In this document: one piece after another, positions 1 to 64,000 of the stretch
Numbering within the stretch: position 1 is the stretch's first letter
How the letters are laid out: each line of letters starts with the position of its first letter
IMG/VR virus record: IMGVR_UViG_3300020471_000004
Span: 124,001-188,000 of that record
Reading direction: 5' to 3' (one strand)
Length of the DNA: 64,000 bases
The notes under the pieces: generated by a model
Told to the model about the DNA's origin: nothing
The model's input: the letters and a program-made list of their open reading frames with translations, nothing else
Databases searched by the model: none
Made by a program: the position numbers and the translations under genes

Positions 1-49
1 CTTTCGAAAAACCTAAACTTGCTCAGGCAGTTTCTAAGAAATAAGTTTT

Positions 50-321
50 ACCCCGCCTAGCTAGGTGGCGCTGTACGCTACTTGCGCCCCAACAATAGCG
101 CCTTACTCTGAACCTAGCTAGGTGGTTTTTTGAGTATATCAAGATACTGCTTACTTCCCAGTATCGGCGGCAACTTACCGCATTATACTGCCTAAAGCTT
201 TGACCCCTTTAGGCAGTATCTTGATATGCTTCTCATATCACCTCGATGATTGTTGTAGTAATGTTCCATGCGCTCACATGGATCTTTAGCCCAGATGCTT
301 ACCCTAGCTCTGGGCTTTTTT
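50..321 (+). ncRNA. Putative structured non-coding RNA or regulatory switch ending in an intrinsic terminator
   Basis: Inverted repeats 136-150/213-227, 185-197/207-219 and 143-149/159-165; direct repeat CCTAGCTAGGTGG at 56 and 113; no ORF in the track. Confidence 0.35.
288..321 (+). terminator. Intrinsic terminator
   Basis: Stem AGCCCAGA (288-295)/TCTGGGCT (309-316) followed by a T-run. Confidence 0.6.
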
Positions 322-576
322 CGTTCTATACACTATTCGGTTCACTAATTTAAAGTATGCTCCTTGCTTGGCTCACGTTAATTTTCCCGTTAATACGTGG
401 GTCCTTTTTATTCAGGAATTAGAATGGAATTAGAAACTAAAATCCTCTACACGCCTCTTGCGTGGCCTGTTTTATACAGGATGTTTTCCCTTCTTTTTAT
501 AAATCAAAAACAAATCAAGAAAAATTCTATATACATAGAAAGCAGATATATTATAGGTAACCAGTTTAAGAAAGGT

Positions 577-963
577 ATGGCATACACAGATGTACCGTTA
601 GTAGACCGAAGTTTTCTTTTGCTTTCTCGCCGTACTGAGGACATTCTTGCATTCTGTAAATCAAACAAGTTACCTCGTACTGCAAGCGTAGTAAAGGCAT
701 ACCTACAGTCTAAACCTAAAGGAACTCCTATTGCAGTACGCGAATACTATTCAAGCGCCAACCTTGCTGCCACTATAGCTGAGGTACTACAAGAAGGTCT
801 TACTCGGCAATATCCTAGCTTTAGTTGGCGTGTCGATATTGATGATCAAAACTCTTGGGTTATGTATGTACGCCGAGATAAAAATATCAAATCAATAAAG
901 CTAACCAGAAACCTCAGGTGGACGGACTATAAGAAATTCTCTAAGGAGTTAGCAAATGGCTGA
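577..963 (+). CDS. Hypothetical protein (start moved from GTG 397 to ATG 577)
   Basis: AAAGG RBS-like sequence before ATG 577; stop overlaps the next gene. Confidence 0.6.
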   Translation: MAYTDVPLVDRSFLLLSRRTEDILAFCKSNKLPRTASVVKAYLQSKPKGTPIAVREYYSSANLAATIAEVLQEGLTRQYPSFSWRVDIDDQNSWVMYVRRDKNIKSIKLTRNLRWTDYKKFSKELANG

Positions 964-1552
964 GTTCGGAAAGAAAGTAAAAGAAATGGACATAACCCTA
1001 GCCACTATATACCGTGCGTTTTATCTGGCTGCTCCTTTTCATACCAATCTAGTCAGAAACCCTATTATCAACCTTTACGAGCAAACAACGTATAGCGGTC
1101 GCACTGTCCGTAACAGCAGAGCGTATCGCCGTCACGGTGGGGAGTCTAACGTAACAGAGCGTTACCTTATGGACTTCGAAAAAGCTTGGTACTCTATCTA
1201 TATCCGTTCTGGTGATATAAGTAAAGTTCTGTATTCGTTTGAAAGAACTAAAGTTGCTGCAAAATCTCTATACGCTATGACAAAGCAAGCAGAGGCTGGT
1301 AAAGGCAAATACGCTTGCATTACTTTCCTAAAGAAAAGCTTTTATAGTACTTTAGGTGCAGTGTGTTGTCAGTTGATAAAGCAGAGACTGCAACTGGACA
1401 TTAAAGTTACAGTAGGGCCAAGTACTATTACGTTTGAAGGCCCTGACAGAAAGTCCTTTCTTATAGAGTATGCCTCACAGACAGGCAAAAATGATCCCTA
1501 CTCTAACCCTTCTAACATGCTTAAAGCAGTGTACAAAGCTTTTACTGAGTAG
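956..1552 (+). CDS. Hypothetical protein
   Basis: 198-aa ORF coupled to the upstream gene; no motif recognised. Confidence 0.7.
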   Translation: MAEFGKKVKEMDITLATIYRAFYLAAPFHTNLVRNPIINLYEQTTYSGRTVRNSRAYRRHGGESNVTERYLMDFEKAWYSIYIRSGDISKVLYSFERTKVAAKSLYAMTKQAEAGKGKYACITFLKKSFYSTLGAVCCQLIKQRLQLDIKVTVGPSTITFEGPDRKSFLIEYASQTGKNDPYSNPSNMLKAVYKAFTE

Positions 1553-1558
1553 ACAGTT

Positions 1559-2314
1559 ATGCTTATATCTTTATCTAAAGAACAAGAAATAAAAAGGCTT
1601 ACGAGGGAAAAGTTCGACAAACTTTCTCGCAGTGACCAAAAGAAATACTTAGAAGCTTTTCCTTCAAGCAGTTTTCGATCTAATATGAAGCTTCCGCCTT
1701 CTATGAAAAAGGTGTCAGATAGTTTAGGTGTCACAGGCGAGAACTTAAAGATATTCTATCTTGAACCTGCTGTACGCGATTTGACACATGCTTTAGGTAA
1801 AGGGTTTAAAAACCTATACGATACCATTGATAAAGTTATAAAGTTGCCTAATAAAGCTATGCGTAAAGGCTTTGAAAAGCTGCACAAGACCAAAGCTTTT
1901 CAAGCACTGCACAAAGGTACAATCAAAGTAGACGAATTCTTAGAGAAGAATCCTGTACTTAAAAAGATGGGTGGCCCTGTGGTTGCAGGCGCTTTAGCTT
2001 ATCAGTGGCTTAATATGAGCTTCAGCGGAGACTTCGATGACGATTTCAATGTAGATACCTTAGTCGAAGCACTTCAAGGCAATTACTCTATAGAAGAACT
2101 TTTAGGTTCACCTGATGGTCTAAAAGCATGTACCCAGTTGGTTGCAGGTATGGCAACAGGCGGTCTTCTCTCTTTTCCCTGGCATTCTAAAATGAACATA
2201 GCCTTTGCTCTTGCCTATACAGGAGCTCGTAGACTAGGTAATACTGAAATTGCCAATCAAATGCATTCTCGTTTCAAAAAAGGTTTAAATAATGAAAGCC
2301 CAGATTTCACTTAG
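1559..2314 (+). CDS. Hypothetical protein with hydrophobic C-terminal helices
   Basis: 251-aa ORF; Gly/Ala-rich hydrophobic segments (VVAGALAYQWL, VAGMATGGLLSF). Confidence 0.7.
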   Translation: MLISLSKEQEIKRLTREKFDKLSRSDQKKYLEAFPSSSFRSNMKLPPSMKKVSDSLGVTGENLKIFYLEPAVRDLTHALGKGFKNLYDTIDKVIKLPNKAMRKGFEKLHKTKAFQALHKGTIKVDEFLEKNPVLKKMGGPVVAGALAYQWLNMSFSGDFDDDFNVDTLVEALQGNYSIEELLGSPDGLKACTQLVAGMATGGLLSFPWHSKMNIAFALAYTGARRLGNTEIANQMHSRFKKGLNNESPDFT

Positions 2315-2759
2315 TAGTAAAGTTATGAAAGTTCGAATGAGTCCCCGAAAGCAGTCTGGCGTTATTGCTTTCAAAGTAACCAACAAAATGAACGTCAAGT
2401 TCCTGCTAATTAGAAAAACTGGCAGCAACAAGTGGGGCTTCCCTAAAGGTAAGGTAGAATCTCACCTTACTAAAAAGCAAAGTGCGTTGGTCGAGGCACA
2501 TGAAGAAGGCGGAGTTTCAGGTAAGATAATAAAGTCTATAGGTCGGTACCGCTATATTAAGAATAAAACCAAACGGGTACAATTAGTGGACTTATTCTTA
2601 ATGGAGGTTACCAAAACACACAAAGAATATTTAGAGATTGCTCGCGAACGCAGATGGTTTACTTACAAGGATGCGTTAAAAGTATTACCTAAAGAGCAGA
2701 TGCCTTTTCTAGTTTTAGCAGGTCACTATATTGAGCAAGAAGAAGGCTTAATGGTATAA
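2292..2759 (+). CDS. Nudix hydrolase
   Basis: Nudix box WGFPKGKVESHLTKKQSALVEAHEEGGV; RERRWF motif typical of Ap4A/DIPP-type Nudix enzymes. Confidence 0.85.
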   Translation: MKAQISLSSKVMKVRMSPRKQSGVIAFKVTNKMNVKFLLIRKTGSNKWGFPKGKVESHLTKKQSALVEAHEEGGVSGKIIKSIGRYRYIKNKTKRVQLVDLFLMEVTKTHKEYLEIARERRWFTYKDALKVLPKEQMPFLVLAGHYIEQEEGLMV

Positions 2760-2815
2760 CTTTACTATGCTGGTACAATACAGCAGTAGTATGCCTATGC
2801 TTATATTGCTATAAT
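2757..2815 (+). promoter_or_regulatory. Class-I phage promoter (TAACTTTAYTAA-N3-GGTACAAAA ... TGnTATAAT), variant GGTACAATA
   Basis: GGTACAATA 2772-2780, 29-nt spacer, TGC-TATAAT with TATAAT at 2810-2815. Confidence 0.7.
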
Positions 2816-2851
2816 GCGCTTATTGTCATTACTTGAACAGGATACCTATTT

Positions 2852-4021
2852 ATGACGAAGCGCAAACAGAAACAACTTAAACGCCAAAACCGTAAAGCAA
2901 AACAAGCTAAACAAAATAAGGCTAAACCTAGCTTTACTCCTAAGCTTATTATTACCGAAGGTTCTGAAAACATGGCCTGTATATTAGGTGTATTGCAGGC
3001 AGCAGATTTGAAAGAAGAGGTGCGTTTTTTACTAGACCGCGTGTCTAGTTTGTCAGGCCACAAGCCTACAGGTGCATATTCTGATACGCAAGTTTCAGAG
3101 ATAGTTAACTCTAACCCTACTCAATATTCTAATGTTTTTAAGAGCAGTAGAGAAAAAGTTACAGATTGTGTTAAAAGATTGCGTAACTCTTTCTATAACC
3201 TTTTAGACGGTCAAGCAGTCGGATCTTTAACGTTGACTGACCAAAGTGAGCATACCGAAGTAGATAATATGCTCAGTCTATCTATTGCTATGCTTGAGAC
3301 TCTTGAAGACAAAAAAGTTAGACACTTTGTATCAACTTCTGACAAAAGGTTGATTGAGCCTTTTGAGGACGCTTTTGCAGTAGATGTAAAAGAAAGTAAA
3401 TTTGCATGTAAGCCGTTTATATTCGAGTTCTGTACCAGTACAGCTCAGAATAAATTTGTGTTAGTTTCTTTTTACTTCCAAGAGGCTATGCATTTTGCGA
3501 TATTTAATTACCGCAATGAGGTAGATGATTACCAGATAATTTCTATCCACAAACATGTAATAGAAGAAGGCGAAGAAGGTCTAGAGGCCGTTCAAGACCT
3601 TGCTGGAAATGCCGCTTTAGCTTTTTATTCTATACACGAGGAGATGCTTTATGAGACTCGTATGTATTCTTCTAGTAACATGAGTGCTACAAGTGTTTAT
3701 TCATGTGTAGGTTCTTATTTTCTTTTTAGAGCTTTAGGTAGGGTAAATGAACTGACTATCAAACAGGCGTCACCTAGGAGTTCACAAGCCCCTAAGCCTG
3801 TAACAACTGATGCACCTATTGAAGTATGCCCTTACACTAAGCTTGATGATTTTACTACCCAAATCGTTTCGCGTAAAGGTATTGGTCTAGGTGCGACACA
3901 TGCAAGCCCTGTTGAGCATGTCCGTAGAGCACATGAGCGCAAGTACCGTGACTCTAGCGGTAACGTTGTTAAAATAGTGGAAATCGCACAATCAACTATA
4001 AATAAAGGTCATGTAAAATAA
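2852..4021 (+). CDS. Hypothetical protein; basic N-terminus and C-terminal HxRRxH motif
   Basis: 389 aa; MTKRKQKQLKRQNRK start; SPVEHVRRAHERKY near the C-terminus. Confidence 0.8.
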   Translation: MTKRKQKQLKRQNRKAKQAKQNKAKPSFTPKLIITEGSENMACILGVLQAADLKEEVRFLLDRVSSLSGHKPTGAYSDTQVSEIVNSNPTQYSNVFKSSREKVTDCVKRLRNSFYNLLDGQAVGSLTLTDQSEHTEVDNMLSLSIAMLETLEDKKVRHFVSTSDKRLIEPFEDAFAVDVKESKFACKPFIFEFCTSTAQNKFVLVSFYFQEAMHFAIFNYRNEVDDYQIISIHKHVIEEGEEGLEAVQDLAGNAALAFYSIHEEMLYETRMYSSSNMSATSVYSCVGSYFLFRALGRVNELTIKQASPRSSQAPKPVTTDAPIEVCPYTKLDDFTTQIVSRKGIGLGATHASPVEHVRRAHERKYRDSSGNVVKIVEIAQSTINKGHVK

Positions 4022-4072
4022 GCTATAGACTGCCTACATTAAACAAGTTGCTTCTCTTAATAAGGAAATAGT

Positions 4073-4495
4073 ATGCAAACACTTTTAAATTTCTTAGAAG
4101 AAAGTAGAACCAATCTCAGGCTTTCTATAGTTCACTATTCTGACTACCCTACATTTAAAATGGACACAAAGCTTAGTTTGAAGTTGGTGTCTGTAGATTA
4201 CCCTGATAAAGTTGTGTTGGTGATAAAAGAACCTTTGATGCGGACAGACCTAGATCCTGATATTTGCTATGAACTAGCACAAGGTTCCGGCACGACCGTA
4301 GCTGAGGCAATCGGTAATTTTTTACGCAAGGTAACCAAAGAAACGGTCGTGGTAGTCGATACAACTGACTCTGCTAGTGACTTTAAAAGCTTCCCTATAC
4401 TTGCTGAATATAAAGCCCCTTCATTTAATCTAGATATTGCTGTAGAGCTTGTACACCAGTACAGAAACTCCCTGTGTGACATTCTAGGCATCTAG
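4073..4495 (+). CDS. Hypothetical protein
   Basis: 140-aa ORF preceded by AAGGA. Confidence 0.7.
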   Translation: MQTLLNFLEESRTNLRLSIVHYSDYPTFKMDTKLSLKLVSVDYPDKVVLVIKEPLMRTDLDPDICYELAQGSGTTVAEAIGNFLRKVTKETVVVVDTTDSASDFKSFPILAEYKAPSFNLDIAVELVHQYRNSLCDILGI

Positions 4496-4502
4496 ACTCC
4501 TA

Positions 4503-4526
4503 AAGAGGACGCAATTGCGTCCTCTT
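4503..4526. terminator. Perfect 24-bp palindrome (terminator or protein-binding site)
   Basis: AAGAGGACGCAATTGCGTCCTCTT directly after the stop at 4495. Confidence 0.55.
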
Positions 4527-4537
4527 CCTATATCTCC

Positions 4538-4622
4538 TATCTTAATTAACTTGGTACAAAACACCAGTATACTAGACCCCTCCCCTTTGCTATAATTGGT
4601 TCATGTTGTGAAGAAGCACAGC
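4538..4622 (+). promoter_or_regulatory. Class-I promoter with leader hairpin
   Basis: GGTACAAAA 4553-4561, 29 nt, TGC-TATAAT 4591-4596, leader ATGTTGTGAAGAAGCACAGC 4603-4622. Confidence 0.8.
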
Positions 4623-4688
4623 GCGCCTTAGCTTGCTAGCTAGGTGAGCCTGCTTTAAACGGCATTCGCTGATTTACGCTTGTTTGCT

Positions 4689-4773
4689 TAACTTTATTAA
4701 GCTGGTACAAAACAACCGTATTCGTAAAACTTACTTTTTGCTATAATAGGTACATGTTGTGAAGAAGCACAGC
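4689..4773 (+). promoter_or_regulatory. Class-I promoter with leader hairpin
   Basis: TAACTTTATTAAG 4689, GGTACAAAA 4704-4712, 29 nt, TATAAT 4742-4747, identical leader 4754-4773. Confidence 0.85.
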
Positions 4774-4811
4774 ACACCTAATTTTTAAACGTCATTATTT
4801 GGAGACTACTT

Positions 4812-5591
4812 ATGACTACTTTCGCTACCGCTAAGAAAATCACCACTGCACAAGTTAACGCTGTTGAAAAATTTGCCGCAAAAGCAATTGACGCAACTAC
4901 CAAAACACAAGAACGTAAGGTTCAACTTGGTAAGCGCATTAGCGTTGAAGGTAAGCGTTACACAATTGAAGGCCTTCGCCGCACTGGTAAGAATCCTGTT
5001 TTCTTTTTGCAAGCTACCACAAAAGATAAAACAATCATCGAGGTGCCGGTGTCAACTATCGCCGAGTTGGTTACTGCCAAGAAAGCAAATAAGAAAACCA
5101 AGCCTGCTTCTACTAAAAAGCCAGGTGTTAAGAAAACTGGTAGCAGACGTAAAGTGCCTCTTACTTTAGAAATGCAGGTTGAAGAACTAACTGCTCGCGT
5201 TCATTCGCTAGAGAAGTTCATTGTTGAAATGCGCTCTGATTTGTTAAAAGAAGCCGCTAAAGAGTTCGGTAAAGTAGTTGGTGAAAGCACAGCCAAACAA
5301 AAGAAGACCAAGACTAAAACAAAGGAAAAGCCTGCTAGCTCGTTAGTTTCATTCGATCATTTTGTTCTAGTTACCGAGAAGGATCCTAGAGAACGCCCTT
5401 TCAGAAAGCTGTCTGGAGCAACTGCTTTCCATAAAGCTAAGAAAGAGAGTGCCACTGTTTACGGTGTCACCGAGTCAGGTAAGAAAACTAAACTTAAGGT
5501 CTTTGCTACTAAAGATCCTGTTTCTAAGAAAGAAACACGTAGCCGCAAATGGCACTGGGCAACAAAGCGTACTGCTACTAAGTTCGCTTAA
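4812..5591 (+). CDS. Lys-rich hypothetical protein (possible nucleic-acid binder)
   Basis: 259 aa; GGAG RBS; K/T-rich tracts (KKANKKTKPASTKKPGVKK, KQKKTKTKTKEK). Confidence 0.8.
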   Translation: MTTFATAKKITTAQVNAVEKFAAKAIDATTKTQERKVQLGKRISVEGKRYTIEGLRRTGKNPVFFLQATTKDKTIIEVPVSTIAELVTAKKANKKTKPASTKKPGVKKTGSRRKVPLTLEMQVEELTARVHSLEKFIVEMRSDLLKEAAKEFGKVVGESTAKQKKTKTKTKEKPASSLVSFDHFVLVTEKDPRERPFRKLSGATAFHKAKKESATVYGVTESGKKTKLKVFATKDPVSKKETRSRKWHWATKRTATKFA

Positions 5592-5615
5592 TTGAAAAAG
5601 CTTATTCGTAGTAAG

Positions 5616-5645
5616 GAGACTGCACCGAGGTGCAGTCTTGTTTAT
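5616..5645 (+). terminator. Intrinsic terminator
   Basis: AGACTGCAC-CGAG-GTGCAGTCT followed by TGTTTAT. Confidence 0.65.
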
Positions 5646-5669
5646 CTTAAATAATTAACCGAGGTTTTT

Positions 5670-5864
5670 ATGGAAAAGTTTACACCACCTTTCGCAGAAA
5701 TGTTTCAGCGTGATATGAAACTACATGCCGAGAAATTGCTAAAGGAATACGGCACTAATTCTGTCGGTGTTCAATGTTGCACAAAGGTATCTGAAACAAA
5801 AGGTATGCTAGAAGTCTATTACTTTATAAAAGACGAAGACAATACCGAAGACGGTACTGAATAG
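5670..5864 (+). CDS. Small hypothetical protein
   Basis: 64 aa; GAGG RBS. Confidence 0.65.
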   Translation: MEKFTPPFAEMFQRDMKLHAEKLLKEYGTNSVGVQCCTKVSETKGMLEVYYFIKDEDNTEDGTE

Positions 5865-5865
5865 C

Positions 5866-5950
5866 TATCTTTAATACGTTGGTACAAAACAGTGGTGCTT
5901 GCCACCGCTGCTTTTTGTTATAATAGCTACATGTTGTGAAGAAGCACAGC
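5866..5950 (+). promoter_or_regulatory. Class-I promoter with leader hairpin
   Basis: GGTACAAAA 5881-5889, 29 nt, TGT-TATAAT 5919-5924, leader 5931-5950. Confidence 0.85.
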
Positions 5951-5982
5951 ACAATTTTTGACATTATTTGAGGAACCTATTT

Positions 5983-6651
5983 ATGTCACGTATTAACAAA
6001 AAACTTGCTCAGCACATTGTTCACCTTCAAAACGAAAGCGTACCACACTTGGTAGACCTTATTCTACGCAAGCAGGCGAAATCGCCTAGCCTGCCTAAGC
6101 ACTTTGATAAGAGTGTTGATTACTACAAAGGTTGCCTAGATTCTCTTTACACCCAGATTGAATCTTTGTTGTTTATGCATAACGTGTATTACGGTTACAG
6201 AGAGTCAGTAGTGAGAGGCGTTTCTATTCGCCGCTATGTTTTCCCTGATGAATGTACCAACGTGGTGTCTGTCTCAGAGCTTAAAAGAAAGTGTACTGAG
6301 AAGTACATTAGCTCTAGCCTAATCGAAGCAGAGAGAAGTGCTAAAGAGTATCAGCCTGAGCATAACCTAGATTACACTATCTATCAAGCTGAGGAAGCTA
6401 TACCAACGACTTGTCGTCCGTATATCCGACTTAAAACAAAAAGCGGTAGCTATGCTTACCTGATGACCAAAACTAAGACAGTTACTAAAGCACTCCTTGA
6501 AGGTGCTGAGCTTAACTTTGTTGCATATACTCCTGACGGTGTTGCGGTATATGATTTACAAAACCAACACGCTTTTCATAACGTTATTACTGCAGGTGAC
6601 GAGTTTGAAAATTACTTTATTCTTCACCGCCCTGATGAAGTACCAGCATAA
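5983..6651 (+). CDS. Hypothetical protein
   Basis: GAGGA RBS before ATG 5983 (the track starts at TTG 5968). Confidence 0.7.
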   Translation: MSRINKKLAQHIVHLQNESVPHLVDLILRKQAKSPSLPKHFDKSVDYYKGCLDSLYTQIESLLFMHNVYYGYRESVVRGVSIRRYVFPDECTNVVSVSELKRKCTEKYISSSLIEAERSAKEYQPEHNLDYTIYQAEEAIPTTCRPYIRLKTKSGSYAYLMTKTKTVTKALLEGAELNFVAYTPDGVAVYDLQNQHAFHNVITAGDEFENYFILHRPDEVPA

Positions 6652-6661
6652 GGAAAAAAAA

Positions 6662-7090
6662 ATGAAAGCTGTATCTGCATTACGCGCATTAAGAAAGGCG
6701 CAAAAATCTTTGGCTTCAACTGAAGAGCGAATTAAAGAACTACAGGCAGAGCTAGACTCTGCCTATGAAGACAAACAGACGTTTTCAGACGCTACACATA
6801 CTCTAACTAAGTTGCTAGTAGAAGCTAGAGCCAAAGAAGACCCAGAAGGTTTCTATTTGTTCATTAAGGGTATGTGTACTAATAGTTGTCGCCGTATGCC
6901 TTATTCTAAAGAAGTAAAGTCTCTAGATAGGGCCTTAAAGCAAGGTGTACCAGAAGACTGTTACGAGGCCCGTCTAGTTGTTGTATTCAACAAGAAGGGC
7001 AAACGTGATAAAGTTATTGCTAAACAAAACATCAATCAGTGGGATATAACCCCTGCAGGTAAAAAGACAATTAAGGAACTGTCGCTATGA
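6662..7090 (+). CDS. Hypothetical protein with N-terminal coiled coil
   Basis: AAGGA RBS before ATG 6662; heptad-like ALRKAQKSLASTEERIKELQAEL. Confidence 0.7.
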   Translation: MKAVSALRALRKAQKSLASTEERIKELQAELDSAYEDKQTFSDATHTLTKLLVEARAKEDPEGFYLFIKGMCTNSCRRMPYSKEVKSLDRALKQGVPEDCYEARLVVVFNKKGKRDKVIAKQNINQWDITPAGKKTIKELSL

Positions 7091-7689
7091 TAAATATTAA
7101 GAATGTAAATGTAGAAGCTGTTTTCCACGAAAAGTACGGAAACTCGCCTGAGATTAAAATAGAGGTTAAGGAAGAAGGTAAAGCAAACCCTTTTATGTGC
7201 TTTGAGCATGGAGGTAAAGACTTTCTCCTTTCACTAACTAACGGTGTCGGTAAATACGGTATCTACGGTAACTCGAAAGAAAGAGAACTTTTTCAAAGAA
7301 GAGGTACCTACACGGTGCTTGTCTTAGATAAAGACGAAAAGACTGTGGTAGAACGCAAGTATCGAACTTGGTCAAGTTCTCGCCCTTCTATTATGAACGA
7401 GGTATTCGCTCTTGAAGGAGATAATTACCTAACAGACTGCGAGGTACGACTTGAATGTAACAGGTCACCTGTAGGTAACGCCACAGTAGGTTTACTTAAA
7501 CAGTTGAAAGACCAAGTAGAAGGCTTTTTTATTCTTGCTTGCTTAGACCTAGAGGATTTTGACGATTACGGAGAAAAAGTAATTCGTTACTTCCCTAGTT
7601 TACAGGCAGACCGCTTTGACTTCGGTCCTGAATGTGAATGGAAAGCAAAGCGGTTCAGCAAAGATTACCAAATCTTGGAAACACTGTAA
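7087..7689 (+). CDS. Hypothetical protein
   Basis: 200 aa; ATGA overlap with the upstream stop. Confidence 0.7.
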   Translation: MINIKNVNVEAVFHEKYGNSPEIKIEVKEEGKANPFMCFEHGGKDFLLSLTNGVGKYGIYGNSKERELFQRRGTYTVLVLDKDEKTVVERKYRTWSSSRPSIMNEVFALEGDNYLTDCEVRLECNRSPVGNATVGLLKQLKDQVEGFFILACLDLEDFDDYGEKVIRYFPSLQADRFDFGPECEWKAKRFSKDYQILETL

Positions 7690-7700
7690 ACACAATAAAT

Positions 7701-7720
7701 AGCGGGGCATTGCCCCCGCT
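7701..7720 (+). terminator. GC-rich hairpin
   Basis: AGCGGGG-CATTGC-CCCCGCT in the intergenic gap; weak U-tract. Confidence 0.45.
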
Positions 7721-7738
7721 GTATACGTAGAGAAAATT

Positions 7739-7900
7739 ATGCTTACTCTGGACGATTTTATTAGCGACTACCAGCACTTGGTTGTCCGTAATATGAATAA
7801 AGATGGTCAGCTTCTTAAAAACCAAGCTTTAGCTCACGTAGAGAAATACTACACTCACTGTAAAGCAGAGTGTTTAGATTTTCTAAACAGAAAAAGTTAA
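7739..7900 (+). CDS. Small hypothetical protein, 53 aa (not in ORF track)
   Basis: ATG 7739 to TAA 7900, MLTLDDFISDYQHLVVRN..., fills the gap; GAGA upstream. Confidence 0.5.
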   Translation: MLTLDDFISDYQHLVVRNMNKDGQLLKNQALAHVEKYYTHCKAECLDFLNRKS

Positions 7901-7933
7901 CCCCTCGGCATTATTTATCAAAGGAGATTACTT

Positions 7934-8296
7934 ATGCCACGCGCAATCGAAGTAGAACACAAACGTTGGACCCAGACTTCTGTATTGATCGATACAGGTG
8001 AGTACAGTTACATATACGGTTACTACCAAGGTAACGCCGTTAAAACTATAGGTATGCGGTGGAACGGTAAAGGTCAAGACGCAGGTTACCCTAAGCTATT
8101 TAAGCGACCTGTATGGTTTAATATTCCACAAGAGCTTACTTTGCCTACTTTACTTATGCTTAGTTCTCACCTAGCTTTAACTTATGCAGGTCCTGTTCTT
8201 TCAAAGAACGGCACGATGACAAAAGCAGAGTTTGACGAGTACACCATCAACATCAAATCAGCTATCGCTAACTGTAGAGAAGGAAACCTACTATGA
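7934..8296 (+). CDS. Hypothetical protein
   Basis: 120 aa; AAGGAG RBS; aromatic motif IGMRWNG...GYP...VWF. Confidence 0.75.
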   Translation: MPRAIEVEHKRWTQTSVLIDTGEYSYIYGYYQGNAVKTIGMRWNGKGQDAGYPKLFKRPVWFNIPQELTLPTLLMLSSHLALTYAGPVLSKNGTMTKAEFDEYTINIKSAIANCREGNLL

Positions 8297-9060
8297 AAAC
8301 TTGTAACTTCCATATAGCGTGGGTCGGAAAGTGTAAGGCAAAAGTAGTTGAAGGTACTGACTATTGCGAAGACCATACTGTTGGTTGTGAAGTATGTGGT
8401 GCGCAGGCTACTGACTCTTGTGACCATACAGGTTCACTGGTTTGCGGAGCACCTTTGTGTGGTTCAGTTCTTTGTAAGTACAAGCACAGGTTCACCAAGC
8501 ACTGTAGTTCAGGTAGCTTTAACTTAGCAACTTTGCCTTACCTTATTTTTGATTTTTGCCAAGGTACTGCTCAGACTAGCGTTAGTTCTATGAAGCAGGT
8601 AACGAGTGCTATGCGTACAACACTCCGAAATGAACAAAAGTTTTATAACCAATACATGCCTGAAAAGGCAAAAGAAAGAGCTTTTTCTTACACTCGATGG
8701 GCTGCAACTATTGACCTGCTAGAGACTTTGTTGGACAAGTGCATAGACTTTCAACTTAATACAGGTTTTGCGTTTGCCGACGAGATAGATAACATGACGG
8801 TGAAAATATATCGGGTCTGTATTACTGATCCTGCTCGAAATAAAGCACACGTTTTCTTTATACGACCTTGGTTAGAAAGCAGCGCATTCACTTTCTTAAA
8901 GGGTTTACCTTCTGTAACACACTTGGAAATAGATGCAGATGAACAGGCATGCATTAAGTTTTTCAAAGAGGGTATGTTTGTCCAAAACGCTTTCCCTACA
9001 CTAGCGCCTGAGGTTCGGGAGTATTTAATCACAGGTCTTTTGCCAGAGGAGCAAGCGTGA
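8293..9060 (+). CDS. Hypothetical protein with Cys/His-rich N-terminal (Zn-binding) domain
   Basis: CNFH..C..YCEDH..CEVC..CDH..CGAPLC..LC..HRF..HC in the first 75 aa. Confidence 0.75.
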   Translation: MKTCNFHIAWVGKCKAKVVEGTDYCEDHTVGCEVCGAQATDSCDHTGSLVCGAPLCGSVLCKYKHRFTKHCSSGSFNLATLPYLIFDFCQGTAQTSVSSMKQVTSAMRTTLRNEQKFYNQYMPEKAKERAFSYTRWAATIDLLETLLDKCIDFQLNTGFAFADEIDNMTVKIYRVCITDPARNKAHVFFIRPWLESSAFTFLKGLPSVTHLEIDADEQACIKFFKEGMFVQNAFPTLAPEVREYLITGLLPEEQA

Positions 9061-9269
9061 TGCCTATGCTAGTTAAATTTTCAGTAGCGATAGTTATGCT
9101 GGTTTCTTTTGGTCTACTCCCTTTATTGTGGACATTGCTAATAGACCTTGGCGTTAACCAAGCTATTTGCTTTATGTTGGTATCTGCACTTCCTTTTATT
9201 ATTGCAAAGATAGCAGAGAACGTTCTACTAAAACTAGGCTACCTTTCTAAGCGTAACCCTATTAAGTAA
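9057..9269 (+). CDS. Small two-TM membrane protein
   Basis: 70 aa; two hydrophobic segments; GTGA overlap. Confidence 0.65.
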   Translation: MMPMLVKFSVAIVMLVSFGLLPLLWTLLIDLGVNQAICFMLVSALPFIIAKIAENVLLKLGYLSKRNPIK

Positions 9270-9432
9270 TGCGGTGACGCTTGATACTCCTGGGCGTTAA
9301 AGGGATGTTCGGTAGGTAAGGGTTTATTTCTTTCCCGATTAGCTTAACCGATCTACCAAGGGGAGCCACTTCTGTCGAATCGGTTTGTTCCTTTCCACTG
9401 TGGCGAAAATAAGGAACACCTAGAAGCGCATT
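9268..9432 (+). ncRNA. Putative multi-stem non-coding RNA
   Basis: Closing stem AATGCG/CGCATT; internal stems GGTAG/CTACC, CTTCT/AGAAG and TGTTCCTT/AAGGAACA; no ORF. Confidence 0.35.
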
Positions 9433-9448
9433 TAACCAAGTGTGTTTT

Positions 9449-9507
9449 TAGGTACACTAAATAGGTACAAAATAACTATATTCCCTGTATGGGTATTTTG
9501 CTATAAT
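9449..9507 (+). promoter_or_regulatory. Class-I promoter
   Basis: GGTACAAAA 9464-9472, 29 nt, TGC-TATAAT 9502-9507. Confidence 0.75.
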
Positions 9508-9537
9508 AAGCATATTGAACGAACTGAGGAAAAGCAC

Positions 9538-9867
9538 ATGTTGCATACCGGTAATACTTACACTTTAAAACACTTATTCAATCTAGACCTGACAGACGTA
9601 CCTAGTCTGTCGGTAATAGTTGAAGGTAACGAGTCTCCTATTCAACACAGCCATATGACTGTTTCGGATTTTTTAGATCAACCTGAATGGGCAGAGACTA
9701 AATGGGTTTTCTTATTCACTACGCATGAGGAGATTCCTTGTTTCGTAGCTTCGAATAGCCAAGAGGTTCTTAAATTGGTTACAGTTGAAGAACCTGTAGA
9801 CAGGTATCTTGATTACTGGATAGTGCCTAAATCGCACCCTAGAGAACAGTACGGTGTTTCAAAATGA
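9538..9867 (+). CDS. Hypothetical protein
   Basis: GAGGA RBS before ATG 9538 (the track start 9442 overlaps the promoter). Confidence 0.7.
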   Translation: MLHTGNTYTLKHLFNLDLTDVPSLSVIVEGNESPIQHSHMTVSDFLDQPEWAETKWVFLFTTHEEIPCFVASNSQEVLKLVTVEEPVDRYLDYWIVPKSHPREQYGVSK

Positions 9868-9956
9868 AACACCATAAGTTTTTAGCTGGAATATCTCTTA
9901 TAATAATAGCTGGTATCATTCTTTACTTAACCAGCGTTTACTACTATTACATTTAA
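9864..9956 (+). CDS. 30-aa single-TM peptide (not in ORF track)
   Basis: MKHHKFLAGISLIIIAGIILYLTSVYYYYI; ATGA overlap with the upstream stop. Confidence 0.5.
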   Translation: MKHHKFLAGISLIIIAGIILYLTSVYYYYI

Positions 9957-9966
9957 GGAAACACCG

Positions 9967-10305
9967 ATGACTGATATTAAAATCTCAAAATCTATTCTGG
10001 TTGAATTGACCGAAATTGCCGCTTTTCATGCCAAGTATCTGCACATGTCTAAAACAAACTTTGAAGGTCAAGGTATTGATTCAGACGTGGCTGAAATGCT
10101 TGTAAGAGACCAACGCACTGTAATTGATACAAGCGTAGGTGCTCTTATCCGCGTTCATGCTTATAGCCATGTTTTAGAAAACGTAACAGCAGGTGACTAC
10201 TCAGACCACCCTGCAAAGTATGACAACCAGGTTCATGCTATTGCTGCCGAACTACGCGCACAGTACAAAACATGTTTAGATAAACTACTTGAGGAGAGCA
10301 AATAA
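9967..10305 (+). CDS. Hypothetical protein
   Basis: 112 aa; AAGGA RBS; TAATG overlap with the next gene. Confidence 0.7.
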   Translation: MTDIKISKSILVELTEIAAFHAKYLHMSKTNFEGQGIDSDVAEMLVRDQRTVIDTSVGALIRVHAYSHVLENVTAGDYSDHPAKYDNQVHAIAAELRAQYKTCLDKLLEESK

Positions 10306-13118
10306 TGGGCAAGCAAACTAACTTTAGAAACGTTTTTACTGGCCCTAATGTATTTTTCTCGGCAACTTGCCTGACTGGAAATACCCAGCTGATGAAAGTA
10401 GTAGAAGCATTTAAGATAGATAAAGATGCCTCTCACTTCTTTACGGTCAGTGTTAGAGATTTTATTGATAACGAAGACGGAGGTTACTTCCGGTATTCTT
10501 TCTCTATATCTAAGGTACTTGTTCAATATATTCAACAGGTAACAGACTCTCCCTATAAAGATATTATGAAGGAGTTCCATACTTTATTTAAGCAATGGGC
10601 TGTATGTGTGAATTTAAGCTCTAGCTTAACAGATGCCGTAGCTATAGTGGTTGAAGATAAGACTATTTGTATCGATGTTATTGACCAGTCTCATGTAGAG
10701 CAGTACTTTCCTGAAAGCAGCACAGGGTACAAAGCGTATCTGAAAGGCAGACGGTTAGAATACAGCCGTCCAAACAATCCTATTGTTAGCGAGTTTATGG
10801 CAATGTATCTTGTAAGTACTGGTGCTACTACAAGGTACGATTTAGAGAAAACTCCTTACTATAACGGCGCTTCTTTACATGCTTTCTTTTGGTCAAGCAT
10901 ACAAGAAGATGCAATGTCTATTAGTGATATGGTCAAAACCCGCGCCCAGAGCATAATTGAAATGGCGGCACTTATAGTCAAGTACTCTGTAGATGCTGGT
11001 TTAAGTGAGCAAGACCATTACGAACAGGAAGTAGAAAACTTACTTCAAAAGTCCAAGCTGGTTATAGATGAACAAGGCACAACTGTAGCTGAACGTCTAT
11101 ATACCAAAGCGTTTGAGATGATAGACCTCAATGAAGTGGTGCCTGTTAAAGTGCTTTCTCAGTATCTGCCCCCTGAAAGTATTGCATTTTTTGCCGCTTG
11201 CTCCATGCAATGGGAACTGGAAGATGATTACGACTTTGAAGAAAGCGTAGACTTTTTAACTGAACAAGCAGTAACCTTTTCTAACCATCTTAGATTAGAA
11301 GACGCAACTAGGAAAAATGATATGGACAATATACCTACTACCAGTGATTTAGATAACGAACATCCTTTAGATCAGTCTGAAAAAGCTCTTGACCTAGACA
11401 CCGCTAAATCTGTACTGACTGAAAAATTAGGTTTCACAGACCGAGTGGTGTCTAAAATGACAGATGAAGAAGTTCTCCAAGCCGTTGAACGCAATACGCC
11501 TTATAAAGAAGTTGCAGAGAAAGACACGCAACCGAGCGAACCTTTTACGATGTATAAAAGAGAGATTATTGCCAAGAATCTTACGTTTTTTCAGCCTTCT
11601 AACATAGAGCTGTTTTCAGATTTGCGTATGAAGGCAACGGCATTGTGTGTTGCACCTAATGTAGTTTTAGCAGACAATATACCTAAACACTTGCAGTCAG
11701 GTGACCAAGGTGCGTATCAAGATTGTGTTTTTGAAACCTTCTTAAATCTAATAGAGCCTTTAGGTTTTGGCACTCTTTCAACTCGAAAAGAATTCACTAG
11801 CCTAAGTAGCCGTTTGAACACGTTGCGAAAGCCTGTTATTGCTAACGCTCAAAAGTCTTACAAGTTGCCTAAAAACGTTACAGATATAATCTGCCCTAGA
11901 GATAATCAAGACCTTACTTTTGAAAACTTGTTAGAGGCATTCGCTTGGGTATTTCCGACAAGACAGGGAAATAGCTTTGAAGGTTACACCCTTCTAGGCG
12001 AACAAGTGGTAAAGGTATTTTCAGATCCAAATAGCGCAGGCGGTCTTTCTTATGAAGATGCCTTTACTTTAGCTTTTATGTTAACAGGTTTCTACGCTGC
12101 GGTAGATTTCAAAATATATGGTAACGCACTTGTAACAGAGCAAGATTTTCAATGTGTACTTCGAAGTATAGCCTTTATGTCTTTGTATTTATACCATATT
12201 GCTTATGGTAACTCAGAGCTGAAACCTGAAAGGTTTGAATATAAACATATAAGGTGTGTAAAGGCGATATTGCTTTCCTCTGGATTGAAAGAGCAACTTC
12301 ATGTTACGTCTCGCTCATTCCGTACAAAAGAGTTTGAAGATCTAGAAGAAGGCTACTCTGAACATCTTAATAAATTTATTGATTTTAGTCCTTTGTACGC
12401 CGAGTTTGCAAACACTTTTAACCTTGCACAGGACTTCAATATAGAAGACTACATAAGGCAGTTTATCTCAAGCTTTGATTTGCTAAAATTCAAGTCTCTT
12501 GAATCCGAAGAAGCACCTAAAGGGAAAGGTAACCCTTTCCCTGCTTACTTGTCGGAGTATATATATACTGACCGAGATACAAAAAGTTTAGACAAGAAAC
12601 TTAAAATTACCGGAAAGAGATTCCCAAGAGCTATTTCTGATGAAGATAAAATATTTGCGCTAAACATGGTTCGCTATGCTGCAAAAAACCTTGTTATAAA
12701 TGACGTAAAAGAGTTCTTGCACGATCTAGAAGACTACGATGACGGTAAGCTAGGTCTTATGGGAATTGCATTCGGAGTATCAAAGAAAAACACTTCCGAA
12801 GAAGAGACATTTGAGAGACTCTGGCATCATTTTAAGTTACCTGCAGATGAAATAAGCCTAGAGCTAGAAGATGAAGAGGGTTGTTGCGGTGAAGATGGTT
12901 GTGAGTGTGATGAATACACCGAGACTAATGAATTCCAAGAGCCTGTTGTTGCGAAAACCGAGGAACCTGCTGTTATTAAAGGTGGACCTAAGGAAAAGGA
13001 ATCTGTTTCCTCAGAAGTAATACGTTTGTCTCTATGGAAAGAAAAGGTCCTTTCTCTGAAACAATTGGCTGTAATGAGTGACGACTCTGTTCGCACTATT
13101 TACGAAAATATGCTTTAA
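10305..13118 (+). CDS. Large acidic hypothetical protein carrying two short T/SxxxLxxMSDE helical modules
   Basis: 937-aa ORF; modules at T378 and S917. Confidence 0.85.
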   Translation: MGKQTNFRNVFTGPNVFFSATCLTGNTQLMKVVEAFKIDKDASHFFTVSVRDFIDNEDGGYFRYSFSISKVLVQYIQQVTDSPYKDIMKEFHTLFKQWAVCVNLSSSLTDAVAIVVEDKTICIDVIDQSHVEQYFPESSTGYKAYLKGRRLEYSRPNNPIVSEFMAMYLVSTGATTRYDLEKTPYYNGASLHAFFWSSIQEDAMSISDMVKTRAQSIIEMAALIVKYSVDAGLSEQDHYEQEVENLLQKSKLVIDEQGTTVAERLYTKAFEMIDLNEVVPVKVLSQYLPPESIAFFAACSMQWELEDDYDFEESVDFLTEQAVTFSNHLRLEDATRKNDMDNIPTTSDLDNEHPLDQSEKALDLDTAKSVLTEKLGFTDRVVSKMTDEEVLQAVERNTPYKEVAEKDTQPSEPFTMYKREIIAKNLTFFQPSNIELFSDLRMKATALCVAPNVVLADNIPKHLQSGDQGAYQDCVFETFLNLIEPLGFGTLSTRKEFTSLSSRLNTLRKPVIANAQKSYKLPKNVTDIICPRDNQDLTFENLLEAFAWVFPTRQGNSFEGYTLLGEQVVKVFSDPNSAGGLSYEDAFTLAFMLTGFYAAVDFKIYGNALVTEQDFQCVLRSIAFMSLYLYHIAYGNSELKPERFEYKHIRCVKAILLSSGLKEQLHVTSRSFRTKEFEDLEEGYSEHLNKFIDFSPLYAEFANTFNLAQDFNIEDYIRQFISSFDLLKFKSLESEEAPKGKGNPFPAYLSEYIYTDRDTKSLDKKLKITGKRFPRAISDEDKIFALNMVRYAAKNLVINDVKEFLHDLEDYDDGKLGLMGIAFGVSKKNTSEEETFERLWHHFKLPADEISLELEDEEGCCGEDGCECDEYTETNEFQEPVVAKTEEPAVIKGGPKEKESVSSEVIRLSLWKEKVLSLKQLAVMSDDSVRTIYENML

Positions 13119-13124
13119 AGTTTC

Positions 13125-13186
13125 GCCTGCTTCACCGTTTTAAAACCTCTCCCCTTGTCATCGGTGGTGTGAAGCAGGCTTTTTTA
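13125..13186 (+). terminator. Intrinsic terminator with large loop
   Basis: GCCTGCTTCAC (13125-13135)/GTGAAGCAGGC (13169-13179) followed by TTTTTT. Confidence 0.7.
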
Positions 13187-13188
13187 TT

Positions 13189-13200
13189 AAAAGTGTAAAC
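13189..13200 (+). promoter_or_regulatory. Class-II motif variant AAAAGTGTAAAC
   Basis: One mismatch to AAAACTGTAAAC; intergenic, just after a terminator. Confidence 0.4.
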
Positions 13201-13393
13201 ATGTATTAGCCGTATAAATAGGAAAGTACATGAGTGTTCACAAGCAAAAACCGCTTCTTAAACTTTTGAAAAGACGATACTAGTTATTCTGTATAGAGCA
13301 CGGAGTGTATGAAGTTGCCTTGTCTAGTTTGACTTGGTCTACTAACCGTGCTGAAAAGGTATTAAACTACTGTTGTTAAAGGGAAATTCGTAG

Positions 13394-14017
13394 ATGAAAA
13401 GTAAATTACCTTCACATATAATTAATGCGATAAATGCAGTTCACATTCGTATAGATACTTCTGAATTTGAAACAACTCTCCGAAGTCTAGGTACGTCCTT
13501 AAGCAACCTAACAAGTGTCGCGTATGGCTTAGACAGTTACGTAAATACAAAAGACTTGCAGTGGATTGCCAGCAGAGAACAATCTATACAACAAGGCATC
13601 GATACTTATGTAGAAGCTATTTCAAAGTTTGTGTCTTTGAAATCAAAAGTTCCTTATGATGATGTTTACCAAGAGCTTGAGAAACAAAAGCAATCTATTT
13701 TAGAAGGCAAACCTATATACGATACTGTACAGTACTTGCTGACTTTAAAGAATATTCCGTCTACGGGGCACTGTATTATTCCGCATGAAGCTTTCACCTA
13801 TCCTGTAAAAACTATTCATCGCCTTTGGGTAGCGTACCCTGAGTTTAAATACGGTGACGTACCAGAGCACCGTCGTAATGCTTTCTTGGAAGATAAAGGT
13901 CACGACTGGAATTTATCAAGCCGAGGAATCTCTTACTCCGGTATACTTCGCAATTATGGTGAAGATGGTAAAGGTAGTGGTAGGTTACTTATAGAGTATA
14001 AAGTAAAACGGGCATGA
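13394..14017 (+). CDS. Hypothetical protein
   Basis: 207-aa ORF; AAGGGA upstream. Confidence 0.7.
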   Translation: MKSKLPSHIINAINAVHIRIDTSEFETTLRSLGTSLSNLTSVAYGLDSYVNTKDLQWIASREQSIQQGIDTYVEAISKFVSLKSKVPYDDVYQELEKQKQSILEGKPIYDTVQYLLTLKNIPSTGHCIIPHEAFTYPVKTIHRLWVAYPEFKYGDVPEHRRNAFLEDKGHDWNLSSRGISYSGILRNYGEDGKGSGRLLIEYKVKRA

Positions 14018-14153
14018 AAGTGTTAAATATATTTTTTAATTGGTACCGTTCCCCTGTAAATCCAATGTGTTGGTATGATGTGCGAACGTTTCTTGGTAAG
14101 TGTTTTGTCTGGTTTGTTTTAGCTCTAATCAATTATTTAATCTAGGAGAAATT

Positions 14154-14669
14154 ATGTCACATAAAGTACATGGTGCTACGGAATTCAGAAACGAAAATGG
14201 TTTGTACAAAAAAGGATTGTGTCCTGATAACTGTGACCCTTCTTACTTTGAAAGCAGAACTCATAGGCAGTTGGCAAAGCTTGAACTCGAAAGCTGGTTT
14301 CAAAACGGCTGTAACGGTTTCTTTCTTATCAAAGAAGAAGGCTACCCTCACCAGTTGCCTAATAGCCCTAATCGTCTAGGTCTTGATTGGATTTTTGTAG
14401 AGATAGACTTCTCTAACATGCGCGAAATAATGAAGTTCATCGGTCTTGACCCGAAACGTCTAGAAGAAGAAATGAATTTCTTTATGGGAGGTGATACCTT
14501 TATATTCAAAGACACCTCAGGTAATGACATTGAACTTGGTCCTGAAACTGATTGGAAATCAAGCCAGTGTTTTGTAATGAAGAACGAACAAGGTTGCTAC
14601 ATGATGACCTTGCAAATGTTTAAAAATGTATTCGGAGATTATGATGGGACTAAGAAGACTACTGCGTGA
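14154..14669 (+). CDS. Hypothetical protein
   Basis: AGGAG RBS before ATG 14154. Confidence 0.7.
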   Translation: MSHKVHGATEFRNENGLYKKGLCPDNCDPSYFESRTHRQLAKLELESWFQNGCNGFFLIKEEGYPHQLPNSPNRLGLDWIFVEIDFSNMREIMKFIGLDPKRLEEEMNFFMGGDTFIFKDTSGNDIELGPETDWKSSQCFVMKNEQGCYMMTLQMFKNVFGDYDGTKKTTA

Positions 14670-14871
14670 AGAACGTGAGCTAGAAGAAGACGTTGACCAT
14701 TACAAGTATCGCATAGAGGAGTGCGATGATGATTCTCTAGAAACTTTAGAGAGTGCAAAAAGCACAGATGACCGCCTGTTAAAGGTTCGCCGTCAGATTG
14801 TTAATGTGATGGAAAGTAACCTAGAGCGTAGACAAAATTGGTTGCGTAAACACGGGAGAAAAAAGAAATGA
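14641..14871 (+). CDS. Small coiled-coil hypothetical protein
   Basis: GGAG before ATG 14641; ATGA overlap downstream. Confidence 0.55.
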   Translation: MMGLRRLLREERELEEDVDHYKYRIEECDDDSLETLESAKSTDDRLLKVRRQIVNVMESNLERRQNWLRKHGRKKK

Positions 14872-15104
14872 TTGTGTTCAAACTGCCTGTTATCTTGATA
14901 TGCATGTTGCTTGCTTTGGTTTCTACCGTATTCAAAGTTACTGTAATAACTTTCTTCTTCTGTTTGTTTATTTGGTTCGAAGGTTCACCTAGCCCTGGTA
15001 CTAACATTTACCAAGACGTATCTTTTGCCAAAGACTACAACAAGCTTAAAGGCGTTTTTAAATCAGTATATAGCTGGTTCTTAAATGAGGTAAAGTCTAT
15101 ATGA
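14868..15104 (+). CDS. Small membrane protein
   Basis: 78 aa; long hydrophobic N-terminal half. Confidence 0.6.
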   Translation: MIVFKLPVILICMLLALVSTVFKVTVITFFFCLFIWFEGSPSPGTNIYQDVSFAKDYNKLKGVFKSVYSWFLNEVKSI

Positions 15105-15322
15105 AGTTATTTTCTTATACTGGACAAGGCGTATCTAACGGCTGCTTTGTACTTGTTACAGCGCGAAGCGATTTAACTGCTGCTAAACTAGTACGCAAAA
15201 AACTAACAGATTTAGGTCTAGAGACTTCAAAATCTTTGTTAGACATTCGCCAAGCTTTAACGCCCGTAATGGAATCACTTGATTCACCAGCTGTTATCTA
15301 CTACGACAACGGAGACTACTAA
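15101..15322 (+). CDS. Small hypothetical protein
   Basis: 73 aa; GAGG RBS; ATGA overlap. Confidence 0.65.
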   Translation: MKLFSYTGQGVSNGCFVLVTARSDLTAAKLVRKKLTDLGLETSKSLLDIRQALTPVMESLDSPAVIYYDNGDY

Positions 15323-15323
15323 A

Positions 15324-15818
15324 ATGAAATTTGCACAAGGAAATGATTGGTTAAACGGCGGTAAAGGTTTTACCAAGGAAGATCTTGACCAACTAGTCAA
15401 ACAAAGCGAGACTAAAGAGTGCAGTATGGATGAGGTTCTGGCAGGTGGTGACGAAGCCGCATCCAAAGAGGTTATTGCCTCTCTTTTAAAACGTATCGAT
15501 GAGCTAGAGGCCCAGCTTGTATCGGGCCCTAAAAAGATTGAAAGTGCTGATTACCACTCTATTACTTGGACAATAGCTACAGACAAGAAAACTCCTCAGG
15601 CAGGGGAACAAGCTGTTAGTCTTTTGGTCACTGCGGTAGAGAATGCTTATGCCAAGTATTTCAAATCTACTATGTTCGGAAAGCTTTTAGCCAAAGGTCG
15701 ATACTGCGGGGCTGTTAATACTATCGAGCTATCTTCTCCTACAGTAGTAGACGGCGAGTTTAAAGGAATTTACGACAACTTAATCCTTTCTAATGTCAAG
15801 AACAGAGATATTTTGTGA
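15324..15818 (+). CDS. Hypothetical protein
   Basis: GGAG before ATG 15324. Confidence 0.7.
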   Translation: MKFAQGNDWLNGGKGFTKEDLDQLVKQSETKECSMDEVLAGGDEAASKEVIASLLKRIDELEAQLVSGPKKIESADYHSITWTIATDKKTPQAGEQAVSLLVTAVENAYAKYFKSTMFGKLLAKGRYCGAVNTIELSSPTVVDGEFKGIYDNLILSNVKNRDIL

Positions 15819-16327
15819 TTATAGCAGGCACTGGACATAGACCTAATAAACTAGGAGGCTATGACCAGCAAAACTTTCATAACCTAGTTAAGTTCGCAGG
15901 TGTTCGTCTTGTGCAACAAGAACCTGATTTAGTTGTTTCAGGTACAGCTTTAGGGTGGGATATGGCACTTTTGGTAGCGGCCCGTAAACTAGATTACCGA
16001 GTCCAGGCTGCTGTACCTTTTGAAGGGTTTGATAAAAACTGGCACTACGGTACTAGGCAGTTTTGGAATGCTTGGGTAGAGTCTTGTTCTGAGGTAGTGG
16101 TATTAAAAGATTTAGGGCAAGACTTCCAGTACTATGATGTAGTTAAAGCCCTTGACGAGCGTAATCGTTATATGGTTGATATGTCTGACAGCATGATGGC
16201 TTTATGGAACGGCACAAAAGGAGGTACTGCTAACTGCATACGTTATGCCCAGAATCGCAAAGTGGTTGTTGAAAACCATTGGTATTATTGGGAACGCTCT
16301 AGATTCAATAAGGACCGAATATGTTAG
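15815..16327 (+). CDS. SLOG-superfamily (YspA/DUF1273-like) protein
   Basis: AGTGHRP, VVSGTALGWD, AAVPFEG, RNRYMVD and WNGTKGGTANCIRYA motifs. Confidence 0.8.
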   Translation: MIIAGTGHRPNKLGGYDQQNFHNLVKFAGVRLVQQEPDLVVSGTALGWDMALLVAARKLDYRVQAAVPFEGFDKNWHYGTRQFWNAWVESCSEVVVLKDLGQDFQYYDVVKALDERNRYMVDMSDSMMALWNGTKGGTANCIRYAQNRKVVVENHWYYWERSRFNKDRIC

Positions 16328-16869
16328 TCCGTAAATTCAAATTCGGAACAGAAGACTTAGTGCCCCTATTCGGCGGCTATAAGAAAGTACCAGCCAGGTG
16401 TCTGTATAATTTTGTTTTTATAGAACACCCTGAACCGTTGGCTCGTAAAATAAAACAACGTCTTTATGTTATAGACACAGAGACTATTTCAGATCATGTT
16501 TATGTATATGCTACCAACATACCTACTATAGACCTCGATTGGAATACTCACCAAAGTTTGCCGACTATAGACTACGATACGTGCCTCGGTTACCCTAAAT
16601 GCTACGCATACGGAGAGCTTGCCCAGATACGTGATATCCAAATTAAGCCTGTTAGTTCTGTAAATACTTTTTGCTCTTGCTGTGGTCATCCTTTTAAAGA
16701 AGGCGACCGAGTTATGAAACTAGAGCTATTCAAATCAAGCGGTTTTAATTATATAAAGGGCTTGTACAAAGTAACCAAAACAAACATTACAATACACGCG
16801 TATCCTAGTCTGTGTAATGCAGGTGGTCAGTTTATTCTAGATACTATCCGAAAAAGATCTTCACATTGA
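16321..16869 (+). CDS. Hypothetical protein with CxxC/H motif
   Basis: 182 aa; FCSCCGHPF. Confidence 0.7.
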   Translation: MLVRKFKFGTEDLVPLFGGYKKVPARCLYNFVFIEHPEPLARKIKQRLYVIDTETISDHVYVYATNIPTIDLDWNTHQSLPTIDYDTCLGYPKCYAYGELAQIRDIQIKPVSSVNTFCSCCGHPFKEGDRVMKLELFKSSGFNYIKGLYKVTKTNITIHAYPSLCNAGGQFILDTIRKRSSH

Positions 16870-16878
16870 GGAATTACC

Positions 16879-17556
16879 ATGAACCATGACTTAGCAAAAA
16901 TACTTTTTAAATCTCATTACGACCAGCCTTGGAGAATCTTCCATTCTTGGCGTCACATAGAGCACGGACTAGAAGCACTACAAGAGTTTATTTATGCCAA
17001 AGAGCTTGATAAATCAGATAGCGAAATAAGAAAGATTGTTCGCCAACACCGTGACTTGCTTTACATTGCTTGGTATATGCATGACTTGGTTTATGTTCCT
17101 AAACACGAAGGTAATGAACAAGCAAGCGCAGACCTAGTTCCTTACTATGCACCTATGTTGATTCCTAATATTGATTTAGAAGGTATCCAAACAATCTCCC
17201 GTCTTATCCTGTGTACAAAAGATCACAAGGTAGTAGACAGGCTGTTCCCAGGTACCCCTGTGTCCAAAGAGCTTGAAGCTTTAAGCAAAGTAATGATTGA
17301 TATTGATCTGATAGGCTTTGCCAAATATCACCCTATGACTTCTTTGTGGGTAAGGGAAGAATTTGAATCGGTCTTGGTTCAAATAAAAGACGAAGACGGT
17401 CTAGATGACTTCGACCGAAAGTGGCGCCTAGGTCAATCTGATTTCTTAACAGGCCTTTTGCTGAAAGACAACCTTTATCAAACAGGTTATTTCCAGTCCA
17501 ATTATCAACAAGAGGCTTTGGCTAATATCCGTGCTGAGGTAGACAGTTACAAATAA
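16879..17556 (+). CDS. HD-superfamily metal-dependent phosphohydrolase
   Basis: YDQPWRIFHSWRH, WYMHDLVY, NEQASA, TKDH and DIDL motifs. Confidence 0.8.
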   Translation: MNHDLAKILFKSHYDQPWRIFHSWRHIEHGLEALQEFIYAKELDKSDSEIRKIVRQHRDLLYIAWYMHDLVYVPKHEGNEQASADLVPYYAPMLIPNIDLEGIQTISRLILCTKDHKVVDRLFPGTPVSKELEALSKVMIDIDLIGFAKYHPMTSLWVREEFESVLVQIKDEDGLDDFDRKWRLGQSDFLTGLLLKDNLYQTGYFQSNYQQEALANIRAEVDSYK

Positions 17557-17614
17557 CTTTATTAAGTCGGTACAAAACAGCCTTCTAGTTTACCGACTTC
17601 CTATATAGTATAAT
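17554..17614 (+). promoter_or_regulatory. Class-I promoter (31-nt spacer, no TGn)
   Basis: TAACTTTATTAAGTCGGTACAAAA 17554-17577; TATAAT 17609-17614. Confidence 0.65.
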
Positions 17615-17646
17615 GCACATGAAGTCAACAAGTTTATGGAGTATTT

Positions 17647-18156
17647 ATGCCACGTAAAGTAACTAAAACCATGCGCGAAGCCCGCAAACGCGCAGTACAG
17701 CAAAAGCGGGAACGCAGAGAGTACCAAGCTAGCCTAAACAAAGATTGGCATTGGTCATTAGGAGATTCAGATTCAGATACTCGTAGGGTGTTACATGCCG
17801 CAAAGAAACGCGGACCTAAACTAAGTTCTAGCATTCAAATGAAACCTACCAAAGGTAGACCTACGAAACTCGATTCTGTTTTTCTTGATACAGACTTTAG
17901 TGACCTAGAAAAATCTGTTCTAAAGTCTGAATCGAAAAACTTGAATGGTGCAACAACAGGTAAGTTTTCAACCAAAGCATTATCGCGTTCTAATATTCCG
18001 AAGACCATGAGTGAAGAAGAATACCAAAAGCGAGAAGAGGCAGCTCGTCAAGAAATTGAACGCAAGAAAACTTGTATTGCTCCTGCTTACAACAAAGGTG
18101 CCTACCAGTATATTGCAAGTGAGGAAATGGCAAAAGATGCAGGTAAAAAGAAATGA
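17647..18156 (+). CDS. Basic hypothetical protein
   Basis: 169 aa; GGAG RBS; K/R-rich N-terminus; C-terminal CIAPAYNKGAYQYI. Confidence 0.75.
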   Translation: MPRKVTKTMREARKRAVQQKRERREYQASLNKDWHWSLGDSDSDTRRVLHAAKKRGPKLSSSIQMKPTKGRPTKLDSVFLDTDFSDLEKSVLKSESKNLNGATTGKFSTKALSRSNIPKTMSEEEYQKREEAARQEIERKKTCIAPAYNKGAYQYIASEEMAKDAGKKK

Positions 18157-18611
18157 AGACATTCGTTAAAGGTCTTATTAAGTACAAGTACCCTATATGC
18201 CTATCAGTTGTACAAGTATCATTTTTGATATTCATTTATGAGCCTGTAGTAATTGCACTGAAAGAATATTTAGGTGAGCCTTTTTGGTTAGCCTATGTTA
18301 TAACTTTTATGGTCTACATTAACATACTAATACCGTCTTTCTATTGGATATACCGATGCGTTAGAGTTGAATTGTGGAAAAGCAAGAACAAAGTTAACTA
18401 CCACAGGTCTATGGAGAAATTGGCTTTTGATAAATGTCCTTGTTGCTTCGGTTCTCTAGAGGTAAACTTTTCTAATGTCGGTCACGTTACTCAAGCATGT
18501 AGGGGTTGCGGGTTCTGCAATCAAATGGTTGCCAGTATACCAACATTTTTGGACAATAAGCCTTCAGGCAATTACATAAAATGGTCTCAATACATACAAG
18601 AGGCTGAATAA
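18153..18611 (+). CDS. Two-TM membrane protein with C-terminal Zn ribbon
   Basis: Two hydrophobic helices followed by CPCC...CRGCGFC. Confidence 0.7.
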   Translation: MKTFVKGLIKYKYPICLSVVQVSFLIFIYEPVVIALKEYLGEPFWLAYVITFMVYINILIPSFYWIYRCVRVELWKSKNKVNYHRSMEKLAFDKCPCCFGSLEVNFSNVGHVTQACRGCGFCNQMVASIPTFLDNKPSGNYIKWSQYIQEAE

Positions 18612-18620
18612 GGAAATAAC

Positions 18621-19436
18621 ATGAGCATTACGCATCTTTTAAACTTACATATTGATACTTCGAATACTCTTTTGAAGGCTCTTTATGAACACGCAGATAC
18701 CTATAAAGATCTTTGGCTATTTGCAACTACTGACCTACAACTAGGTCTGTACCTGGAAGAAGTTAAGACCTTTGTAAAGTCTCTAAAGGATCCCAATAGT
18801 GTTAGGATTGATGTTCATTCTGATATGTTAGCCCTGTATTTAGATTTTGAAAAGTTCGGCACTTACAACCTAGACTTGTATTCTGGTTGTCACGAATTTT
18901 GGACAGAGTGCAGATCTTCTATTGACTTTGATCAAGAGTCTTACTGTAAGAAAATTATGTCTACTTGCCGCGCTCGTGGTATTCGTATAGGTAAACCTAT
19001 AGATAACTTATCTGAGATTGCCGAAGCTCTTGTGTTTAGAGCTATATACACATTCAAGATAGTTGATATGAAGGTAGCGCAAGAGCTATTTGGTTTTACC
19101 TTGAAACCTGCGGTAAAGCCTCTTGTTCTTGAAAGCATTCAGAAATCTAGCAGAAGCTTTGTTCGATGCCAAATTGCAGAGCTTATTCAAAGTAAAGACC
19201 AACAAGAATTTGAAAGAATGTTAGATCGTTTAGACAGTTCTTTAGAGACAGGAAAACATCCCCTGTCTTACGGAGAAGGTAAAGTTTCAGACCTGTTGGT
19301 TGAAGTCGAAGGTAAGGTAACTACTGTTCGACAAATGGACCCTAAAGACGCAGCTTGGGTAATATCAAAGATACTTCCTATAACTGCAATGACAAATTTT
19401 CTAAAGACCTTCGGTCCTAAGACTAAACAAGAGTAA
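18621..19436 (+). CDS. Hypothetical protein
   Basis: 271-aa ORF; AAGGA RBS. Confidence 0.75.
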   Translation: MSITHLLNLHIDTSNTLLKALYEHADTYKDLWLFATTDLQLGLYLEEVKTFVKSLKDPNSVRIDVHSDMLALYLDFEKFGTYNLDLYSGCHEFWTECRSSIDFDQESYCKKIMSTCRARGIRIGKPIDNLSEIAEALVFRAIYTFKIVDMKVAQELFGFTLKPAVKPLVLESIQKSSRSFVRCQIAELIQSKDQQEFERMLDRLDSSLETGKHPLSYGEGKVSDLLVEVEGKVTTVRQMDPKDAAWVISKILPITAMTNFLKTFGPKTKQE

Positions 19437-19441
19437 ATTTT

Positions 19442-19819
19442 ATGCCAGTAACTAAACCTGTTGTAGACACCAAGGCTCCTATTGATACAGATGCCTTTTT
19501 AAAACTTACCCTTAGGGACATAACTCTATCAATTATGGAAAACATTGATTCGCTTTCTAGCAGCGACTACGCAGGACGCATGTTATTGGCTTCTTCGGGA
19601 ATGAGTAAAGACAGTCCTTTGGATTTGCTTATCCAGGCTTTGACAAAAGAGTACTCTACTTACGAAGATATTGCTCGTAAAGTGCTTTCTTTTGACAAAG
19701 CTGAATCTTATAAATTTGTAAAAAGATGGTACACTACTATTTTAAATGTTCATAAAGACGAGTGGGAGGTGATGTACTCGCATACTTATTCTCATGTAAC
19801 TATTGTTTTAGGAAGTTAA
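19442..19819 (+). CDS. Hypothetical protein
   Basis: 125-aa ORF in operon. Confidence 0.65.
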   Translation: MPVTKPVVDTKAPIDTDAFLKLTLRDITLSIMENIDSLSSSDYAGRMLLASSGMSKDSPLDLLIQALTKEYSTYEDIARKVLSFDKAESYKFVKRWYTTILNVHKDEWEVMYSHTYSHVTIVLGS

Positions 19820-19846
19820 AATTAGACACTGACAAGGGGAACAAAA

Positions 19847-20344
19847 ATGTCTAACAAACAAATGAAAGTTTTAGAAGTAGCAAACCTTTTACGTTCACTT
19901 TATACCTCAGGTAAAAAGCCGCACCAGATAGCTTACCTGATTCTTTTGCATTACAAGAAAGACCTTAGTGTAGATGAATTCACGTACTTTATGGACGGGT
20001 TCTATACACCGAACGGTAAACCTCTTGATCGTACTAATGTATACGGCCACTTGTATGCACTAGACAAAGCCAACTATATCTACAAGCAAAAAATGCTTGG
20101 TGATTACGGTAAACCTTGTAACGTGTATTTTATTACACCTAAAGGACTGGATGTTATTCAGCCTATCCTTGACATGTGCGGTGATTGGGACACAGTTAAG
20201 AAGTCGAGCACTTTAACAGCTTTGTTTGGTACGCGACCTTCACCTGAGTACAAACCTATTTCTGAGGCGCTTCAACCAGAAAATAAGTCACTTACATCGG
20301 ATCAAGAGTCTGATTCAAAAACACTACAAAAGGAGACACACTAA
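19847..20344 (+). CDS. Winged-helix (PadR/MarR-like) DNA-binding protein
   Basis: RTNVYGHLYALDKANYI...KPCNVYFITPKG resembles the PadR recognition helix and wing (lY..L..L...G.I......Y.iT..G). Confidence 0.6.
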   Translation: MSNKQMKVLEVANLLRSLYTSGKKPHQIAYLILLHYKKDLSVDEFTYFMDGFYTPNGKPLDRTNVYGHLYALDKANYIYKQKMLGDYGKPCNVYFITPKGLDVIQPILDMCGDWDTVKKSSTLTALFGTRPSPEYKPISEALQPENKSLTSDQESDSKTLQKETH

Positions 20345-20375
20345 TTTAATTGGGATGACACATACGGTGAATCCT

Positions 20376-21155
20376 ATGCGAAAAATAATATTGCTGGCTG
20401 CACTGGTATCGCTTGTTGCCGGTGCCCAGCAAGACAAAGAAATTCTAATAAGCATACCGGAGGACTTTTCATTTCCTCTAGGGCAACAAGTATTGAACGA
20501 TCTTGCAAAACAGGTATACTCAGGTATACCTGTCCGCGTTTCTACTGAATATTTTCCTGACAGGCAATCTGCCTTACTAATAAAGCAAGGCAAGGTCCAC
20601 GGAGAGATATACACATCTAAAGAATTTTACGACTCTTCTGGCATCGAATATATCTCTGAACCTATAACCACTATTCGTATGGCGATGTTTTGTCTAGATA
20701 GGAACGAGTGTGCTTTTCCAGACAAAAACTTTATTTGGATTATTCCAAAAGGCTCTGGCGTAGCAAGTAGCTATTGCCTTGAGAATAAAATATTTTGCGT
20801 TAGCGTAGATAACTCTACCAGTGCTTTTGTAGAGTTACTTAGAAACTCAGGCAGCATTTTGCTAATGGACAAACTTAGCGCCGGAGGGGTTATATGCAAC
20901 TCAGAAATCGATAAGATATATTACCGAGACGTACCTGAATTAGACTCGCTTGCTTTTGTTTCTATAGGCGAAGGTATGTCAGAATATGTTACGGAACTTG
21001 AGACAAATATAAAAAAGCTTAAACGTGATGGAACTATAGATGCTGCGATACAGAGATTCTGGCAAGCTTTGTATGATTGCAACATTTCACCTATTAATGT
21101 AGATGATAGATTTCTACAGTTGACAGAAGGACTAGTTGATGTGGGCACCCAATAA
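20376..21155 (+). CDS. Secreted type-2 periplasmic solute-binding-like protein
   Basis: Signal peptide MRKIILLAALVSLVAGA; family-3-like segments FPDRQSALLIKQGKVHG and NIKKLKRDGTIDAAIQRF; alternative start ATG 20355. Confidence 0.6.
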   Translation: MRKIILLAALVSLVAGAQQDKEILISIPEDFSFPLGQQVLNDLAKQVYSGIPVRVSTEYFPDRQSALLIKQGKVHGEIYTSKEFYDSSGIEYISEPITTIRMAMFCLDRNECAFPDKNFIWIIPKGSGVASSYCLENKIFCVSVDNSTSAFVELLRNSGSILLMDKLSAGGVICNSEIDKIYYRDVPELDSLAFVSIGEGMSEYVTELETNIKKLKRDGTIDAAIQRFWQALYDCNISPINVDDRFLQLTEGLVDVGTQ

Positions 21156-21564
21156 ATATTATTTAGCGCTTCCTAAAGGTTTACCTAATGAACCTGATAA
21201 CTGGGTAAGCGTTAAGTATACCGAACTTGGACATTTTTATAAAGCAGGAAACACGCACACCTATTATCCAGAAGACTTTGAACAGGTTCTTACTTTGGAT
21301 TTTTACCGTGCGGTCACCTTGTGTAAGCACTACAAAGAAGTATACCAGCAGAAGAAAAGAGACCCTAATTCTGTAGAAGAGATTCTTAAAATTCTTACTG
21401 CCTTGAAAGATGACAGGGAAGGCAATACGTCTATTGCTGACTCTGACCAAAATCAAATGATTCTTAAAATATTCCGATTACTTGATAAGGTAGAGAAAGA
21501 TGATCGAGAGCAAATATCCTCTTGTGACTTTGGGCACAATATTAAAACACAACAAGAACAATAG
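21136..21564 (+). CDS. Hypothetical protein
   Basis: 142-aa ORF overlapping its neighbours. Confidence 0.6.
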   Translation: MMWAPNKYYLALPKGLPNEPDNWVSVKYTELGHFYKAGNTHTYYPEDFEQVLTLDFYRAVTLCKHYKEVYQQKKRDPNSVEEILKILTALKDDREGNTSIADSDQNQMILKIFRLLDKVEKDDREQISSCDFGHNIKTQQEQ

Positions 21565-22096
21565 TCCTTATTTGTTTACTATTGTTAGCGAAGACTACAT
21601 TAGTTTTCCTGCGACTTGTTTTTGGACAATCTGCGGTTTAGATGCCCAAGGTCACCCTGATTACAAGTACAAGGTCTTGCGCCCTAATACCCAGACTTGT
21701 TTTGAGCATGACGTGCCTGATGATGTTGATACTTGCTCTAATTGCGCGTTCTTGATAAAAGACTTGTATACTCATGACCTAGCACTTTTGGTTTTACCTA
21801 AAGACTACGCTGACCAGCTTCTTTTTACACAAGACGTTTATTATTCAGCTTCGGTAGCTATGGATAAAGAGTTACCTATTCATTGTAGTTTGAGGTTTAC
21901 ACCTTACGAGACTACCGAGTACTCTGGATTTACTTATGAGGTGCCTTTGAAATTCAGCACAAGCGGTATAAGTATAAAGAAATTTTTAAACCGGCATTTG
22001 CCTTTATGTAGTGCATCTTTCTATAAAAAGAATATGCTTGAGCATAGAGCAGATCACAACTTACTTTCTTTTACTGAGAGTATACGTGTTAGCTAA
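21500..22096 (+). CDS. Hypothetical protein
   Basis: 198-aa ORF; Cys/His cluster CFEH...CSNC. Confidence 0.65.
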   Translation: MIESKYPLVTLGTILKHNKNNSPYLFTIVSEDYISFPATCFWTICGLDAQGHPDYKYKVLRPNTQTCFEHDVPDDVDTCSNCAFLIKDLYTHDLALLVLPKDYADQLLFTQDVYYSASVAMDKELPIHCSLRFTPYETTEYSGFTYEVPLKFSTSGISIKKFLNRHLPLCSASFYKKNMLEHRADHNLLSFTESIRVS

Positions 22097-22106
22097 AACT
22101 GTAAAC
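22095..22106 (+). promoter_or_regulatory. Class-II motif AAAACTGTAAAC
   Basis: Exact 12-mer overlapping the upstream stop; recurs at 30625, 31241 and 53479. Confidence 0.55.
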
Positions 22107-22195
22107 TAAAGTAACAAAGCACACAAGCTAAGGATTTGTGCTTCAAATCAACGTATGTATAATGGAATTTGTTGTACGCCAAATAGAGAACTAAT

Positions 22196-22744
22196 ATGTT
22201 ATCAACCTATTCTTTAATAGTGGAAAACCAGGACTTGTTTTCTGCTCAAATTGCACAGGAAGTTTTTGGAGACGTAATAGCAGGTAACAATCCTAATCAA
22301 GTTATAGTAATTACTGATACCTCGCTGCGGAGGAAAGAGCTTACTTCAAACGCGTTTACTTGTTTAGGCGGCTTTGGTTTATTCGCGTCTTTCTTGGATC
22401 TAGACAGGTCTTTTCTAGAGAAAGACGCCGCTAGACCTGCTTTGGTTGCTTGCGCAAACCATGTAGCTAGCGGGTATGACTTTATTAAAGCAGGGCTAAC
22501 AAATTTTTATTTTATAGCTCCTCCTAGATGGACTACTTTGTATGAGCAAAGTAAGCTTGAAGCACACCTTGTGTCCAAGAACTCTATGTTATTGCATTTA
22601 ATGAGCAAGCTTGACCGACCGAGTGTTTTCGATTTTGAAGATATTTCTTTAACAATCGTCTGCAAGGACAAGCGAGTGTACGATATTGTAAAGAAGTGGG
22701 TAGACGATAAAAAGTATATACTATCTTCTAAAGGAGAATTATGA
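22196..22744 (+). CDS. Hypothetical protein
   Basis: 182-aa ORF; ATGA overlap with uvsE. Confidence 0.7.
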   Translation: MLSTYSLIVENQDLFSAQIAQEVFGDVIAGNNPNQVIVITDTSLRRKELTSNAFTCLGGFGLFASFLDLDRSFLEKDAARPALVACANHVASGYDFIKAGLTNFYFIAPPRWTTLYEQSKLEAHLVSKNSMLLHLMSKLDRPSVFDFEDISLTIVCKDKRVYDIVKKWVDDKKYILSSKGEL

Positions 22745-23757
22745 AAATAGGATTTGCATGTAAGTACTTTCATCCTGACCGAACTTTGCCTGCCAAAGCT
22801 CTCAAAGAGGAAGAACAAAAATACAACTTTAAATCTACTACTGCAAAATGGTTAAAGGATAACCCTAAACTTGCCTACAAGCGGTTAGAAGAAATTTGTA
22901 TCTACAACGCCGAATGTGTGGTTCGTTTAGTAGACCTGGTTAGTAGCTGGGCCGTGCCGCTAAGAATGTTACGCATAGGGAGCGATGTACTCCCTATGTA
23001 TACCCACAAAGATTTCAGAACTTTCTACAAAAAAGCCCCCTTTATGCAAGAAGTGGAAAACTTACTTGCAGCCGCAGGTCATCGTGCGAGAGCTGCAGGC
23101 GTCAAACTCTCAATGCACCCTGGTCAATTTTGTGTACTTGCTTCTACCAAGCCTGATGTGATTGCCAATTCAATAGAAGAATTCGAGTACCACGTAGACG
23201 TTATCCGAATGATGGGCTACGCCAAGTCTAAACTTGATTTCAAGTGCAATGTCCATCTTTCAGGTGCAGGTGGTGCCGACAAATTCCTATCTACTTACCA
23301 AAAGCTTTCAACCGAAGCCCGCCGCGTTATCACTTTAGAGAATGACGAGTACACCTCCGACCTAAACGACCTGCTGCCTCTAGCAGACTATGTAGGTATC
23401 GTGCTTGATATTCACCACTACTGGATATACAACCATTCTTTTATCTCCTCACAAGACCCTAGACTTGAAATAATAGAGCAATCTTGGCAAGGCAGGCGTC
23501 CCACTATTCATTACTCGTACAGCCGAGAAGAGCATTTAAAAGGTCTTACTGGCACAAAGCCTGACCTGAATGCTCTTGTATATTCAGGCATCCCTAAGTC
23601 TAAACTAAGAGCACATTCTGATAGTTATCCTAATCCTGCAATGAATAGGTATGCACTGGAGTTTCTGCCTCAATTTGATATTATGTGCGAAGCCAAGAAC
23701 AAGAATGAAGCAAGCACACTCCTATACAAGCAGGCGGTACGCGTAGGTGTACTCTAA
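22741..23757 (+). CDS. uvsE: UV damage endonuclease (UvsE/UVDE)
   Basis: MKIGFAC, RMLRIGSD, LSMHPGQF, EFEYH, ITLENDE, VLDIHH, AHSD and DIMCEAKNK motifs. Confidence 0.92.
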   Translation: MKIGFACKYFHPDRTLPAKALKEEEQKYNFKSTTAKWLKDNPKLAYKRLEEICIYNAECVVRLVDLVSSWAVPLRMLRIGSDVLPMYTHKDFRTFYKKAPFMQEVENLLAAAGHRARAAGVKLSMHPGQFCVLASTKPDVIANSIEEFEYHVDVIRMMGYAKSKLDFKCNVHLSGAGGADKFLSTYQKLSTEARRVITLENDEYTSDLNDLLPLADYVGIVLDIHHYWIYNHSFISSQDPRLEIIEQSWQGRRPTIHYSYSREEHLKGLTGTKPDLNALVYSGIPKSKLRAHSDSYPNPAMNRYALEFLPQFDIMCEAKNKNEASTLLYKQAVRVGVL

Positions 23758-23839
23758 CTGTATTAAGTCGGTACAAAACAGTATATGTTAATACTCGCTT
23801 AATTTGTTATACTTATTAAATGTTGCGAAGAAGCGCAGC
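23755..23839 (+). promoter_or_regulatory. Class-I promoter with covariant leader hairpin
   Basis: GGTACAAAA 23770-23778, 29 nt, TGT-TATACT 23808-23813, leader ATGTTGCGAAGAAGCGCAGC 23820-23839. Confidence 0.85.
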
Positions 23840-23861
23840 ATATTATTTAGGAGCATTTATT

Positions 23862-24173
23862 ATGGCTAAGCAAGTTTCAGAAAAAACCATGAAGTTTATC
23901 GCACAACGTTTGCGTGATGTAGCAGATACTAAACCTAACTTTAACTCTGAGTTGGTTGATCCTGAAAAGGATTTCGAAAAGTACCAAGACCTGGCTTTGC
24001 TGATTATCGAACCTGATATTCACGCAGAAGGGCCTGACTTCGATTCTAAAACCAATGAGTTTTACATGGACTGGCTACAGAACGATACAGACAACTGGGC
24101 GCAGTATATAAATAACCTGCTCGGTGCAGAGTGGGGAAGAATAGCCAAGTTCGTTTCAACCCACGGTTACTAA
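23862..24173 (+). CDS. Small acidic protein, paralog of 25096-25428
   Basis: AGGAG RBS; shares YxxLAxxIxEP...NxTDNWA...GY C-terminus. Confidence 0.8.
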   Translation: MAKQVSEKTMKFIAQRLRDVADTKPNFNSELVDPEKDFEKYQDLALLIIEPDIHAEGPDFDSKTNEFYMDWLQNDTDNWAQYINNLLGAEWGRIAKFVSTHGY

Positions 24174-24186
24174 ATAGGGGGTTAAC

Positions 24187-24369
24187 ATGAATTCAGAGAT
24201 TCAAGCCCGCAATATATCTAGCCTGTACTACCAGTTGGTTGATCGGCTTTCAGAATTAGAAAGCACAGGCGACAGCAACCATATTGACCTCAGTATTGTA
24301 ACCCAGTTAAAAAACAAAATGGAAAAGCTTGAACCTATAGTTACCCAAGCTAAAGAATCAATAAAATAA
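24187..24369 (+). CDS. Small hypothetical protein
   Basis: 60 aa; AGGGGG RBS. Confidence 0.6.
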   Translation: MNSEIQARNISSLYYQLVDRLSELESTGDSNHIDLSIVTQLKNKMEKLEPIVTQAKESIK

Positions 24370-24380
24370 AAGGAATTAAA

Positions 24381-24473
24381 GTGCGCTTATTAAAAAAGAT
24401 ACTTAAAAGTACTACATTTAATTTACTGGTCGTTATTGTTGTCGTCCTTTATTATCATACCTGTCTTGTGTAG
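24381..24473 (+). CDS. 30-aa single-TM peptide (not in ORF track)
   Basis: GTG start after AAGGA; MRLLKKILKSTTFNLLVVIVVVLYYHTCLV. Confidence 0.45.
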   Translation: MRLLKKILKSTTFNLLVVIVVVLYYHTCLV

Positions 24474-24594
24474 TAGGTTTTGAAAATACTAATATAATGT
24501 ATAGGGAGCAAGTCTGCTCCTGTTAAAATAACCCAAAGGATTCGCTTCACTATTCCTTTCTAGATACACCTAAAAAACAAGTTGGAAATAAAAT

Positions 24595-24999
24595 ATGGTT
24601 TATATTATTAAACCTATAGGCAGTCTTTACGTTTCCTTACGTGACTTTTTGTCCAAAGCAAATGCGATAAAGAACCTTGATAAAAAGCTGGATGCTTTAA
24701 GAGTAGAGTTTGAAACCAACGGTCGAAGTCGAGAATGGTTCAAAGCTGTCCGTTCTATAGTGCTTGACGTTGCTCGTCACAGAAAAGCTCTTGAGCCTTA
24801 TACGACCTCAACGCTTGCTACCTTAATAAAGATAGTTGGCCCTAACACCGTGCTTAATACGTTGGTAGACGGCAGGTATTTGAATAGACAGGTAGCAGAT
24901 AACCTTCTGTCTGAATATAACGAAACATCTTACATGGTAGACAAGAAAGTAAAGGACTTGCGCCTAGCTAAGTGTATCAAGGGTAACTTTACTAAATAG
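24595..24999 (+). CDS. Hypothetical protein
   Basis: 134-aa ORF. Confidence 0.65.
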   Translation: MVYIIKPIGSLYVSLRDFLSKANAIKNLDKKLDALRVEFETNGRSREWFKAVRSIVLDVARHRKALEPYTTSTLATLIKIVGPNTVLNTLVDGRYLNRQVADNLLSEYNETSYMVDKKVKDLRLAKCIKGNFTK

Positions 25000-25042
25000 G
25001 TACAAAATAGACCATTACGCAGAACACAAATTTTGCTATAAT
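24984..25042 (+). promoter_or_regulatory. Class-I promoter
   Basis: TAACTTTACTAAATAGGTACAAAA 24984-25007, 29 nt, TGC-TATAAT 25037-25042; degenerate leader TTGTTGTCGCAGCAAAGCGCAGC. Confidence 0.8.
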
Positions 25043-25095
25043 GTAATTGTTGTCGCAGCAAAGCGCAGCAATCAAACAAACTTTCGGAGATACAA

Positions 25096-25428
25096 ATGGA
25101 CGATATTACTTTAGACGGTCACTCAGCAATTGTTAATGCTATTCTTTCAAGTTGTTCGAGAGAACTTTCTGTTAGCTACGATGACCCAAGCCTTGAAACA
25201 TCGGTTAGCGGCGCCCTTGAAAAGGCGAAACAGGATGACTACGAAGATTATAGCCAACTTGCCCAAGTTATAGTTGAACCAACGTTTACTGAAAACCAAT
25301 CAGTTATCCAAGAAGAATATGCCGAGTATATCGAGAACAATACTGATAACTGGGCAGCCTGGGTACGCCAAACTTTTGGTAACGCTTTAGGTAATCTTGC
25401 CGATGCCGTAAACGAATACGGTTATTAA
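25096..25428 (+). CDS. Small acidic protein, paralog of 23862-24173
   Basis: GGAG RBS; DYEDYSQLAQVIVEP...ENNTDNWAAW...EYGY. Confidence 0.8.
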   Translation: MDDITLDGHSAIVNAILSSCSRELSVSYDDPSLETSVSGALEKAKQDDYEDYSQLAQVIVEPTFTENQSVIQEEYAEYIENNTDNWAAWVRQTFGNALGNLADAVNEYGY

Positions 25429-25438
25429 GTTATAAGCT

Positions 25439-25462
25439 AGTAGGCTTCTGTAGGAGTCTACT
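25439..25462 (+). terminator. Hairpin (possible terminator)
   Basis: AGTAGGCTTC/GGAGTCTACT stem with G-U pairs. Confidence 0.4.
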
Positions 25463-25468
25463 GACGTA

Positions 25469-25545
25469 TAACTTTACTAAAGTGGTACAAAACACCATAT
25501 ATACGTACCCCTGTAGTTTTGCTATACTGTATGCATGTTGTGACA
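25469..25545 (+). promoter_or_regulatory. Class-I promoter with ATGTTGTGA leader
   Basis: GGTACAAAA 25484-25492, 30 nt, TGC-TATACT 25523-25528, ATGTTGTGA at 25535. Confidence 0.8.
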
Positions 25546-25594
25546 GACAGCATACAAACTTTCGTTAAACAAACAAACTTAAAGGAAATTCAAA

Positions 25595-27439
25595 ATGGCT
25601 AAAGTTCAAACAAACGAAGCAATGGTTGGTAAGCGCATCAAACTAGAAGATGGCAGCCGTGTTAAAATCCTAGAAGCACAGGCTTCTGGTTACAAACTAT
25701 CTAACGGTGACCGATTACCTGCTCGTAAAGTTGAAAAGCGCGGTCGCAGTTTTATCGAAACTGATCTTACTATGCGTGACCTAGAAGATACAGGTGAAGG
25801 TTATGTTGTTAAGCCTGGTTCTGAGGAAGCATCACCTAAGAAATCAGCCACGCGCAATAAAACAACTGGTAAGAAGAAAACTACCAGCAAGAAAAAAGAA
25901 ACAGGTCGTACAACTCGCAACTCTAAAACCAAAACCAAAACCAAAACCAAGTCTAAGTCAAAAACAAAAGACTCGGAAGAGACGCGTACTAATCGTAAGA
26001 CTAAAACCACGCGTAACAAAAAGAAAGACGATGCCCCGTCTTCTAAAAAGACCGTTTCGCGCCGCCGTACTAAGGCGAAAGAAGAAAAGGTTGAAACTAA
26101 GCCAGCTCGTAACCAAGAAGTCGAGTTGAAAAACAAGTCTCAGATGGAAAAAATTCAAACAGCTATTCGTTTAGCTGTCGGTGAGATCTTAGCGCCTTAC
26201 ACAAACATTGATAGTCAGAGCACTTGTTTGATGGCTAATCCTCCGAAGAGCGCGTTCTCGGTAACGATTGAAGTTAAAACTTCTCTAGTTAAGCCTGAAC
26301 ACCACAGCCTAAGCTATTACAAAGCAATTGCTAAGGAAGCAGGTGCTCGAATCATTACGCTTAAACCTAATATTCAGGCAAAGATTGCAGAACGCCTTGA
26401 ACCTGAAGAGTCTGTACGTGATTCGTTTGTTTTAGAATACGGTGATATTCTTCTTGATGAAGACGGTACTACCAAGCTTGTTTATTCAGGTGTTAACGTA
26501 AGAGAAAATAAGTTTGTTCTGGTTAACATGTCTACCGAGCAAGTTATTGAAATCGGCTTATCAGGTTTTGATAGCCTAGATACTACTGGCGTAAACGTTA
26601 CAAGTCTAGGTATGACTATTGAAGAATACAACCAGGAACTTGAAAACGCTGCCGATGTTGATGATGACGAGTTTGCTATTGATTCCGATGAAGATAAAAC
26701 TCCGCTTGAATCTTTAGACTGGGACAACACTGACCACGAAACTTTAGTTGATTTGCTTTCGGATGTTTACACCGAAGAAGAGCTGATTGCTTTCGCAGAG
26801 CAAATGGACGCGTCCGAAGAAGAGCTTGAAGCACCGATTAGCGAGTTGATTGAAATGATCGTTGCAGCACAAAAAGAAGAGTCGGAAGACTTTGAAGACG
26901 CAGACGAAGAACCTGAGTCGGACGAGCTAGAGCTTGGTGATATTGAAATGGACGAAGATGATCTTGAAACAGAAGATGATCTAGACCTAGAGGACGCCGA
27001 AGACCTAGACGGTATAGAAGAAGTTGTCGAAAACAAACTTTCTATTCGTGAAATGGCCGCAGCGTTGATAGAGTCAGGTGACTATACGCCTAAAGGTTTG
27101 AAGCGCCTGTCTGATGATGAAATCGAGCAGGAGTATCAAGACCTAATCGGTGACCAGGAAGAAGAAGCTGAAGAGCTTCCGTCTCTTGAAGAAATGAAAG
27201 AGACTCTTCTGTCAGACGGTCAAGTAACACCTAAAGGCTTAAAGCGTATGGAAGACGAGGAGATTGAAAGTCTTTACATTGAAGTATACGGTGATGAAGT
27301 CGAAGACGACCAAGACGATGTAGATATGCTTTTCGATGCCGACTCTGTTGAAGACGAAAACGACCTTGACTTAGAAGGCGAAGATGACGATGAAGAAGAC
27401 CTAGATCTAGAAGGCGAGTTAGAGTCTGAATTTGAATAA
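25595..27439 (+). CDS. Polyampholyte protein: basic K/T-rich tract followed by very acidic C-terminal half with two TPKGLKR repeats
   Basis: 614 aa; KKKTTSKKK...KTKTKTKTK tract; D/E-rich tail; repeats at T498 and T545. Confidence 0.85.
   Translation: MAKVQTNEAMVGKRIKLEDGSRVKILEAQASGYKLSNGDRLPARKVEKRGRSFIETDLTMRDLEDTGEGYVVKPGSEEASPKKSATRNKTTGKKKTTSKKKETGRTTRNSKTKTKTKTKSKSKTKDSEETRTNRKTKTTRNKKKDDAPSSKKTVSRRRTKAKEEKVETKPARNQEVELKNKSQMEKIQTAIRLAVGEILAPYTNIDSQSTCLMANPPKSAFSVTIEVKTSLVKPEHHSLSYYKAIAKEAGARIITLKPNIQAKIAERLEPEESVRDSFVLEYGDILLDEDGTTKLVYSGVNVRENKFVLVNMSTEQVIEIGLSGFDSLDTTGVNVTSLGMTIEEYNQELENAADVDDDEFAIDSDEDKTPLESLDWDNTDHETLVDLLSDVYTEEELIAFAEQMDASEEELEAPISELIEMIVAAQKEESEDFEDADEEPESDELELGDIEMDEDDLETEDDLDLEDAEDLDGIEEVVENKLSIREMAAALIESGDYTPKGLKRLSDDEIEQEYQDLIGDQEEEAEELPSLEEMKETLLSDGQVTPKGLKRMEDEEIESLYIEVYGDEVEDDQDDVDMLFDADSVEDENDLDLEGEDDDEEDLDLEGELESEFE
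25925..25948 (+). repeat. (AAAACC)4 in-frame hexamer repeat
   Basis: Encodes KTKTKTKT. Confidence 0.7.
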
Positions 27440-27460
27440 GCCTGTACACCGGAGATAGAT

Positions 27461-27838
27461 ATGTCAGATCTAAAACCGATGTTTATAGGAACGTTTTATA
27501 GTCTTTTAGTCAGGTCTGCAATGTCTAGCGAGGAAGGGTATGTAACAGTACCCGACCTTTCTAAGCAGATAAACATACTACCGAATCGTGGAAACGAGCT
27601 AGGTAAAATTGTTAACCAGACGCTTAAAGAAATTGCTACGTTTGAACACAAGCATAACCGACCTATGTTAACAGCACTGGTCTGCAAACAAGACAAAGCA
27701 AGCGGTTCTTTTTACCCTAGCGATTGGTTCTATGTTTGTGCAGAGCAATTAGGCTACAATGTTCCTAAAACACCAGAAGGGAAGTTACAATTCTGGCGTG
27801 CTGAATTTGAAAAAGTTCACGCATACTGGTCTATATAG
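27461..27838 (+). CDS. Small putative winged-helix DNA-binding protein
   Basis: GGAG RBS; RPMLTALVCKQ...YPSDWF...FWRAEFEKVHAYW pattern recalls small wHTH domains. Confidence 0.55.
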   Translation: MSDLKPMFIGTFYSLLVRSAMSSEEGYVTVPDLSKQINILPNRGNELGKIVNQTLKEIATFEHKHNRPMLTALVCKQDKASGSFYPSDWFYVCAEQLGYNVPKTPEGKLQFWRAEFEKVHAYWSI

Positions 27839-27846
27839 GAGTTACT

Positions 27847-29223
27847 ATGTCTTATACTCGAGTATATGACGATGTGGATATGGATGCAATGCGCTCCTTG
27901 GTTCACGCTAGAATTTTACATCCGTCTGAATCAAAACTTGAGGGTACAGCATTGTCTGTACCTATTACACTGTTTGGTGAAGCTTACAAAAACACCAGGA
28001 CAGTAGAGCTTAGATTAAGCAAAACCTATCTAAGACAACTGGTTAATAAAGCAGCCGAAGGCTATGACCGTGCTACTTGTGAAACAATCAGCTTGTTATA
28101 CAGAGCAGGTTTAGGTTTGCCGAAATCTAAAGAATGTCATTTGCTATGGGACGTACTCCGAAGCGGGTATCAACCTAAAGTAAATGGTAAGATATTTTCA
28201 TATACAAATATGGTTTATATCTTAAAGCAACACTGGAAGATTTTGAGAGTAGAGAACAAAGATCCTAATTGGGTATACTTTAGTCCTCAAAATGATTTTT
28301 TCCGAAATCTTCTGCAACCTACGTTTAGCACTTACGTAAATGATAAGTTTGTAGCCAAGCGTAAACCTTTTGGTGTGTTTGCAAAATACGCAGGTATTGA
28401 TTGTACTCTTGTGTACAGAGCAAATTCACAAACAGGTGAAGGTACGTTTTGGGCAGCCTATGCAAAAGTACAGGACACTTTATTAAATGTCACTGCACAG
28501 GTAGCATGTTGTCCTAATATACCTAAAACTATAATTAACTCTAAGTTGAGTTCGTTTAGTCCTTTCTTTATGGTGAACGGTACATTAACTGTAAAGAATA
28601 GAGCGTTTAGAAAGCTTTCTAAATACTGGCAGCAAAATAATGTACTAGGTCTAATACGTGCAAGTCTAGACCAGGACATTTACTCGTTGGCAGAGTTTGC
28701 AGGAAGGGATTTACCTTCTAAGCATCCTTCGAAAAGCTTTGTAGATCGTTATCGCGGTAAATATCGTAAAGCAACAAAGTTTGTTGATTCGTTTAGAGGC
28801 AAACGTCCTAATCGAACCGATAGCCGTAGGTTAGAAAAGGCTCAGCATCTAATAGATACGTTTAACACCCATGCTATTGTTGTTGACCAAGCTAAAGAGC
28901 ACCGACAGGAATTAAAGCAATACGATATTGTAGATAACCTACAGTTCGTTGCGTATGACTTGTACGGATACTTATCAGAAGATTCTGATAGTTCTAGGTG
29001 CTTGCGAATACGTACCCCTTACGATAAGGTGCATAGCTTTATCAAAGAAATGGGATTCAATACAGCCGTTATGTGCAAACCTTTAAGTAAGCAAAAGGCA
29101 TGTGTTGACCGTGTAACAAGCACTGTACTTCCAGGCTTCATTATGAAAGGCTTGGTTTACAAGCTAGCTGAAAATTCAGCCGGCTCTGATTTAAACTGGG
29201 TTAAAGTTAAACTAGGAGACTAA
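27847..29223 (+). CDS. Sel1-like repeat fused to a degenerate NAD+-dependent DNA ligase adenylation domain
   Basis: KYAGIDCTLVY (motif I), NVTAQVACCPNIPKTI, FMVNGT (III), LQFVAYD (IIIa), KGLVYK (IV); no OB/Zn/HhH/BRCT domains. Confidence 0.55.
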   Translation: MSYTRVYDDVDMDAMRSLVHARILHPSESKLEGTALSVPITLFGEAYKNTRTVELRLSKTYLRQLVNKAAEGYDRATCETISLLYRAGLGLPKSKECHLLWDVLRSGYQPKVNGKIFSYTNMVYILKQHWKILRVENKDPNWVYFSPQNDFFRNLLQPTFSTYVNDKFVAKRKPFGVFAKYAGIDCTLVYRANSQTGEGTFWAAYAKVQDTLLNVTAQVACCPNIPKTIINSKLSSFSPFFMVNGTLTVKNRAFRKLSKYWQQNNVLGLIRASLDQDIYSLAEFAGRDLPSKHPSKSFVDRYRGKYRKATKFVDSFRGKRPNRTDSRRLEKAQHLIDTFNTHAIVVDQAKEHRQELKQYDIVDNLQFVAYDLYGYLSEDSDSSRCLRIRTPYDKVHSFIKEMGFNTAVMCKPLSKQKACVDRVTSTVLPGFIMKGLVYKLAENSAGSDLNWVKVKLGD

Positions 29224-29224
29224 T

Positions 29225-30625
29225 ATGTCTAATCAAGATAACCAGCAAAATACTTCTGAAAACACTAATGTAGTAGAGCCCACTTCTGTTGAAACGGTTG
29301 TAGAGCAAACAACTGAACAGGAAACTGTAAACAATACGCAGAACACAAGTTCTACCGAAACCGAATCACTTACAAAGGATAGCGAAATGAGTAGTGAAAG
29401 CGAAAAGTTACGTCAACGTCAAATCAATGCAGGTATGTCACCTACTGATCAGGCCCGCGAAGAAATGATTAAAGAGCAAGAACAAAGAACAGGCGCTCCT
29501 AATCCTGCACCTCAAGTTGAATCGACTGTGCAAGAGCCGGTTACTGTTTCTCAAACAGAAAACGTTTCTGAAAATGTTTCGTTTGAATCTGAAATGCCTG
29601 TGCAAGAAGTCGAGTTAGCTTCGGCGCGCCCAATGTTTTCTGATTTGTTTGTTCCAGATTCGATGGAACTGTACACTTCTAACATTCGTTTGCACCTGGT
29701 TATTCCTGTTGCGTCTACTAGCATTCTATCTAAGAAGGTTAAGACAGTAGAAGTTGGTGACCAAGAATTCAATATTCGTAACACCTTGGCGCGACCTGTT
29801 AAAGGTAAGCCTGCAGGTCTTATGTTTAATGCGCTAAACGAGCTGCTGTCTACCGCAGACACTTATAACAACCAGCGTTTCTATTACGCAGGTGATGCGC
29901 TTACTCTTGAAAACATGAAAAGCGGACTGTGCGCCCGTCTAACAGACTTTGTTGCAGGTCTTGATTTAGCAGGCGGTCTTTCTAATGAATCTTGGGAAGA
30001 GCAAGTAGGTTTTGCACCTAGCGTTTCAATTACTCCTAGCTTTGACAGCGATGAGCTAATTGTTTCAATGGTTGTTCCGTTTCCTCTACTTTCAATGACG
30101 CCGGATAAACTTGAAACTTCGGCACAGGTAGAAGACTTCATTGTTAAACGTATCGTTGGCGATTCTAACATCAAAGTAGATATAAGTTACGCAATCAACA
30201 CCGTCGATGCAATCATTGACGAATCTGTAAACGAATTGGTGAACGGTCTTGTTGGTGAATCGGATTACGTTCTTGCCACTGACGCGGATCTAATTAGTTT
30301 CTACACTAGCCTGGAAGAAGGCGAAGACGAAGACTTTGATTATAGCGAAGACGAAGGCGAAGATTTTGATTCAGATGAAGATTCGGACGATGACGACCTA
30401 GAATCTGAAGGTGAAGATTCAGACGATGATGACCTTGAGTTAGAAGGTGACGAAGTAGATACAATCGACCTTGGTTATGTGCCGCATAACTCGCTTGCAG
30501 GTCTTGAAGCGCAATTGCGTTATTCTAACATTGGTGACCAATCATTTATCTTGGTTAGCAAATGTGTAAACGAGCTAGAAGATTTAGACTTATCTGGCGC
30601 CGAGCAAGAAGAGTCAGAAGACTAA
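29225..30625 (+). CDS. Acidic protein with disordered N-terminus and D/E-rich tail
   Basis: 466 aa; T/E/Q/S-rich N-terminus; DEDSDDDDLE repeats. Confidence 0.8.
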   Translation: MSNQDNQQNTSENTNVVEPTSVETVVEQTTEQETVNNTQNTSSTETESLTKDSEMSSESEKLRQRQINAGMSPTDQAREEMIKEQEQRTGAPNPAPQVESTVQEPVTVSQTENVSENVSFESEMPVQEVELASARPMFSDLFVPDSMELYTSNIRLHLVIPVASTSILSKKVKTVEVGDQEFNIRNTLARPVKGKPAGLMFNALNELLSTADTYNNQRFYYAGDALTLENMKSGLCARLTDFVAGLDLAGGLSNESWEEQVGFAPSVSITPSFDSDELIVSMVVPFPLLSMTPDKLETSAQVEDFIVKRIVGDSNIKVDISYAINTVDAIIDESVNELVNGLVGESDYVLATDADLISFYTSLEEGEDEDFDYSEDEGEDFDSDEDSDDDDLESEGEDSDDDDLELEGDEVDTIDLGYVPHNSLAGLEAQLRYSNIGDQSFILVSKCVNELEDLDLSGAEQEESED

Positions 30626-30636
30626 AAACTGTAAAC
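30625..30636 (+). promoter_or_regulatory. Class-II motif AAAACTGTAAAC
   Basis: Exact 12-mer overlapping the upstream stop. Confidence 0.55.
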
Positions 30637-30694
30637 TTTATTTGAATATACTAATTAAGTAGTTCAAGATTAATTTTGTATTTGGAGAAACATC

Positions 30695-31219
30695 ATGCGT
30701 AAAACAAAAGCACCGGCAAAGAAAGGCGCTGCTCGTAAAGGTAAGAAAACAGGAACAGCAGTTGCTCGTCCTAGCGGTGCAACACGCAATAGCCGTCTTG
30801 CTAAGTTTGAAGGCAAAATCAACAAGCTTGGTACAGACAAAGTTTCAACCAAAGCTTTAGCGGGAATGAAAGCTTCGGTAGTTGTATCGGCACCTGGTCA
30901 AATCGCTCAGATTATCGGTTACATGGTAGCCGCTGATGAAGACACTGTTACCTTGCGTACTAACAAGAAATCAGGTTCTTCTAAGCCTGTAATCAAAGTT
31001 ATCCCACGCAAACGTATTGCAGCATCTATCGGTGCACCTGGTGACAACTGTATCCTTTGGGTACAAGAGCAAAAAGAAATGTTTGTTCTTAAAGAAACAA
31101 CTGTAAAGGTTGAAGGCAACACTGCTTTCGTTACAGACCTTAAAACAGGCGGTGACGTTATTGAGTTCCCTCTTAACAATCCGCTTGTTGATGTAGCAAT
31201 CGAGTATATGGAAGACTAA
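30695..31219 (+). CDS. Basic-tailed protein with possible Sm/SH3-like beta-barrel
   Basis: GGAG RBS; MRKTKAPAKKGAARKGKK tail; VVVSAPG..IIGYMVAADEDTVTL...VIPRKRIAAS. Confidence 0.75.
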   Translation: MRKTKAPAKKGAARKGKKTGTAVARPSGATRNSRLAKFEGKINKLGTDKVSTKALAGMKASVVVSAPGQIAQIIGYMVAADEDTVTLRTNKKSGSSKPVIKVIPRKRIAASIGAPGDNCILWVQEQKEMFVLKETTVKVEGNTAFVTDLKTGGDVIEFPLNNPLVDVAIEYMED

Positions 31220-31240
31220 GGTCTTCCTTCTCACAAAACA

Positions 31241-31252
31241 AAAACTGTAAAC
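31241..31252 (+). promoter_or_regulatory. Class-II motif AAAACTGTAAAC
   Basis: Exact 12-mer in the intergenic gap. Confidence 0.55.
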
Positions 31253-31303
31253 ATATTTCGTAACATAACGTTAGACTAAAAACACCTTATTAAGGATACA
31301 ATA

Positions 31304-32350
31304 ATGCGTAAATCAAAATCAGCCGCTAAAAAGACTCAAACTAATGCAGCAGTAGAGCTTCTGAAAACCCTTCTTGTCGGTCTTCAAGATGCTGCTAACG
31401 ATGGTGACGAGTCTTGTGCTGCGATTCTAGAACATGCTGGTGTTACCGCTGATTCTCAGGCAGCCTTAGAAGAAGCCGAAGAAGATGAAGATGAAGATGA
31501 CGAAGATGAAGACGTTGACCTCGAAGAGCTTTCTCTTAAAGAGCTGAAAGCACTTTGTAAAGAGCGTGGAATCAAAGTACCTCGCGGTGCTGACGAAGAC
31601 GCCTTAATCGAGCTTCTTGAGGAAGAAGAAGACGAGGAAGACGAAGAAGACGAGGCTGAGGAAGAAGAAGGTCTTGACGAAGAAGAGCGCGAAGAGCTAA
31701 TCGCTGACCTTGTTGCTGCCAAGATCAAAGGTCTTACAAAAGCCAAGTTGAAGAAAATGTCGGACGAGCAACTGCAAGAGCTTGAAGAAGAGCACTTGGG
31801 CGAAGACGAAGACGAAGACGAAGCTGAAGAAGACGGTGATGACTTGGAAGAGCTTTCTCTTAAAGAGCTTAAAGCGCTTTGTAAAGAACGCGGCATTAAA
31901 GTACCACGTGGTGCCGATGAAGAAAAGCTAATCGAGCTTCTTGAAGATGAAGAAGACGAAGAAGAAGGTGACGAAGAAGACGAGGAAGACGGTGACGATG
32001 TTGACCTTGAAGAGCTTTCTCTTAAAGAACTTAAAGCCCTTTGCAAAGAACGTGGTATTAAAGTTCCGCGCGGCGCAGATGAAGAAGATCTAATCGAGCT
32101 TCTTGAAGACGAAGACGAAGAAGAAGACGAAGAAGACGAGGAAGACGAAGACGATATTCCAGATCTTGATTCAATGTCTGACAAAGAGCTTATCGCTTTA
32201 GCCAAAGAGCTTAAACTTGTTAAAGGCGCAAAAGCTAAAAAGCTGAGTGTTGAAGATGCGCTTGAACTTCTTGCTGACCACTACGATATTGAAATCGAAG
32301 CCGAAGACGAAGAAGATGAAGACGAAGACGAGTGGGGCGAAGACGACTAA
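31304..32350 (+). CDS. Extremely acidic protein with three or four HeH (Rho-N/LEM/SAP-like) modules
   Basis: 3x DLEELSLKELKALCKERGIKVPRGADExxLIELLE plus degenerate LDSMSDKELIALAKEL, separated by poly-D/E linkers. Confidence 0.85.
   Translation: MRKSKSAAKKTQTNAAVELLKTLLVGLQDAANDGDESCAAILEHAGVTADSQAALEEAEEDEDEDDEDEDVDLEELSLKELKALCKERGIKVPRGADEDALIELLEEEEDEEDEEDEAEEEEGLDEEEREELIADLVAAKIKGLTKAKLKKMSDEQLQELEEEHLGEDEDEDEAEEDGDDLEELSLKELKALCKERGIKVPRGADEEKLIELLEDEEDEEEGDEEDEEDGDDVDLEELSLKELKALCKERGIKVPRGADEEDLIELLEDEDEEEDEEDEEDEDDIPDLDSMSDKELIALAKELKLVKGAKAKKLSVEDALELLADHYDIEIEAEDEEDEDEDEWGEDD
31517..32107 (+). repeat. Three 105-nt coding direct repeats (31517-31621, 31841-31945, 32003-32107)
   Basis: Near-identical GAAGAGCTTTCTCTTAAAGA cores. 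Confidence 0.9.
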
Positions 32351-32447
32351 TAGTTGATGTCTTTCGAATTTTAATTTTTTAACTTTTACATTGCAGGGAA
32401 GTTGTTAACAGTAAACACTTCCCTTTATAACAAACTGGAGAACAAAA

Positions 32448-32963
32448 ATGGCTAAGACAGTCACTCTTAAAGCTACAAACTTTAATCAAGCGGGAAAGAA
32501 AGTAGAAGCAGTATTGAAAACTGTTGCAAGTACTAGCGCTATCATCGAAGCTCTTGAAAAAGCTGCGGATGCAACCGAAGACAAGAAAGCGACTCGCGCG
32601 TTTACTTCACAAGCTAACAAGCTAACTAAACTTGTTGAGCGCCAAGAAAAAGCAATTGCAGATCTGCAAGGTAAGCTAGTTGTTGAAGGCGAAGAAGCTC
32701 CGGCGAAAGCAAAAGGCAAAGCGAAAGCTGAAAAAGCTCCAGCGAAGGCAAAAGGCAAAGCGAAAGCAAAAGCAAAAGCCGAAAAGCCTGCCGCTAAAAC
32801 CAAAGCAACCAAGGCAAAAGGCAAAGCGAAGGCAAAAGCCGAAAAGCCTGCTGCTAAAACCAAAGCAAAGGGTAAAGCAAAGGCAAAAGCTACTGCAAAA
32901 CCTGCACGTAAACCTCGCAGCAAAAAGACTGCACCAAAAGGTGAATTCGATTTCGAAGCTTAG
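32448..32963 (+). CDS. Histone H1-like K/A-rich DNA-binding protein
   Basis: GGAG RBS; repeats AKAKGKAKAKAEKPAAKTK; ends with acidic FDFEA. Confidence 0.8.
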   Translation: MAKTVTLKATNFNQAGKKVEAVLKTVASTSAIIEALEKAADATEDKKATRAFTSQANKLTKLVERQEKAIADLQGKLVVEGEEAPAKAKGKAKAEKAPAKAKGKAKAKAKAEKPAAKTKATKAKGKAKAKAEKPAAKTKAKGKAKAKATAKPARKPRSKKTAPKGEFDFEA

Positions 32964-33004
32964 TCGAATGGATGCTTTTTAGCTAGGTGTTAGAAAGCAA
33001 TATC

Positions 33005-33040
33005 GGGCCGTTAGTTTATACTGCGGCCCTTTATTCGTTT
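33005..33040 (+). terminator. Intrinsic terminator
   Basis: GGGCCG/CGGCCC stem followed by TTTATTCGTTTTT. Confidence 0.55.
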
Positions 33041-33053
33041 TTAAAGGTATTTT

Positions 33054-33539
33054 ATGTACGATATTCCAGAAACTATCGACCGGTATTTTATTCTTAGTTT
33101 ACTAAACGGTAGCTACAGCTTTGCAGGTTTGTACTCTAGACTAGTTGTTATCCGAAATATTCTTGACCGGCATCTAGAGATAGTTCAACTAGAGTTAGAC
33201 ATTTCTTTAGCAGATACTAAAGAGCGTGGAAAAGTATCTTTTCAACCTACACCTGATTCAATGAGGTTAGAGAACAAGCTAACTGAGGCAAAAGCTCGAA
33301 GCGTACGGTTGTATAATCTAGAGAACAAAAGAACTTTAAAAACTGTAAATGCTATATTAGAAACTATACAATCAGGCTATAGTTCTTTTGTTAGCAGTAT
33401 AGAGGAATTCGCAGATGATCCTTTCATTTGTGATAACCTTAATTTGCCAGAGCCTGATTTAGACCAATTTATACAAGAATTAAAATCATTACTTAAGGTT
33501 GGAAAATGCCTAGCAATAGAAGAACATACAAATCAATAG
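33054..33539 (+). CDS. Hypothetical protein
   Basis: 161 aa; AAGG RBS. Confidence 0.7.
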   Translation: MYDIPETIDRYFILSLLNGSYSFAGLYSRLVVIRNILDRHLEIVQLELDISLADTKERGKVSFQPTPDSMRLENKLTEAKARSVRLYNLENKRTLKTVNAILETIQSGYSSFVSSIEEFADDPFICDNLNLPEPDLDQFIQELKSLLKVGKCLAIEEHTNQ

Positions 33540-33934
33540 CTGTGCAAAGCATAGGCGCATTTAACTCTACGCAGACTTTAATTAGGAATTTAAAAGAAGA
33601 CCTTTTTCGAATTATAGCTTTGCCTGGAGGTTACTACTTTTGCAGCTGGATTGATTTCTCTAATTTAGGAACTACAGAAGAAGTTGGTATACACACCAGC
33701 ATGTTAGACTCTGTTTTCAAAAGCTTAGACTCTATAGAGCCTGGCCAGTTTCTAAATATAGATGCATTGCAAGAGTTTTTAACTTTACGTAAGGATTTTG
33801 AAGCATGGGCTCCTATGTATATTATTCAAAAAACGGACACCTACTTCAAAAGAGATTTAGAGTCTGAGACAAAATTCAAAAATTTTATACAGGACAAGAC
33901 TGAGCCTGTAGATCCGAACAATTTTAAAATCTAA
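33506..33934 (+). CDS. Hypothetical protein
   Basis: 142-aa ORF. Confidence 0.65.
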   Translation: MPSNRRTYKSIAVQSIGAFNSTQTLIRNLKEDLFRIIALPGGYYFCSWIDFSNLGTTEEVGIHTSMLDSVFKSLDSIEPGQFLNIDALQEFLTLRKDFEAWAPMYIIQKTDTYFKRDLESETKFKNFIQDKTEPVDPNNFKI

Positions 33935-33943
33935 GGAAGTTTG

Positions 33944-35974
33944 ATGGCTTTACGAAAGAGAAAAACAACTACAGCCAAGACCTCAGCGAAGAAAGGCAAA
34001 AACAAAGCTGGTTATGATGAAGATAGCATTGACGTACAGGAAGGTCTAAAAGGTATTCGCCTTAACCCCGGTATGTATCTTGCTGCTCTGGGTAATCGAA
34101 TGGTGTTTCGAATGGTAAAAGAAGTTGTAGATAATTTCTATGACGAATACGCCGCTGGTCGAAACACAGGGGGTGAGGTAATCTACGACCCCAAGACTAA
34201 CGCCTGTATTGTAGCTGACTATGCTCAAGGTATTCCTGTCGGATTAAAACAGACTGAACACGAAGGTAAGGTAAGTACACTTACTCTTATTCTTACAAAA
34301 GTTCACGCAGGTGGTAAGTTTAATGACAAGGCTTACAAAACCTCAAGTGGTACGCACGGTGTTGGTGTTTCTGCGGTAAACGCTGTTTCAAAAGTTCTTG
34401 AAGTATGGACACACCGTGATGGAAGTTGGTACTATCAAAAGTTTAACACTGGTATCCCTGCTGCTAAAGTCAAGAAACTTTCTAAGACGCCTACCGAATT
34501 CAAAAAGATGGGCCTCGCAGAAAAGCGTTTTGACAAGTATGGTACTATTATTCGATTTGTTCCTGACCAGACGGTTGTGTCCGAAGACGCTGCTCGTGGT
34601 AGTCGTAAAACAGAAGACAAACTTACCAAAGCGATTCTGGAAGAAAGCACTACAGAGCGTTGGTTAAAAACGCTTGCCTTATTGAACAAAAATTTTAAGA
34701 TCACATTCAATCATATTGGTAGTGAACCTAAAGTTTTCTTAAACAAGAAAGGTCTAGATTTCCTTATTAGTGAACGCATCAAAGAAAACGAGCTAGGTGC
34801 AGTTATCAAAAAACCTTTTTCGTATTCAGACGGCGAACTTGATTGTGTTGTTACTTGGACTGACCAGCCTGATGACGTACACTTTACATCGTTTGTTAAC
34901 TCGTCTGCTACTTTATCTCATGGTACTCACGTTGAAGGTTTCCGTTCGGCGTTACAAAAAGCAATTAAGCCTCACTTAACAGAGCGCGATAAAAAAGCCA
35001 AGTTCACGGTACATGACCTAATGATTGGTGCGTGTGGTATTCTAAACTTCCGAATGAACTCTGCTATATATGATTCACAGGTCAAAGATAAGTTGGTATC
35101 TAAAGTATCAAAAATCATTGACGATAAACTTAGCGAACCCTTATTGCTGTGGTTTAAAGAAAATCCTCGCGTTGCTAAAAACATAATCAAGAAGGCTACT
35201 ACTGCAAACAGTGCCCGTGAATCTTTGAAAAAGGTAATGCGTTCACTAACAGAAGTTAGAAAAGGCAGTCGTGGTAAGTTGCCTGAAAACCTTACTGAGG
35301 CCCCTAACGTTAAGCCTGATAAAAGAGAAATCTATATAGTAGAAGGTGACTCGGCAGGCGGTACAGCTAAAGACGCCCGTAATGATAACCAAGAGATATT
35401 AAGATTATCTGGTAAGCCTTTGAATGCGCTTAAAGCAGGACTGGACAAATTGCTTACCAGCAAGGCAATAGTTAATATTATTATATCGCTGGGTATTGAC
35501 CCTAGTTCTCTTGATGTTAACTCAGAGAATCCTAAGTTTAGTGTTGATAAGTTGCGTTGTCGTGACGTTATACTTTTAAGTGATCCTGACCCTGATGGTT
35601 CACACATCAATACTCTTATTCTTAGTCTATTCTTCCGACTTATGCCAGACCTTATTAAGCAAGGTCGTTTGTATGTTATTGAAGCCAAGCTGTACAGTGC
35701 TTTGTATAAAGGTAAACTTTACACAGGCGATACGTTTGAAGAATGTTATTCTCAAATGCCCCAGACACCTGATGCTAAACGTAGCGTTATACGCATCAAA
35801 GGTTGGGGAGAAATTAACGCAGATATGATGGACCCTATTGCGTTTGATCCAGAGTTACGCACTATACGCCGTATTACTTGGGTCGATGACCCGGATAAAA
35901 TACAACACTTCCGAAACATTGCTGCTGAATCAAGCGCAAGCCGACGAGAACTTCTAGGTCTCAAGGAAGCTTAA
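33944..35974 (+). CDS. gyrB: Type IIA DNA topoisomerase subunit B (GyrB/ParE-like)
   Basis: GHKL motifs EVVDN, DYAQGIP, HAGGKF, GTHGVGVSAVNA; TOPRIM VEGDSAGG, GKPLN, DPDPDGSHI; RIKGWGE. Confidence 0.95.
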   Translation: MALRKRKTTTAKTSAKKGKNKAGYDEDSIDVQEGLKGIRLNPGMYLAALGNRMVFRMVKEVVDNFYDEYAAGRNTGGEVIYDPKTNACIVADYAQGIPVGLKQTEHEGKVSTLTLILTKVHAGGKFNDKAYKTSSGTHGVGVSAVNAVSKVLEVWTHRDGSWYYQKFNTGIPAAKVKKLSKTPTEFKKMGLAEKRFDKYGTIIRFVPDQTVVSEDAARGSRKTEDKLTKAILEESTTERWLKTLALLNKNFKITFNHIGSEPKVFLNKKGLDFLISERIKENELGAVIKKPFSYSDGELDCVVTWTDQPDDVHFTSFVNSSATLSHGTHVEGFRSALQKAIKPHLTERDKKAKFTVHDLMIGACGILNFRMNSAIYDSQVKDKLVSKVSKIIDDKLSEPLLLWFKENPRVAKNIIKKATTANSARESLKKVMRSLTEVRKGSRGKLPENLTEAPNVKPDKREIYIVEGDSAGGTAKDARNDNQEILRLSGKPLNALKAGLDKLLTSKAIVNIIISLGIDPSSLDVNSENPKFSVDKLRCRDVILLSDPDPDGSHINTLILSLFFRLMPDLIKQGRLYVIEAKLYSALYKGKLYTGDTFEECYSQMPQTPDAKRSVIRIKGWGEINADMMDPIAFDPELRTIRRITWVDDPDKIQHFRNIAAESSASRRELLGLKEA

Positions 35975-35985
35975 GGAAAAATATT

Positions 35986-36453
35986 ATGGACAAGATAAAC
36001 TCTGTGGATGTGTACCTTCTTTTGGATATTGTGTTTACTCCTTTATTCGATGAAAACACAACTTCTATTATGAATATGAATGTCTCTAAACCTATTTGGG
36101 TAGAAACTTCTTTGCTGGTTGAAGGTAACCAGCTAATTTTCCCTACGTTTGTCTTGTCTGTGGTTTGTCCTTTTGTTATTACTAAAGAAGGAAAGATTCT
36201 TAAATGCCGATATAACCCTGCTCTTGAAGGTATCTCCTTTTTTGGGTACGAACTAGAGCTGCTTGAAGGAATGTGTATTCGCACAAAAAATCAAGAGTGG
36301 GATTGGGAATCTTTAACTTCTAAGCATCACAGTTATGCATCTTTAAAATCAGTTTACGGAAGCATGGATGAATTTCGAAGGACGATAGACCAGTATCCTT
36401 ACGATAACTCGTTATTAAAGTCAATTTTAGAGGAAGCAGAACTTGAACTCTGA
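35986..36453 (+). CDS. Hypothetical protein
   Basis: 155 aa; AAGGA RBS. Confidence 0.7.
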   Translation: MDKINSVDVYLLLDIVFTPLFDENTTSIMNMNVSKPIWVETSLLVEGNQLIFPTFVLSVVCPFVITKEGKILKCRYNPALEGISFFGYELELLEGMCIRTKNQEWDWESLTSKHHSYASLKSVYGSMDEFRRTIDQYPYDNSLLKSILEEAELEL

Positions 36454-36970
36454 TATAGGTAAAACAGAATACGATTCTTTTGCTTTGATTTTCATTGAAT
36501 CGATTTATCAACCGATAAACTTAGCAAGCGAGTCAGGGTGGTACAAGCTACCTTGCATAGTTAATCAAGAGGCTCAGACTATAGTGGCACTGAGTACCCA
36601 AAGTCTATTCACTTCTCGCATAACTATCACTAGTGACCGTTTTATTAGGAAGTGGCCCAGTGCTTTACCCCTGGTAGGAAAGCAAATACTGCCGCCTACT
36701 TTTGAAGAGCTTGAAACTAAAGCGGTTGAAGTAAAACAAGAGCATGTTCCTTTTATGTTCAAACAAGGCTCACCTAGCCAATTAGGGTTTACTGATGTTG
36801 AATATAAGCAATTGTGGTCAGGTAAGATATACGAGACACCTACTGCACCTTTTGCAGACCTTTACAAACTGTTTAGAGACATTACTGTTAAGGCATGTCC
36901 TGATTTGTTCAAACAAGGTACTCCCTTAGATGCAGATGCTGATGACGGTTCAGGTTGCTCTACTTGCTAA
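36443..36970 (+). CDS. Hypothetical protein
   Basis: 175 aa; TTG start; C-terminal GCSTC. Confidence 0.65.
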   Translation: MNSDIGKTEYDSFALIFIESIYQPINLASESGWYKLPCIVNQEAQTIVALSTQSLFTSRITITSDRFIRKWPSALPLVGKQILPPTFEELETKAVEVKQEHVPFMFKQGSPSQLGFTDVEYKQLWSGKIYETPTAPFADLYKLFRDITVKACPDLFKQGTPLDADADDGSGCSTC

Positions 36971-37027
36971 CTTTATTAAGTCGGTACAAAACAGACTATA
37001 AACTTATACGTGTGTTTGTGTTATAAT
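36968..37027 (+). promoter_or_regulatory. Class-I promoter upstream of topoisomerase A
   Basis: TAACTTTATTAAGTCGGTACAAAA 36968-36991, 30 nt, TGT-TATAAT 37022-37027. Confidence 0.8.
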
Positions 37028-37064
37028 ATGCGTTCTCAAAAACAACAACTAATAAGGGTTCTTA

Positions 37065-38672
37065 ATGAGAAAGAGAAAAGCTTCCTCAGATTCAGAAGAT
37101 ACCAAACGCCGTCTGGTGCGCAGACGAAAAACAGGCGTTACAAAATCTAAAACAAAAAAGAAATCTTTAGGTAAGCTTGCACAGAAAGCCGCTAAGCCTG
37201 ATTACAACACAAACATCGAAGGTGCAGATGAAATTACCTTGGATGATTTTGCTGGTGCAAGTCTTACACACTACGGATCATATGTTGTAGAAGAACGTGC
37301 TGTACCTGATTACCGCGATGGTCTTAAACCTGTTCACAGATACATACTTTGGGCAATGCATGACCTAGGTATCAATTCTAGATCAGGTTACAAAAAGTCA
37401 GCTCGTACTATTGGTGATGTTCTTGGTAAGTATCACCCGCATGGTGACCAGTCTGCTTACGGTGCTATGTCTACTCTTGTTAACTACAAGTTGAATCCTC
37501 AACTTGTTCAAGGTCAAGGTAACTGGGGTACTCCTGTAGACCCTCATGCTGCAATGCGTTATACCGAGGCCCGATTAAGTGCGTTCAGTGATATTTTCTT
37601 GCTAGATAAGCACTACTTGAAAACTGTTCCTAAAATCGATAACTTTGACCAAACTTTAAAGGTACCGCTGTATTTGCCTGCTACGTTACCTACACTTATG
37701 ATAACAGGTAGCTCTGGAATCGGTTTTGGTATAGCTTCATCGAATCCTCCGTTTGACGTAGACGGTGTGTACAAGATGGCTGTAAGTAGCTTGAAGGCGT
37801 TTGCTGCTAAAAAGAAAGTTACTTATAAAACCTGCATGAAGAACCTGACTATTGATTATGGTTTCGGGTGTACGCAGGTTAGTGGTGATGATGAAATGGA
37901 AGACCTGTTCAAGACAGGTAAAGCTTCTATTAAATTTGTACCTGAAATAAAAGTTGACCCCAAGACCAAGACTATCGAGATAGTTTCATTCGCGCCTGGC
38001 TTTAGAAGTGTAAGTGGTATACAGAAAAAGCTAGACAAGATTGCAGGCTGGGACGGTGTTAGCAGAGCTGGTGACAACTCAGGTGCTAAAAACAAAAAAG
38101 CAGGAAAGCTAGGTGCATATTATTATGTAACTGCTTCGCGTGGAACATCTGAGCAGGCTTTGTATGACTTGGCTGACCGAGTATACAAGGAAGTTACAGG
38201 CTCTGAGAGTTACGATTTAGGATTTACTGTTCGTAACCATGAAGATCGTAACCAGTTTATAAAAAGCGGCTACCCTGCTTACTTTAATAACTGGGCCAAG
38301 TATCGATTCATACTTGAGCACAAAGCTATTGCTATACATATCGAAGAGCGAAAGGCAGCTATTGCCTTGCTTGAATTAAAAGTGTTGGCAGTAGACAAGC
38401 GTGATATAATTATGCAGGTTCTTAAATCTAAAACAAAGGACTTAGATGCTACGCTTGCTAAGAAACTAAGAATACCTCTTGAAGATGCCAAGACTATTCT
38501 GAACCTACAGACTAGACGACTAGCAGCTTTAGAGAAACCTCAACTTCTGGCAGAGATTAAAGACCTCAAGAGTCAGATACGAGAGTTACAAAAGGATGAT
38601 GCAAATCCTTTGAAACGAATCTTGCGAATCACCAAGGAACAGTATGATACGTACCGCAAGCGTATCAAATAA
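37065..38672 (+). CDS. gyrA: Type IIA DNA topoisomerase subunit A (GyrA/ParC-like), lacking the C-terminal beta-pinwheel
   Basis: RAVPDYRDGLKPVHR, KKSARTIGDVLGKYHPHGD, AAMRYTEARL (catalytic Y166); ends at 535 aa. Confidence 0.95.
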   Translation: MRKRKASSDSEDTKRRLVRRRKTGVTKSKTKKKSLGKLAQKAAKPDYNTNIEGADEITLDDFAGASLTHYGSYVVEERAVPDYRDGLKPVHRYILWAMHDLGINSRSGYKKSARTIGDVLGKYHPHGDQSAYGAMSTLVNYKLNPQLVQGQGNWGTPVDPHAAMRYTEARLSAFSDIFLLDKHYLKTVPKIDNFDQTLKVPLYLPATLPTLMITGSSGIGFGIASSNPPFDVDGVYKMAVSSLKAFAAKKKVTYKTCMKNLTIDYGFGCTQVSGDDEMEDLFKTGKASIKFVPEIKVDPKTKTIEIVSFAPGFRSVSGIQKKLDKIAGWDGVSRAGDNSGAKNKKAGKLGAYYYVTASRGTSEQALYDLADRVYKEVTGSESYDLGFTVRNHEDRNQFIKSGYPAYFNNWAKYRFILEHKAIAIHIEERKAAIALLELKVLAVDKRDIIMQVLKSKTKDLDATLAKKLRIPLEDAKTILNLQTRRLAALEKPQLLAEIKDLKSQIRELQKDDANPLKRILRITKEQYDTYRKRIK

Positions 38673-38694
38673 CCTGGATGGTTTGTAAGTGCGT

Positions 38695-38802
38695 GTTGCT
38701 GTAAAATGCGCTTCTAGATTCGGTAGCTGAAAATAGTAATTTAACTAGACTACGCTACCGAATCTGGTACAGCAACTATTTGCATTTTTGGGAATGTTCC
38801 CA
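38695..38802 (+). ncRNA. Long interrupted stem-loop (putative ncRNA or processing signal)
   Basis: GTTGCTGTA/TACAGCAAC enclosing AGATTCGGTAGC/GCTACCGAATCT; downstream TGGGA/TCCCA hairpin. Confidence 0.4.
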
Positions 38803-38836
38803 TTTAAGCCTTTTTGGCTTTTAAGGATATAAAAAT

Positions 38837-40195
38837 ATGACAAAGCAATTGGCAACAAGCCTAGACTCTATCGAGTCTGCGGCCCTTTCTATATTTACCT
38901 CTTTGAAAAGATCTGGTTCTGCTTTAGACCGTAACCAGTTTTGTAAGAACCTTGATAATCTTACAACGCTTGTGGATTCGGCTTTAGGAATCAAAGACAG
39001 ATCTAAACCTCGTGGCACCAAAGCGACACTTACTTATATCCGTAACTCTGTGGACTCTGTTTCACAAGGGATAAAAGATCGCGACCTCAATGTAACCGAA
39101 ACTCGTAGCATATTCTTCACCAAGATAATGCCTCGTGTTAAGACTATAAATGACATTTCCTCTAAAATAAAGAACCGTGCTAGCGAGCAGGAGTTAGTTG
39201 AAAAAACAGCTAACGAAGCCTGGTCTACAGCAACTAAAGGTTCTAAAGGCAGTCAACTTGCAGAAGCTCTTGAGTATGCAAAAGAGGCTACCGAAGCTAG
39301 ACAAGAAGCTCTTGAAAAAGCTTCCCAAGAGATTGAGCTGTCAGCTATGGCTGCCGGTTCACAAAAACTCCGAGATTATTCGGTTCACTCCAAAAAATTC
39401 CTTTCACCTAAAGGCAAAGAATACAAACGTATACTTGAAACAGGGTCTTGTTTACCTGTTCAATCACCTGTGTTTGTATCCTTTTCTCATGGTCGTTTGC
39501 GTGAAACTTCTGTACTGGACGAATTAGGTTTCAAGTACAGTGTTGTTAGTTCACGGGATTCTGACCATGCTGATGTAGCTCTCGTCTTAGAAGATCAAAT
39601 TCTATTACAATTCAGTAAACGTAATGCCCTTATTTACTTTGAAAATCTGGTTGAACAGATGCGTAAAAACATTCGGTCTTCGGATGATAGCAAAACCTGT
39701 AGGCAAAAAAGAAAGCAACTTAAAAGCCTTGAACAAAAGCAGGAGCGTTTATCTAGCCAGTTAAGAAAAGAAAAATTAAACAAAAGCACAGGTGCGACCA
39801 TCCAAAGTCTATTAGACAGAACGCTTGTGCAAGTCGAAGAGACCCAGGCAGATATTGCCAAACTAGAGGAGAATTTAAAACGTAAACGGCACGAAATAAC
39901 GGTACTCAAAAGGGAAGTGTTTCGTAAGTCTACATTGTTAAACAGTGAAGGAAAGCCTAAAGTATTGTTGAAACCTAAAGCTTACGAGCAGTATCTAGGA
40001 TACATACTTAATCAGTTTCACGAAAAAGGTCATCACTATTCAATGCTTTCTAGTCAGTTTGAAACGCATTCGGATATTGCTGATATACAGATAGCGTGGC
40101 TGGTTCACAGTGACGTAGCTGATGTGGTTCGTTCATTATACGGCGACACCAACATAGTTACTAACTGGGGATTTCCTTGGAAACAACATGTCTAA
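38837..40195 (+). CDS. Coiled-coil hypothetical protein
   Basis: 452 aa; heptad stretches; AAGGA RBS. Confidence 0.8.
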   Translation: MTKQLATSLDSIESAALSIFTSLKRSGSALDRNQFCKNLDNLTTLVDSALGIKDRSKPRGTKATLTYIRNSVDSVSQGIKDRDLNVTETRSIFFTKIMPRVKTINDISSKIKNRASEQELVEKTANEAWSTATKGSKGSQLAEALEYAKEATEARQEALEKASQEIELSAMAAGSQKLRDYSVHSKKFLSPKGKEYKRILETGSCLPVQSPVFVSFSHGRLRETSVLDELGFKYSVVSSRDSDHADVALVLEDQILLQFSKRNALIYFENLVEQMRKNIRSSDDSKTCRQKRKQLKSLEQKQERLSSQLRKEKLNKSTGATIQSLLDRTLVQVEETQADIAKLEENLKRKRHEITVLKREVFRKSTLLNSEGKPKVLLKPKAYEQYLGYILNQFHEKGHHYSMLSSQFETHSDIADIQIAWLVHSDVADVVRSLYGDTNIVTNWGFPWKQHV

Positions 40196-40775
40196 AAACA
40201 AAGCTAGTGAAAATAAACTCCCGCCTGAGGAGAACGGGGAGTTCACTAGATGCTGTATATGTTTTGGATGGACGCGAAACATCCACTGGCATCATACAGT
40301 ACCTCAAGCTTTAGGTGGAAAGGAAAGCTTGCAGATACCGATAGACGGGAATTGTCATACGACCTTACACGCAAAATCAGAAGCTGTCGTATCGTACTTA
40401 AAAGGAAATCGGACTGAACCACCTGGGAGATTTTGGGATAAGTGGGAATCAGAGCAAAGGGCTGAACCTTACCTACAGATATTAGTTCAAGCTATGTTAG
40501 ATCCTCCCGTAGAGGACGGCGATAAAAAAATTAAGCTTGGGCAACTTGAGGTAGACCTAGTTACAAGGGAACTATTAACAAGACTTAAACTAGATTTGCC
40601 TGGTGTTACTAATATCACCCAAACGTTACATTACTGCATACAATATACATTACAAAATCAAGGGTACAAACATGAAACTGATCACAACAAATCTACCGGT
40701 AAAAGAGATAGTAACAGGTCACCTAACTTGCGGTGGGTGCGCGGGACTAAACGTAGAAAATCTAGTCGGCGGTAA
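40188..40775 (+). CDS. HNH endonuclease-family protein
   Basis: CCIC...HWHHTVPQALGG...DGNCHTTLH. Confidence 0.75.
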   Translation: MSKNKASENKLPPEENGEFTRCCICFGWTRNIHWHHTVPQALGGKESLQIPIDGNCHTTLHAKSEAVVSYLKGNRTEPPGRFWDKWESEQRAEPYLQILVQAMLDPPVEDGDKKIKLGQLEVDLVTRELLTRLKLDLPGVTNITQTLHYCIQYTLQNQGYKHETDHNKSTGKRDSNRSPNLRWVRGTKRRKSSRR

Positions 40776-41553
40776 AGATTTAAAAAGTTGTTCAGAGTTA
40801 GGTAAACTGGAGACCTCTAAAGCGTGTCCGAAGTTCCAGCAAGACCCTACACAAATCAGAGACTTATTGAGCGAAGACTTTGAAGATGGTGTTCGAGAGA
40901 TTGCTGACGTTATGAAGCAGATGAATCCTCGGCAACTTAAAGCAATGGCAGGCATGTTCTTGAATGAAGTACGAACGAGAAAGAGTAAGTTTTTTGCCTG
41001 GCAACCTGTTATTGTTAGATTCAGAGGAACCGCTAGTTCAAACTATATGTCAAACTTTATGACTGCGCGTGTGGTGAACGCGGATAAAGATACAGTACGT
41101 TTAACAAGTGACGATGGTAAAACAGTTCTGCGTTATGAAAATACAGGCGATACAGGCCCTAGTATTTATAGCGTGGCAAACTTTGCACCGTTAAAAGAAA
41201 CGATGATTGAGAAAGGCAAACGCGTTGACCCTAGTGACAGAGCAACACCTAAACGTTTGCGTCCTCTTGATCATAAAGATGTAGACTTCGAGCTTAACAC
41301 CGATGGTTTAAACGGCCACGTATCAAGCATTGGTAAAGTTGTTAAGTCTAACAAAGTTGCAAGGCGCGCCAAGAACGATAGCAACTTATTCGACCTTACT
41401 AAAATCGCACAGCAGATTGACGGCGGTACTGCTAACTACATGGTGCAAGATGAAGACTCTGGTGAGTATCAAATTGCAGCAAACAAGTATACAAAAGGCG
41501 TCAAGCGTAGACGCAAAGGAAGCAGTGAGGTTGAACTAGGGGACTTCGAATAA
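40672..41553 (+). CDS. Hypothetical protein with N-terminal Cys cluster
   Basis: AAGGG before ATG 40672; CGGC...C...CPKF; basic C-terminus. Confidence 0.75.
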   Translation: MKLITTNLPVKEIVTGHLTCGGCAGLNVENLVGGKDLKSCSELGKLETSKACPKFQQDPTQIRDLLSEDFEDGVREIADVMKQMNPRQLKAMAGMFLNEVRTRKSKFFAWQPVIVRFRGTASSNYMSNFMTARVVNADKDTVRLTSDDGKTVLRYENTGDTGPSIYSVANFAPLKETMIEKGKRVDPSDRATPKRLRPLDHKDVDFELNTDGLNGHVSSIGKVVKSNKVARRAKNDSNLFDLTKIAQQIDGGTANYMVQDEDSGEYQIAANKYTKGVKRRRKGSSEVELGDFE

Positions 41554-41555
41554 AA

Positions 41556-42713
41556 ATGACTCACTACAAAAGCTTATTTGATCACATATCGGATTTGCTG
41601 GAGCTTAAACCTAGAACGCCTGAGTTTTATCAGGCGTTTGTATTCACTCTTGAGCATGTGTGTTTACAAACCTCTATAAAAGAGTTCCACGATAACTTAT
41701 CTACTGTGGTCAATTTCAAAAAATTAAAAAGTGGTCTTACAGCAAGCAAGTTCAGATTAACAATCTCTAAATCAGGTTACGTTATTTTACGCTTGCGTTT
41801 TTATTCTGTTTATATGTGTTTAACACGAGGGGCATCATCTGAGGATTTTGATTATTGGCAACACCAGTATTCAATTGATAGGAAGGACAGAGTTTTATTA
41901 GAGCGCTTACATAAACAGCGTTTTAGCGGACCTAGTCTTAAAACAAAAGTAGGTAAAAAATTCAAGCAGAAAGAGATGTTTAGTGCTGCTTCGGTAGAGA
42001 ATGTTATAACAGAGTTCGGCATAATGCTGCCTGATGTTAAACGCTTTATCAAGATGGTAATAAACAAACGTCTTCGGTTTATTCTGCGCACCTACAATAT
42101 GACTAGGGACGAGTTTATCAGTGAACTAATGTTTAGTGCGGTAAAAGCACATTACAAATCTAAGCCTAATGATTACACCCTAGAGAAATCTACTAACATA
42201 GTTAGAAGAAGTATCGATAACGCGGCGGTAAATATCATTAACGCTTATACCACTACTAAGCGTGAGCGCCTTATAAACGAAGGACAAGATTCACAAGGAC
42301 ATAACGTCTTTACTCTTAGAGTTGTTTCTGAGAATCAGATGCGCTTAAAGGATATGTCAGGCGAAGACCTAGATTTATCTTACGATAGCATGTTCAGTTC
42401 TGCTTTAAGAATTAAAGAAGAAAAATTAAAAGACATTAATTTTAGTGTTGACCAGCTTATCAGAAAGTTCGGGTATCGCTCTAGAAGAGGACGCCTGTTA
42501 ACCGCTTTCTTTAAGCAGGATTGTGTGCGTTTCAACCGGTGGTTAGTGAATAACAAATACCTAAGAAGCGAAACAAAAACAACACAAGAATTTATGGATT
42601 CGAAAACCAGGGAAGAATTTATTAAAATTCTCGCAGTGTATCTGGATACTACGCCTGAGCAAATTAAAGACAAAGCGTTACCGAGTATGGCTAAGGCACT
42701 TGCGCTAATATAA
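41556..42713 (+). CDS. Putative divergent sigma70-like transcription factor
   Basis: Region-2-like TRDEFISELMFSAVKAH...IVRRSIDNAAVNIINAY; C-terminal HTH-like TREEFIKILAVYLDTTPEQIK. Confidence 0.45.
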   Translation: MTHYKSLFDHISDLLELKPRTPEFYQAFVFTLEHVCLQTSIKEFHDNLSTVVNFKKLKSGLTASKFRLTISKSGYVILRLRFYSVYMCLTRGASSEDFDYWQHQYSIDRKDRVLLERLHKQRFSGPSLKTKVGKKFKQKEMFSAASVENVITEFGIMLPDVKRFIKMVINKRLRFILRTYNMTRDEFISELMFSAVKAHYKSKPNDYTLEKSTNIVRRSIDNAAVNIINAYTTTKRERLINEGQDSQGHNVFTLRVVSENQMRLKDMSGEDLDLSYDSMFSSALRIKEEKLKDINFSVDQLIRKFGYRSRRGRLLTAFFKQDCVRFNRWLVNNKYLRSETKTTQEFMDSKTREEFIKILAVYLDTTPEQIKDKALPSMAKALALI

Positions 42714-42723
42714 AGGAAAGACA

Positions 42724-43197
42724 ATGACTACTGAAATGCTTGCAGAAAAACCACGACCGAGTATACTTTACCCCCATCAACTAGAGGCTCTTTTCTTTTT
42801 AACGTTAGATGAACCTTTAGTTGCGTCTGATCTTCCGAGCCCAGGTCGGCGTTCGGAAGACACTACTGACCCTAAAATTGCTCAAGCAAGACTTTGTTTG
42901 TGGATGACGTATCACCTTATCAAGAATGATACCACTAACTCTATTGCTGATACTAAAATCATTTGGTGGATAAAAAGAAACTACCATATGGAAAGTAGTA
43001 TGATTGTAGCCTGTTTAAAAGGTTTAGAGTCAATCTTTGAGTGCGTTAAATCATTCAGCTACAACAACGATAAAAAGTGTAAAACAAGGTATACTGTTAA
43101 TCGTTGTGATTCTTCTAACTTCGACTTATGGTGTGAAGATTTCGAGAAGAAGAACAAGAATATACTCTTTGTTAAGAGTAAGCTGGTAGCGAAATAG
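42724..43197 (+). CDS. Hypothetical protein upstream of the helicase
   Basis: 157 aa; AAGGA RBS. Confidence 0.7.
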   Translation: MTTEMLAEKPRPSILYPHQLEALFFLTLDEPLVASDLPSPGRRSEDTTDPKIAQARLCLWMTYHLIKNDTTNSIADTKIIWWIKRNYHMESSMIVACLKGLESIFECVKSFSYNNDKKCKTRYTVNRCDSSNFDLWCEDFEKKNKNILFVKSKLVAK

Positions 43198-43203
43198 GTA
43201 ACT

Positions 43204-44736
43204 ATGGAAATAAACTCTATTGATGCAGAATTGCAGTTTTTAAAGACTGTAACAAATACTAAAATACCAAAGCAGAAGCGTTTAGAGTTTTTAGGTAAAG
43301 TAAACATACATACTTTTCACCATGAATATACGCAACAGGCGTACAAGCGAATACTTAGCTTGGTTCAGAACCGAAATCATTTACTTGATTGGGGTGAGTT
43401 AAAAACTGACCAAGCTATGGATCGCGATGCTCGTGACCTGTTTGAAGATACAGAAGTACGCTCTGCTAAAGGTGCAAAAAGCGTTCAAAAGCTTATTGAA
43501 GACCTAGACGAATTTCGTAAACGCAGACAGGTATTCGAGTTAATATCTGAAAGTGCTTCAAGTTTTGACCAAGACAAAATCGATATTGATCAAGTACTGG
43601 ATAACATCCGTAATAATATCGGAAAGATTGAAGCAAACACTATCGAAGAAGAGACTATGTGGACGTTCGGTGTTGATGATAACGCCGACGAAATCATAGA
43701 CCGTATTATCAATAACCCTAGTGAAGAGCTGTACAAAACAGGCTTCAAGGAATATGATGAACGTAACGGCGGTCTTCCTACTACTGGTGTAATGATTATG
43801 GCAGCTACCACCTCTGGTGGTAAGTCTGCCGTTTCAATGAACTTGGAAAAGAACTTGGCAGTCCTTAACCCTAACATGAGTGCTACTAAAGTTACTCTAG
43901 AAATGAGTGAGGAACAGGAAGGTAAGCGTGTTGCTTCTATGGTATCAGGTGTACCCCTAGCTAAATTCAAACGTAACCAGTTGTCTGATCGTGAAATCAA
44001 AAAGATTAAAAACGATATGGATGCCTGGCGTAAACAGCTTAGAGCGAATAACAGCCGATTCAGTTATGTGTCTGGTAAAAAGTCTCGTACTATAGACCAG
44101 TTACTTGCTTGGCTTATTCCTTATGCTTTCAAAGTAATAATCATTGACTATATATCTTTGTTAGAAGGTGTTGATGATGATAACCAATGGCGTATGCTTA
44201 GTGCTATTGCTCGTAAGTGTAAGGTATTCGGCGCAGAGCACAATTGCTTGGTAATACTGCTTGCACAGCTGGACACAGAGTCTAGTAAGTTACGTTACTC
44301 TAAAGGTATTAAAGAACACGCGGACGTAATGTGGAAATGGAACTATGCAGATGAAGAGGTTCGTGCAACGCATATTATCAATATTCAAATCGACAAAGCC
44401 CGTGACGGAGAGCTGTTCGACATGCCTGTGCATGAAGACTTTGCCGTTATGCGGATCTCTGACGAAATCGATGACGAATCGAAACAAGCCTATGAAGAGC
44501 TTAAAAATAGTCGCAACAAGCGCAAGAAGAAAAAAGATTCCCAAGACGGGGACAGCGGGCGAGACGAGCGTTCTGAAAGAGGCAATAAGCGCCGTAAAAA
44601 TAGAGCGGAAGATGATTCCGATTCCAGACGTTCTAAGCGAAGATCAAAAAATAGAGATAGAGAAGAATCTGAAACAAGCTCTAGATCTTCACGTAGAAAG
44701 AAATCTTCGTCAAACGATGACTTGATATTAGGTTAA
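43204..44736 (+). CDS. dnaB: DnaB-like replicative helicase with charged C-terminal tail
   Basis: Walker A ATTSGGKS, TLEM, Walker B IIIDYI, LAQL, RYSKGIKEHAD, IDKARDG. Confidence 0.9.
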   Translation: MEINSIDAELQFLKTVTNTKIPKQKRLEFLGKVNIHTFHHEYTQQAYKRILSLVQNRNHLLDWGELKTDQAMDRDARDLFEDTEVRSAKGAKSVQKLIEDLDEFRKRRQVFELISESASSFDQDKIDIDQVLDNIRNNIGKIEANTIEEETMWTFGVDDNADEIIDRIINNPSEELYKTGFKEYDERNGGLPTTGVMIMAATTSGGKSAVSMNLEKNLAVLNPNMSATKVTLEMSEEQEGKRVASMVSGVPLAKFKRNQLSDREIKKIKNDMDAWRKQLRANNSRFSYVSGKKSRTIDQLLAWLIPYAFKVIIIDYISLLEGVDDDNQWRMLSAIARKCKVFGAEHNCLVILLAQLDTESSKLRYSKGIKEHADVMWKWNYADEEVRATHIINIQIDKARDGELFDMPVHEDFAVMRISDEIDDESKQAYEELKNSRNKRKKKKDSQDGDSGRDERSERGNKRRKNRAEDDSDSRRSKRRSKNRDREESETSSRSSRRKKSSSNDDLILG

Positions 44737-44737
44737 T

Positions 44738-45595
44738 ATGGACGACAATAATCCTTACGGCTACCTACAAGAAGACGGTCCTTTAAAAGACGTTCCGTAT
44801 AGTGTGATACATCGCTTTATACAGAGTCGTCCTCCTGGGTTCCTTGAAATGAACACTGTTCCTAAAGGCATGGACAATACTGTTTCTTACGTAGATGCAT
44901 TGCCAGTCATCGTAGAAGACAATGCTGTTGTGTACGTTGACGAACAAAACAAAAAGCTAATAGAAGGCCTCTTAGCAAACAGTACTCCTAAAGAAGACGC
45001 TTATCTTAATCTTAATGAGATACGCAGTCGTATAGAGACTCGCAAGTCTACTCACCAAAGATCTAGCATAGCACCTAAGCCTAGTTCTTTGAGGGAGGAG
45101 TCACCTAACGACACCGCGGTAGAGAACGTTATACCTATAGAGAAGTCTGACGTTCAAAAAAGCTTTGATGCTACCGAGATACTAAGCAAACAAATGGGAG
45201 ACCTAAGCGTAGAGCATTTGAACCTTATACTTAGCTTTGACAATGCTTCTAGTTATCTAGAGGCATTTGCTAAGGATGCTTTAGGCATTCAAGGTGAAAT
45301 AAGCGTAGACGAGCATCCTTTTAATTTCATTAGACAGATGTGTAGTGTGAACCTAGTAAGTTCCTACGCAGATAAACTAGCTATGCCTGATGAATACAAA
45401 AAGTACTTTATGGAAAAGACCATAGACTACTTTGCAGGACTAGCTCAACGTGAATCCGATGCTGCTTTAAAGATGGAACTTCTACGCCGCACAAACAATT
45501 CCCAACGGTCTAAAGGTACAGTGAGTTCAGAACGATATGACGATACCGAAACACCTAGTTCCGCACACGGTGCTATTGTAAAGCGTAATAAATGA
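44738..45595 (+). CDS. Hypothetical protein upstream of terL
   Basis: 285 aa; ATGA overlap with terL. Confidence 0.75.
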   Translation: MDDNNPYGYLQEDGPLKDVPYSVIHRFIQSRPPGFLEMNTVPKGMDNTVSYVDALPVIVEDNAVVYVDEQNKKLIEGLLANSTPKEDAYLNLNEIRSRIETRKSTHQRSSIAPKPSSLREESPNDTAVENVIPIEKSDVQKSFDATEILSKQMGDLSVEHLNLILSFDNASSYLEAFAKDALGIQGEISVDEHPFNFIRQMCSVNLVSSYADKLAMPDEYKKYFMEKTIDYFAGLAQRESDAALKMELLRRTNNSQRSKGTVSSERYDDTETPSSAHGAIVKRNK

Positions 45596-47799
45596 GAAAG
45601 GTACGAACTAAAAAGCCTGCTTCGTCTGGCGAAACCAAGCCGAGACGAAAAATCAAAAGACGTACAAAGAAAACCCTTGCAGAATCTCCTCAGGCTGCCG
45701 ATTTCCTAAAAGAACTTATGGATCTTGGCGCTGATTCAGGAGGTCCTGCTGAAAACTTAGATTTTTTAGAAGACAATTCCGACTACAATCCCTTAAACGA
45801 TTCTGACGGCGTTGACATTGTAGGTATGGTTGATGAAGCTATAGGTCAAGAAGGGTTAGTAGCTCCTGACTTAAAGATAGATGACTCTAGCTGCCCAGAG
45901 GCACCTAATGTTGTTGACTGGCTTCTTAAAGATGAATTTCTAGGTTGCGAACCTCCCTATTTAGAGCAAGCACTTATATGTGTTAAGCTATTTGCCGAAT
46001 ACTGTCCTCACTGCTCTGATACCGAGTGGATGGAGACTGAGAACCATGAACCTCAAGAAGGTCTCGGTGCATTACTAGAAAAAGTGACCATGTTTAATTT
46101 TGGTGTGTGTCCTAGTTGCGGTACACACCGCAGTGATGCAATTGCAGAAGGAGATCTAAATTTCTATAACGAGCTTGCGTGTCTTGCAGGTCAACGTAGT
46201 GGTAAATCAATTGTTACCGCTATGGCTTCTACTTATATTACTCACCGAATCCTCAAAATGCAAAAGCCTACCGAAGTATTCCGCGTAGGTAAAGGTCAGA
46301 TTCTTCATGGTACATTTGTTGCACTTACTCAAGGACAAGCTAAGGACACTTTGTGGGAACCTTTCTACGGCTATCTTCTTGAAAGCCCTTGGTTTAAGAA
46401 ATATCATGCACTTCTTCGCCATTATGAAAAGAAATACCATCAGGAATTTTTCAAACTCAAAGATACATTTGTGCTTTATAGGCATCGTGCTCTTACTGTG
46501 TATCCTGCAGGTCCTGATAAACGTATACTCCGTGGTAGGACTCGTATTTTTGGCGCAATAGATGAAATCGGTTGGTTCGATAACAACAAGGGAACCAACA
46601 AGGTAAAGATAGATGCTAACGGTGTTTATGAAGCAATGGTACGTTCATTGGCTACAGTTCGTTCAAGCGAAGAGCGACTAGTAGCAATGAAGTACGACCA
46701 AGCAATTACTGCCTATATGCTTAACATAAGTTCACCTAGCTCTATTCGCGATAAGATTTGCGAATTGGTTAGGCAGGCTCAAAACAGTGTCAAGACCTTA
46801 GGTGTCCATGCCCCTACTTGGAAGATGAACCCTAATATCACAAGACAAAGCGGCTTCCTGTTAGAAGAATACCGAAAAGATCCTATTACTGCACAGCGAG
46901 ATTACGGTGCAGAACCTCCTCTAAGTGCTAACGCTTTTATCAATAACAAAGATATGATACAAGAAGCACTTAATCCCAAGACTCGAAACCCTATCAAGTA
47001 CAGACTTGAAGAAATCAAGATTGGTAAAGAGAAGTACCGTTATGCGAGTGTTGATAAAATCCGAACATGCGCTCGCGCAAGTATGCTTGCTCTCGATGCA
47101 GGTTTTACTAATAACAGTTTCAGCCTGGTTGTAGGTACACTAGTAGATGGCGTTCCTACTATCGATATATGTGTAGAAGTAATTCCTTTACCTGGTATAC
47201 CTCTTCACTATTCAATGATTTACGAAGAACTGATAAAGCCTATTATTGAGGCTCGTAACGTAAAGATTGTACTTGCGGATAGGTGGAACTCTATCAAACT
47301 ACTACAAGACATGGCTTTCGATTACCAGCACGTTGAGCTTGTGACTCGTCAGTACAGTTTGAAATATCACGATTTTTGGTCTGTTAAGGTTGCCTTTGAA
47401 CAGTACACCTTTGTTATTCCTAATCTAGATAAAGGTCAAGACCTAGATGAAGTTCTAAAAGATACTCTTGAAGAATATCCTAGATGCTTCGAGTACAAAC
47501 CTGTTGCTCACTTTGCTTTGCAGATACTTACTGTACAGGATACAGGTCGTACAGTTACTAAAGGTGAAGGTGATTTGACCGATGATTTGTGGCGTGCCGC
47601 ATGTTTGTTCTATTGGGGATCACAAGAAGACGAGTATATAGAGATACTTACCAAGCCTGTAGAAACTCAGCAGAAAACAATAGGCGCATTAGGTAAAGCA
47701 CTTTTGGGATCATCAAGTTCAAGTACAGGTGTAACAGGCACAAGTATTTCAAGTTCAAGCACCGGCGGTGTGATAGGTCTTACAATGAGGAGAAAGTAA
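45592..47799 (+). CDS. terL: Terminase large subunit
   Basis: Walker A AGQRSGKS, Walker B GAIDEIGW, coupling motif ISSP, RNase H-like ALDAG and DDLWRA; CPHC/CPSC Zn motifs. Confidence 0.9.
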   Translation: MRKVRTKKPASSGETKPRRKIKRRTKKTLAESPQAADFLKELMDLGADSGGPAENLDFLEDNSDYNPLNDSDGVDIVGMVDEAIGQEGLVAPDLKIDDSSCPEAPNVVDWLLKDEFLGCEPPYLEQALICVKLFAEYCPHCSDTEWMETENHEPQEGLGALLEKVTMFNFGVCPSCGTHRSDAIAEGDLNFYNELACLAGQRSGKSIVTAMASTYITHRILKMQKPTEVFRVGKGQILHGTFVALTQGQAKDTLWEPFYGYLLESPWFKKYHALLRHYEKKYHQEFFKLKDTFVLYRHRALTVYPAGPDKRILRGRTRIFGAIDEIGWFDNNKGTNKVKIDANGVYEAMVRSLATVRSSEERLVAMKYDQAITAYMLNISSPSSIRDKICELVRQAQNSVKTLGVHAPTWKMNPNITRQSGFLLEEYRKDPITAQRDYGAEPPLSANAFINNKDMIQEALNPKTRNPIKYRLEEIKIGKEKYRYASVDKIRTCARASMLALDAGFTNNSFSLVVGTLVDGVPTIDICVEVIPLPGIPLHYSMIYEELIKPIIEARNVKIVLADRWNSIKLLQDMAFDYQHVELVTRQYSLKYHDFWSVKVAFEQYTFVIPNLDKGQDLDEVLKDTLEEYPRCFEYKPVAHFALQILTVQDTGRTVTKGEGDLTDDLWRAACLFYWGSQEDEYIEILTKPVETQQKTIGALGKALLGSSSSSTGVTGTSISSSSTGGVIGLTMRRK

Positions 47800-48428
47800 T
47801 GCAAGTATCAAAACACCCTTCTGTAGAAATTGTACCTCAAGAATTGTTTAACAATACTTTAATCAGGTATATGGATTTTGATATTGACGATGTTGAAACA
47901 CTTATTGTATTAGCAGAGTCTAATTGGAAATGGGTAGACTCTAAAGGTTGGCACTCCGACAAAAGACCTTTGGAGTATATCTCTCTTATAGCAAGTGAGG
48001 TATACGAAGTATGGACTGCGGTACACAATTATGAAGACAGCGCTCACGAACTAGAGCTGGCAGATATATTTCTAAGAGTTACTGACTTTATTAAAGAGCT
48101 ATCTAGTCTTACACAAGGTCAACTTACTCTCAAAGATGCTTTGTTCACAGGTAATGTTTTAGATAACCGCTTTAAGCTTCAACTTAACCAAGGCGTTACT
48201 CTTGACGGACTATTGTTGTGTATGTATCACAAGCTAGCAAGTACTGTAAACTACTTTAGAGACCATAAAATTTCTCCTGACCATTACTTGGATATAGAAA
48301 GTGCTTTTAACCAAGTTCTGTATCTAACTTTTGTAGCTATGAAACATCTACAGGTCTCCGATGTAATTGAGCCTATAAAGACTAAACTGGACATTAACAG
48401 TACCAGAAAAGTCACCAGGCTCAAATGA
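47799..48428 (+). CDS. MazG-like nucleoside triphosphate pyrophosphohydrolase
   Basis: ISLIASEVYEVW...ELELADIFLRVTD all-alpha NTP-PPase signature. Confidence 0.7.
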   Translation: MQVSKHPSVEIVPQELFNNTLIRYMDFDIDDVETLIVLAESNWKWVDSKGWHSDKRPLEYISLIASEVYEVWTAVHNYEDSAHELELADIFLRVTDFIKELSSLTQGQLTLKDALFTGNVLDNRFKLQLNQGVTLDGLLLCMYHKLASTVNYFRDHKISPDHYLDIESAFNQVLYLTFVAMKHLQVSDVIEPIKTKLDINSTRKVTRLK

Positions 48429-48457
48429 TAATTTAATGAAAAACAAGGAGAACAACT

Positions 48458-48679
48458 ATGTCTAAAGCTTTTTTCAACCCGTTAGACCACGTAGAAGCTA
48501 GTACGGTATCAGCTCCCCAGCAAGGTATAGAGTCTAACTCTAAAGCTATGGTCAATGATGATCCTAGTAAATGTCCCAAATGCAGCGGCGCCATGAGTGT
48601 AAGTTCTATTTTAGATAGACAGGAATCTGTTTACTACTGTGGTAAATGCCGTGTAACTAACCCTATGTTGGCTGAATAA
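48458..48679 (+). CDS. Small Zn-ribbon protein
   Basis: CPKC...CGKC; AAGGAG RBS. Confidence 0.7.
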   Translation: MSKAFFNPLDHVEASTVSAPQQGIESNSKAMVNDDPSKCPKCSGAMSVSSILDRQESVYYCGKCRVTNPMLAE

Positions 48680-50550
48680 TGATAAGCATTAAAAACCGTT
48701 ACAAGTCTACCGAGACTAGACGGCAACTTGTTACCCACGGAAAGCGCAATCATAGACTTAATGAAAGCGAAACTTTTCGAGAGCGTGACATTGACCGTCT
48801 ACAGTCTTTGAGCAAGAGTCAAGGTCTGGCGTCTTTATCTGATGCTACACCTAACGTTGCATCGATGCCTTTGGGTATAGATACAGATCCTTTAATGGAC
48901 GGAATGGACTACGATCTTCAAGACAAAGTCCTGTTTAACGTGTATCGAGACATGTACTGGCACGACCCTGTGTGCGGTTCTGCTGTAGACATGTTTAGTA
49001 GTCTGCCGTTCAGCGAGTTCAGCATAGGCGGAGCTAGCGACAAGTACCTAGACCCGTACCGTGAAGCAATCGAAGTGCTTAACTTGCGTAATATATTTCC
49101 TGAAATTGCCACTGACTATAAGGTTACAGGCGGCTTTTGTGGATCTCTTTTGCACAACAGAGAAAACAAAAGATTCATTGACCTTATGTGTCACAGAATG
49201 GATAGTCTTGAAATAAATCCGCTATTCGCCTACGGACAAGACCCTATTCTTATCTTAGAAATGGACAGACAGCTTAAAAGAACTTTAAGCATGGACAGTC
49301 CTCGAATAGAGCGATTAAAGAAAAGCGTAGGTGAAGATTTCTTTAACAAGCTTCTTACTGAAAAGCTTGAACTGGATCCTATCGGTACTTTGTACGTTCC
49401 TCGAAAGACCTTTTCAAACTCGTTGCCTACCAGTTACTTTAAACGGGTGCTGCCTATATGGCTTATAGAAAAGAACTTGTACCGAGGTACTCTTGTAGAG
49501 TCAGGACGTAGACAGCGCGGTATCATGCACCTTCAATTAGGTGACGGTGATATGTGGGAACCTAGTGAAGATGACTTTAACCAGATAGCTGCTATGTTTA
49601 ACAACGCCGATGCAGACCCAATCGGTGCTATAGTTGCAACTCGTTTAGGTGTAGCTGTAGACGAACTCAGACAAGGCGGTGACTTCTGGAAAGTTACAGA
49701 CCTTTGGAACGAAACCACATACGTTAAGATGCGAGCGCTAGGTATATCGGAAGCTTTTCTTTCTGGTGACGCCAGCTATGCAAATATGGAAGGCTCTTTA
49801 ACAGTATTCGTAGAGTCTATGCGTACTTTCAGAGACAGTCTTACTCGCCGTATATTTTATTCGAAAGTATTTCCACTAGTATCTATGATGCAAGGTAATA
49901 CAATCAATAAGCGCGGTAAGATAATTCAAAAGTCTAATCTTATGGACCAAGACTCCGAAGATATTTTGCGTACCATGAATGACGGAAGTAAGTTGTTTAT
50001 TCCTACGGTGCACTGGGCTAAACAGTTGAAACCAGAGGCAGACCAGACTTATATGGAAATGCTTCGCCAGCTTCAAGAGCTAGGTGTACCTGTTCCATTA
50101 AGAGCCCTTGCTGCTGCAGGTGGTTTTAACCTCGACTCGTTGATCAACAACCGCGAAGAAGACCTTGCTTTGCAGAAACAGATCAATGACTACAATACAG
50201 AGTTAGATAAGCTTAAACCTGCAGGTGCAGAAGGTGAAGAAGACGGAGGTTTCGGAGCATTTGCAAGCGCTGACCGACCGAATGGATTCAAGAGCCGAGT
50301 GTTTGACGGTTACAAGCGTAGACCTACTTTAGGCGAACGTGACTTCGGAGAGTCTAGTGAGATATACACTGTGTCTAAATCAGGACGCAAAAAGCAACAC
50401 GTATTCCGACAGGCACATGCTAATGAGGTTGCTAACAACAACATTCATAAAGCTATGCGCAGCTTAGACCCTAAGAAACCTACAACTGTTCACTTATTTT
50501 CTAGCACAAGTACTAGTAAGAAATCCAAGAAGAATGGAAAAACTATTTGA
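48679..50550 (+). CDS. Probable portal protein
   Basis: 623 aa close to terL; YRDMYWHDPVCGSAVD and ALGISEAFL segments resemble portal folds. Confidence 0.65.
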   Translation: MISIKNRYKSTETRRQLVTHGKRNHRLNESETFRERDIDRLQSLSKSQGLASLSDATPNVASMPLGIDTDPLMDGMDYDLQDKVLFNVYRDMYWHDPVCGSAVDMFSSLPFSEFSIGGASDKYLDPYREAIEVLNLRNIFPEIATDYKVTGGFCGSLLHNRENKRFIDLMCHRMDSLEINPLFAYGQDPILILEMDRQLKRTLSMDSPRIERLKKSVGEDFFNKLLTEKLELDPIGTLYVPRKTFSNSLPTSYFKRVLPIWLIEKNLYRGTLVESGRRQRGIMHLQLGDGDMWEPSEDDFNQIAAMFNNADADPIGAIVATRLGVAVDELRQGGDFWKVTDLWNETTYVKMRALGISEAFLSGDASYANMEGSLTVFVESMRTFRDSLTRRIFYSKVFPLVSMMQGNTINKRGKIIQKSNLMDQDSEDILRTMNDGSKLFIPTVHWAKQLKPEADQTYMEMLRQLQELGVPVPLRALAAAGGFNLDSLINNREEDLALQKQINDYNTELDKLKPAGAEGEEDGGFGAFASADRPNGFKSRVFDGYKRRPTLGERDFGESSEIYTVSKSGRKKQHVFRQAHANEVANNNIHKAMRSLDPKKPTTVHLFSSTSTSKKSKKNGKTI

Positions 50551-51475
50551 CGGTATGAAAAGTAGGACAATACTAAAAGAGGTGTTGTCTTACTTAATTA
50601 AACGCCAGCGTAAACGAATCAAAGATTGGTTTGTTACGTTCAAATCTAATTGGTTCCAAAAGCCTGCAGGAAGTTTAATAATAGCTTACCACAGTATAGT
50701 AGATAAACTCTATACCAAAATGTATGAACGAGGTTGGCTAAAGCGTCCTCGTGAAAGTCTTGAAGACGAGTTTGATAAGAAGTCGAAAGTCTGTTTTGAA
50801 AAAGAGTTTATGTCTAAAATGAAGGCTATATTTGAAGACAGGCACCAAGGTAATGCTAACTTGTTTGCAATACAAGACGGTCAGCCTATATTCAGTGCAG
50901 TAGGTGCCTACATATACCGAGACCTAATTAATAGGCTAGAGTTTGACATACACCAGTACCCTCACTCTAGAAGTTTTGTAGGCGGTTCAAGTGTAGGTAG
51001 TGCATGGGCAGCAGGTCTTAAATCTAAGTTCAACAGCGAATTCTCTAAGCTATTTTTGAGTTACATGGACATAGACGTTGACTGGACAGTCAGCCCTTCT
51101 TCAAATGCGTATTACTCTCGCGGTCTTATAAATATGAGCGAATGGTTCATAGCCTATTTTCATGCAGGTCAAGAAACCAAGTTCTTTATAAAACGCTTTC
51201 TGACCAGCTACATGCGTCTTGTTTATCTAGAGCAACGCAAACTTGATGTTAAAACAGAGTACGTAAATAACCTAAAGAAGAAGTGGGAGCAAGACCTTGT
51301 ACATGAGTTCACTATAGGCGTTACTTTAATTGGTATCTCTCAATACGCACTTGTGTACAAAAGTTTACCTGCACACATAAACAAAAGAGTACCAAGCTAT
51401 AGAGCGCGTAATACCTACGAAACCCAAGGTACTTACCGTAAACCTACTCAGCTTTTTGCAGAAAGGAAACATTAA
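50534..51475 (+). CDS. Hypothetical protein
   Basis: 313-aa ORF. Confidence 0.75.
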   Translation: MEKLFDGMKSRTILKEVLSYLIKRQRKRIKDWFVTFKSNWFQKPAGSLIIAYHSIVDKLYTKMYERGWLKRPRESLEDEFDKKSKVCFEKEFMSKMKAIFEDRHQGNANLFAIQDGQPIFSAVGAYIYRDLINRLEFDIHQYPHSRSFVGGSSVGSAWAAGLKSKFNSEFSKLFLSYMDIDVDWTVSPSSNAYYSRGLINMSEWFIAYFHAGQETKFFIKRFLTSYMRLVYLEQRKLDVKTEYVNNLKKKWEQDLVHEFTIGVTLIGISQYALVYKSLPAHINKRVPSYRARNTYETQGTYRKPTQLFAERKH

Positions 51476-51855
51476 TGGAAAACCCTGATGATTTTATTTC
51501 GTGGTCTGAATCTCAAAAGAGCTTGAATCAAAAAGACGTTGCCCAGTTTGTTATAGGCAATAACCTTGCACCTCAGTATGGTATAATCGTCAATGTAGAG
51601 TACAAACATGGTAAAGTCGCTTACCAATATGCTGTGTTCTTGGATTCTAACACAGGCGGAAAGTTTGTGGGCACTGATCCGAGTACCTTGACCCGAATAC
51701 ACTCTGTTTCCCAAATACCTATCGGGATTCTTAAAGGGCTTGTGCGCTTCGATAGCAGATTCCGAGAGTGGTTAAACGGAGAAGTTTTGTGGAAAGGCTT
51801 GTGCTTTGACAGCAAAGAAGAATTCTGTAAAGAACGAGATAAGGATAATTCGTAA
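51475..51855 (+). CDS. Hypothetical protein
   Basis: 126 aa; TAATG coupling. Confidence 0.7.
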   Translation: MENPDDFISWSESQKSLNQKDVAQFVIGNNLAPQYGIIVNVEYKHGKVAYQYAVFLDSNTGGKFVGTDPSTLTRIHSVSQIPIGILKGLVRFDSRFREWLNGEVLWKGLCFDSKEEFCKERDKDNS

Positions 51856-52151
51856 TGGATTTAGAGAAACGTAAACAGTTAAGTGACTGGTACGCTAAAG
51901 CATTCGACTTAGACTCTGAAATAGATTGGACTCAAGACACGTATCGAATTAACTTAGACGGTTTTGATCGCCAATCTAAAGTAAAACTAATGCAAGGTAT
52001 TGTTAGCAGTGTAGGCGATGCTGTTTACGCTCAACAAAAAATTGCACCAAACGACCCGGAGGTAAGCTATTTGTTTTACTTCCATACACTAACTGTACCA
52101 AATACCGTGATACTAGAGAACCTATACGCGGTACATTCTGAGGATTTATAA
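51855..52151 (+). CDS. Hypothetical protein
   Basis: 98 aa; TAATG coupling. Confidence 0.7.
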   Translation: MDLEKRKQLSDWYAKAFDLDSEIDWTQDTYRINLDGFDRQSKVKLMQGIVSSVGDAVYAQQKIAPNDPEVSYLFYFHTLTVPNTVILENLYAVHSEDL

Positions 52152-52612
52152 TGGATACTGAATTATTCCAATCAATCGTTTTGGATGAAGAAGACAACAA
52201 CATAATGGTTGTTACTAATAGCTCTCTTGTTGACTTTACTTTCAGTTTGTTTGACCGTTTCGTTTCAGAAGTTCTTGATAACCAAGAAACGATTGAAGAC
52301 GATGACTCGGGCGAAGAGCTAGTTGCATCTGTTATCAGTTATGCCGAAGCTATTATCGATGATGCCTTGGTAGAAGAGCTTACGCCTACTGTTACGCAAG
52401 TTATTCAAGTGGGCAGCACTTTAATCATTGTTGTGGAACTTGATCAAGAAATTATCGAGTACCTTGACGAAGGCTATGCAGATACCGACAGTGTAGCTGC
52501 TGTTATTTTCGGCGATAGTGATTCGGAAGAAGATGAATCTGATGAAGATGACGATGAATCTGACGAAGATGACGATGAAGATGAAGATGAAGACGAATGG
52601 GACGTAGACTAA
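52151..52612 (+). CDS. Very acidic protein
   Basis: 153 aa; poly-D/E tail; no Lys and a single Arg. Confidence 0.75.
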   Translation: MDTELFQSIVLDEEDNNIMVVTNSSLVDFTFSLFDRFVSEVLDNQETIEDDDSGEELVASVISYAEAIIDDALVEELTPTVTQVIQVGSTLIIVVELDQEIIEYLDEGYADTDSVAAVIFGDSDSEEDESDEDDDESDEDDDEDEDEDEWDVD

Positions 52613-52911
52613 GGTTATACCTAAGCCAAACTCTAAGCGTTCATACTCTTGTCAAACAGACAGACCCTATCGTAATACTGGTTAGAGGTTCTCAACAAGA
52701 AGCCTCTGCCTACAAAGACAAGTTGCTTGCTGATTTTGAACTGTTTTATCCAGGCAAAGAGCTAGCACCTGCTTTAGTGTTTGTTTATACGCGCAAGACC
52801 TTTAGTGATAACCACAAAGATCTGTATGAATGGGTAGAAAGCAAAATAGAATCTGGTGATATAAACCTTAACGATACCGAAAACAATATCTTCGAGTACG
52901 TTGATTTATGA
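52597..52911 (+). CDS. Hypothetical protein
   Basis: 104-aa ORF. Confidence 0.65.
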   Translation: MGRRLRLYLSQTLSVHTLVKQTDPIVILVRGSQQEASAYKDKLLADFELFYPGKELAPALVFVYTRKTFSDNHKDLYEWVESKIESGDINLNDTENNIFEYVDL

Positions 52912-53480
52912 GTTTATCTGTTACCCCAGCAGTGGCCCGTTGCGGCTGCTGCTTCTTTCGCCCTCAAAAATGTTTAAGACACAATGAACCTTGTGTAATG
53001 TTCGGTAGCGATAGCCGAACGAAACATTCCAAACAAATGCCCTCCTTTAAGTGTTATCACTCTAGCACTTACGCATATCTAAACCATATACGTTCTTCTA
53101 AGTATATGGTTATAGAAAAATTCTCTGAAAAGTACCTACCTTTACTGTCTAATACTTGTAGCATTCTTATTGTTATAGGACACGTACAACCTAAAGACCG
53201 CTCTGTAATCCACTCAGACCAGATAGGCAATACACCTGTATGCACCTATGCGTTTGGTTCAGTGCGCGAACGTTCTGATATGTTCTTCACTGACACTTCA
53301 AGTTGGGATTCATTTATGGAACACGTAGGTAACAGACAGTTTAGTTGGATCAACTGTACCATGGGAAGCTTTTATAGGTATGCCCAAAATAAAGTACACA
53401 CTCGTTTCTTAAACTGCTTTCGCTATATGACAGACGAACGGTTTAGAAATACAGTTCAAGGCAATTACCTTGTAGAGTAA
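52908..53480 (+). CDS. Hypothetical protein with Cys/His-rich N-terminus
   Basis: CGCC...CLRH..C...CYH. Confidence 0.65.
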   Translation: MSLSVTPAVARCGCCFFRPQKCLRHNEPCVMFGSDSRTKHSKQMPSFKCYHSSTYAYLNHIRSSKYMVIEKFSEKYLPLLSNTCSILIVIGHVQPKDRSVIHSDQIGNTPVCTYAFGSVRERSDMFFTDTSSWDSFMEHVGNRQFSWINCTMGSFYRYAQNKVHTRFLNCFRYMTDERFRNTVQGNYLVE

Positions 53481-53490
53481 AACTGTAAAC
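53479..53490 (+). promoter_or_regulatory. Class-II motif AAAACTGTAAAC
   Basis: Exact 12-mer overlapping the upstream stop, 34 nt before the exonuclease ATG. Confidence 0.55.
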
Positions 53491-53524
53491 ATACTATATA
53501 AGCAATAACAGAAGAATGCGTTAA

Positions 53525-54577
53525 ATGATATTCAAGAAAGCTAAAAAACCAGTAGTTCATTTAGTGGACGCAAACAACTGGATTAACAGAGCGTACCATG
53601 CAACGCCAGAAATGCACACATCAGACGGGACACCTACTAATGCGCTTAAAGGTTTCTTTAATATGGTCAATAGTCTGTATAAAAAGATTACTGCCGCAGG
53701 ACAAGAGCCTTATATTGTTATTTGCTTTGATATTGCTCGAAGAAAGACTTTTAGAGCCCAAATATTTAATGAATGGAAAAAGCGCGATCCTGAATTGGTA
53801 GACGTACTGTTCCCTGATAAGCAAAAACAGTCTTATAAAGGCAACAGAAAGCAAGACAAAAACAAAAGCGAAGACCTTGGCATTCAGATAGAGCTTGCTA
53901 AAGAAATAATAGACTTAGCAGGCTTTTGTTGGTTCGATGGTAACAAGATAAATCAGCCGGTAGAGGCAGATGACATTATTGGTACTCTTGCTTTTACGCT
54001 AGACCCGAAAAAGTGTTTGTGTTTGATCCAAAGTCGTGATAAAGATTTTAAACAGTTGCTTACTCGCCGCAGAGTTAGGTTGTTTATGCCTGAACAAGCC
54101 AACAGTCCTAGTGATTTATATACTATGGACAACATGTTTGCAAAAGACGGGCTTTATCCGCACCAACAGATTGAATTCTTGATGATGGACGGGGATAAGG
54201 TAGACAATATTGCAGGAGTACCAGGGTGTGGACCTGCTACTGCAATAAAGCTTTTAGATCAATGGGGTTCTATTAAAAACATCATTGAAAAGGCTCCTAG
54301 AATTAAAGGTAGAGAAGCCCGTGCTGCTCGTACATTAGCTGGTTTAGAAGTAGACGTAACTGAATCTATTTGGCATGAAGGCAAGGAGAAGAAAACCAAA
54401 GTTAAACGGGTACTACCTTGTCCTGATTTAACTGTAAATAGAGAACTAGCTACGATACGCACTGACGTACCTGGCTTGCCTACAAAACTAAAACAAATTC
54501 GTATGCGAGAGCCTAACAATAAAGAGCTTCGCAAAATGCGAGATACTTTAGAATTTTCAAATCTATTATGGGTGTAA
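53525..54577 (+). CDS. 5'-3' exonuclease / flap endonuclease (PolA N-terminal, T5 Exo/T4 RNase H family)
   Basis: VDANNWINRAYHA, CFD, YKGNR, VEADDIIGT, SRDKD, GDKVDNIAGVPGCGPATA (H3TH). Confidence 0.92.
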   Translation: MIFKKAKKPVVHLVDANNWINRAYHATPEMHTSDGTPTNALKGFFNMVNSLYKKITAAGQEPYIVICFDIARRKTFRAQIFNEWKKRDPELVDVLFPDKQKQSYKGNRKQDKNKSEDLGIQIELAKEIIDLAGFCWFDGNKINQPVEADDIIGTLAFTLDPKKCLCLIQSRDKDFKQLLTRRRVRLFMPEQANSPSDLYTMDNMFAKDGLYPHQQIEFLMMDGDKVDNIAGVPGCGPATAIKLLDQWGSIKNIIEKAPRIKGREARAARTLAGLEVDVTESIWHEGKEKKTKVKRVLPCPDLTVNRELATIRTDVPGLPTKLKQIRMREPNNKELRKMRDTLEFSNLLWV

Positions 54578-54578
54578 C

Positions 54579-55211
54579 ATGGCATTTTTATTTGATGCAA
54601 GCAATTTAAGACAAAACAATTACCTTCACGAACCTGTTGTTTTTGAGAACATTATAAGTCCTGAAATGTGCGATGCTTTGGTTGCTGCCAAGACTTCTTT
54701 TGAAAAAGAAAATGGTGGAATTCAAGTGGCAGAAGAAGGGCGCAGAGAAGAGTACTTCGAAGATCCTAAAATACGAGTAGTGGACACCTACTCGTTTGAT
54801 TGGGAAGATGAAGGCTTACCTGATATAGTTTTTGACCTATATACTGAATTAGAAGCTATCGTAACTAGCGCAAATGAAGATTACGATTTCGATTTAGTAG
54901 GTATTTGCGAGACTGTAAACTTTCTTCATTACCATACAAACACAGGTATGCGACAAACAGGTCACTATGTAGGTCATACTGATTTCGGCCCTGAGTTTCT
55001 CTCTACTCGTAAGCTTACGACAATTATTCAGCTTACAGACGGTAATGAATATGAAGGGTGTACACTGAACTTACCTGACTGGGGCGATGCTCCGAGAGAG
55101 AAAGGTTCAGCAATAGTTTTTCCTAGTTATATGTACCATAAAGTGTCCCGTATAACTAAAGGTGAACGTCATTGTTTAAATCTATGGTCACACGGACCTG
55201 CTTTCAGGTAA
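54579..55211 (+). CDS. 2OG-Fe(II) oxygenase (prolyl-hydroxylase-like)
   Basis: GHYVGHTD (HxD), RKLTTIIQL, YEG, VFPSYMYHKV...GER. Confidence 0.88.
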   Translation: MAFLFDASNLRQNNYLHEPVVFENIISPEMCDALVAAKTSFEKENGGIQVAEEGRREEYFEDPKIRVVDTYSFDWEDEGLPDIVFDLYTELEAIVTSANEDYDFDLVGICETVNFLHYHTNTGMRQTGHYVGHTDFGPEFLSTRKLTTIIQLTDGNEYEGCTLNLPDWGDAPREKGSAIVFPSYMYHKVSRITKGERHCLNLWSHGPAFR

Positions 55212-55217
55212 AAGATT

Positions 55218-55484
55218 ATGACAATAAGCAAAAAAGAGCAAATAACAGGACTAGCAGTATTGGTTCTTTTCATCCTAGGGTGCCTAACAACTTCGGTAAC
55301 TTGGTTATTCTCTGATTCGTTAGGGTACATGATACTAGGGCCAGTACTAGCAAGTTTAGGAGGGATTCTTTCAGCACAATCAAATAGCAGTACAATAAAA
55401 CGCGTCCAAGATTCTTTTGTCTGGTTATGCATACTAGGCATTGCAGTAGGTATGGCGTATGGACTATTTTTATTAAAACAATAG
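55218..55484 (+). CDS. Three-TM membrane protein
   Basis: 88 aa; three hydrophobic segments. Confidence 0.7.
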   Translation: MTISKKEQITGLAVLVLFILGCLTTSVTWLFSDSLGYMILGPVLASLGGILSAQSNSSTIKRVQDSFVWLCILGIAVGMAYGLFLLKQ

Positions 55485-55532
55485 ACTGACCTGTGTAGCA
55501 GTCGAAAACAAAAAGAAACAAAGGAGAATAAA

Positions 55533-56135
55533 ATGGCATCAGTTGAGAAATTAAAGCAGCTGGCAGAAGGTGGCTTTGGTTCAAGAGCGAACTACATTGA
55601 ATACAAAGTAGATAATGCACTTAGCGTATTTACCAAACATTCACGCGCACCCTTCTCTGTTTTAGTGGCTGACATTGGTCCCCATTTTGTACCACGTCTA
55701 GGGATACAAAAGAATATATTTTCTTGTTTTCCTCAGCTTCACTCTAATCAAAGCGAGCGAGGTACTTGTGTGCCTGTTCCTGTAGAGTTTGACGTAGACA
55801 TTAAACAAAAAGCAGTAGCAGGTAACCCTAATCGCGTTAAAACTATTATTCGAAAAGGTGTTGTAGGCGCACTGGTTATTCACCCTAATGATCCTAGCGA
55901 AGTTCGCAAGCCTGAGGATCCTACTTTGTACGATTACATGAAACAAAGCTTTACAGAGCTTGTAAAGTACTGTAACCGATCAGGCGCTAACATTGGTATG
56001 AATCGAATCGGTACCGAAGACAAATGGCCTAACCACGAGTCTATTATAGAGCAAGTGTGTTACGAGCAGAATTTTAAAGGCAAAGTCTTTGTGTATACCC
56101 CTCGTGAAAAACGTAAACCAGCAGGTGGTCAGTGA
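55533..56135 (+). CDS. Possible macrodomain-like (TARG1/DarG-type) protein
   Basis: AAGGAG RBS; MKQSFTELVKYC...NIGMNRIG...WPNHESIIEQV...KVFVY matches the C-terminal half of the TARG1-type fold. Confidence 0.5.
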   Translation: MASVEKLKQLAEGGFGSRANYIEYKVDNALSVFTKHSRAPFSVLVADIGPHFVPRLGIQKNIFSCFPQLHSNQSERGTCVPVPVEFDVDIKQKAVAGNPNRVKTIIRKGVVGALVIHPNDPSEVRKPEDPTLYDYMKQSFTELVKYCNRSGANIGMNRIGTEDKWPNHESIIEQVCYEQNFKGKVFVYTPREKRKPAGGQ

Positions 56136-56773
56136 TTACTGACCTTTACCAGGTGCCTAAAGAGTCTGACCTAATGGATTTCATCTTTTTAGATGGAACT
56201 ATAGTAAGCACCCGGCAAAAGTCAGAGCAGCACGGCTACAAGGTAATGGATCTTGAAGATTCAGAAGGTCCTCAAGGTAGAGCTTTTACTATCTATACTA
56301 GCATAACCAAAGTGGTGGCGACAATATCTAACCCCTTAAACACCGAGACTAATCTTAACATAATAGTGAACTACGTTACCCGATGTGTTAAAGAATACTC
56401 TCCGTTTATGTGGGAAAAGTTAATAGACAGCGAAGCCTCTTTCAAGTCGTTTAAAGACATTGCTTTGCACCACTCTCTTGCAGGTACTATTTTTCACGAA
56501 ATAGACGATAGTAAGATCGTTCACTACAACATTACTGCGGTAGAAGATTGCGAACCTGAACCTATAGACCACTGTATTTTTGCAAACGGTGTGTTTATAG
56601 GAATCTCTAACAAACTTTCTCTTAGTGTGATAGAGGTAATAAACAGGTTCTTGTTTAACAAAGAAAAATCTAAAGCAGTAGATATGTATAAGGCTTTGCG
56701 TTACGCAAAAGACGACAACAATCTACCTTTGATTCCAGGTATAGATGATTTAAGCGGAGGAGGCGTTGCATAA
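56132..56773 (+). CDS. Hypothetical protein
   Basis: 213 aa; GTGA overlap. Confidence 0.7.
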   Translation: MITDLYQVPKESDLMDFIFLDGTIVSTRQKSEQHGYKVMDLEDSEGPQGRAFTIYTSITKVVATISNPLNTETNLNIIVNYVTRCVKEYSPFMWEKLIDSEASFKSFKDIALHHSLAGTIFHEIDDSKIVHYNITAVEDCEPEPIDHCIFANGVFIGISNKLSLSVIEVINRFLFNKEKSKAVDMYKALRYAKDDNNLPLIPGIDDLSGGGVA

Positions 56774-57378
56774 TGAACCAAGAACTAGAAGTCAATTGGT
56801 CTATTTTAGTTATACCATCTACTACAGAAGGTGAAGTAGATGATGCAGATTTGCTTAGGTACATGGACTTTAACTGTGCTTTAAACAGTAGCCTGGATAC
56901 CGTTCACTCGTGTTCGAATTCTTTAAACTTAGTATTCGGAACCGACCGTGAGCTTATCGATATTTGGTACGCAGGTAAGCGTAAAGACGAGTCTACCGAA
57001 GAGTTATACATTCAATGGATTTCAGATGTTATTGAACACCTTGAAAGCCAAGAAGTCGATATTCTATTACGAGTAGAGATAGAAGGCTCTGACAAGGTAG
57101 ACGTACTTCGATACACTGACCTTAGTGTGCAGCTAACCCAATGTCGATTTATCTTGGATGATGATATTGACCTTATAAACATGGGCGCAATGTTAAAAGG
57201 CATGGACCCTATACCTTTTGAAGATAACACCTTTGTTACGCTAACATACGAGTCATCTTACTCAGGTTCGTATAAAGCGTCTTCTCCTGTGTTGGTAGAA
57301 GGATACGAAAATACTTTTGATGTGTTTTCGTTGCTAGAGCAGACTAAAAGAAAGTTTAAAGCAATTTCTAAACTATAA
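56773..57378 (+). CDS. Acidic hypothetical protein
   Basis: 201 aa; GGAGG RBS; TAATG coupling. Confidence 0.7.
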   Translation: MNQELEVNWSILVIPSTTEGEVDDADLLRYMDFNCALNSSLDTVHSCSNSLNLVFGTDRELIDIWYAGKRKDESTEELYIQWISDVIEHLESQEVDILLRVEIEGSDKVDVLRYTDLSVQLTQCRFILDDDIDLINMGAMLKGMDPIPFEDNTFVTLTYESSYSGSYKASSPVLVEGYENTFDVFSLLEQTKRKFKAISKL

Positions 57379-57386
57379 GAAGCTAT

Positions 57387-58202
57387 ATGAAACCGATTAA
57401 AGTAATACGATATTTTTATCCAGAATCATTTATTAAAAATACATGGAGTAAGAGTCCTGGCTCTAAAAGTGCAGAAGATCTTTTAATTAGGTTTCACAAA
57501 AAGCACGGATGTGTCCTTCACCTAAATCCTGTTAACTCCAAAGAGTTCGAGTTGAAAGGAATATTCTGTCATGCTAAAGCAGACAGAAAAAAGTCTGATC
57601 CTGTACATGACTTTTTTAGCGCAACAGGAAAGGACACATCCTTTTTAGGGATTCCCTCTACGGTTCACAGCATCAAGAGCCTTAGAGCAGGAAGCAAGAT
57701 AGAAAGTTTTCTAAATTCTGAGATACAGCCTGTGTACCCTGTGTGGTCAAGTCTGGCACTAAGTATTCAAGAGCTAAGTACCTCGGAATCTATATGTATT
57801 CTGCAATTCTTTGTCCACAGAGACCAAGCAATACCTATCGTATGTGTGCTTGATACTATGGACGTTGCAGAAAAAGGCGAGACTCCATTCTTGCCTTTAT
57901 TTGAGACTCCTATTGGTTGGCATGAAGTTCCTCGAGGCGTGTTCGAAGATATAGTCAACCTTGATTTAAAAGATGCCGCTAGAGGTATCTTACAACGTAA
58001 AGGACTTAAACAATATAGACCTGATTGGGTAGTTCTAGAAAACCTTAGCCGAATGTCTAAAGAGTTTGCTAAAGAAGGCAAGAACTGGCCTGAGTATAAA
58101 CGTACAGGATACAAAAACCAAATTGATACTTTGGTAGACTTTGCTGAACGTTTAGGTCTTGATGTTTCTAAAGTGCTTGACCGAATTAAGGAACAGAAAT
58201 GA
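57387..58202 (+). CDS. Hypothetical protein
   Basis: 271-aa ORF. Confidence 0.7.
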   Translation: MKPIKVIRYFYPESFIKNTWSKSPGSKSAEDLLIRFHKKHGCVLHLNPVNSKEFELKGIFCHAKADRKKSDPVHDFFSATGKDTSFLGIPSTVHSIKSLRAGSKIESFLNSEIQPVYPVWSSLALSIQELSTSESICILQFFVHRDQAIPIVCVLDTMDVAEKGETPFLPLFETPIGWHEVPRGVFEDIVNLDLKDAARGILQRKGLKQYRPDWVVLENLSRMSKEFAKEGKNWPEYKRTGYKNQIDTLVDFAERLGLDVSKVLDRIKEQK

Positions 58203-58942
58203 CAACATGTGTAGGCTTTACCCGAAAAAACGCTATGTATATAGTAGCAGATAGGATGACCAACGATGGTCGCTTTCAGGTATCTTGTAGAGATGAAAAA
58301 ATCTACGCTGTAGACAACTGGGCTATCTGTATTGCAGGAAGTGTTAGAGTGAGAGAGATTGCATACGGTATGATTGACCGACTTAGAAACTGTGCTGAGC
58401 CTGATCTTGTGTTGCTTGAAGACGCATGTCCTGCCAAGTATTCTAGAGACCTTATATTGGATCTAGTCAAAGGTAAGGTACCGCAGTCTATCTCCAGTTG
58501 GCCTGGCTATTTTCAGCGTTGCTTAGAAGAGTTTTGGAAACAAGTCCAGAACCTAGTTAAGATGACAGACACCTACGGTCTTAATCTTGCAGATGACCCA
58601 GATATAGAGACAGAGTGGTTAGTAGTATCTAAAGACCACGGTACTTTCACTATAAGCCGCAATGGTTCTATATCAAAGACACCTTTTGCTGTAATCGGTT
58701 CTGGTCAAAACGCAGTACGTGGCGCTATTACTCTTTTGGCAACTAAAGGTATATCAATGCCTGCTTTAGCTTCAATAGACAAAGACCACGCTATTGAGGA
58801 TTACTTTCTATCACTACACGAAGGTATAAACGGAGATGAAAGTATATTAGATCAACTAAACACCTTAGTGCAAGTGGCAGCAAGTATAGACTTGACTACC
58901 GGTTACGACACTACCCACTTTTATTCGTCTGACAAGGATTAG
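58199..58942 (+). CDS. Ntn-hydrolase, proteasome beta/HslV-like peptidase
   Basis: N-terminal MTTCVG, IVADR, EKI, CIAGS and VIGSG motifs. Confidence 0.7.
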   Translation: MTTCVGFTRKNAMYIVADRMTNDGRFQVSCRDEKIYAVDNWAICIAGSVRVREIAYGMIDRLRNCAEPDLVLLEDACPAKYSRDLILDLVKGKVPQSISSWPGYFQRCLEEFWKQVQNLVKMTDTYGLNLADDPDIETEWLVVSKDHGTFTISRNGSISKTPFAVIGSGQNAVRGAITLLATKGISMPALASIDKDHAIEDYFLSLHEGINGDESILDQLNTLVQVAASIDLTTGYDTTHFYSSDKD

Positions 58943-58944
58943 TT

Positions 58945-59580
58945 ATGGCTATTAATGAAAACCTTATTGAGGTAAATCAGAATATATACAGAGCTCTAGA
59001 AGAACTAGGTCCATACGCGCAAATTAATCCTAGAATAGAGTACTATATCAAAATGCTAGGCATGATGCACAGTGCAGGTGAAGACCTTATTAGTGAGCTA
59101 CCTGATGCTATGGCAGAGTTAAGCAACATACCTTGTTCTTTCAGCGATTTACTAGACGATGTTAATTTAATAGTGTCTAAAAGCGAAGGCGTTGTGGGAG
59201 TAGGAGCTATTCGAAAGGAACATGGATTCGACTTTACCAAAGCTGTAACTTACAAAGACAATAACTTCACAAGTGCTTTATTAAAAGTGTACGCGTGTTA
59301 TGCATCGGATTCTCCTACAGAGTGTTGCGCAGGAGAATCTATTCAAGTAGACGGTAAAAAGTTTACATCTCTAGCCTGTTCTGATCTTGTTCAAGGCAAA
59401 GACCCGCGCATCCGCATCTATGAAAAAGAGGCACAGAAAGCAGAGACTGTTTTGTACCTAGACAAAGCCAATCTATCTGTTTCTGATGTGTGTGATATAT
59501 GGTTCGACCCTTTCATTGGCAAAGTAGACATAAAGTGGTGTAAGCCTTTTAACGGATCTGTTTTATTGGAGATTTTATGA
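58945..59580 (+). CDS. Hypothetical protein
   Basis: 211-aa ORF. Confidence 0.7.
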   Translation: MAINENLIEVNQNIYRALEELGPYAQINPRIEYYIKMLGMMHSAGEDLISELPDAMAELSNIPCSFSDLLDDVNLIVSKSEGVVGVGAIRKEHGFDFTKAVTYKDNNFTSALLKVYACYASDSPTECCAGESIQVDGKKFTSLACSDLVQGKDPRIRIYEKEAQKAETVLYLDKANLSVSDVCDIWFDPFIGKVDIKWCKPFNGSVLLEIL

Positions 59581-60152
59581 AAGTGCCTGACCAAACTGCT
59601 GCATCAATCTGGGAACAACTTATTTCTACGCGCCCTTCTTCGGCAGTTTCTATAATGCGTAAAGGGTGGACCCCTGATCAGATAGACCAGTGTATTGCAA
59701 AGTACTACCTTAAAGAGTTTGAAGATTGCGAAGCCTACGCCAAGTCTTTTTTAATCAAATACGGACTTTATGAGGTGCCTAGCTCTGTAGTAAGGCTTAC
59801 TACCGTAGCCCGAGATATTGGAGTACCTCTATACGCAGCTTACCATGCTTCTAAAAAGTTCGGTAACAGCCCAGAGCTAATTGATTGTCTAGGGCTTAGG
59901 TATATAGAAGTGTTTGATACTCATTTCGAAAGAGAGCATTTCTTTAAAACTTTCGGTATAAAAACCGATAAGGCTAAAGCTGACTTTATGGACCTTTACT
60001 TCACGCACTACGATACTATAAAGGCTTGTGAAAAATACGGCATTGATGTTCGAGCTCGCTATACGCGCATGACTAATGCTACTGAAAAGGCATTTAAGGA
60101 AGGCGGTAAGCTTAAAAAGAGCGATACGAACGACAAAATTTTTGAGGTGTAA
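59577..60152 (+). CDS. Hypothetical protein (possible repeated HTH)
   Basis: 191 aa; LTTVARDIGV and IKACEKYGID segments. Confidence 0.7.
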   Translation: MKVPDQTAASIWEQLISTRPSSAVSIMRKGWTPDQIDQCIAKYYLKEFEDCEAYAKSFLIKYGLYEVPSSVVRLTTVARDIGVPLYAAYHASKKFGNSPELIDCLGLRYIEVFDTHFEREHFFKTFGIKTDKAKADFMDLYFTHYDTIKACEKYGIDVRARYTRMTNATEKAFKEGGKLKKSDTNDKIFEV

Positions 60153-60153
60153 T

Positions 60154-60723
60154 ATGATTCGCGATCCAGATTTTAAGGTATCTACTCACTTTAAGTTCAA
60201 AGAAGTTTTCAAAAGTTACGAGGCAGAGCGCCTAGGCATAGACAACGGTTCTTTTATCACAGAAGATATACTTGCCTGTGCAGTAGCTACTGCTGAAAAC
60301 ATTCTTGAACCTGTTCGTAAGTGGGTCAAACGTCCTATGACTCCTAGCAGTTGGTTCCGTTGTGAAGAATTGGAATTTCTCCTGTGTAGCGAGTCGTTCT
60401 TTAAAAAACTTATGCGTAAAGGCATACCTGGTGTAGATAAAAATACTTACCTCCAGTACCCTACGCTTTATACCCTAGGCGAGCAGTTTATCGCTGAATG
60501 GAAAGAATACTATGAACGCAAGCAACATCCTAAAGGAATGGCCGTCGATTACGAAATCCCCGGACTTTCAAACCAAACTCTCTTCGAGTGGTCACGCGAC
60601 AACCTTCGATTCGATCAGCTTATTCTGGAGTTCCATAGACCAGAACTTGGATCTAACTCGGGATGGGTTCATGGAAGCTATAACTCAAAAGGGCCTAATA
60701 GAGGTCAATTGCTTCGATACTGA
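60154..60723 (+). CDS. Peptidase M15-family endolysin
   Basis: GAGG RBS; STHFKFKEV, LEPVR, SWFRC, QHPKGMAVD, FDQLILEF, GWVHGSY. Confidence 0.85.
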   Translation: MIRDPDFKVSTHFKFKEVFKSYEAERLGIDNGSFITEDILACAVATAENILEPVRKWVKRPMTPSSWFRCEELEFLLCSESFFKKLMRKGIPGVDKNTYLQYPTLYTLGEQFIAEWKEYYERKQHPKGMAVDYEIPGLSNQTLFEWSRDNLRFDQLILEFHRPELGSNSGWVHGSYNSKGPNRGQLLRY

Positions 60724-60973
60724 TGTATTTACGGTTATTGGGCTTTACTTGAATGCTGACTTCTACAAGGTAAATGGCGTAATAGGTTCTCACCTGTTTG
60801 ACAATTACCAGTACAACACCACTTTTCGTATGGGCAGAGCATACTTTATTAACGGAGTATGTTTCTATCCAGGATATTACGGTACTTGTGCAAAGGCACA
60901 ATGGGTGTTTAACGAGCATGAAGCTAACCTAAAGTCCATTAAACGTAAATTTTGTACTGCGCCTTACGTATGA
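60671..60973 (+). CDS. Hypothetical protein (start uncertain; overlaps the endolysin 3' end)
   Basis: Open frame from 60512; ATG 60671 chosen to minimise the overlap. Confidence 0.4.
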   Translation: MEAITQKGLIEVNCFDTDVFTVIGLYLNADFYKVNGVIGSHLFDNYQYNTTFRMGRAYFINGVCFYPGYYGTCAKAQWVFNEHEANLKSIKRKFCTAPYV

Positions 60974-61063
60974 CAAAACGAAAAATGGGATTGATAAGCG
61001 GCATTGTGTTTATAATTCTTTGCCTCTTGTCTGACTTACCCTCAAATAAAGAGATAACTGATC

Positions 61064-61255
61064 ATGCATGTTTATTCTGCGATTGATTGGTTAAAAGATA
61101 ATATATCGGAAGTAATTGAAAACTATTTGGTGGGAGACCAGGCAAGCATGTTACTGCTGTCTAGTTTTTCAGAGTGGTGTGTTGATATGAGTTCAGAGAA
61201 CTATTGTGACTTACATAATAGTGTAATGTTCTATAAGCAAGCCACATCTCACTAA
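61064..61255 (+). CDS. Small hypothetical protein; last + strand gene
   Basis: 63 aa; stop overlaps the stop of the convergent - strand gene. Confidence 0.5.
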   Translation: MHVYSAIDWLKDNISEVIENYLVGDQASMLLLSSFSEWCVDMSSENYCDLHNSVMFYKQATSH

Positions 61256-61830
61256 ATGGCAACTACTAGGGACAGTACTGCAATAATACGCCAAGTTATA
61301 GAGTCTATTTGGTTTTCTGTAGCTTGGCGTTTCAGTTCATCTTGATAGTACTTGTTAAACTCTTGCATACGCCTAGTATGAGCATACTCTAGTTTAAGCA
61401 TCCTAAGTACTTGGTTCCTTTCTTCAACGCTTAGTTCTAGTATACGGTCAAGTTTCTCTACTAACTTGCCGTTTTCCCTTGCAGATATTACTGCATCTCT
61501 TATTTTGAATACGGTTTCTGTATCCAAAAGAATATATAATTCATCTCCGCGTTCTGCTAAAGGCAACTGACCTTTATTCGTATCTTCTGAACCTACATGT
61601 ACCTCTTCGTATAGCTCAAAGTTATGGTCATATCTCTTTCTTACTACACGAGCTGCCTTTATTTTTGCTTCTATATCACTAGGGTATTCTAATGCTTCGG
61701 TACGAGTATGAGTTAAGTTTTCTAATTGATTAAGCTCTTGGTAGGCTGATGGAGTTTCGATACGCTGCTCTGTAGGAACAGCGCACCCGGCTATTGTTAT
61801 ACACAACACCCCTAAAATATTTCTTACCAT
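61252..61830 (-). CDS. Spanin-like lipoprotein (lipobox plus C-terminal hydrophobic helix)
   Basis: LCITIAG-C16 lipobox with Ala at +2, coiled coil, C-terminal WRIIAVLSLVVAI. Confidence 0.65.
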   Translation of the reverse strand: MVRNILGVLCITIAGCAVPTEQRIETPSAYQELNQLENLTHTRTEALEYPSDIEAKIKAARVVRKRYDHNFELYEEVHVGSEDTNKGQLPLAERGDELYILLDTETVFKIRDAVISARENGKLVEKLDRILELSVEERNQVLRMLKLEYAHTRRMQEFNKYYQDELKRQATENQIDSITWRIIAVLSLVVAI

Positions 61831-62153
61831 TTTGAACTCTTGAACGATTCTAGGTTTTCTTTGTCACTTTTGGAAGGGTCGTACTTGGGAGCAGAATCAA
61901 GTTTATTGTGTGCTTGCTCTGCTACTTGCCTCAGTTCCTCTTTTTCTTGAGACAAGCTATCAGTAAGCTTTCGGCTTTCTTCAAGCTGTTCTTTTAGCTC
62001 ATCTTCGTTAATATCTCTTAACTTCTTTTCAAGTTTCCCTACACGTTTACCTTTAGCGCCTCCTGTTACTGCAAGTGCGATTCCTGCTAGTACCATGCCT
62101 AAGCCTGCAACAATGGCAAGCCACCATCTTTTATACCAAGGTTCTTGCGTCAT
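61824..62153 (-). CDS. i-spanin-like protein
   Basis: N-terminal TM WWLAIVAGLGMVLAGIALAV followed by coiled coil; overlaps the lipoprotein gene. Confidence 0.65.
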   Translation of the reverse strand: MTQEPWYKRWWLAIVAGLGMVLAGIALAVTGGAKGKRVGKLEKKLRDINEDELKEQLEESRKLTDSLSQEKEELRQVAEQAHNKLDSAPKYDPSKSDKENLESFKSSKW

Positions 62154-62500
62154 TTTGTATCATCCTGTCTAAACGCATCGCTAGCTCTTCGTCTAGGAAC
62201 TTTGTTGCTAGGAGGGGCCTTATTAAACATGCTATCAATAGCGTAACCTACCGCAATAAAAGTAAGTAAACTAGGATCTGCTTCTGTGTATAGAATGGTA
62301 AAGTAAGAACTAAACACTGCTATTAAGGCAGTGATGGTTTGAGGTTTGTTTTTAGACCAGTAAGTATTCCAGTCTGCTTCTAACTTGATACACTTTTTTA
62401 CATAGTGTATTAATGTGCCTAATATAGTTATCCCGAAACTAAGTAAGATATAGCCCCAGGAGTAGTCTGCAATAGGACCTAATAGGTGTGCGACATCCAT
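62150..62500 (-). CDS. Holin-like membrane protein
   Basis: Three hydrophobic segments and a basic C-tail (KVPRRR), directly upstream of the spanin-like genes. Confidence 0.6.
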   Translation of the reverse strand: MDVAHLLGPIADYSWGYILLSFGITILGTLIHYVKKCIKLEADWNTYWSKNKPQTITALIAVFSSYFTILYTEADPSLLTFIAVGYAIDSMFNKAPPSNKVPRRRASDAFRQDDTK

Positions 62501-62543
62501 AGGTATTAGTTGTAGCCCTAAAGAGAGCTACAACTTGATCCCA

Positions 62544-62828
62544 TTATAGACCTGCTTCTGAGGCATCAATTGTGCCGTCATCTACTAACTCTTGTTTACG
62601 TCTAACCCAACGCTTTTTGACTTTATCAAAGAAGCTTTTTATTTCTTCTTCGTTGCCTTCAAAAGGTGATTTGTTAAAACCTTCTTCTGCAATCAGTCCG
62701 CGAAAGAATTTCTGATACTCTTGCTGTAGTACAGATTGCTCTGCACTTTGAGATTCAAGCTTATCTGCTCTGTTTAAGGCACGGTTGCCTACAAGGGTTA
62801 AGCCGTTAAGATCAAGTTGCGCTTTCAT
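62544..62828 (-). CDS. Small late/virion-associated hypothetical protein
   Basis: YQKFF...SPFE..EEEIKSFFDKVKKRW motif recalls small T4-type head-region proteins. Confidence 0.6.
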   Translation of the reverse strand: MKAQLDLNGLTLVGNRALNRADKLESQSAEQSVLQQEYQKFFRGLIAEEGFNKSPFEGNEEEIKSFFDKVKKRWVRRKQELVDDGTIDASEAGL

Positions 62829-62835
62829 AGTATAC

Positions 62836-63411
62836 CTAGTCTTTTAGTACTGCTAGTTGCCCAGCAATCGTGATTGAAATTTCTTTAAGGGTAGCGTCTC
62901 TAACTTCAGGTGCTTTTAGAGAAACTATTTCACCGCGTTGAATCAACATGTCACCTGGTGCTATCGCAGAGAATAAGCCTTCTTTTACATTAGCTTCGAA
63001 AACTATTGTTCCTAATTCACGAACTACGTTGCCGTCACGGTCAATGATCCGTAGATTAAAAGTAGCTTGGCTAGTAGCAGCTTCTTGTGCAAGCGCCAGG
63101 CTTTTATCAAAGTCTGCATAAATAGAGGCGGTTCGTACTGCTATATAATTGGCTACGATAGCATTAGGTTTAGGACGACCTATTACTGTCATACCAATAT
63201 CGTAAGGTTGCTTTTCGTCATCTTCTTGGATTACCCAATCAGACTTCGCTCCGCTATATACGTATATACCAGGTAGCTTATCACTTACAGGTGCCGTCAA
63301 TTGAAAAACTTGTGCGTTAGTAGGTTCAGTAGGAAATTCAGTACCACGGTTATCTATAAATTCCCGTGTGATTTCACTATCGTCTATCAAGTCAATACCG
63401 TCTGCCTTCAT
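62836..63411 (-). CDS. Putative tail/baseplate-associated beta-rich protein
   Basis: 191 aa; GTEFPTEPTNAQVF...YVYSG.W module typical of fibre-associated proteins. Confidence 0.55.
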   Translation of the reverse strand: MKADGIDLIDDSEITREFIDNRGTEFPTEPTNAQVFQLTAPVSDKLPGIYVYSGAKSDWVIQEDDEKQPYDIGMTVIGRPKPNAIVANYIAVRTASIYADFDKSLALAQEAATSQATFNLRIIDRDGNVVRELGTIVFEANVKEGLFSAIAPGDMLIQRGEIVSLKAPEVRDATLKEISITIAGQLAVLKD

Positions 63412-63644
63412 GACACTCTCACTTTTCCTGTAAACGGGCGCGAGAAAGATATTACCAACGTATTTAGATCTTGATTGACCTGACTCTTAGGTAATATCTT
63501 TTCAAGTTTACCGTCTATACTTACTAGAACATCGCATACAACTTCACGCCCAGAGTTGTGTACCACAGTCCAAGTATCACTAGGTGTGTCTTGGATGTGG
63601 GTATGTCCGTTCTGAATAAAGATTCTTTTACCGTTAATAGGCAT
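63408..63644 (-). CDS. Small beta-strand virion protein (one WTVVHN repeat)
   Basis: HTHIQDTPSDTWTVVHNSG...DLNTLVISFSRPFTGKV. Confidence 0.65.
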   Translation of the reverse strand: MPINGKRIFIQNGHTHIQDTPSDTWTVVHNSGREVVCDVLVSIDGKLEKILPKSQVNQDLNTLVISFSRPFTGKVRVS

Positions 63645-63653
63645 ACAGTCTCC

Positions 63654-63998
63654 TTAGATTGCAATAATCTTACCAGTAGTAGGTGAACTGAATTCAACGG
63701 TAGCGTTGTTTGTATCTACGTGAAGAATGCTGTGCGGCTGTATTTCATAACCATCAACAATAACACGTATAACAGGTTCATAACCAAGCATGTGCGGAAC
63801 ATTGACAACAGTTTTGTTATCAAAGGTAACATCAAACCCTATATTAGGTTTAGGAGTCCCGTCAATAGAGCCTAGAAGAACTACAGCTTTACCTATCATA
63901 GGTGTGTCGTTGAATGAAACAATAGTAGAGTTATTGTCTACTGCTTCAATCTCTGAAGGTATGACAACTTTACCTGTTTCATCAAAACACTGGACAAT
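63654..63998 (-). CDS. Partial gene (5' end beyond the window) with tandem beta repeats paralogous to 63408-63644
   Basis: Frame stays open past 63899 to the window end: IVQCFDETGKVVIPSEIEAVDNNSTIVSFNDTPMIGKA...HMLG...DTNNATVEFSSPTTGKI. Confidence 0.75.
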   Translation of the reverse strand: MVQCFDETGKVVIPSEIEAVDNNSTIVSFNDTPMIGKAVVLLGSIDGTPKPNIGFDVTFDNKTVVNVPHMLGYEPVIRVIVDGYEIQPHSILHVDTNNATVEFSSPTTGKIIAI

Positions 63999-64000
63999 AG

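Follow-up and report, generated by a model that had tools for sequence, protein, structure and literature searches.

A run of extremely acidic and extremely basic genes in the virus record IMGVR_UViG_3300020471_000004 raises the question of whether such proteins form a functional unit and whether that unit acts on DNA. The window analyzed here comprises 64,000 nucleotides of this record (positions 124,001 to 188,000). An initial sequence-only reading had pointed to four strongly charged proteins and a basic-tailed barrel protein within 7.4 kb, followed about 1 kb later by topoisomerase II, and had proposed a genome-organizing or phase-separating replication compartment distinct from the phiKZ chimallin shell. 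The observation was confirmed and found to be larger than first described, as a cassette of seven neighboring genes for highly charged and largely disordered proteins was shown to be conserved in order and design across a group of jumbo phages. The proposed interpretation was only partly supported.

Gene Content and Domain Organization

All of the open reading frames were found on the + strand (Table 1), and the topoisomerase II large subunit starts 978 nt after p171. Two interleaved genes, p125 and p458, as well as two further helix-loop-helix modules in the acidic tail of p614, had been missed in the sequence-only reading. Six of the seven proteins have no Pfam domain, and none has a solved relative, apart from the single Sel1 repeat in p458.

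Table 1. Features of the cassette and its surroundings, in window coordinates. Proteins are named by length in residues.
Feature	Position	Strand	Description
Class-1 promoter of the p614 unit	25484-25560	+	GGTACAAAACA box, 22-23 nt, TTTGCTATACT (sigma-70-type extended -10), then a conserved leader
p614	25595-27439	+	Di-block polyampholyte, 27% D/E, net about -82; small N-domain (aa 1-75), K/T/S/R-rich basic linker (aa 81-160, net +28), central globular part (about aa 180-345), acidic tail (aa 345-614) with two type-B helix-loop-helix modules (aa 486-515 and 533-566; nt 27050-27139 and 27191-27292)
p125	27461-27838	+	Small neutral protein
p458	27847-29223	+	Basic (pI 9.6) protein, one Sel1-like repeat (aa 57-118; nt 28015-28200)
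p466	29225-30625	+	Acidic protein, 22% D/E, 5% K/R; polar and acidic N-region, globular core (about aa 130-380), poly-D/E tract (aa 360-420), short C-terminal element
Class-2 promoter motif	30627-30638	+	AAAACTGTAAAC, 68 nt upstream of p174
p174	30695-31219	+	Basic disordered N-tail (aa 1-30; first 20 residues net +9), two short helices, predicted all-beta core (aa 60-174) of the Sm/SH3-like small-barrel class with an inserted beta-subdomain
Class-2 promoter motif	31243-31254	+	AAAACTGTAAAC, 61 nt upstream of p348
p348	31304-32350	+	Hyper-acidic protein, 43% D/E, net about -109; basic tip plus helix-turn-helix N-domain (aa 1-50); three SAP/HeH type-A modules (nt 31517-31627, 31841-31951, 32003-32113); one type-B module (nt 31688-31801); one type-C module (nt 32174-32284); poly-D/E linkers throughout; acidic Trp tip (DEDEWGEDD)
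Hairpin	32395-32424	+	Followed by UUUAU, between p348 and p171; possibly a partial terminator or attenuator
p171	32448-32963	+	27% K/R, net about +29; helical coiled-coil-like N-half (aa 1-80), K/A/P repeat tail (about aa 85-160, net about +27), acidic-aromatic tip GEFDFEA
Intrinsic terminator	33005-33043	+	G+C-rich hairpin followed by a U-run, preceded by a second hairpin
Topoisomerase II large subunit	33941-35974	+	Context; basic N-terminal tail. The small subunit at 37065-38672 also has a basic tail and a class-1 promoter

The three near-identical modules in p348 were found to be genuine SAP/HeH modules. At the DNA level they appear as 201-nt repeats of 75-80% identity, and the protein matches Pfam SAP at E 2e-9 (37.3 bits against a cut-off of 23.9, in three stretches), as well as Ish1 (3e-9) and Rho_N (3e-7). 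Between the copies there are 12-15 synonymous and 3-5 non-synonymous codon differences out of 38, with no amino acid change in the 26-residue core, indicating that the repeats are under purifying selection. However, these Pfam-grade modules are lineage-specific inserts rather than the conserved heart of the system. The PaBG and Lu11 orthologues consist of a small N-domain plus pure poly-D/E with no HeH, and most relatives carry a different module that Pfam does not call SAP. In addition, a net charge of -109 makes direct DNA binding by p348 unlikely, and protein binding is more plausible.

A different, private helix-loop-helix module is shared by p348 and p614. An HMM of two modules from L034, a 311-kb metagenomic contig, found only these two proteins in the whole proteome, with the hits to the p614 modules at E 4e-11 and 1.6e-5. 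Otherwise, p614 matches phrog_33433, a family of unknown function, and has no solved relatives.

The description of p171 as histone H1-like holds for composition only. No linker-histone globular domain was detected in the Pfam search, and no linker-histone or phasin family hit or solved relative was found; instead, the protein has a coiled coil and a conserved acidic Phe tip. p174 has a confidently predicted all-beta small-barrel core with a basic tail, in agreement with the sequence-only reading. A profile of six p458 family members hits Sel1-repeat proteins (6onw, E 2e-6), suggesting an adaptor; a ligase lead from the ESM Atlas was rejected, because the putative motif-I lysine is not conserved, and p458 is therefore not considered an active ligase. 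No family hit was obtained for p125, and no Pfam, PHROG, or PDB relatives were found for p466.

Conservation of the Cassette

Within this genome alone, the clustering is only marginal: 18 of 235 proteins of at least 100 aa are this charged, and the occurrence of four in seven consecutive genes gives a permutation P of about 0.08. What lifts the cassette above chance is its conservation, in order and in charge design, in the five other complete genomes examined (NCTB, Dickeya AD1 and JA11, PaBG, and Lu11) and in three metagenomic contigs (L033, L034, and L035), at a depth where topoisomerase II is only about 43% identical. Synteny with NCTB is full, with p125 and p458 being 57% and 46% identical, respectively, to their NCTB counterparts. 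The same order and charge architecture was observed in AD1, PaBG, Lu11, and L034, in the examined parts of JA11 (p614-like, p458-like, p174-like, and K/A genes), and in the partial contigs L033 and L035. Positional equivalents of p125 are 126 aa long in AD1 and 114 aa in L034, and the p466 family aligns across eight genomes with lengths from 289 to 1007 aa. The p174 profile hits all five relatives, but not the outgroup Motura. The p614 N-domain is conserved in NCTB, AD1, and JA11 (profile E about 1e-39), but its profile did not score in PaBG and Lu11, where the family assignment of the p614-like, hyper-acidic, and K/A proteins rests on position and architecture.

The conserved core of the cassette is a pair of adjacent genes. 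One encodes the hyper-acidic protein, for which the N-domain pattern is conserved in eight genomes and the orthologues of p348 contain 44-67% D/E. An acidic aromatic tip recurs in most of these orthologues, as Trp in four genomes and Phe in two, whereas Lu11 has none. The next gene encodes the coiled-coil protein with the K/A/P repeat tail, and an alignment of six genomes revealed an invariant Phe in its acidic tip; the L034 protein ends in DDDDFDFED. The neighbors of the cassette are always topoisomerase II, sigma factor, SSB, UvsX/RecA, or DnaB.

Promoters, Terminators, and Expression

The cassette splits into two transcription regimes. The p614-p125-p458-p466 genes lie behind the class-1 promoter, of which eight intergenic copies were found, all on the + strand at genome 128-161 kb; these also precede the small topoisomerase II subunit (window 36984) and five other genes. 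Its timing (early or middle, by host RNAP) is inferred from the -10 element only. The class-2 motif, which is phage-specific, occurs 21 times in the genome against about 0.4 expected; 15 copies are intergenic and typically lie 38-70 nt before a start codon. It precedes p174, p348, a DNA polymerase subunit, and an exonuclease, and matches the annotated middle/late promoter of Lu11, where it precedes the hyper-acidic gene (two copies), SSB, and DNA polymerase I. The motif is conserved upstream of the hyper-acidic gene in seven of eight genomes, often in two copies. In contrast, the canonical motif is absent upstream of the p171 gene in all eight genomes, and the window has only a CAGTAAA variant, so that p171 is probably co-transcribed with p348. 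The hairpin between the two genes is kept in the centroid structure (-12.3 kcal/mol), but the spacer as a whole does not differ from shuffles (z -0.27), and support for this element is weak. The terminator after p171 is strong (-32.8 kcal/mol, z -5.1), with 0 of 200 shuffles folding as well.

These data place the cassette in a DNA-replication setting rather than in the virion, although the timing is inferred from motif sharing. No cassette product, that is none of PaBG gp123-gp131 (with gp124 the counterpart of p171 and gp125 that of p348), is among the 14 abundant virion proteins of that phage; the underlying analysis, however, used Coomassie bands and tryptic MALDI, and would probably miss poly-D/E and K/A proteins. 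The MCP, a virion protein, and a scaffold-like coiled coil lie 125 kb away from the cassette. Exact-match contigs over p466, p174, p348, and p171, but not over p125 or p458, were detected in two marine metatranscriptome libraries; this evidence is weak, and the contigs could be carried-over DNA.

A Putative Role in Organizing Phage DNA

The best available reading, held tentatively (probability about 0.4), is that this polyelectrolyte cassette of Lupandier-group jumbo phages acts inside the infected cell during the DNA-replication phase, providing a DNA-coating protein with a polyanionic chaperone and scaffolds. Conserved gene order, conserved charge design, the two transcription regimes, and the terminator were established by the analysis, whereas the mechanism, including DNA binding, chromatin-like compaction, and phase separation, is inferred. 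In this view, p171 would oligomerize through its coiled coil, and its K/A/P tail would coat and compact double-stranded DNA non-specifically, as bacterial and eukaryotic H1-type tails do. p348, presumably made from the same transcript, would be the polyanionic counter-partner, binding the K/A tail electrostatically as prothymosin-alpha or nucleoplasmin binds linker histones; this would keep p171 soluble and off RNA and ribosomes, and set how tightly it holds DNA. The acidic Trp tip of p348 and the acidic Phe tip of p171 might be short docking motifs of the kind that SSB tails use to recruit partner proteins. p614, with its basic block followed by an acidic block, and p466 would add multivalent acidic scaffolding, and the module shared by p614 and p348 would bind a common partner. 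p174 may be a second nucleic-acid binder, and p458 an adaptor. Together they would form a DNA-associated, charge-driven assembly that organizes the replicating phage genome. Neither experiment nor homology links any cassette protein to DNA binding, and prediction of the complex gave no answer. A phase-separated compartment is possible, but is held with lower confidence and by inference only. The genome lacks chimallin, PhuZ, and the phiKZ-type RNAP, so that, as the sequence-only reading had proposed, anything it builds differs from the phiKZ shell.

Alternative Explanations

A role in host take-over and counter-defense is less likely but possible. The hyper-acidic proteins (p348, p614, and p466) might be DNA mimics or decoys that soak up host nucleoid proteins, restriction enzymes, or other DNA-sensing defenses, while the K/A protein compacts or silences the host chromosome. 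Extreme acidity with regularly spaced modules resembles the general design of phage DNA mimics of the Ocr, Arn, and Gp46 types, the p614 promoter could be used early by host RNAP, and the strong variation between lineages (in p466 family length and in the modules swapped or lost in the p348 family) is expected for genes in an arms race. Repeat-length variants also occur between marine strains. However, no similarity to Ocr or other mimic families was detected (Atlas score 0.32), known mimics are folded whereas these proteins are mostly low-complexity, and the pair is co-regulated with replication genes rather than with the earliest genes. The strict conservation of the adjacent acidic and basic pair, with conserved tips, across hosts as different as Pseudomonas, Dickeya, Erwinia, and marine bacteria argues for a phage-internal partner rather than a host-specific target. 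A somewhat less favored possibility, which overlaps with the main reading rather than excluding it, is a replisome or transcription hub, in which p171 and p348 use SSB-like tips to recruit or hand over specific enzymes (polymerase, topoisomerase II, helicase, or RNAP with the phage sigma factor) and the charged tracts act as flexible tethers. The tips are consistent with this, the basic tails of the topoisomerase II subunits could dock to acidic tracts, and the one phage LLPS precedent is a transcription-factor hub (SPO1 Gp27; PMC13401047). Nevertheless, no partner was identified, and the size of the charged tracts exceeds what a tether needs.

Capsid-internal or packaging functions, with the K/A protein packaged as a DNA counter-ion and the acidic proteins serving as prohead scaffold or placeholder proteins displaced by DNA, are unlikely. 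Proheads of T4-type and phiKZ-type phages contain both very acidic and very basic internal proteins, terminase and portal genes lie 13-16 kb downstream on the same strand, and the PaBG virion analysis was insensitive to such proteins. However, gp126, gp127, gp128, and gp131 have ordinary tryptic sites and were still not among the PaBG virion proteins. The MCP, the virion protein, and the scaffold-like charged coiled coil form a separate module at genome 18.7-25.3 kb, a separate protamine-like Arg-rich protein sits in the structural block, the promoter is shared with DNA polymerase and exonuclease genes, and in PaBG and Lu11 the cassette adjoins sigma factor, SSB, and the recombinase. Least likely is the absence of any joint function, with fast-evolving, disordered, charged proteins merely happening to be neighbors. 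The marginal clustering and the scarcity of recognizable domains would fit, but the gene order and per-gene charge design kept in eight genomes or contigs, the private module shared by two members, the conserved promoter, and the purifying selection on the repeats speak against it.

Relation to Known Systems

The pairing of a K/A/P-rich polycationic tail with a poly-D/E polyanion recalls eukaryotic linker histone H1 and its acidic chaperones, prothymosin-alpha and nucleoplasmin, and several members have an acidic tract ending in an aromatic anchor. The expected logic is that the cation compacts DNA while the anion chaperones and tunes it. This likeness is compositional, and homology is not supported: neither a winged-helix globular H1 domain nor a nucleoplasmin core was found in the Pfam search, p171 has a coiled coil and its own acidic Phe tip, and the two partners are encoded as adjacent phage genes. 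Bacterial H1-like proteins with K/A/P repeats (Chlamydia Hc1/Hc2, Pseudomonas AlgP, and the PhaF C-terminal domain) likewise have a repetitive tail of variable repeat number, which in PhaF is preceded by a coiled-coil or amphipathic N-terminal part, and the repeat-length polymorphism between strains parallels Hc2. No sequence family match was found, and a conserved acidic Phe tip and an obligatory hyper-acidic neighbor gene are not features of those proteins.

SAP/HeH/LEM/Rho_N helix-extended-helix modules are common at the ends of phage proteins, as PHROG hits indicated, but those of p348 are embedded in poly-D/E, making DNA binding doubtful. For p174, the predicted fold class and size match Hfq/Sm/SH3-like small beta-barrels with appended basic tails, many of which bind RNA or DNA. 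SPO1 Gp27 condensates and the phiKZ chimallin nucleus are both phage-made intracellular organizations of DNA transactions; the cassette shows no relation to Gp27, and SPO1 LLPS is driven by a modular transcription factor (PMC13401047), not by a polyanion and polycation pair.

The C-terminal acidic tips of E. coli SSB and of T7 gp2.5 and gp4, which serve as protein-recruitment motifs, are similarly short acidic peptides with an aromatic anchor at or near the C-terminus, although here the tips sit on disordered polyelectrolytes without an OB-fold. The SSBs of this phage group carry block-polyampholyte tails, and those of PaBG and Lu11 end in the same acidic Trp tip that is found in p348 orthologues. 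Basic tails are also carried by topoisomerase II, terminase, and portal.

Conservation of the cassette across the phage group

The window covers bases 124001-188000 of a 232,692-bp virus record, whose nearest public relative is Phage NCTB (topoisomerase II 72% identical), followed by PaBG, Lu11, and the Erwinia and Dickeya jumbo phages at about 44%. These form the "Lupandier" group of PMC7412058. No close DNA relatives of the region were found by megablast against phage records. All of the open reading frames named in the sequence-only reading were found to exist, with the charge properties ascribed to them, and the observation on which that reading rested is confirmed and extended. Two further genes lie between those it had named: p125, and the basic p458. 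Within this genome alone, the density of charged proteins is only marginally unusual (P about 0.08).

All seven proteins have collinear orthologues in NCTB. In Dickeya phage AD1 the same order recurs, with a p614-like protein plus a basic paralogue that has the same N-domain, p125-like and p458-like proteins, a 1007-aa acidic protein, a p174-like protein, a 48% D/E protein, and a K/A/P repeat protein. The second, basic paralogue of the p614 N-domain protein (gp313) is present in both AD1 and JA11, and the expanded p466 counterpart of these phages has several extra acidic tracts and helical modules. A profile of the p174 family hit one gene in each of NCTB, AD1, JA11, PaBG, and Lu11, and in PaBG (gp131 to gp123) and Lu11 (gp157 to gp166) the neighbours of this gene again follow the same order and charge pattern. 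In PaBG and Lu11, however, the assignment of the p614-like, hyper-acidic, and K/A proteins rests on position and architecture, because the p614 N-domain profile did not score there. The outgroup Motura has neither the p174 nor the p458 family.

An exhaustive search revealed only 24 cluster representatives of the p174 family among 1.84 billion proteins. In all three metagenomic contexts that were opened, the acidic protein lies upstream, and the hyper-acidic protein downstream, of the p174-like gene, and the K/A gene follows wherever the contig reaches it (metagenomic contigs L034 and L033). L034, a 311-kb contig, runs on into topoisomerase II. Two hits to p174 (P0008 and P0017) are CnaB-type repeat surface proteins and the match is spurious, and a word-indexed search with p174 returned nothing. 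Scans of IMG/VR with p458, and with its alignment, found no relatives, and a metagenome scan returned only a 100% identical contig. Related marine strains (DNA run X2, 90-95% identical) carry a 6-nt insertion in the p348 linker and an 18-nt deletion in the p171 K/A repeats, indicating that repeat length is polymorphic in nature. The phage or close kin is present in many marine and coral-reef metagenomes.

Architecture of the conserved gene pair

The invariant core of the cassette is a gene pair. The first gene encodes a hyper-acidic protein with a basic tip, a short helix-turn-helix N-domain, poly-D/E, and, in most members, an acidic aromatic tip, which reads DEDEWGEDD in p348, DDEWDEDED in L034, EGEWEDD in L033, DEDDWDDEA in NCTB, and EEDFD in PaBG. 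The second gene encodes a protein with a helical N-half, a K/A/P repeat tail, and an acidic Phe tip, in which the Phe is invariant in six genomes. p174 and p348 begin with nearly the same DNA and peptide (MRKTKAPAKK and MRKSKSAAKK; 78% DNA identity over 32 nt), and most cassette proteins in all of the genomes start with MAK/MRK followed by a basic tip.

p348 matches the about 35-residue helix-extended-helix profile of the SAP/HeH domain (Pfam PF02037) in three stretches (E 2e-9, 37.3 bits against a cut-off of 23.9). These Pfam-grade modules are lineage-specific, and a net charge of about -109 argues against direct DNA binding by p348. PaBG gp125 and Lu11 gp164 are 67% D/E with no module at all, whereas NCTB, AD1, and L034 carry a different helix/basic-loop/helix module (type B) that Pfam does not recognise as SAP. 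The type-B module is shared with the acidic tail of p614, where it likewise falls outside the Pfam SAP profile. A hidden Markov model built from two L034 modules found only p614 (E 4e-11 and 1.6e-5), NCTB p614, and p348 among all proteins of the genome. The three SAP copies in p348 differ at 12-15 synonymous codons, with no change in the 26-residue core; each copy is therefore under purifying selection, and the idea that the three modules are a recent duplication was rejected on the basis of these synonymous differences.

The D/E content of p348 is 43%, and that of its orthologues 44-67%, a long acidic tract of the kind found in nucleoplasmin- and prothymosin-type chaperones, but no nucleoplasmin family hit was obtained. 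p171, with 27% K/R overall, has a K/A/P-rich basic tail like that of linker histones H1/H5 (net about +27 over aa 85-160, with tandem DNA repeats), and the same holds in six genomes. However, p171 gave no hit to the winged-helix globular domain (Pfam Linker_histone) at E up to 0.1, and no NCBIfam or Pfam hit to the phasin domain of PhaF/PhaI-type proteins. Its N-half is predicted to be helical and coiled-coil-like. Profile searches of PDB with the p614, p466, and K/A families hit only acidic low-complexity tracts or, for p171, a weak helix.

p458 carries a single Sel1-like repeat. Its family profile hit Sel1/TPR-like helical repeats in PDB (6onw, E 2e-6; 6deh, 3.6e-5; 8sxq, 2e-4) over aa 57-118. 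An ATP-dependent RNA/DNA ligase nucleotidyltransferase assignment, suggested by ESM Atlas features with a score of only 0.81, was rejected, since the motif-I lysine (KxxG), invariant in such ligases, is K in three members, R in Lu11, and absent in AD1 and JA11, and no ligase hit was found in Pfam or PDB. p174 is only a putative member of the Sm/Hfq small beta-barrels, a class defined by a five-strand bent barrel with Sm1/Sm2 motifs that forms rings. For p174, Foldseek searches of a good structural model against PDB and AFDB clusters found nothing significant; a single-sequence AF2 model, which reached a pLDDT of only 37, was discarded. A complex prediction of p174 with the p348 N-domain and p171 scored 0.00 and is not used as evidence.

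Transcriptional organization

A sigma-70 consensus scan of the region found fewer sites than shuffled sequences do, and the promoters were instead identified by motif sharing, from which two classes emerged. Class 1 consists of a GGTACAAAACA box, 22-23 nt, TTTGCTATAAT (a TGnTATAAT-type -10 element), and then a conserved transcribed leader (CATGTTGTGAAGAAGCACAGC-like), which could be a regulatory RNA element. It has 8 intergenic copies, all confined to genome 128-161 kb, and precedes p614, which heads the tightly packed p614-p125-p458-p466 unit, and the small topoisomerase II subunit. Two small acidic paralogues that lie just upstream of the cassette, and share a C-terminal motif (…NTDNWA…YGY), each have their own class-1 promoter; NCTB has one copy.

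Class 2, AAAACTGTAAA(C/T), occurs 21 times against about 0.4 expected, and 15 of these copies are intergenic, typically 38-70 nt before a start. It precedes p174, p348, a DNA polymerase subunit, and an exonuclease. Class 2 is the same motif that the Lu11 record annotates as a middle/late promoter, and in Lu11 it stands twice before the hyper-acidic gene, and also before SSB and DNA polymerase I. The motif is shared with Lu11, NCTB, the Dickeya phages, and metagenomic relatives, and is conserved upstream of the hyper-acidic gene in 7 of 8 genomes. By inference only, it is probably read with the phage sigma factor. Upstream of the K/A gene it never occurs in canonical form. The two genes are therefore probably one transcript, closed by a strong terminator (z -5.1).

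Exact-match contigs in two marine metatranscriptome libraries cover p466, p174, p348, and the start of p171, but not p125 or p458. These contigs provide only weak support for transcription, because DNA carry-over is not excluded. Read depth over the GAA/GAC-rich tracts in sequencing runs is dominated by other organisms and was ignored, and only exact-match contigs were used.

Comparison with phage nucleus, head, and DNA-mimic proteins

No homologue of ChmA (phiKZ gp54), PhuZ, or the phiKZ-type RNAPs was detected: tblastn and phmmer searches of the whole genome with phiKZ gp54, gp39, gp55, gp71, and gp74 gave a best E of 0.14. The cassette is also not encoded beside the head genes. The MCP module lies 125 kb away, at genome 18.7-25.3 kb, and has its own scaffold-like charged coiled coil. 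None of PaBG gp123-131 is among the 14 abundant virion proteins, although the method was insensitive to such proteins, and the Lu11 GenBank record, which does not flag virion proteins detected by mass spectrometry, says nothing about virion content. The head-gene Pfam models Peptidase_S77 and Gp23 gave no hits anywhere and were uninformative. A protamine-like protein of 227 aa (34% K/R) with tandem RKPxSG repeats lies inside the structural gene block, and is a better candidate for a packaged DNA counter-ion than p171. No Pfam ocr hit was found, and the Atlas score for p466 was 0.32, so that no sequence or fold match to the Ocr-type DNA mimics was obtained.

Proposed function

The interpretation offered in the sequence-only reading, a candidate phage chromatin or condensate system of an acidic HeH scaffold, an H1-like protein, and polyampholytes, is partly supported. 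It is right that this is a linked, DNA-phase, non-chimallin system of polyelectrolytes, but it is wrong to centre the system on HeH, and "H1-like" holds for composition only. The analysis itself establishes the conservation, the architecture, the shared module, the shared promoter, and the neighbourhood of replication genes. Everything beyond this, including chromatin or condensate function and any binding of DNA or of partner proteins, is inferred. In the favoured model, p171 would coat and compact DNA through its oligomerising coiled coil and polycationic tail, while p348, in this view made from the same message, would be its polyanionic chaperone and tuner. The Phe and Trp tips would be docking motifs, p614 and p466 would add multivalent acidic scaffolding, p174 would be a second nucleic-acid binder, and p458 an adaptor. 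This model is held tentatively, with a probability of about 0.4.

Among the alternatives, host take-over or a decoy function appears unlikely, as does a specific enzyme-recruitment hub, which overlaps with the favoured model and is given slightly less weight. A role as capsid-internal proteins is more doubtful still, and the absence of any joint function is the least likely of these. If the function is nonetheless decoy or counter-defence, the cassette would define a new class of disordered DNA mimics.

A more far-reaching possibility, also considered unlikely but compatible with the evidence, is that the cassette, together with the block-polyampholyte tail of the phage SSB and the basic tails on topoisomerase II and other DNA enzymes, builds a membrane-less and shell-less replication compartment by complex coacervation. 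The polyanions (p348, p614, and p466) and polycations (p171, the p174 tails, and the DNA-enzyme tails) would condense with phage DNA, and clients would be admitted by charge and by the short Trp and Phe tips. This would be a second, chimallin-independent way for jumbo phages to make a nucleus-like zone. The only precedent for phase separation in phage development that was found is the very recent report on SPO1 Gp27 (2026; PMC13401047), and neither the 2026 jumbo-phage review nor the comparative-genomics paper mentions condensates or histone-like proteins for this group.

Jumbo phages are known to compartmentalise replication with a protein shell (chimallin), but most jumbo phages lack it. The cassette is a concrete and conserved candidate for how such phages organise a 230-280-kb genome in the cell, and it is experimentally tractable, because PaBG grows on P. 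aeruginosa PAO1 and AD1/JA on Dickeya solani. It pairs a linker-histone-like polycation with a prothymosin- or nucleoplasmin-like polyanion, a design so far associated with eukaryotic chromatin. If the pair compacts and releases DNA, or forms coacervates, it would show that charge-driven chromatin-chaperone logic evolved independently in bacterial viruses, and would provide a minimal two-gene system for studying it.

Charged tails and acidic tips elsewhere in the genome

Coordinates of features described in this and the preceding parts. L003, L007, L008, L021, and L022 denote sequence records of the genomes named in each row.
Feature	Genome	Coordinates	Strand
Class-1 promoter motif starts	this phage	window 4554, 4705, 5882, 17570, 23771, 25000, 25485, 36984	
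Class-2 promoter motif	this phage	window 22097, 30627, 31243, 53481 (and 17 further sites in the genome)	
Two small acidic paralogues	this phage	window 23820-24173 and 25096-25428	
Near-identical starts of p174 and p348	this phage	window 30692-30723 and 31301-31332	
Length variants in the p348 linker and p171 repeats	related marine strains	window 31839 and 32702	
Both topoisomerase II subunits, large terminase, and portal	this phage	window 33941-35974, 37065-38672, 45592-47799, 48679-50550	
153-aa acidic protein	this phage	window 52151-52612	
Protamine-like protein	this phage	genome 88848-89531 (L008:2849-3532)	-
Phage sigma factor	this phage	genome 116696-117748	
gp32-like SSB	this phage	genome 117785-119026, outside the window (L007:10386-11627)	
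SSB, gp117	PaBG	L022:948-2159	-
SSB, gp176	Lu11	L021:14543-15826	
Basic p614 N-domain paralogue (gp313) and 1007-aa p466 counterpart	Dickeya phage AD1	L003:15721-16953 and L003:19086-22109	

The gp32-like SSB of this phage group has a C-terminal tail of about 150 aa, made of 4-5 alternating K/R/S-rich and poly-D/E blocks, which is a block polyampholyte. The PaBG and Lu11 SSBs, whose tails are striking block polyampholytes, end in AWDDDDE and DWDDDE, the same acidic Trp tip as that of the hyper-acidic cassette protein, whereas the SSB of this genome ends basic. Both topoisomerase II subunits and the large terminase carry basic N-terminal tails, and the portal carries a basic C-terminal tail; genome-wide, 14 proteins have N-terminal, and 12 have C-terminal, tails of net charge +7 or more. 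Just after the portal region, a protein with 37% D/E and 1% K/R, for which no family hit was found, ends in DEDEDEWDVD, the same acidic Trp tip as that of p348.

Follow-up and report, generated by a model that had tools for sequence, protein, structure and literature searches.

A protein of 458 amino acids that combines a catalytically eroded adenylation domain of the NAD+ ligase LigA with a Sel1-like element is encoded by a marine jumbo phage, in a 64,000-nucleotide stretch of an IMG/VR virus record (IMGVR_UViG_3300020471_000004, positions 124,001 to 188,000), referred to below as the window. This composition had been proposed in an initial annotation, and fold searches, profile alignment and residue counts across the protein family agree on it; we call the protein a pseudo-ligase. 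The reading that best fits the results overall, and which we favour with some reserve, is that of a non-catalytic descendant of the LigA adenylation domain serving as a non-enzymatic adaptor. The gene, its domains and its operon neighbours are listed in Table 1.

Table 1. Coordinates of the pseudo-ligase gene, of the elements of its product and of the neighbouring operon genes in the window
Feature	Position	Strand	Properties	Basis
Whole ORF, LigA-derived pseudo-ligase	27847..29223	+	458 aa; ATG start, boundaries exact; net charge +25, pI 9.6	
N-terminal ~53 aa	27847..28005	+	short helices and beta-hairpin in the place of LigA domain Ia	DSSP of model
Single Sel1-like helical hairpin	28012..28164	+	aa ~56-106	Sel1 profile matches, conservation
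Nucleotidyltransferase (adenylation) fold, first half	28249..28596	+	aa ~135-250; motif I and III remnants	
Motif I remnant	28384..28395	+	K180-Y-A-G183	corresponds to LigA K115-L-D-G118
Motif III remnant	28579..28584	+	G245-T246	corresponds to LigA G172-E173
Helical segment between motifs III and IIIa	28597..28926	+	aa ~251-360	model, alignment
Nucleotidyltransferase fold, second half	28927..29220	+	aa 361-458; motif IIIa (F367..Y370, D371), IV and V remnants	
Motif IV remnant	29146..29163	+	K434-G-L-V-Y-K439 (K434-G435..K439)	corresponds to LigA D285-G286..K290
Motif V remnant	29197..29211	+	W451-V-K453-V-K455	K453 corresponds to LigA K314
Conserved upstream operon gene	25595..27439	+	614 aa, net charge -82	
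Conserved upstream neighbour	27461..27838	+	125 aa, generic winged-helix-like fold (weak assignment)	
Downstream gene	29225..30625	+	466 aa, net charge -78	
Conserved operon gene	30695..31219	+	174 aa, basic (+13), Lys-rich N-terminus	

The AlphaFold2 model of the pseudo-ligase (pLDDT 87.7, pTM 0.83) had LigA adenylation domains as its best structural matches (VIA Z 16.1 and 14.8). E. coli LigA was superimposed with Z 16.1 over 215 residues at 3.2 Å, followed by the ligase subunit of phage PR1 (Z 13.7), ATP ligases (about 11) and capping enzymes (about 9). Since the best Z in the background of the structure search is stated as 7-8, the match to LigA lies far beyond chance. A Foldseek search of the model against the PDB gave an E-value of 1.7e-7, and LigA adenylation domains were the top match in five libraries, including the PDB, AFDB clusters, ESM Atlas and BFVD. 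Structure prediction followed by fold searches, which the initial annotation had suggested as a check, thus recovered the nucleotidyltransferase fold of LigA. Alignment of the family with the N-termini of 77 LigA proteins (hhalign, with E. coli LigA as the numbering reference) gave a probability of 88.5% and an E-value of 2.7e-6. The altered LigA motifs had been reported to occur in order, and the hhalign register reproduced the earlier equivalences column for column: in addition to the motifs I, III, IV and V given in Table 1, N214-V-T-A-Q218...I-P was paired with D144-I-T-S-N148...I-P of LigA, and F367..Y370 with F222..Y225 (motif IIIa). In Pfam, the 458-aa protein had no match to PF01653 even at E ≤ 1. 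A chance resemblance of the motifs was also considered and is rejected on the fold and profile statistics. We are confident that the pseudo-ligase has a LigA-type fold and is homologous to LigA.

The fate of the catalytic residues was followed by counting residues in 25 family members and in the 77 LigAs. In the LigA set, K115, D117, G118, R136, R171, E173 and R200 are each present in 77/77 sequences, and D285 and G286 in 74/77. The family has Lys at the K115 position in 7 of 25 members and Asp at the D117 position (motif I) in four, with Ala in the window protein. Glu is absent from the E173 position (motif III) in all 25, being replaced by K, T, V, S, I, Y or R, and Asp is likewise found in none at the D285 position (motif IV). 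The positions of R136 and R171 vary, these conserved Arg residues of LigA being lost, and the positions matching the adenine contacts of LigA (E113, L116, Y225 and V288) are also variable. The lysine K180 of motif I, for which a self-adenylation assay had been proposed, is kept in the window protein and in three of its five mid-distance relatives; with R, S, P, Q, V, N, C or D found there in other relatives, its use as a self-adenylation site is unlikely. Invariance in 25/25 members is confined to G88, Y190 and F367, and there is no invariant Lys anywhere. These substitutions indicate that the pseudo-ligase very probably has no ligase or adenylyltransferase activity.

Other features of the active-site region persist in the family: motif IIIa still has an aromatic residue and motif IV a basic one, with R or K at position 439 in 22/25 members. 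In the motif V remnant, the Trp is nearly invariant, and about two thirds of the members have Lys at the K453 position. Polar residues are conserved on the pocket strands (D185, Q218, D371, R/K439 and K453), which, judged from conservation, could mean a ligand pocket or new chemistry and not a dead site. One explanation of this kind, which we regard as unlikely, is that of a repurposed enzyme, in which the ligase fold is kept and other residues act on DNA, RNA or a protein in a different nucleotidyl-transfer or phosphoryl reaction; the candidates would be K246 (in most distant members), R/K439, K453, D185, D277 and D371. Such an enzyme would be in line with the persistence of pocket-strand polar residues across very divergent members and with long-term selection on the family. 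However, none of the three invariant positions listed above is a Lys, motifs I, III and IV have each lost the acidic residue that true LigAs conserve, and the clade of the window protein itself has T, V or S in place of K246.

The pseudo-ligase also differs from LigA outside the core fold. Domain Ia (Nlig-Ia) gave no Pfam match in the N-terminus, hhalign paired the N-terminus with this domain at negligible confidence, and the core fold matches begin at residues ~54-135. At the other end, the protein stops 5 residues past motif V, and no Pfam match to OB, Zn-finger, HhH or BRCT domains was found in the pseudo-ligase or in the adjacent ORFs, which bears out the earlier remark that none of these domains follows the motifs. 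The Sel1-like repeat assigned to the N-terminus is supported at the level of the family profile, which matched solved Sel1-repeat proteins at residues ~51-106 (6onw_A, E 2.4e-7 for the whole chain; single-repeat E 0.07-0.6); the top seven profile matches were all of the Sel1/TPR type. The Pfam Sel1 threshold was not reached by the single window sequence, and the repeat is present as one unit, not as a tandem array, the rest of the N-terminus being a beta-hairpin and short helices. In the model, the Sel1-like region contains helices 59-71, 75-87 and 95-105, and it carries the most conserved residues of the family (R56, Y85, G88, P92 and W101). The insertion, previously put at roughly 90 aa, is present as an extra segment, and its extent was corrected to a helical region of ~110 aa, equivalent to a net gain of ~70-85 aa over LigA. 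This region (aa ~251-360) contains a long helical hairpin (294-315 and 323-357) and the conserved D277, and has a net charge of +11 in the window protein.

The missing domain bears on a second explanation, in our estimate slightly less probable than a repurposed enzyme, according to which the gutted adenylate pocket binds a nucleotide or an NAD-derived ligand without reacting, as a sensor or sponge that would, for example, blunt NAD-depleting or nucleotide-signalling defences of the host. There are precedents in the cap-binding domain of snurportin, which has the same fold (Z 8.6) and binds its ligand without catalysis, and in solo Nlig-Ia domains of phages, which were predicted to be NAD+ sensors (PMC9503650); the aromatic residue of motif IIIa and the basic residue of motif IV would also suit a binding pocket. 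Nevertheless, because the NMN-binding domain Ia, needed by LigA to recognise NAD+, is absent and the adenine-contact positions vary, the NAD sensor put forward in the initial annotation is disfavoured, and the surroundings of the gene point to DNA metabolism and not to defence.

The family is rare, with 21 representatives among 1.8 billion proteins. A single-copy homolog was found in 6/6 Lupandier-group jumbo phages tested (the window genome, PaBG, Lu11, Dickeya JA29, Erwinia Y3 and NCTB), and is annotated as hypothetical in all six genomes. With four family members as tblastn queries against 50,697 phage records, NCTB was the sole match, and an HMM search was needed to recover the homologs in PaBG, Lu11, JA29 and Y3; pattern scans of viral contigs with the family alignments yielded nothing usable. 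Short contigs in RNA libraries hint at transcription of the pseudo-ligase gene; such libraries may contain DNA.

A search for an intact ligase elsewhere in the genome, also suggested earlier, revealed one full-length LigA in the window genome (88 bits against PF01653) and one in each of the five relatives tested, and no ATP ligase was detected in the genomes examined. Since all six genomes encode an intact LigA, the pseudo-ligase is not a replacement ligase, and a role as a substitute for a missing enzyme was excluded. The constant presence of a genuine LigA in the same genome, together with the core fold common to the two proteins, would fit a decoy or regulator of the true ligase, which binds host or phage LigA, its nick substrate or a clamp partner and inhibits or redirects ligation. 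We consider this explanation very unlikely, as there is no genetic linkage between the pseudo-ligase gene and the phage ligA (~113 kb apart in the window genome), and the pseudo-ligase is without the OB, HhH and BRCT surfaces by which LigA engages DNA and partners.

In the six phages the pseudo-ligase operon is always located between UvdE and GyrB, in a DNA-associated neighbourhood that comprises, besides these two, GyrA, DnaB, a 5'-3' exonuclease, a SAP-domain protein and the winged-helix-like protein. The 614-aa upstream protein is composed of a conserved N-terminal part of ~70 aa, a Lys-rich linker and acidic repeats. For the 125-aa neighbour, an MGMT/ATL-like fold was suspected from its 'RPMLTALVV' core and rejected: the best Z in the fold search was 6.3, for a winged helix of generic type, against ~5 for MGMT, and we assign the protein to no particular family. 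The start of the 466-aa gene abuts the stop codon of the pseudo-ligase, and this tight junction is kept in every relative. The downstream product diverges fast, ranging from 330 to 1005 aa among relatives, and homology between the partners of distant clades was not detectable. The 466-aa protein was considered as a candidate for the OB/HhH half that the pseudo-ligase lacks. No lead for it was obtained from Pfam, PHROG, PADLOC, NCBIfam or Atlas, and a word-indexed search with it returned near-identical relatives only. Pfam revealed no OB or HhH signature in the operon neighbours. Scanning the operon for promoters and terminators was uninformative, as shuffled sequences had more promoter-like sites. 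PADLOC gave no match over the locus and no defence-like context was seen; membership in a defence or anti-defence system was rejected.

A prediction of the complex of the pseudo-ligase with the 125-aa upstream protein and the core of the 466-aa protein scored 0.28, below the mark of 0.32, a result that counts neither for nor against binding. According to the computed net charges, the basic pseudo-ligase is flanked by hyper-acidic proteins. The median net charge is +19 for the family versus +7 for the LigA set, and the N-terminus of the phage's own LigA has +15; since a basic N-terminus is thus shared with phage LigAs, the charge is weak evidence of DNA binding. The hyper-acidic and basic runs resemble internal or ejected phage proteins, which would suit a virion protein, either structural or packaged (an internal one associated with DNA, for instance), with acidic and basic neighbours. 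This explanation is very improbable given that the gene is located among replication and repair genes and outside the structural block, and that gp128, the PaBG homolog, is not mentioned among 14 abundant PaBG virion proteins in what was a shallow survey (PMC7412058).

For the non-enzymatic adaptor, the order of events and contacts can be outlined as follows. The adenylation domain of a phage ligase would have been duplicated to give the ancestor of the pseudo-ligase, which has presumably given up both adenylation and sealing. Its basic body, derived from the ligase, and its helical arm may hold DNA (a nick, an end or a duplex) or the hyper-acidic neighbour proteins, and the Sel1-like hairpin may dock onto a protein, the likeliest partner being encoded by the downstream gene, whose translation would be coupled to that of the pseudo-ligase. 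An adaptor acting on DNA or on such a partner is a tentative proposal. Rather doubtful is a broader version, in which the pseudo-ligase would belong to a group of 'chromatin-like' or DNA-handling phage proteins that spans the lineage and has so far escaped notice. Hyper-acidic and basic proteins would alternate in this set. Its acidic side has net charges of -78 to -109 and includes one protein with several SAP domains, and its basic side consists of the pseudo-ligase, the Lys-rich 174-aa protein and a Lys/Ala-rich histone-H1-like protein. The Sel1-like hairpin would then serve as a tether for the acidic partners, with the ligase-derived body recognising duplex or discontinuities in the DNA. 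If true, this would be a new way to organise or protect a phage genome of 230-280 kb during replication.

In the literature, we found no description of an inactive ligase-fold domain in phages, nor of any that stems from the NAD+ ligase of bacterial type; catalytically dead ligase-fold domains as such are already known from poxvirus processivity factors and snurportin. The analysis provides a name and a fold for a gene labelled 'hypothetical' in all Lupandier-group jumbo phages tested, a group that includes cultured, tractable phages (PaBG of P. aeruginosa PAO1, Lu11, and Dickeya and Erwinia phages), and defines a conserved operon of unassigned role among replication genes. Provided that the duplication took place as outlined, the pseudo-ligase is a clean example of a large phage duplicating and exapting a core replication enzyme.

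Among known systems, the closest is the LigA adenylation domain itself (PF01653; E. coli LigA, PDB IDs 4glx and 2owo), which has the same core fold, the same order of motifs (I, III, IIIa, IV and V) and common structural residues (the Y190 strand, G245, F367 and the 'V-T..I-P' segment). Compared with LigA, the pseudo-ligase is devoid of a conserved Lys, of the Asp, Glu and Asp of motifs I, III and IV, of R136 and R171, and of domain Ia and the OB, Zn-finger, HhH and BRCT domains, whereas it has acquired the Sel1-like module and the ~110-aa helical segment. In the split (heterodimeric) NAD+ ligase of PR1 (PDB IDs 9hu3 and 9i5i), the adenylation-type subunit is likewise encoded by a phage as a separate protein of similar size, and it is a strong structural match (Z 13.7, with a Foldseek E-value of 1.5e-6). 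The PDB title describes the PR1 protein as a working ligase on nicked DNA with a second subunit; unlike it, the pseudo-ligase has no catalytic residues and no OB/HhH partner detected in its operon, and a one-piece LigA is encoded elsewhere in the genome.

Loss of catalysis in this fold has parallels in other viruses and in eukaryotes. The middle domain of poxvirus A20 (vaccinia) or A22 (monkeypox) was described as 'an inactive DNA ligase' with a non-enzymatic role in the replication machinery (PMC11142717), and is a precedent for an inactive ligase domain acting as a scaffold in a viral replication complex. It is similarly a viral ligase fold without catalytic residues, but its similarity to the pseudo-ligase is much weaker than that of LigA (8wpf_B, Z 7.8), it keeps the OB subdomain and is flanked by glycosylase- and polymerase-binding domains, and the two have independent origins in different virus realms. 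The m3G-cap-binding domain of snurportin-1 (PDB ID 1xk5) belongs to the same ligase/capping-enzyme superfamily and has lost catalysis while retaining binding; this eukaryotic domain comes from the capping-enzyme branch and binds a cap dinucleotide, whereas the pseudo-ligase belongs to the LigA branch and to phages. Stand-alone Nlig-Ia proteins of phages, proposed to be non-catalytic (Iyer et al. 2022, PMC9503650), represent the complementary piece of LigA, as they consist of domain Ia alone, keep the NAD-binding residues and occur mostly in phages without a ligase; the pseudo-ligase, in contrast, is the nucleotidyltransferase part without Ia, has lost the catalytic residues and occurs in phages that have LigA. 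Finally, residues ~56-106 appear to fit the consensus L-Y..G.G.P.....W of the SLR proteins (PDB IDs 6onw and 6ur7) at the profile level, but SLR proteins are tandem arrays, whereas the pseudo-ligase carries one unit beside an enzyme-derived fold.

A single-sequence Pfam search with the 458-aa pseudo-ligase returned nothing relevant (top E 0.11, an irrelevant entry), PADLOC and NCBIfam gave no match, and PHROGs pointed to two families, both of unknown function. The AlphaFold2 model built from A1, the alignment of the pseudo-ligase family, was confident (pLDDT 87.7, pTM 0.83), and in a Foldseek search of the PDB the LigA adenylation domains ranked first (3pn1, E 1.7e-7). A structural aligner independent of Foldseek gave Z scores of 16.1 for E. 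coli LigA (215 residues, 3.2 Å), 14.8 for S. aureus LigA and 13.7 for a subunit of the heterodimeric ligase of phage PR1; ATP-dependent ligases (about 11) and capping enzymes or RNA ligases (8-9.5) scored below LigA. The best 39 structural matches came mostly from the ligase/capping-enzyme nucleotidyltransferase superfamily. AFDB clusters, the ESM Atlas and BFVD concurred on LigA, with PF01653 in 10 of the 10 nearest ESM Atlas sets. Alignment of A1 by hhalign with the N-termini of 77 LigAs, E. coli LigA being the lead sequence (probability 88.5%, E 2.7e-6), paired K180-Y-A-G183 with K115-L-D-G118 (motif I), G245-T246 with G172-E173 (motif III), F367..Y370 with F222..Y225 (motif IIIa), K434-G435..K439 with D285-G286..K290 (motif IV) and K453 with K314 (motif V), exactly the motif map of the initial annotation. 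We are thus highly confident of a LigA-type fold and of homology to LigA. The core of that annotation, an eroded LigA adenylation domain with a Sel1-like element, is borne out by the fold, the profile alignment and the residue counts; the outcome it named as refuting, absence of a ligase nucleotidyltransferase fold, did not occur, as the fold is present and LigA leads in every structural library.

The C-terminus lies only five residues past motif V, so the OB, Zn, HhH and BRCT domains are all absent, as had been proposed. The extra segment suspected between motifs III and IIIa exists, but instead of a 90-aa insertion we found a helical interval of about 110 aa, with a long modeled hairpin (294-315 and 323-357) and a net gain over LigA of roughly 70-85 aa. 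The Sel1-like repeat was likewise recovered at the profile level: the family profile matches solved Sel1-repeat proteins at about 51-106 (6onw_A, E 2.4e-7), and its top matches among solved structures are of the Sel1/TPR type in 7 of 7 cases. However, the element is a single unit and does not attain the Sel1 threshold of Pfam. Such hairpins are usually protein-binding elements.

All 77 true LigAs carry K115, D117, G118, R136, R171, E173 and R200, whereas D285 and G286 each occur in 74 and K314 in 72. We counted the corresponding residues in the 25 members of the pseudo-ligase family, cultured-phage homologs included. The nucleophile position holds Lys in only seven of them (otherwise R, S, P, Q, V, N, C or D), and the motif I Asp is retained in four. 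Neither the motif III Glu (K in 11 members, otherwise T, V, S, I, Y or R) nor the motif IV Asp occurs in any member. Within the clade of the window's own protein (40-47% identity) the ‘nucleophile’ position switches between K and R, so selection does not maintain K180 for catalysis. Judged by these counts, the active site is dead throughout the family, and the protein very probably performs no ligase chemistry. G88, Y190 and F367 are invariant (25/25), the hairpin residues R56, Y85, P92 and W101 are kept, and G245, D277, D371, R/K439 and W451 are also conserved. A repurposed enzyme working through conserved polar residues seems unlikely. A small-molecule sensor or sponge is slightly less likely still, given that domain Ia is lost and that the positions matching the adenine contacts of LigA are variable.

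Among 1.84 billion representatives, searched exhaustively with phmmer, only 21 relatives turned up, nearly all full length (420-460 aa). In GenBank the phage nearest to the window's own is NCTB (257.9 kb), whose orthologue (46% identity) is labelled ‘hypothetical protein BN7874_075’, and NCTB was the sole match when 50,697 phage genomes were searched at BLAST level. The family HMM detected one copy each in PaBG (PaBG_00128), Lu11, Dickeya JA29 (JA29_305), Erwinia Y3 (Y3_319) and NCTB (E 1e-23 to 1e-165), all annotated ‘hypothetical protein’; the BFVD entries for the JA13 and PaBG proteins read ‘Uncharacterized’. NCTB, the Pseudomonas phages PaBG and Lu11 and Dickeya and Erwinia phages form the ‘Lupandier’ jumbo-phage group (PMC7412058). 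The window's genome also has a single pseudo-ligase copy. These five relatives and the window's genome each encode exactly one full-length LigA (open frame of 650-681 aa) and no ATP-dependent ligase, so the pseudo-ligase is present besides a working ligase, not in its place. The search for an intact ligase that the initial annotation had suggested thus succeeded: the phage's own LigA has an intact K-L-D-G motif and scores 88 bits with PF01653. Many metagenomic relatives of this LigA are fusions of about 1000-1160 aa with a PolX-type polymerase (PF14716, PF14792, PF14791), some named ‘NAD-dependent DNA ligase/DNA polymerase/3'-5' exonuclease PolX’.

Positions of the pseudo-ligase gene and other features of the phage genome
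Feature	Position	Strand	Description
UvdE	22741-23757		
Small paralogues of 117 and 110 aa	23820-24173 and 25096-25428	+	C-terminal halves alike (‘NTDNWA..W/Y...G’)
Conserved 125-aa neighbour	27461-27838	+	core ‘HNRPMLTALVVK...PG..FF’; winged-helix-like model
Pseudo-ligase	27847-29223	+	458 aa, intact, ATG start
348-aa protein, net charge -109	31304-32350	+	SAP domains, Pfam 37.3 bits, above threshold
171-aa protein, net charge +29	32448-32963	+	Lys/Ala-rich, histone-H1-like tail
GyrB	33941-35974		
GyrA/Topo IV-A type subunit	37065-38672		
DnaB	43204-44736		
5'-3' exonuclease	53525-54577		
Genuine NAD+-dependent ligase	G000:C1 (viral record) ~37130-39142 (L002, a sub-stretch of it, 397-2409), outside the window	-	671 aa

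The viral record (232.7 kb, about 40% G+C) carries almost every gene on one strand, and the recognisable genes flanking the pseudo-ligase serve replication and repair. Marine metagenomic relatives and cultured phages share a gene order that starts downstream of UvdE: a large hyper-acidic protein, a protein of about 125-140 aa (with one additional small gene beside it in some clades), the pseudo-ligase, a fast-evolving large protein (330-1005 aa) and a basic protein of about 170-200 aa, with more genes before GyrB. At every locus examined the pseudo-ligase stop overlaps the next start or lies at most 22 nt from it, suggesting translational coupling with the downstream gene. Net charges along the operon (25595-32963, +) run -82, +1, +25 (pseudo-ligase), -78, +13, -109 and +29, an alternation kept in outline in NCTB-like relatives; such products might be DNA-mimic or chaperone-like pairs. 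The 125-aa neighbour was modeled confidently (pLDDT 83.7) with a generic winged-helix-like fold, an assignment that is a lead only, as its best Z is just 6.3; it matched no specific family. SAP is a DNA-binding helix-extension-helix; the 348-aa protein has at least three SAP units shaped ‘LSLKELKALCKERGIKVPRGADEE’ joined by poly-acidic linkers, and to our knowledge a multi-SAP acidic protein is unusual among phages. In NCTB the homologue of the 171-aa protein (BN7874_079; L001, an NCTB sub-stretch, 12312-12896) carries the name ‘Large-conductance mechanosensitive channel’, apparently a misannotation caused by low complexity. The 117- and 110-aa paralogues match the same single NCTB gene (E 1e-24 and 5e-12) and are a local duplication. 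Two long antisense ORFs, 31456-32205 (-, 249 aa) and 26767-27036 (-, 89 aa), encode nearly all Ser; they mirror acidic GAA/GAT repeats of the + strand and are almost certainly not genes.

No terminator-like sites were found on the + strand within the operon proper (25.6-31.2 kb). In two metatranscriptomic libraries, short and identical contigs fall on the operon, one of them spanning the pseudo-ligase/downstream junction (29177-29381); they are only a hint of expression, with DNA carry-over possible. Marine and coral-reef metagenomes from several independent studies contain this phage again, with near-identical copies of positions 25500-31300; one coral-reef contig differs there by 13 substitutions, of which a single one (27862 G>A, V6I) falls in the pseudo-ligase gene, and by the loss of 3 nt at 27156 within the 614-aa gene.

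The pseudo-ligase is a phage-encoded, LigA-derived and lineage-conserved ligase-fold pseudoenzyme, the mechanism of which we can only infer. The adenylation domain of a phage ligase may have been duplicated in the lineage's ancestor, and its non-catalytic descendant would now work as an adaptor: the basic ligase-derived body and the helical arm would contact DNA or acidic neighbours, and the Sel1-like hairpin would hold a partner, for which the product of the coupled downstream gene is the most plausible candidate. We propose this adaptor mechanism tentatively, at somewhat less than even odds. A decoy or regulator of LigA and a virion protein are both very improbable. The family is tidy and testable, and cultured model phages exist, but by itself it resolves no long-standing question.

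Among known systems, LigA has the core fold in common with the pseudo-ligase, which departs from it in every other catalytic and architectural respect. The PR1 split-ligase subunit is also a stand-alone adenylation-type protein, whereas the pseudo-ligase is without catalytic equipment. Two broad surveys, of jumbo-phage and viral NAD+ systems, make no mention of an inactive LigA nucleotidyltransferase module. Compared with the phage solo Nlig-Ia proteins (PMC9503650), the pseudo-ligase is a mirror image. Closest to the proposed mode are the inactive-ligase domain of poxvirus A20/A22 and the cap-binding domain of snurportin, two ligase/capping folds retained for binding, each of independent origin. 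The middle domain of vaccinia A20 has been described as ‘an inactive DNA ligase’ within the polymerase holoenzyme (PMC11142717) and, by analogy, is a direct functional precedent for a pseudo-ligase adaptor.

What the first reader, a model, noticed from the sequence alone, without database searches (positions are those of the whole stretch)
41556..42713. Unrecognised sigma-like factor upstream of helicase and terminase
Seen in sequence: residues from about 165 to 235 (FIKMVINKRLRFILRTYNMTRDEFISELMFSAVKAHYKSKP...STNIVRRSIDNAAVNIINAYTTTKRER) follow the sigma region-2 pattern (D.edl.qe....a.ka...f......sty....i.N...d..r). The C-terminus resembles a region-4 HTH. Inference: a highly diverged phage sigma that could read the AAAACTGTAAAC class.
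Basis: inference. Interest (0 to 1): 0.6.

Follow-up and report, generated by a model that had tools for sequence, protein, structure and literature searches.

The report
Diverged sigma-like factor of a marine jumbo phage
This 385-residue protein of a marine jumbo phage very probably belongs to a highly diverged branch of the bacterial sigma-factor family and likely redirects the host RNA polymerase to phage promoters, but a weak form of this idea was already published for its PaBG orthologue and nothing has been tested at the bench.

Summary
Pfam finds nothing, and its PHROG family (19229) has unknown function.

**Context.** The phage (232.7 kb, PaBG/NCTB-like) shows no RNA polymerase of its own. 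It carries a second, more canonical sigma (PaBG gp118-like) outside the window.

**Prior art.** The PaBG orthologue, gp112, was already called a "possible" sigma (Evseev 2020).

**Promoters.** The genome has an early host-type class, the AAAACTGTAAA class (before replication genes) and a candidate late class. Which sigma reads which class remains open.

**Verdict.** A diverged phage sigma is likely (~0.6). Interest is moderate.

The parts
41556..42713 (+). Gene for P0001, 385 aa; member of phrog_19229 (unknown function); orthologue of PaBG gp112 and NCTB BN7874_090
   Evidence: ORF; phrog_19229 E 2.4e-58; orthologues with conserved gene order; 415 representatives at 50% clustering
41556..41975 (+). 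N-terminal all-helical domain, residues 1-140, family-specific (conserved R67, D111); no known relative
   Evidence: AF2 pLDDT >95 over most of it; no atlas feature hit; no similarity to the N-terminus of the gp118 family; not resolved by the fold searches, which the sigma-2 domain dominated
41985..42269 (+). Sigma domain-2-like core, residues 144-238 (helices 144-172, 174-180, 184-202, 209-232), ending in the conserved K235-R236-x-R238
42270..42338 (+). Beta-hairpin (residues 239-254) followed by the conserved S258-E-N-Q261 motif; an insertion not seen in canonical sigmas
   Evidence: DSSP of the model; conservation S258 0.84, Q261 0.89
42339..42380 (+). Acidic, low-confidence linker (about residues 262-275), in the position of the sigma 3.2 / ECF inter-domain linker
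   Evidence: pLDDT 53-56 in this block; position inferred from the domain order
42381..42710 (+). C-terminal helical HTH-type domain, residues 276-385, tentatively sigma domain-4-like (conserved G320, F326, L330)
36983..37027 (+). Early, host-sigma70-type promoter candidate (GGTACAAAACAG, 27 nt, TG-T-TATAAT), 38 nt upstream of the topo IV-A-like gene; the nearest strong promoter candidate upstream of P0001
   Evidence: GGTACAAAAYA occurs 10 times in the window against 0.10 expected; no + strand terminator predicted between it and P0001
33339..33350 (+). Copy of the AAAACTGTAAA(C/T) 'middle' motif at the head of the topoisomerase II cluster, upstream of P0001
38737..38744 (+). Copy of TAATTTAA (candidate late motif), 93 nt upstream of the 452-aa ORF that starts the tightly packed gene run ending in P0001
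   Evidence: its count is not above chance, so the support is position and strand only
42724..43197 (+). Small ORF (157 aa) between P0001 and DnaB; a small ORF occupies the same position in NCTB and PaBG; function unknown (possible partner or helicase loader)
   Evidence: no family hit
43204..44736 (+). DnaB-like replicative helicase
   Evidence: PF03796 E 1.5e-26, phrog_19
45592..47799 (+). Terminase large subunit
   Evidence: phrog_17415 E 2e-255

Best explanation
P0001 is a highly diverged member of the sigma-70 superfamily encoded by a marine PaBG/NCTB-like jumbo phage in which no RNA polymerase genes were detected.

Shown here (by prediction and comparison): it has a sigma domain-2-like core (residues ~144-238), then a beta-hairpin with a conserved SENQ motif, an acidic flexible linker and a C-terminal HTH domain that looks most like sigma domain 4. 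A family-specific 140-residue helical domain sits in front.

Inferred: it binds the host RNAP core through the usual contacts (sigma-2 on the beta-prime clamp helices, the C-terminal domain on the beta flap), displaces or competes with host sigma-70, and directs one temporal class of phage promoters. It would work alongside the phage's second, more canonical sigma (gp118-like, genome 116697-117749, outside the window).

More speculative: the gene lies behind an early host-type promoter, whereas the gp118-like sigma gene lies directly behind AAAACTGTAAA promoters. The simplest cascade is therefore host sigma-70 for early genes including P0001, then P0001 for the AAAACTGTAAA(C/T)A class (replication genes and the gp118-like sigma), then gp118-like sigma for late structural genes (TAATTTAA class). 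The reverse assignment of the two sigmas is not excluded.
For: - **ESM Atlas shape search.** Clusters that are 100% PF04542 align on residues 140-262.
- **Language-model feature search.** The best named cluster is viral and 100% Sigma70_r2 (score 0.95, 171 shared features); 19 of 30 hits carry Sigma70_r2.
- **Sequence.** 20 of 115 members hit TIGR02937 sigma70-ECF (best E 2.6e-6, residues 140-293 against model positions 6-124) and 12 hit TIGR02985. Sigma70_r2 is the Pfam family hit by most members. hhalign to the gp118 sigma family gives P 0.0013 in register.
- **C-terminal domain.** Sigma-4 domains lead the VIA list.
- **Context.** No RNAP or canonical Sigma70_r2 was found in the genome. This clade is reported to use host RNAP with phage sigmas (PMC7824862). 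The family co-occurs with the gp118-type sigma in the same phages (70 against 83 records, same host genera).
- **Literature.** PaBG gp112 is called a 'possible sigma' on HHpred 97.2% (PMC7412058).
- **Promoters.** Three classes, with the positions of the two sigma genes relative to them.
- **Expression.** Contigs of a marine metatranscriptome match the gene with no differences.
Against: - P0001 itself hits no sigma model in Pfam or NCBIfam. The best family member scores 27.2 bits against a curated cut-off of 42.9.
- PDB sequence and profile searches found nothing. Foldseek found nothing significant for the whole model or the C-terminal domain.
- In the alignment, the conserved tryptophan of RpoE region 2.3/2.4 (W73) is replaced in P0001 by I215 (Y in 62% of the family).
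- Sigma-4 is not detectable by sequence.
- No evidence of binding to RNAP. Transcription of the gene in nature is not proven, because DNA carry-over in the RNA library is possible.
- In NCTB the orthologue lies behind AAACTGTAAA copies, which weakens the proposed order of the cascade.
Confidence: 0.6

Rival explanations
1. It is a sigma-fold protein that is not an initiation factor. It could be a regulator or decoy that uses a sigma-like surface to bind RNAP, host sigma-70 or an anti-sigma-like partner, in the way PhyR-type sigma mimics or sigma-appropriating phage factors do. It would modulate host or phage transcription without recognising promoters itself.
For: Homology to sigma-2 is supported, but the residues used for -10 melting are not conserved. 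Sigma-4 is only tentative. The phage already has a more canonical sigma. The extra N-terminal domain and the hairpin/SENQ insertion are unlike working sigmas.
Against: The region 2.4-like N222/N226 and the basic K-R-x-R tail are among the most conserved positions, as expected for a DNA-contacting sigma. The sigma2-linker-HTH order of a complete group-4-type sigma is kept. Three promoter classes call for more than one phage specificity factor.
Confidence: 0.15
2. It is a replication protein: an origin-binding or helicase-loading factor that works with the DnaB-like helicase encoded just downstream. It would use its HTH domain to bind DNA, with the small 157-aa ORF as the loader (an arrangement like SPP1 G38P-G39P-G40P; that comparison is from general knowledge).
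Against: Sigma factors, not replication proteins, dominate every structure and feature search and the sequence scans. The whole core block of these phages keeps its gene order, so adjacency says little. The more distant member P0139 has no DnaB beside it. No AAA+ or known loader or initiator domain was found.
Confidence: 0.1
3. The sigma resemblance is a chance convergence of a small helical bundle, and the protein has an unrelated, unknown function.
Against: Four methods of different kinds (VIA-align on PDB, the atlas shape search, language-model features, and HMM scans of 20 separate members) all point to the same family, on the same domain and in the same register. Published HHpred gave 97% for the orthologue.
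Confidence: 0.05

Closest known systems
PaBG gp112 (PaBG_00112, AGS81997.1) and the rest of phrog_19229
   Same: Orthologue: 27% identity over 96% of the length, with the same neighbours (topoisomerase fragment, small ORF, DnaB, terminase, portal). Evseev et al. 2020 noted a weak HHpred link to sigma factors / SigmaE.
   Different: GenBank annotates it as hypothetical, and it has never been tested. The present protein comes from a marine, uncultured, 40% GC phage and is much closer to phage NCTB (58%).
Group 4 (ECF) sigma factors, e.g. E. coli RpoE, M. tuberculosis SigH/SigE/SigL
   Same: Best structural matches for the central domain. The two-domain order is the same: sigma-2, flexible linker, HTH domain. 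Equivalents of region 2.2 D-x-x-Q-E and region 2.4 R-I-A-x-N-x-x-x-N align in register.
   Different: It is twice as long, with a 140-residue N-terminal domain and a beta-hairpin/SENQ insertion after sigma-2. RpoE W73 is replaced by I215. It scores below every curated sigma threshold, and sigma-4 is undetectable by sequence.
PaBG gp118-type phage sigma (RpoD-like), present in this genome at 116697-117749
   Same: Co-resident in the same phage clade. Length and layout are similar (N-terminal extension, sigma-2 near residue 150-250, C-terminal domain). The sigma-2 regions align at P 0.0013.
   Different: The gp118 family is recognisably sigma: many members carry PF04542, and its profile hits RpoD/SigA region 2 in the PDB at E 3e-4. 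The N- and C-terminal domains show no similarity to P0001. They are separate families, at most ancient paralogues.
T4 gp55 (late sigma)
   Same: Functional analogy only: a very diverged phage sigma for host RNAP that reads a single -10-type block (TATAAATA in T4, from general knowledge; see PMC2988020). The phage motifs found here are also single blocks with no -35 partner.
   Different: No detectable sequence relation (P 0.29). gp55 is 185 aa with no sigma-4 and depends on gp33 and the sliding clamp (general knowledge), whereas P0001 carries its own C-terminal HTH domain.
Sigma-like subunits of jumbo-phage RNA polymerases (AR9 gp226; phiKZ gp68)
   Different: They serve phage-encoded multisubunit RNAPs. 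No RNAP genes were found in this genome, and its clade is described as RNAP-less.

Membership tests
Sigma-70 superfamily (Pfam Sigma70_r2/r4; NCBIfam TIGR02937) | Sigma domain 2 fold (helical bundle of regions 2.1-2.4) | tested here: met
Sigma-70 superfamily (Pfam Sigma70_r2/r4; NCBIfam TIGR02937) | Sequence match to a curated sigma model above its curated cut-off | tested here: not met
   P0001 hits no sigma model. The best family member, P0035, scores 27.2 bits against a cut-off of 42.9. In all, 20 of 115 members give sub-threshold TIGR02937 hits and 3 of 115 give Pfam Sigma70_r2 hits.
Sigma-70 superfamily (Pfam Sigma70_r2/r4; NCBIfam TIGR02937) | Region 2.2 core-binding determinant that contacts the beta-prime clamp helices | tested here: inconclusive
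   E186/S189/E190 align with RpoE D48/Q51/E52; position 186 is D or E in 93% of the family. The complex prediction with E. coli beta-prime 235-335 gave no verdict.
Sigma-70 superfamily (Pfam Sigma70_r2/r4; NCBIfam TIGR02937) | Region 2.3/2.4 residues for -10 recognition and melting (conserved aromatics; R-I-A-x-N motif) | tested here: inconclusive
   R218, N222 and N226 align with RpoE R76, N80 and N84, and N222/N226 are 90-97% conserved. RpoE W73, however, aligns with I215 (Y in 62% of the family).
Sigma-70 superfamily (Pfam Sigma70_r2/r4; NCBIfam TIGR02937) | Sigma domain 4 (HTH that binds the -35 element and the beta flap) | tested here: inconclusive
Sigma-70 superfamily (Pfam Sigma70_r2/r4; NCBIfam TIGR02937) | Binds RNAP core and confers promoter-specific initiation | not testable with these tools
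   Needs pull-down and in vitro transcription. The complex prediction returned no verdict.
phrog_19229 / PaBG gp112 family | Full-length match to the family profile, and orthologous position in the genome | tested here: met
   E 2.4e-58 over residues 6-378; conserved synteny with NCTB and PaBG.
T4 gp55-type late sigma | Sequence similarity to gp55; minimal sigma-2-only architecture | tested here: not met
   hhalign P 0.29. P0001 has additional N- and C-terminal domains.
PaBG gp118-type phage sigma | Full-length similarity to the gp118 family | tested here: not met
   Only the sigma-2 cores align (P 0.0013); the N- and C-terminal domains are unrelated.
Replicative helicase loader / replication initiator (DnaC, lambda P, DnaA-type) | A recognisable loader or initiator domain (AAA+, DnaA_N, etc.) | tested here: not met
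   No such Pfam, PHROG or NCBIfam hit. Only adjacency to DnaB supports it, and P0139 has no DnaB beside it.

The most novel reading that the evidence does not exclude
P0001 founds a widespread (at least 415 clusters at 50% identity) and so far unrecognised class of three-domain phage sigmas. It would be made early from a host-type promoter and would programme host RNAP to read a single-block, -35-less promoter, AAAACTGTAAA(C/T)A. That would switch on the replication genes and the phage's second sigma, giving a two-sigma cascade in RNAP-less jumbo phages. Its novel N-terminal domain and hairpin/SENQ insertion would supply functions that canonical sigmas lack, for example coupling to the replication machinery encoded next to it.
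Probability: 0.22. Interest if true: 0.6.

Novelty: new variant of a known kind. Interest (0 to 1): 0.42.

Why it matters
PaBG/NCTB/Yoloswag-type jumbo phages infect Pseudomonas, Erwinia, Dickeya, Xanthomonas, Yersinia and, as shown here, unknown marine hosts. They are reported to carry no RNA polymerase, so their whole gene-expression programme must run through factors that re-aim the host enzyme.

If this family is a working second sigma, these phages run a sigma cascade like SPO1 or T4, but with proteins that current annotation pipelines miss. One conserved "hypothetical" core gene in at least 70 isolated phages and hundreds of metagenomic lineages would gain a function.

The three promoter classes found here give concrete templates for testing the idea. 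A sigma with an altered melting region, an extra N-terminal domain and a single-block promoter would also help in understanding how far sigma-2 can diverge and still open DNA.

It would not overturn any principle, since phage-encoded diverged sigmas are a known theme.

Tried and rejected
- **Sequence and DNA searches that found nothing useful.** Pfam on P0001: no family. PDB sequence search with the single protein and with the 115-sequence profile: nothing meaningful. Megablast of the region against phage genomes: no match.
- **Foldseek.** Against the PDB, the whole model gave no hit at E <= 1e-3, although sigmaA/sigma70 chains were among the top rows at E ~0.5. The C-terminal domain gave only weak homeodomain rows. 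BFVD returned only the protein's own uncharacterised family.
- **Atlas feature search on the N-terminal domain:** no usable hit.
- **hhalign.** The family against E. coli RpoE gave P 0.13, which is not significant; only the register is informative. The RpoE homologue search returned only near-identical sequences, so that profile is shallow. The C-terminal domain against RpoE or gp118 gave nothing. T4 gp55 against either phage family gave nothing.
- **Complex prediction** of residues 141-262 with E. coli beta-prime 235-335: no verdict (score 0.27, mark 0.34, controls not run). This is evidence neither for nor against binding.
- **TAATTTAA as a late promoter.** Its count in the window is not above chance (5 against 8.6 expected). 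The reversed-pattern control is uninformative because the 9-mer reads the same backwards. Only position and strand support it: 25 of 27 copies are on the local gene strand, and 17 of 27 lie in the 7% of the genome that is intergenic.
- **RNA evidence.** Only contigs of one metatranscriptome were available, so no starts, strand or expression level could be read, and DNA carry-over is possible.
Full report
**1. The observation**

The window holds an ATG-initiated ORF at 41556-42713 (+) of 385 residues, P0001. The preceding ORF stops at 41553, and an AGGGG lies about 11 nt before the ATG, so the start is plausible and probably translationally coupled.

The neighbours are as described:
- topoisomerase II/IV-like genes upstream (33941-35974, 37065-38672, 40603-41553);
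- a small ORF (42724-43197);
- a DnaB-like helicase (43204-44736);
- the large terminase (45592-47799);
- a MazG-like pyrophosphatase and the portal.

**2. The genome**

The window is part of a single 232,692-bp viral contig of about 40% GC. P0001 has homologues only in PaBG/NCTB/Yoloswag-type jumbo phages of Erwinia, Pseudomonas, Dickeya, Xanthomonas and Yersinia. There are 70 such records, all annotated 'hypothetical'. The best is phage NCTB at 58% identity, and PaBG is at 27%.

The contig recurs in marine, coral-reef and estuary metagenomes from 13 studies, so the host is an unknown marine bacterium.

Six-frame searches with Pfam RNAP beta and beta-prime domains and with Sigma70_r2 found nothing in the genome. 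Iyer et al. 2021 place PaBG and NCTB in a jumbo-phage subgroup that lacks an RNA polymerase and encodes sigma factors instead (PMC7824862).

**3. Prior knowledge**

The PaBG orthologue is PaBG_00112, with the same gene order on both sides. Evseev et al. 2020 (PMC7412058) report:
- gene 118 as a confident sigma-70-type factor (HHpred 99.9%);
- gene 112 as 'possibly' a sigma, with low confidence (HHpred 97.2%, E 0.2; SigmaE 96.9%).

GenBank, Pfam (no hit) and PHROGs (phrog_19229, unknown function, E 2.4e-58) do not carry it. This genome also has the gp118 orthologue, at genome 116697-117749, next to SSB and RecA and just outside the window (36% identity).

**4. Is it a sigma homologue?**

*Family size.* A word-index search found only 8 close relatives. 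Because word search and family scans left the protein open, I ran the exhaustive profile search. It found 415 representatives (50% clustering) at E <= 1e-3 and 50 at E <= 1e-30, nearly all 340-400 residues long and matching end to end. This is a large, coherent family.

*Structure.* With 115 of these as the alignment, AlphaFold2 gave a confident model (mean pLDDT 91.9, pTM 0.69) with these parts:
- a helical N-terminal domain (1-140);
- a four-helix domain (144-232);
- a beta-hairpin (239-254);
- a low-confidence acidic linker (about 255-275);
- a helical C-terminal domain (276-385).

*Fold searches.* Foldseek on the whole model found nothing significant, although primary sigma chains were among its top rows. 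The exhaustive VIA-align search of 48,161 PDB representatives was clearer:
- The six best rows and about 21 of the best 50 are sigma factors or sigma-derived chains, all aligned on residues 148-240.

Two further libraries agree. The ESM Atlas shape search returned clusters that are 100% Sigma70_r2 on residues 140-262. The language-model feature search returned a viral Sigma70_r2 cluster as the best named hit (0.95, 171 shared features), with 19 of 30 hits carrying Sigma70_r2.

*Sequence.* P0001 itself hits no sigma model, but when the 115 members were scanned one by one:
- 20 hit NCBIfam TIGR02937 sigma70-ECF (best E 2.6e-6);
- 12 hit TIGR02985;
- single members hit SigX, a PG0214-type ECF sigma and PRK11924;
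- no unrelated family recurred in comparable numbers (the next, PedR, has 7 members).

The matches fall on the central domain: P0035 residues 140-293 align to model positions 6-124 of 165, and P0048, P0084, P0062, P0071 and P0017 behave alike. All are below the curated cut-off (27.2 against 42.9 bits). In Pfam, Sigma70_r2 is the family hit by most members, but only 3.

Profile-profile comparison with the co-resident gp118 sigma family is weak but in register. (That family is itself confirmed as sigma: many members carry PF04542, and its profile hits RpoD/SigA region 2 in the PDB at E 3e-4.) The comparison gave P 0.007 for the full length and P 0.0013 for the domain alone. The alignment to RpoE is not significant (P 0.13) but uses the same register:
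- E186/S189/E190 on RpoE D48/Q51/E52 (region 2.2);
- R218/N222/N226 on R76/N80/N84 (region 2.4).

The most conserved positions in the family are K172, L173, F175, N181, Y200, P204, N214, N222, N226, I228, K235, R236, R238, S258 and Q261. The conserved tryptophan of RpoE (W73) is I215 in P0001 and Y in 62% of the family. The melting and -10-reading surface is therefore altered.

*C-terminal domain.* Modelled alone it reached pLDDT 85. Its best VIA-align rows are sigma domain 4:
- SigA region 4 6ono_B, 63 of 69 residues aligned;
- sigmaA domain 4 4g6d_A, 61 of 62 residues aligned;
- SigL, SigC and SigD sigma-4 domains, sigma28, sigma32 and AlgU.

Homeodomains sit among these hits, and no Z exceeds 5. 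Foldseek finds nothing and there is no sequence signal. I call it an HTH domain that is probably sigma-4-like.

*N-terminal domain.* It has no detectable relative.

*Conclusion.* Homology of the central domain to sigma-2 is well supported (I put it near 0.85). The overall layout, sigma-2 then a flexible acidic linker then an HTH domain, is that of a group-4-type sigma with a phage-specific N-terminal domain and a hairpin/SENQ insertion.

**5. Does it act as a sigma?**

This is inference. A controlled complex prediction of the sigma-2-like domain with E. coli beta-prime clamp helices returned no verdict, so it counts neither way.

In favour:
- no polymerase was detected in the phage;
- the family co-occurs with the gp118-type sigma in essentially the same phages (70 against 83 records, same host genera);
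- the DNA-facing region 2.4-like residues and the basic tail are the best-conserved part of the domain.

A marine metatranscriptome holds short contigs with no differences from the gene (41861-42012) and from two upstream genes. That is compatible with expression, but DNA carry-over cannot be excluded.

**6. Promoters**

AAAACTGTAAAC with up to one mismatch occurs 9 times in the window against 1.2 expected and 25 times in the genome. Most copies are intergenic, on the strand of the local genes, and 24-60 nt upstream of a start codon.

Aligned, the conserved block is AAAACTGTAAA(C/T)A, with no conserved -35-like partner. It precedes:
- two DNA-polymerase genes;
- an exonuclease;
- the topoisomerase II cluster;
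- SSB;
- the cluster that contains the gp118-like sigma gene (genome 113510 and 115691).

I call this a replication or 'middle' class. The exact 10-mer occurs 21 times here, 16 times in NCTB and 5 times in PaBG, with 0 for the reversed control in each.

I found two further classes:
- **Early class.** GGTACAAAACAG, 26-27 nt, then (TG)nTATAAT, a host sigma-70 extended -10 type. It has 11 intergenic copies, all on the + strand between genome 126.7 and 161.0 kb, among small ORFs. The upstream element occurs 10 times in the window against 0.10 expected, and the class is shared with NCTB.
- **Candidate late class.** TAATTTAA(T/A) lies in front of three tail-sheath paralogues, the tail tube, a Holliday-junction resolvase and the portal region. 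Its count is not above chance. It is supported only by strand (25 of 27 copies on the local gene strand) and by its intergenic location (17 of 27).

Three candidate elements lie upstream of P0001:
- an early-type promoter at window 36983-37027, 38 nt before the topo IV-A-like gene, with no + strand terminator predicted between it and P0001;
- a TAATTTAA copy at 38737;
- a middle-type copy at 33339.

The gp118-like sigma gene has only middle-type copies close upstream. The simplest cascade is therefore: host sigma-70, then P0001, then the middle class (including the gp118-like sigma), then the late class.

In NCTB, however, AAACTGTAAA copies sit 30 nt before the gyrA-like gene and again before the 452-aa ORF orthologue (59383 and 60994). 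The P0001 orthologue there is behind middle-type copies. I give the specific pairing of P0001 with AAAACTGTAAA about one chance in three, conditional on it being a working sigma.

**7. Rivals**

- **A sigma-fold regulator or decoy rather than an initiation factor (0.15).** The altered melting residues and the extra domains allow it.
- **An origin-binding or helicase-loading protein for the adjacent DnaB (0.10).** The order P0001 - small ORF - DnaB is conserved, and a ~20%-identical relative directly abuts DnaB. But a more distant member has no DnaB beside it, the whole core block of these phages keeps its gene order, and no search pointed to a replication family.
- **Chance resemblance (0.05).**

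**8. Comparison and novelty**

It works like an alternative sigma of the ECF/group-4 layout. It fails the curated sequence thresholds of the sigma-70 family, and three defining features (core binding, melting residues, sigma-4) are inconclusive or untestable here. I therefore file it as a diverged variant of the sigma-70 superfamily, not as a member of any named sigma group. It is not related in sequence to T4 gp55, and beyond the sigma-2 core it is not related to the gp118 family.

Because the orthologue was already flagged, weakly, in 2020, and diverged phage sigmas are a familiar theme, interest is moderate. What this analysis adds:
- the size of the family;
- a confident three-domain model;
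- convergent evidence from several methods;
- the three promoter classes, which make the question directly testable.

Noticed in passing
window 2772-37027 (+), e.g. 4704-4747, 5881-5924, 24999-25042, 36983-37027: A strong early-promoter class: GGTACAAAACAG, 26-27 nt, then (TG)nTATAAT, often preceded by TTATTAAGTC. There are 11 intergenic copies, all on the + strand, among small ORFs. The upstream element occurs 10 times against 0.10 expected, and the class is shared with phage NCTB. The conserved element at about -50 is not a standard -35 and could be a UP-like element or an activator site.
   Followed up: partly
window 4748-4785 and 5925-5962: Directly downstream of two early-type -10 boxes, the same ~25-nt sequence recurs (…ACATGTTGTGAAGAAGCACAGCACA…), with similar sequences near 25043 and 25529. 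It may be a conserved 5' leader or a small hairpin of early transcripts.
   Followed up: no
genome C1: 2373, 15501, 17170, 48769 (-); window 346, 38737, 48429 (+): TAATTTAA(T/A) lies in front of three tail-sheath paralogues, the tail tube, a Holliday-junction resolvase and the portal region, making it a candidate late promoter. Its count is not above chance; only strand (25 of 27 copies) and intergenic position support it.
   Followed up: partly
genome C1:116697-117749 (L003:2697-3749), outside the window: A second phage sigma, orthologue of PaBG gp118 (36% identity), next to SSB and RecA. The Pfam Sigma70_r2 six-frame scan of this genome missed it, but many relatives carry PF04542 and its family profile hits RpoD region 2 in the PDB.
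   Followed up: partly
L003:7632-7707 (genome ~121632-121707): A tRNA-Met (CAT) gene just upstream of the window; there are no tRNA genes inside the window.
   Followed up: yes
genome C1:659-2314, 15511-17130, 47557-48765 (all -): Three separate tail-sheath paralogues (PHROGs 15433, 23, 12249). Evseev et al. described two sheath proteins as a hallmark of the PaBG group.
   Followed up: no
L015:369-3053 and 5653-6792 (metagenomic relative carrying P0090): In a distant relative, the topoisomerase IV-A-like gene carries an intein (Intein_splicing, LAGLIDADG). An IS605 OrfB/TnpB (Cas12f-like) gene is also inserted in the replication block.
   Followed up: no
window 31304-32350 (+): A 348-aa ORF just behind a middle-type motif, with repeated Arc-like / endonuclease VII-like PHROG matches (2-3 stretches). 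It may be a tandem ribbon-helix-helix or HNH-type DNA-binding protein.
   Followed up: no
window 42724-43197 (+): A 157-aa ORF with no family hit sits between P0001 and DnaB; NCTB and PaBG have a small ORF in the same position. It could be a partner of the sigma-like protein or the missing helicase loader.
   Followed up: no
whole window: The phage is marine and widespread: near-identical DNA occurs in marine, coral-reef, estuary, biofilm and brine metagenomes from 13 studies. All isolated relatives infect terrestrial or freshwater Gammaproteobacteria.
   Followed up: partly
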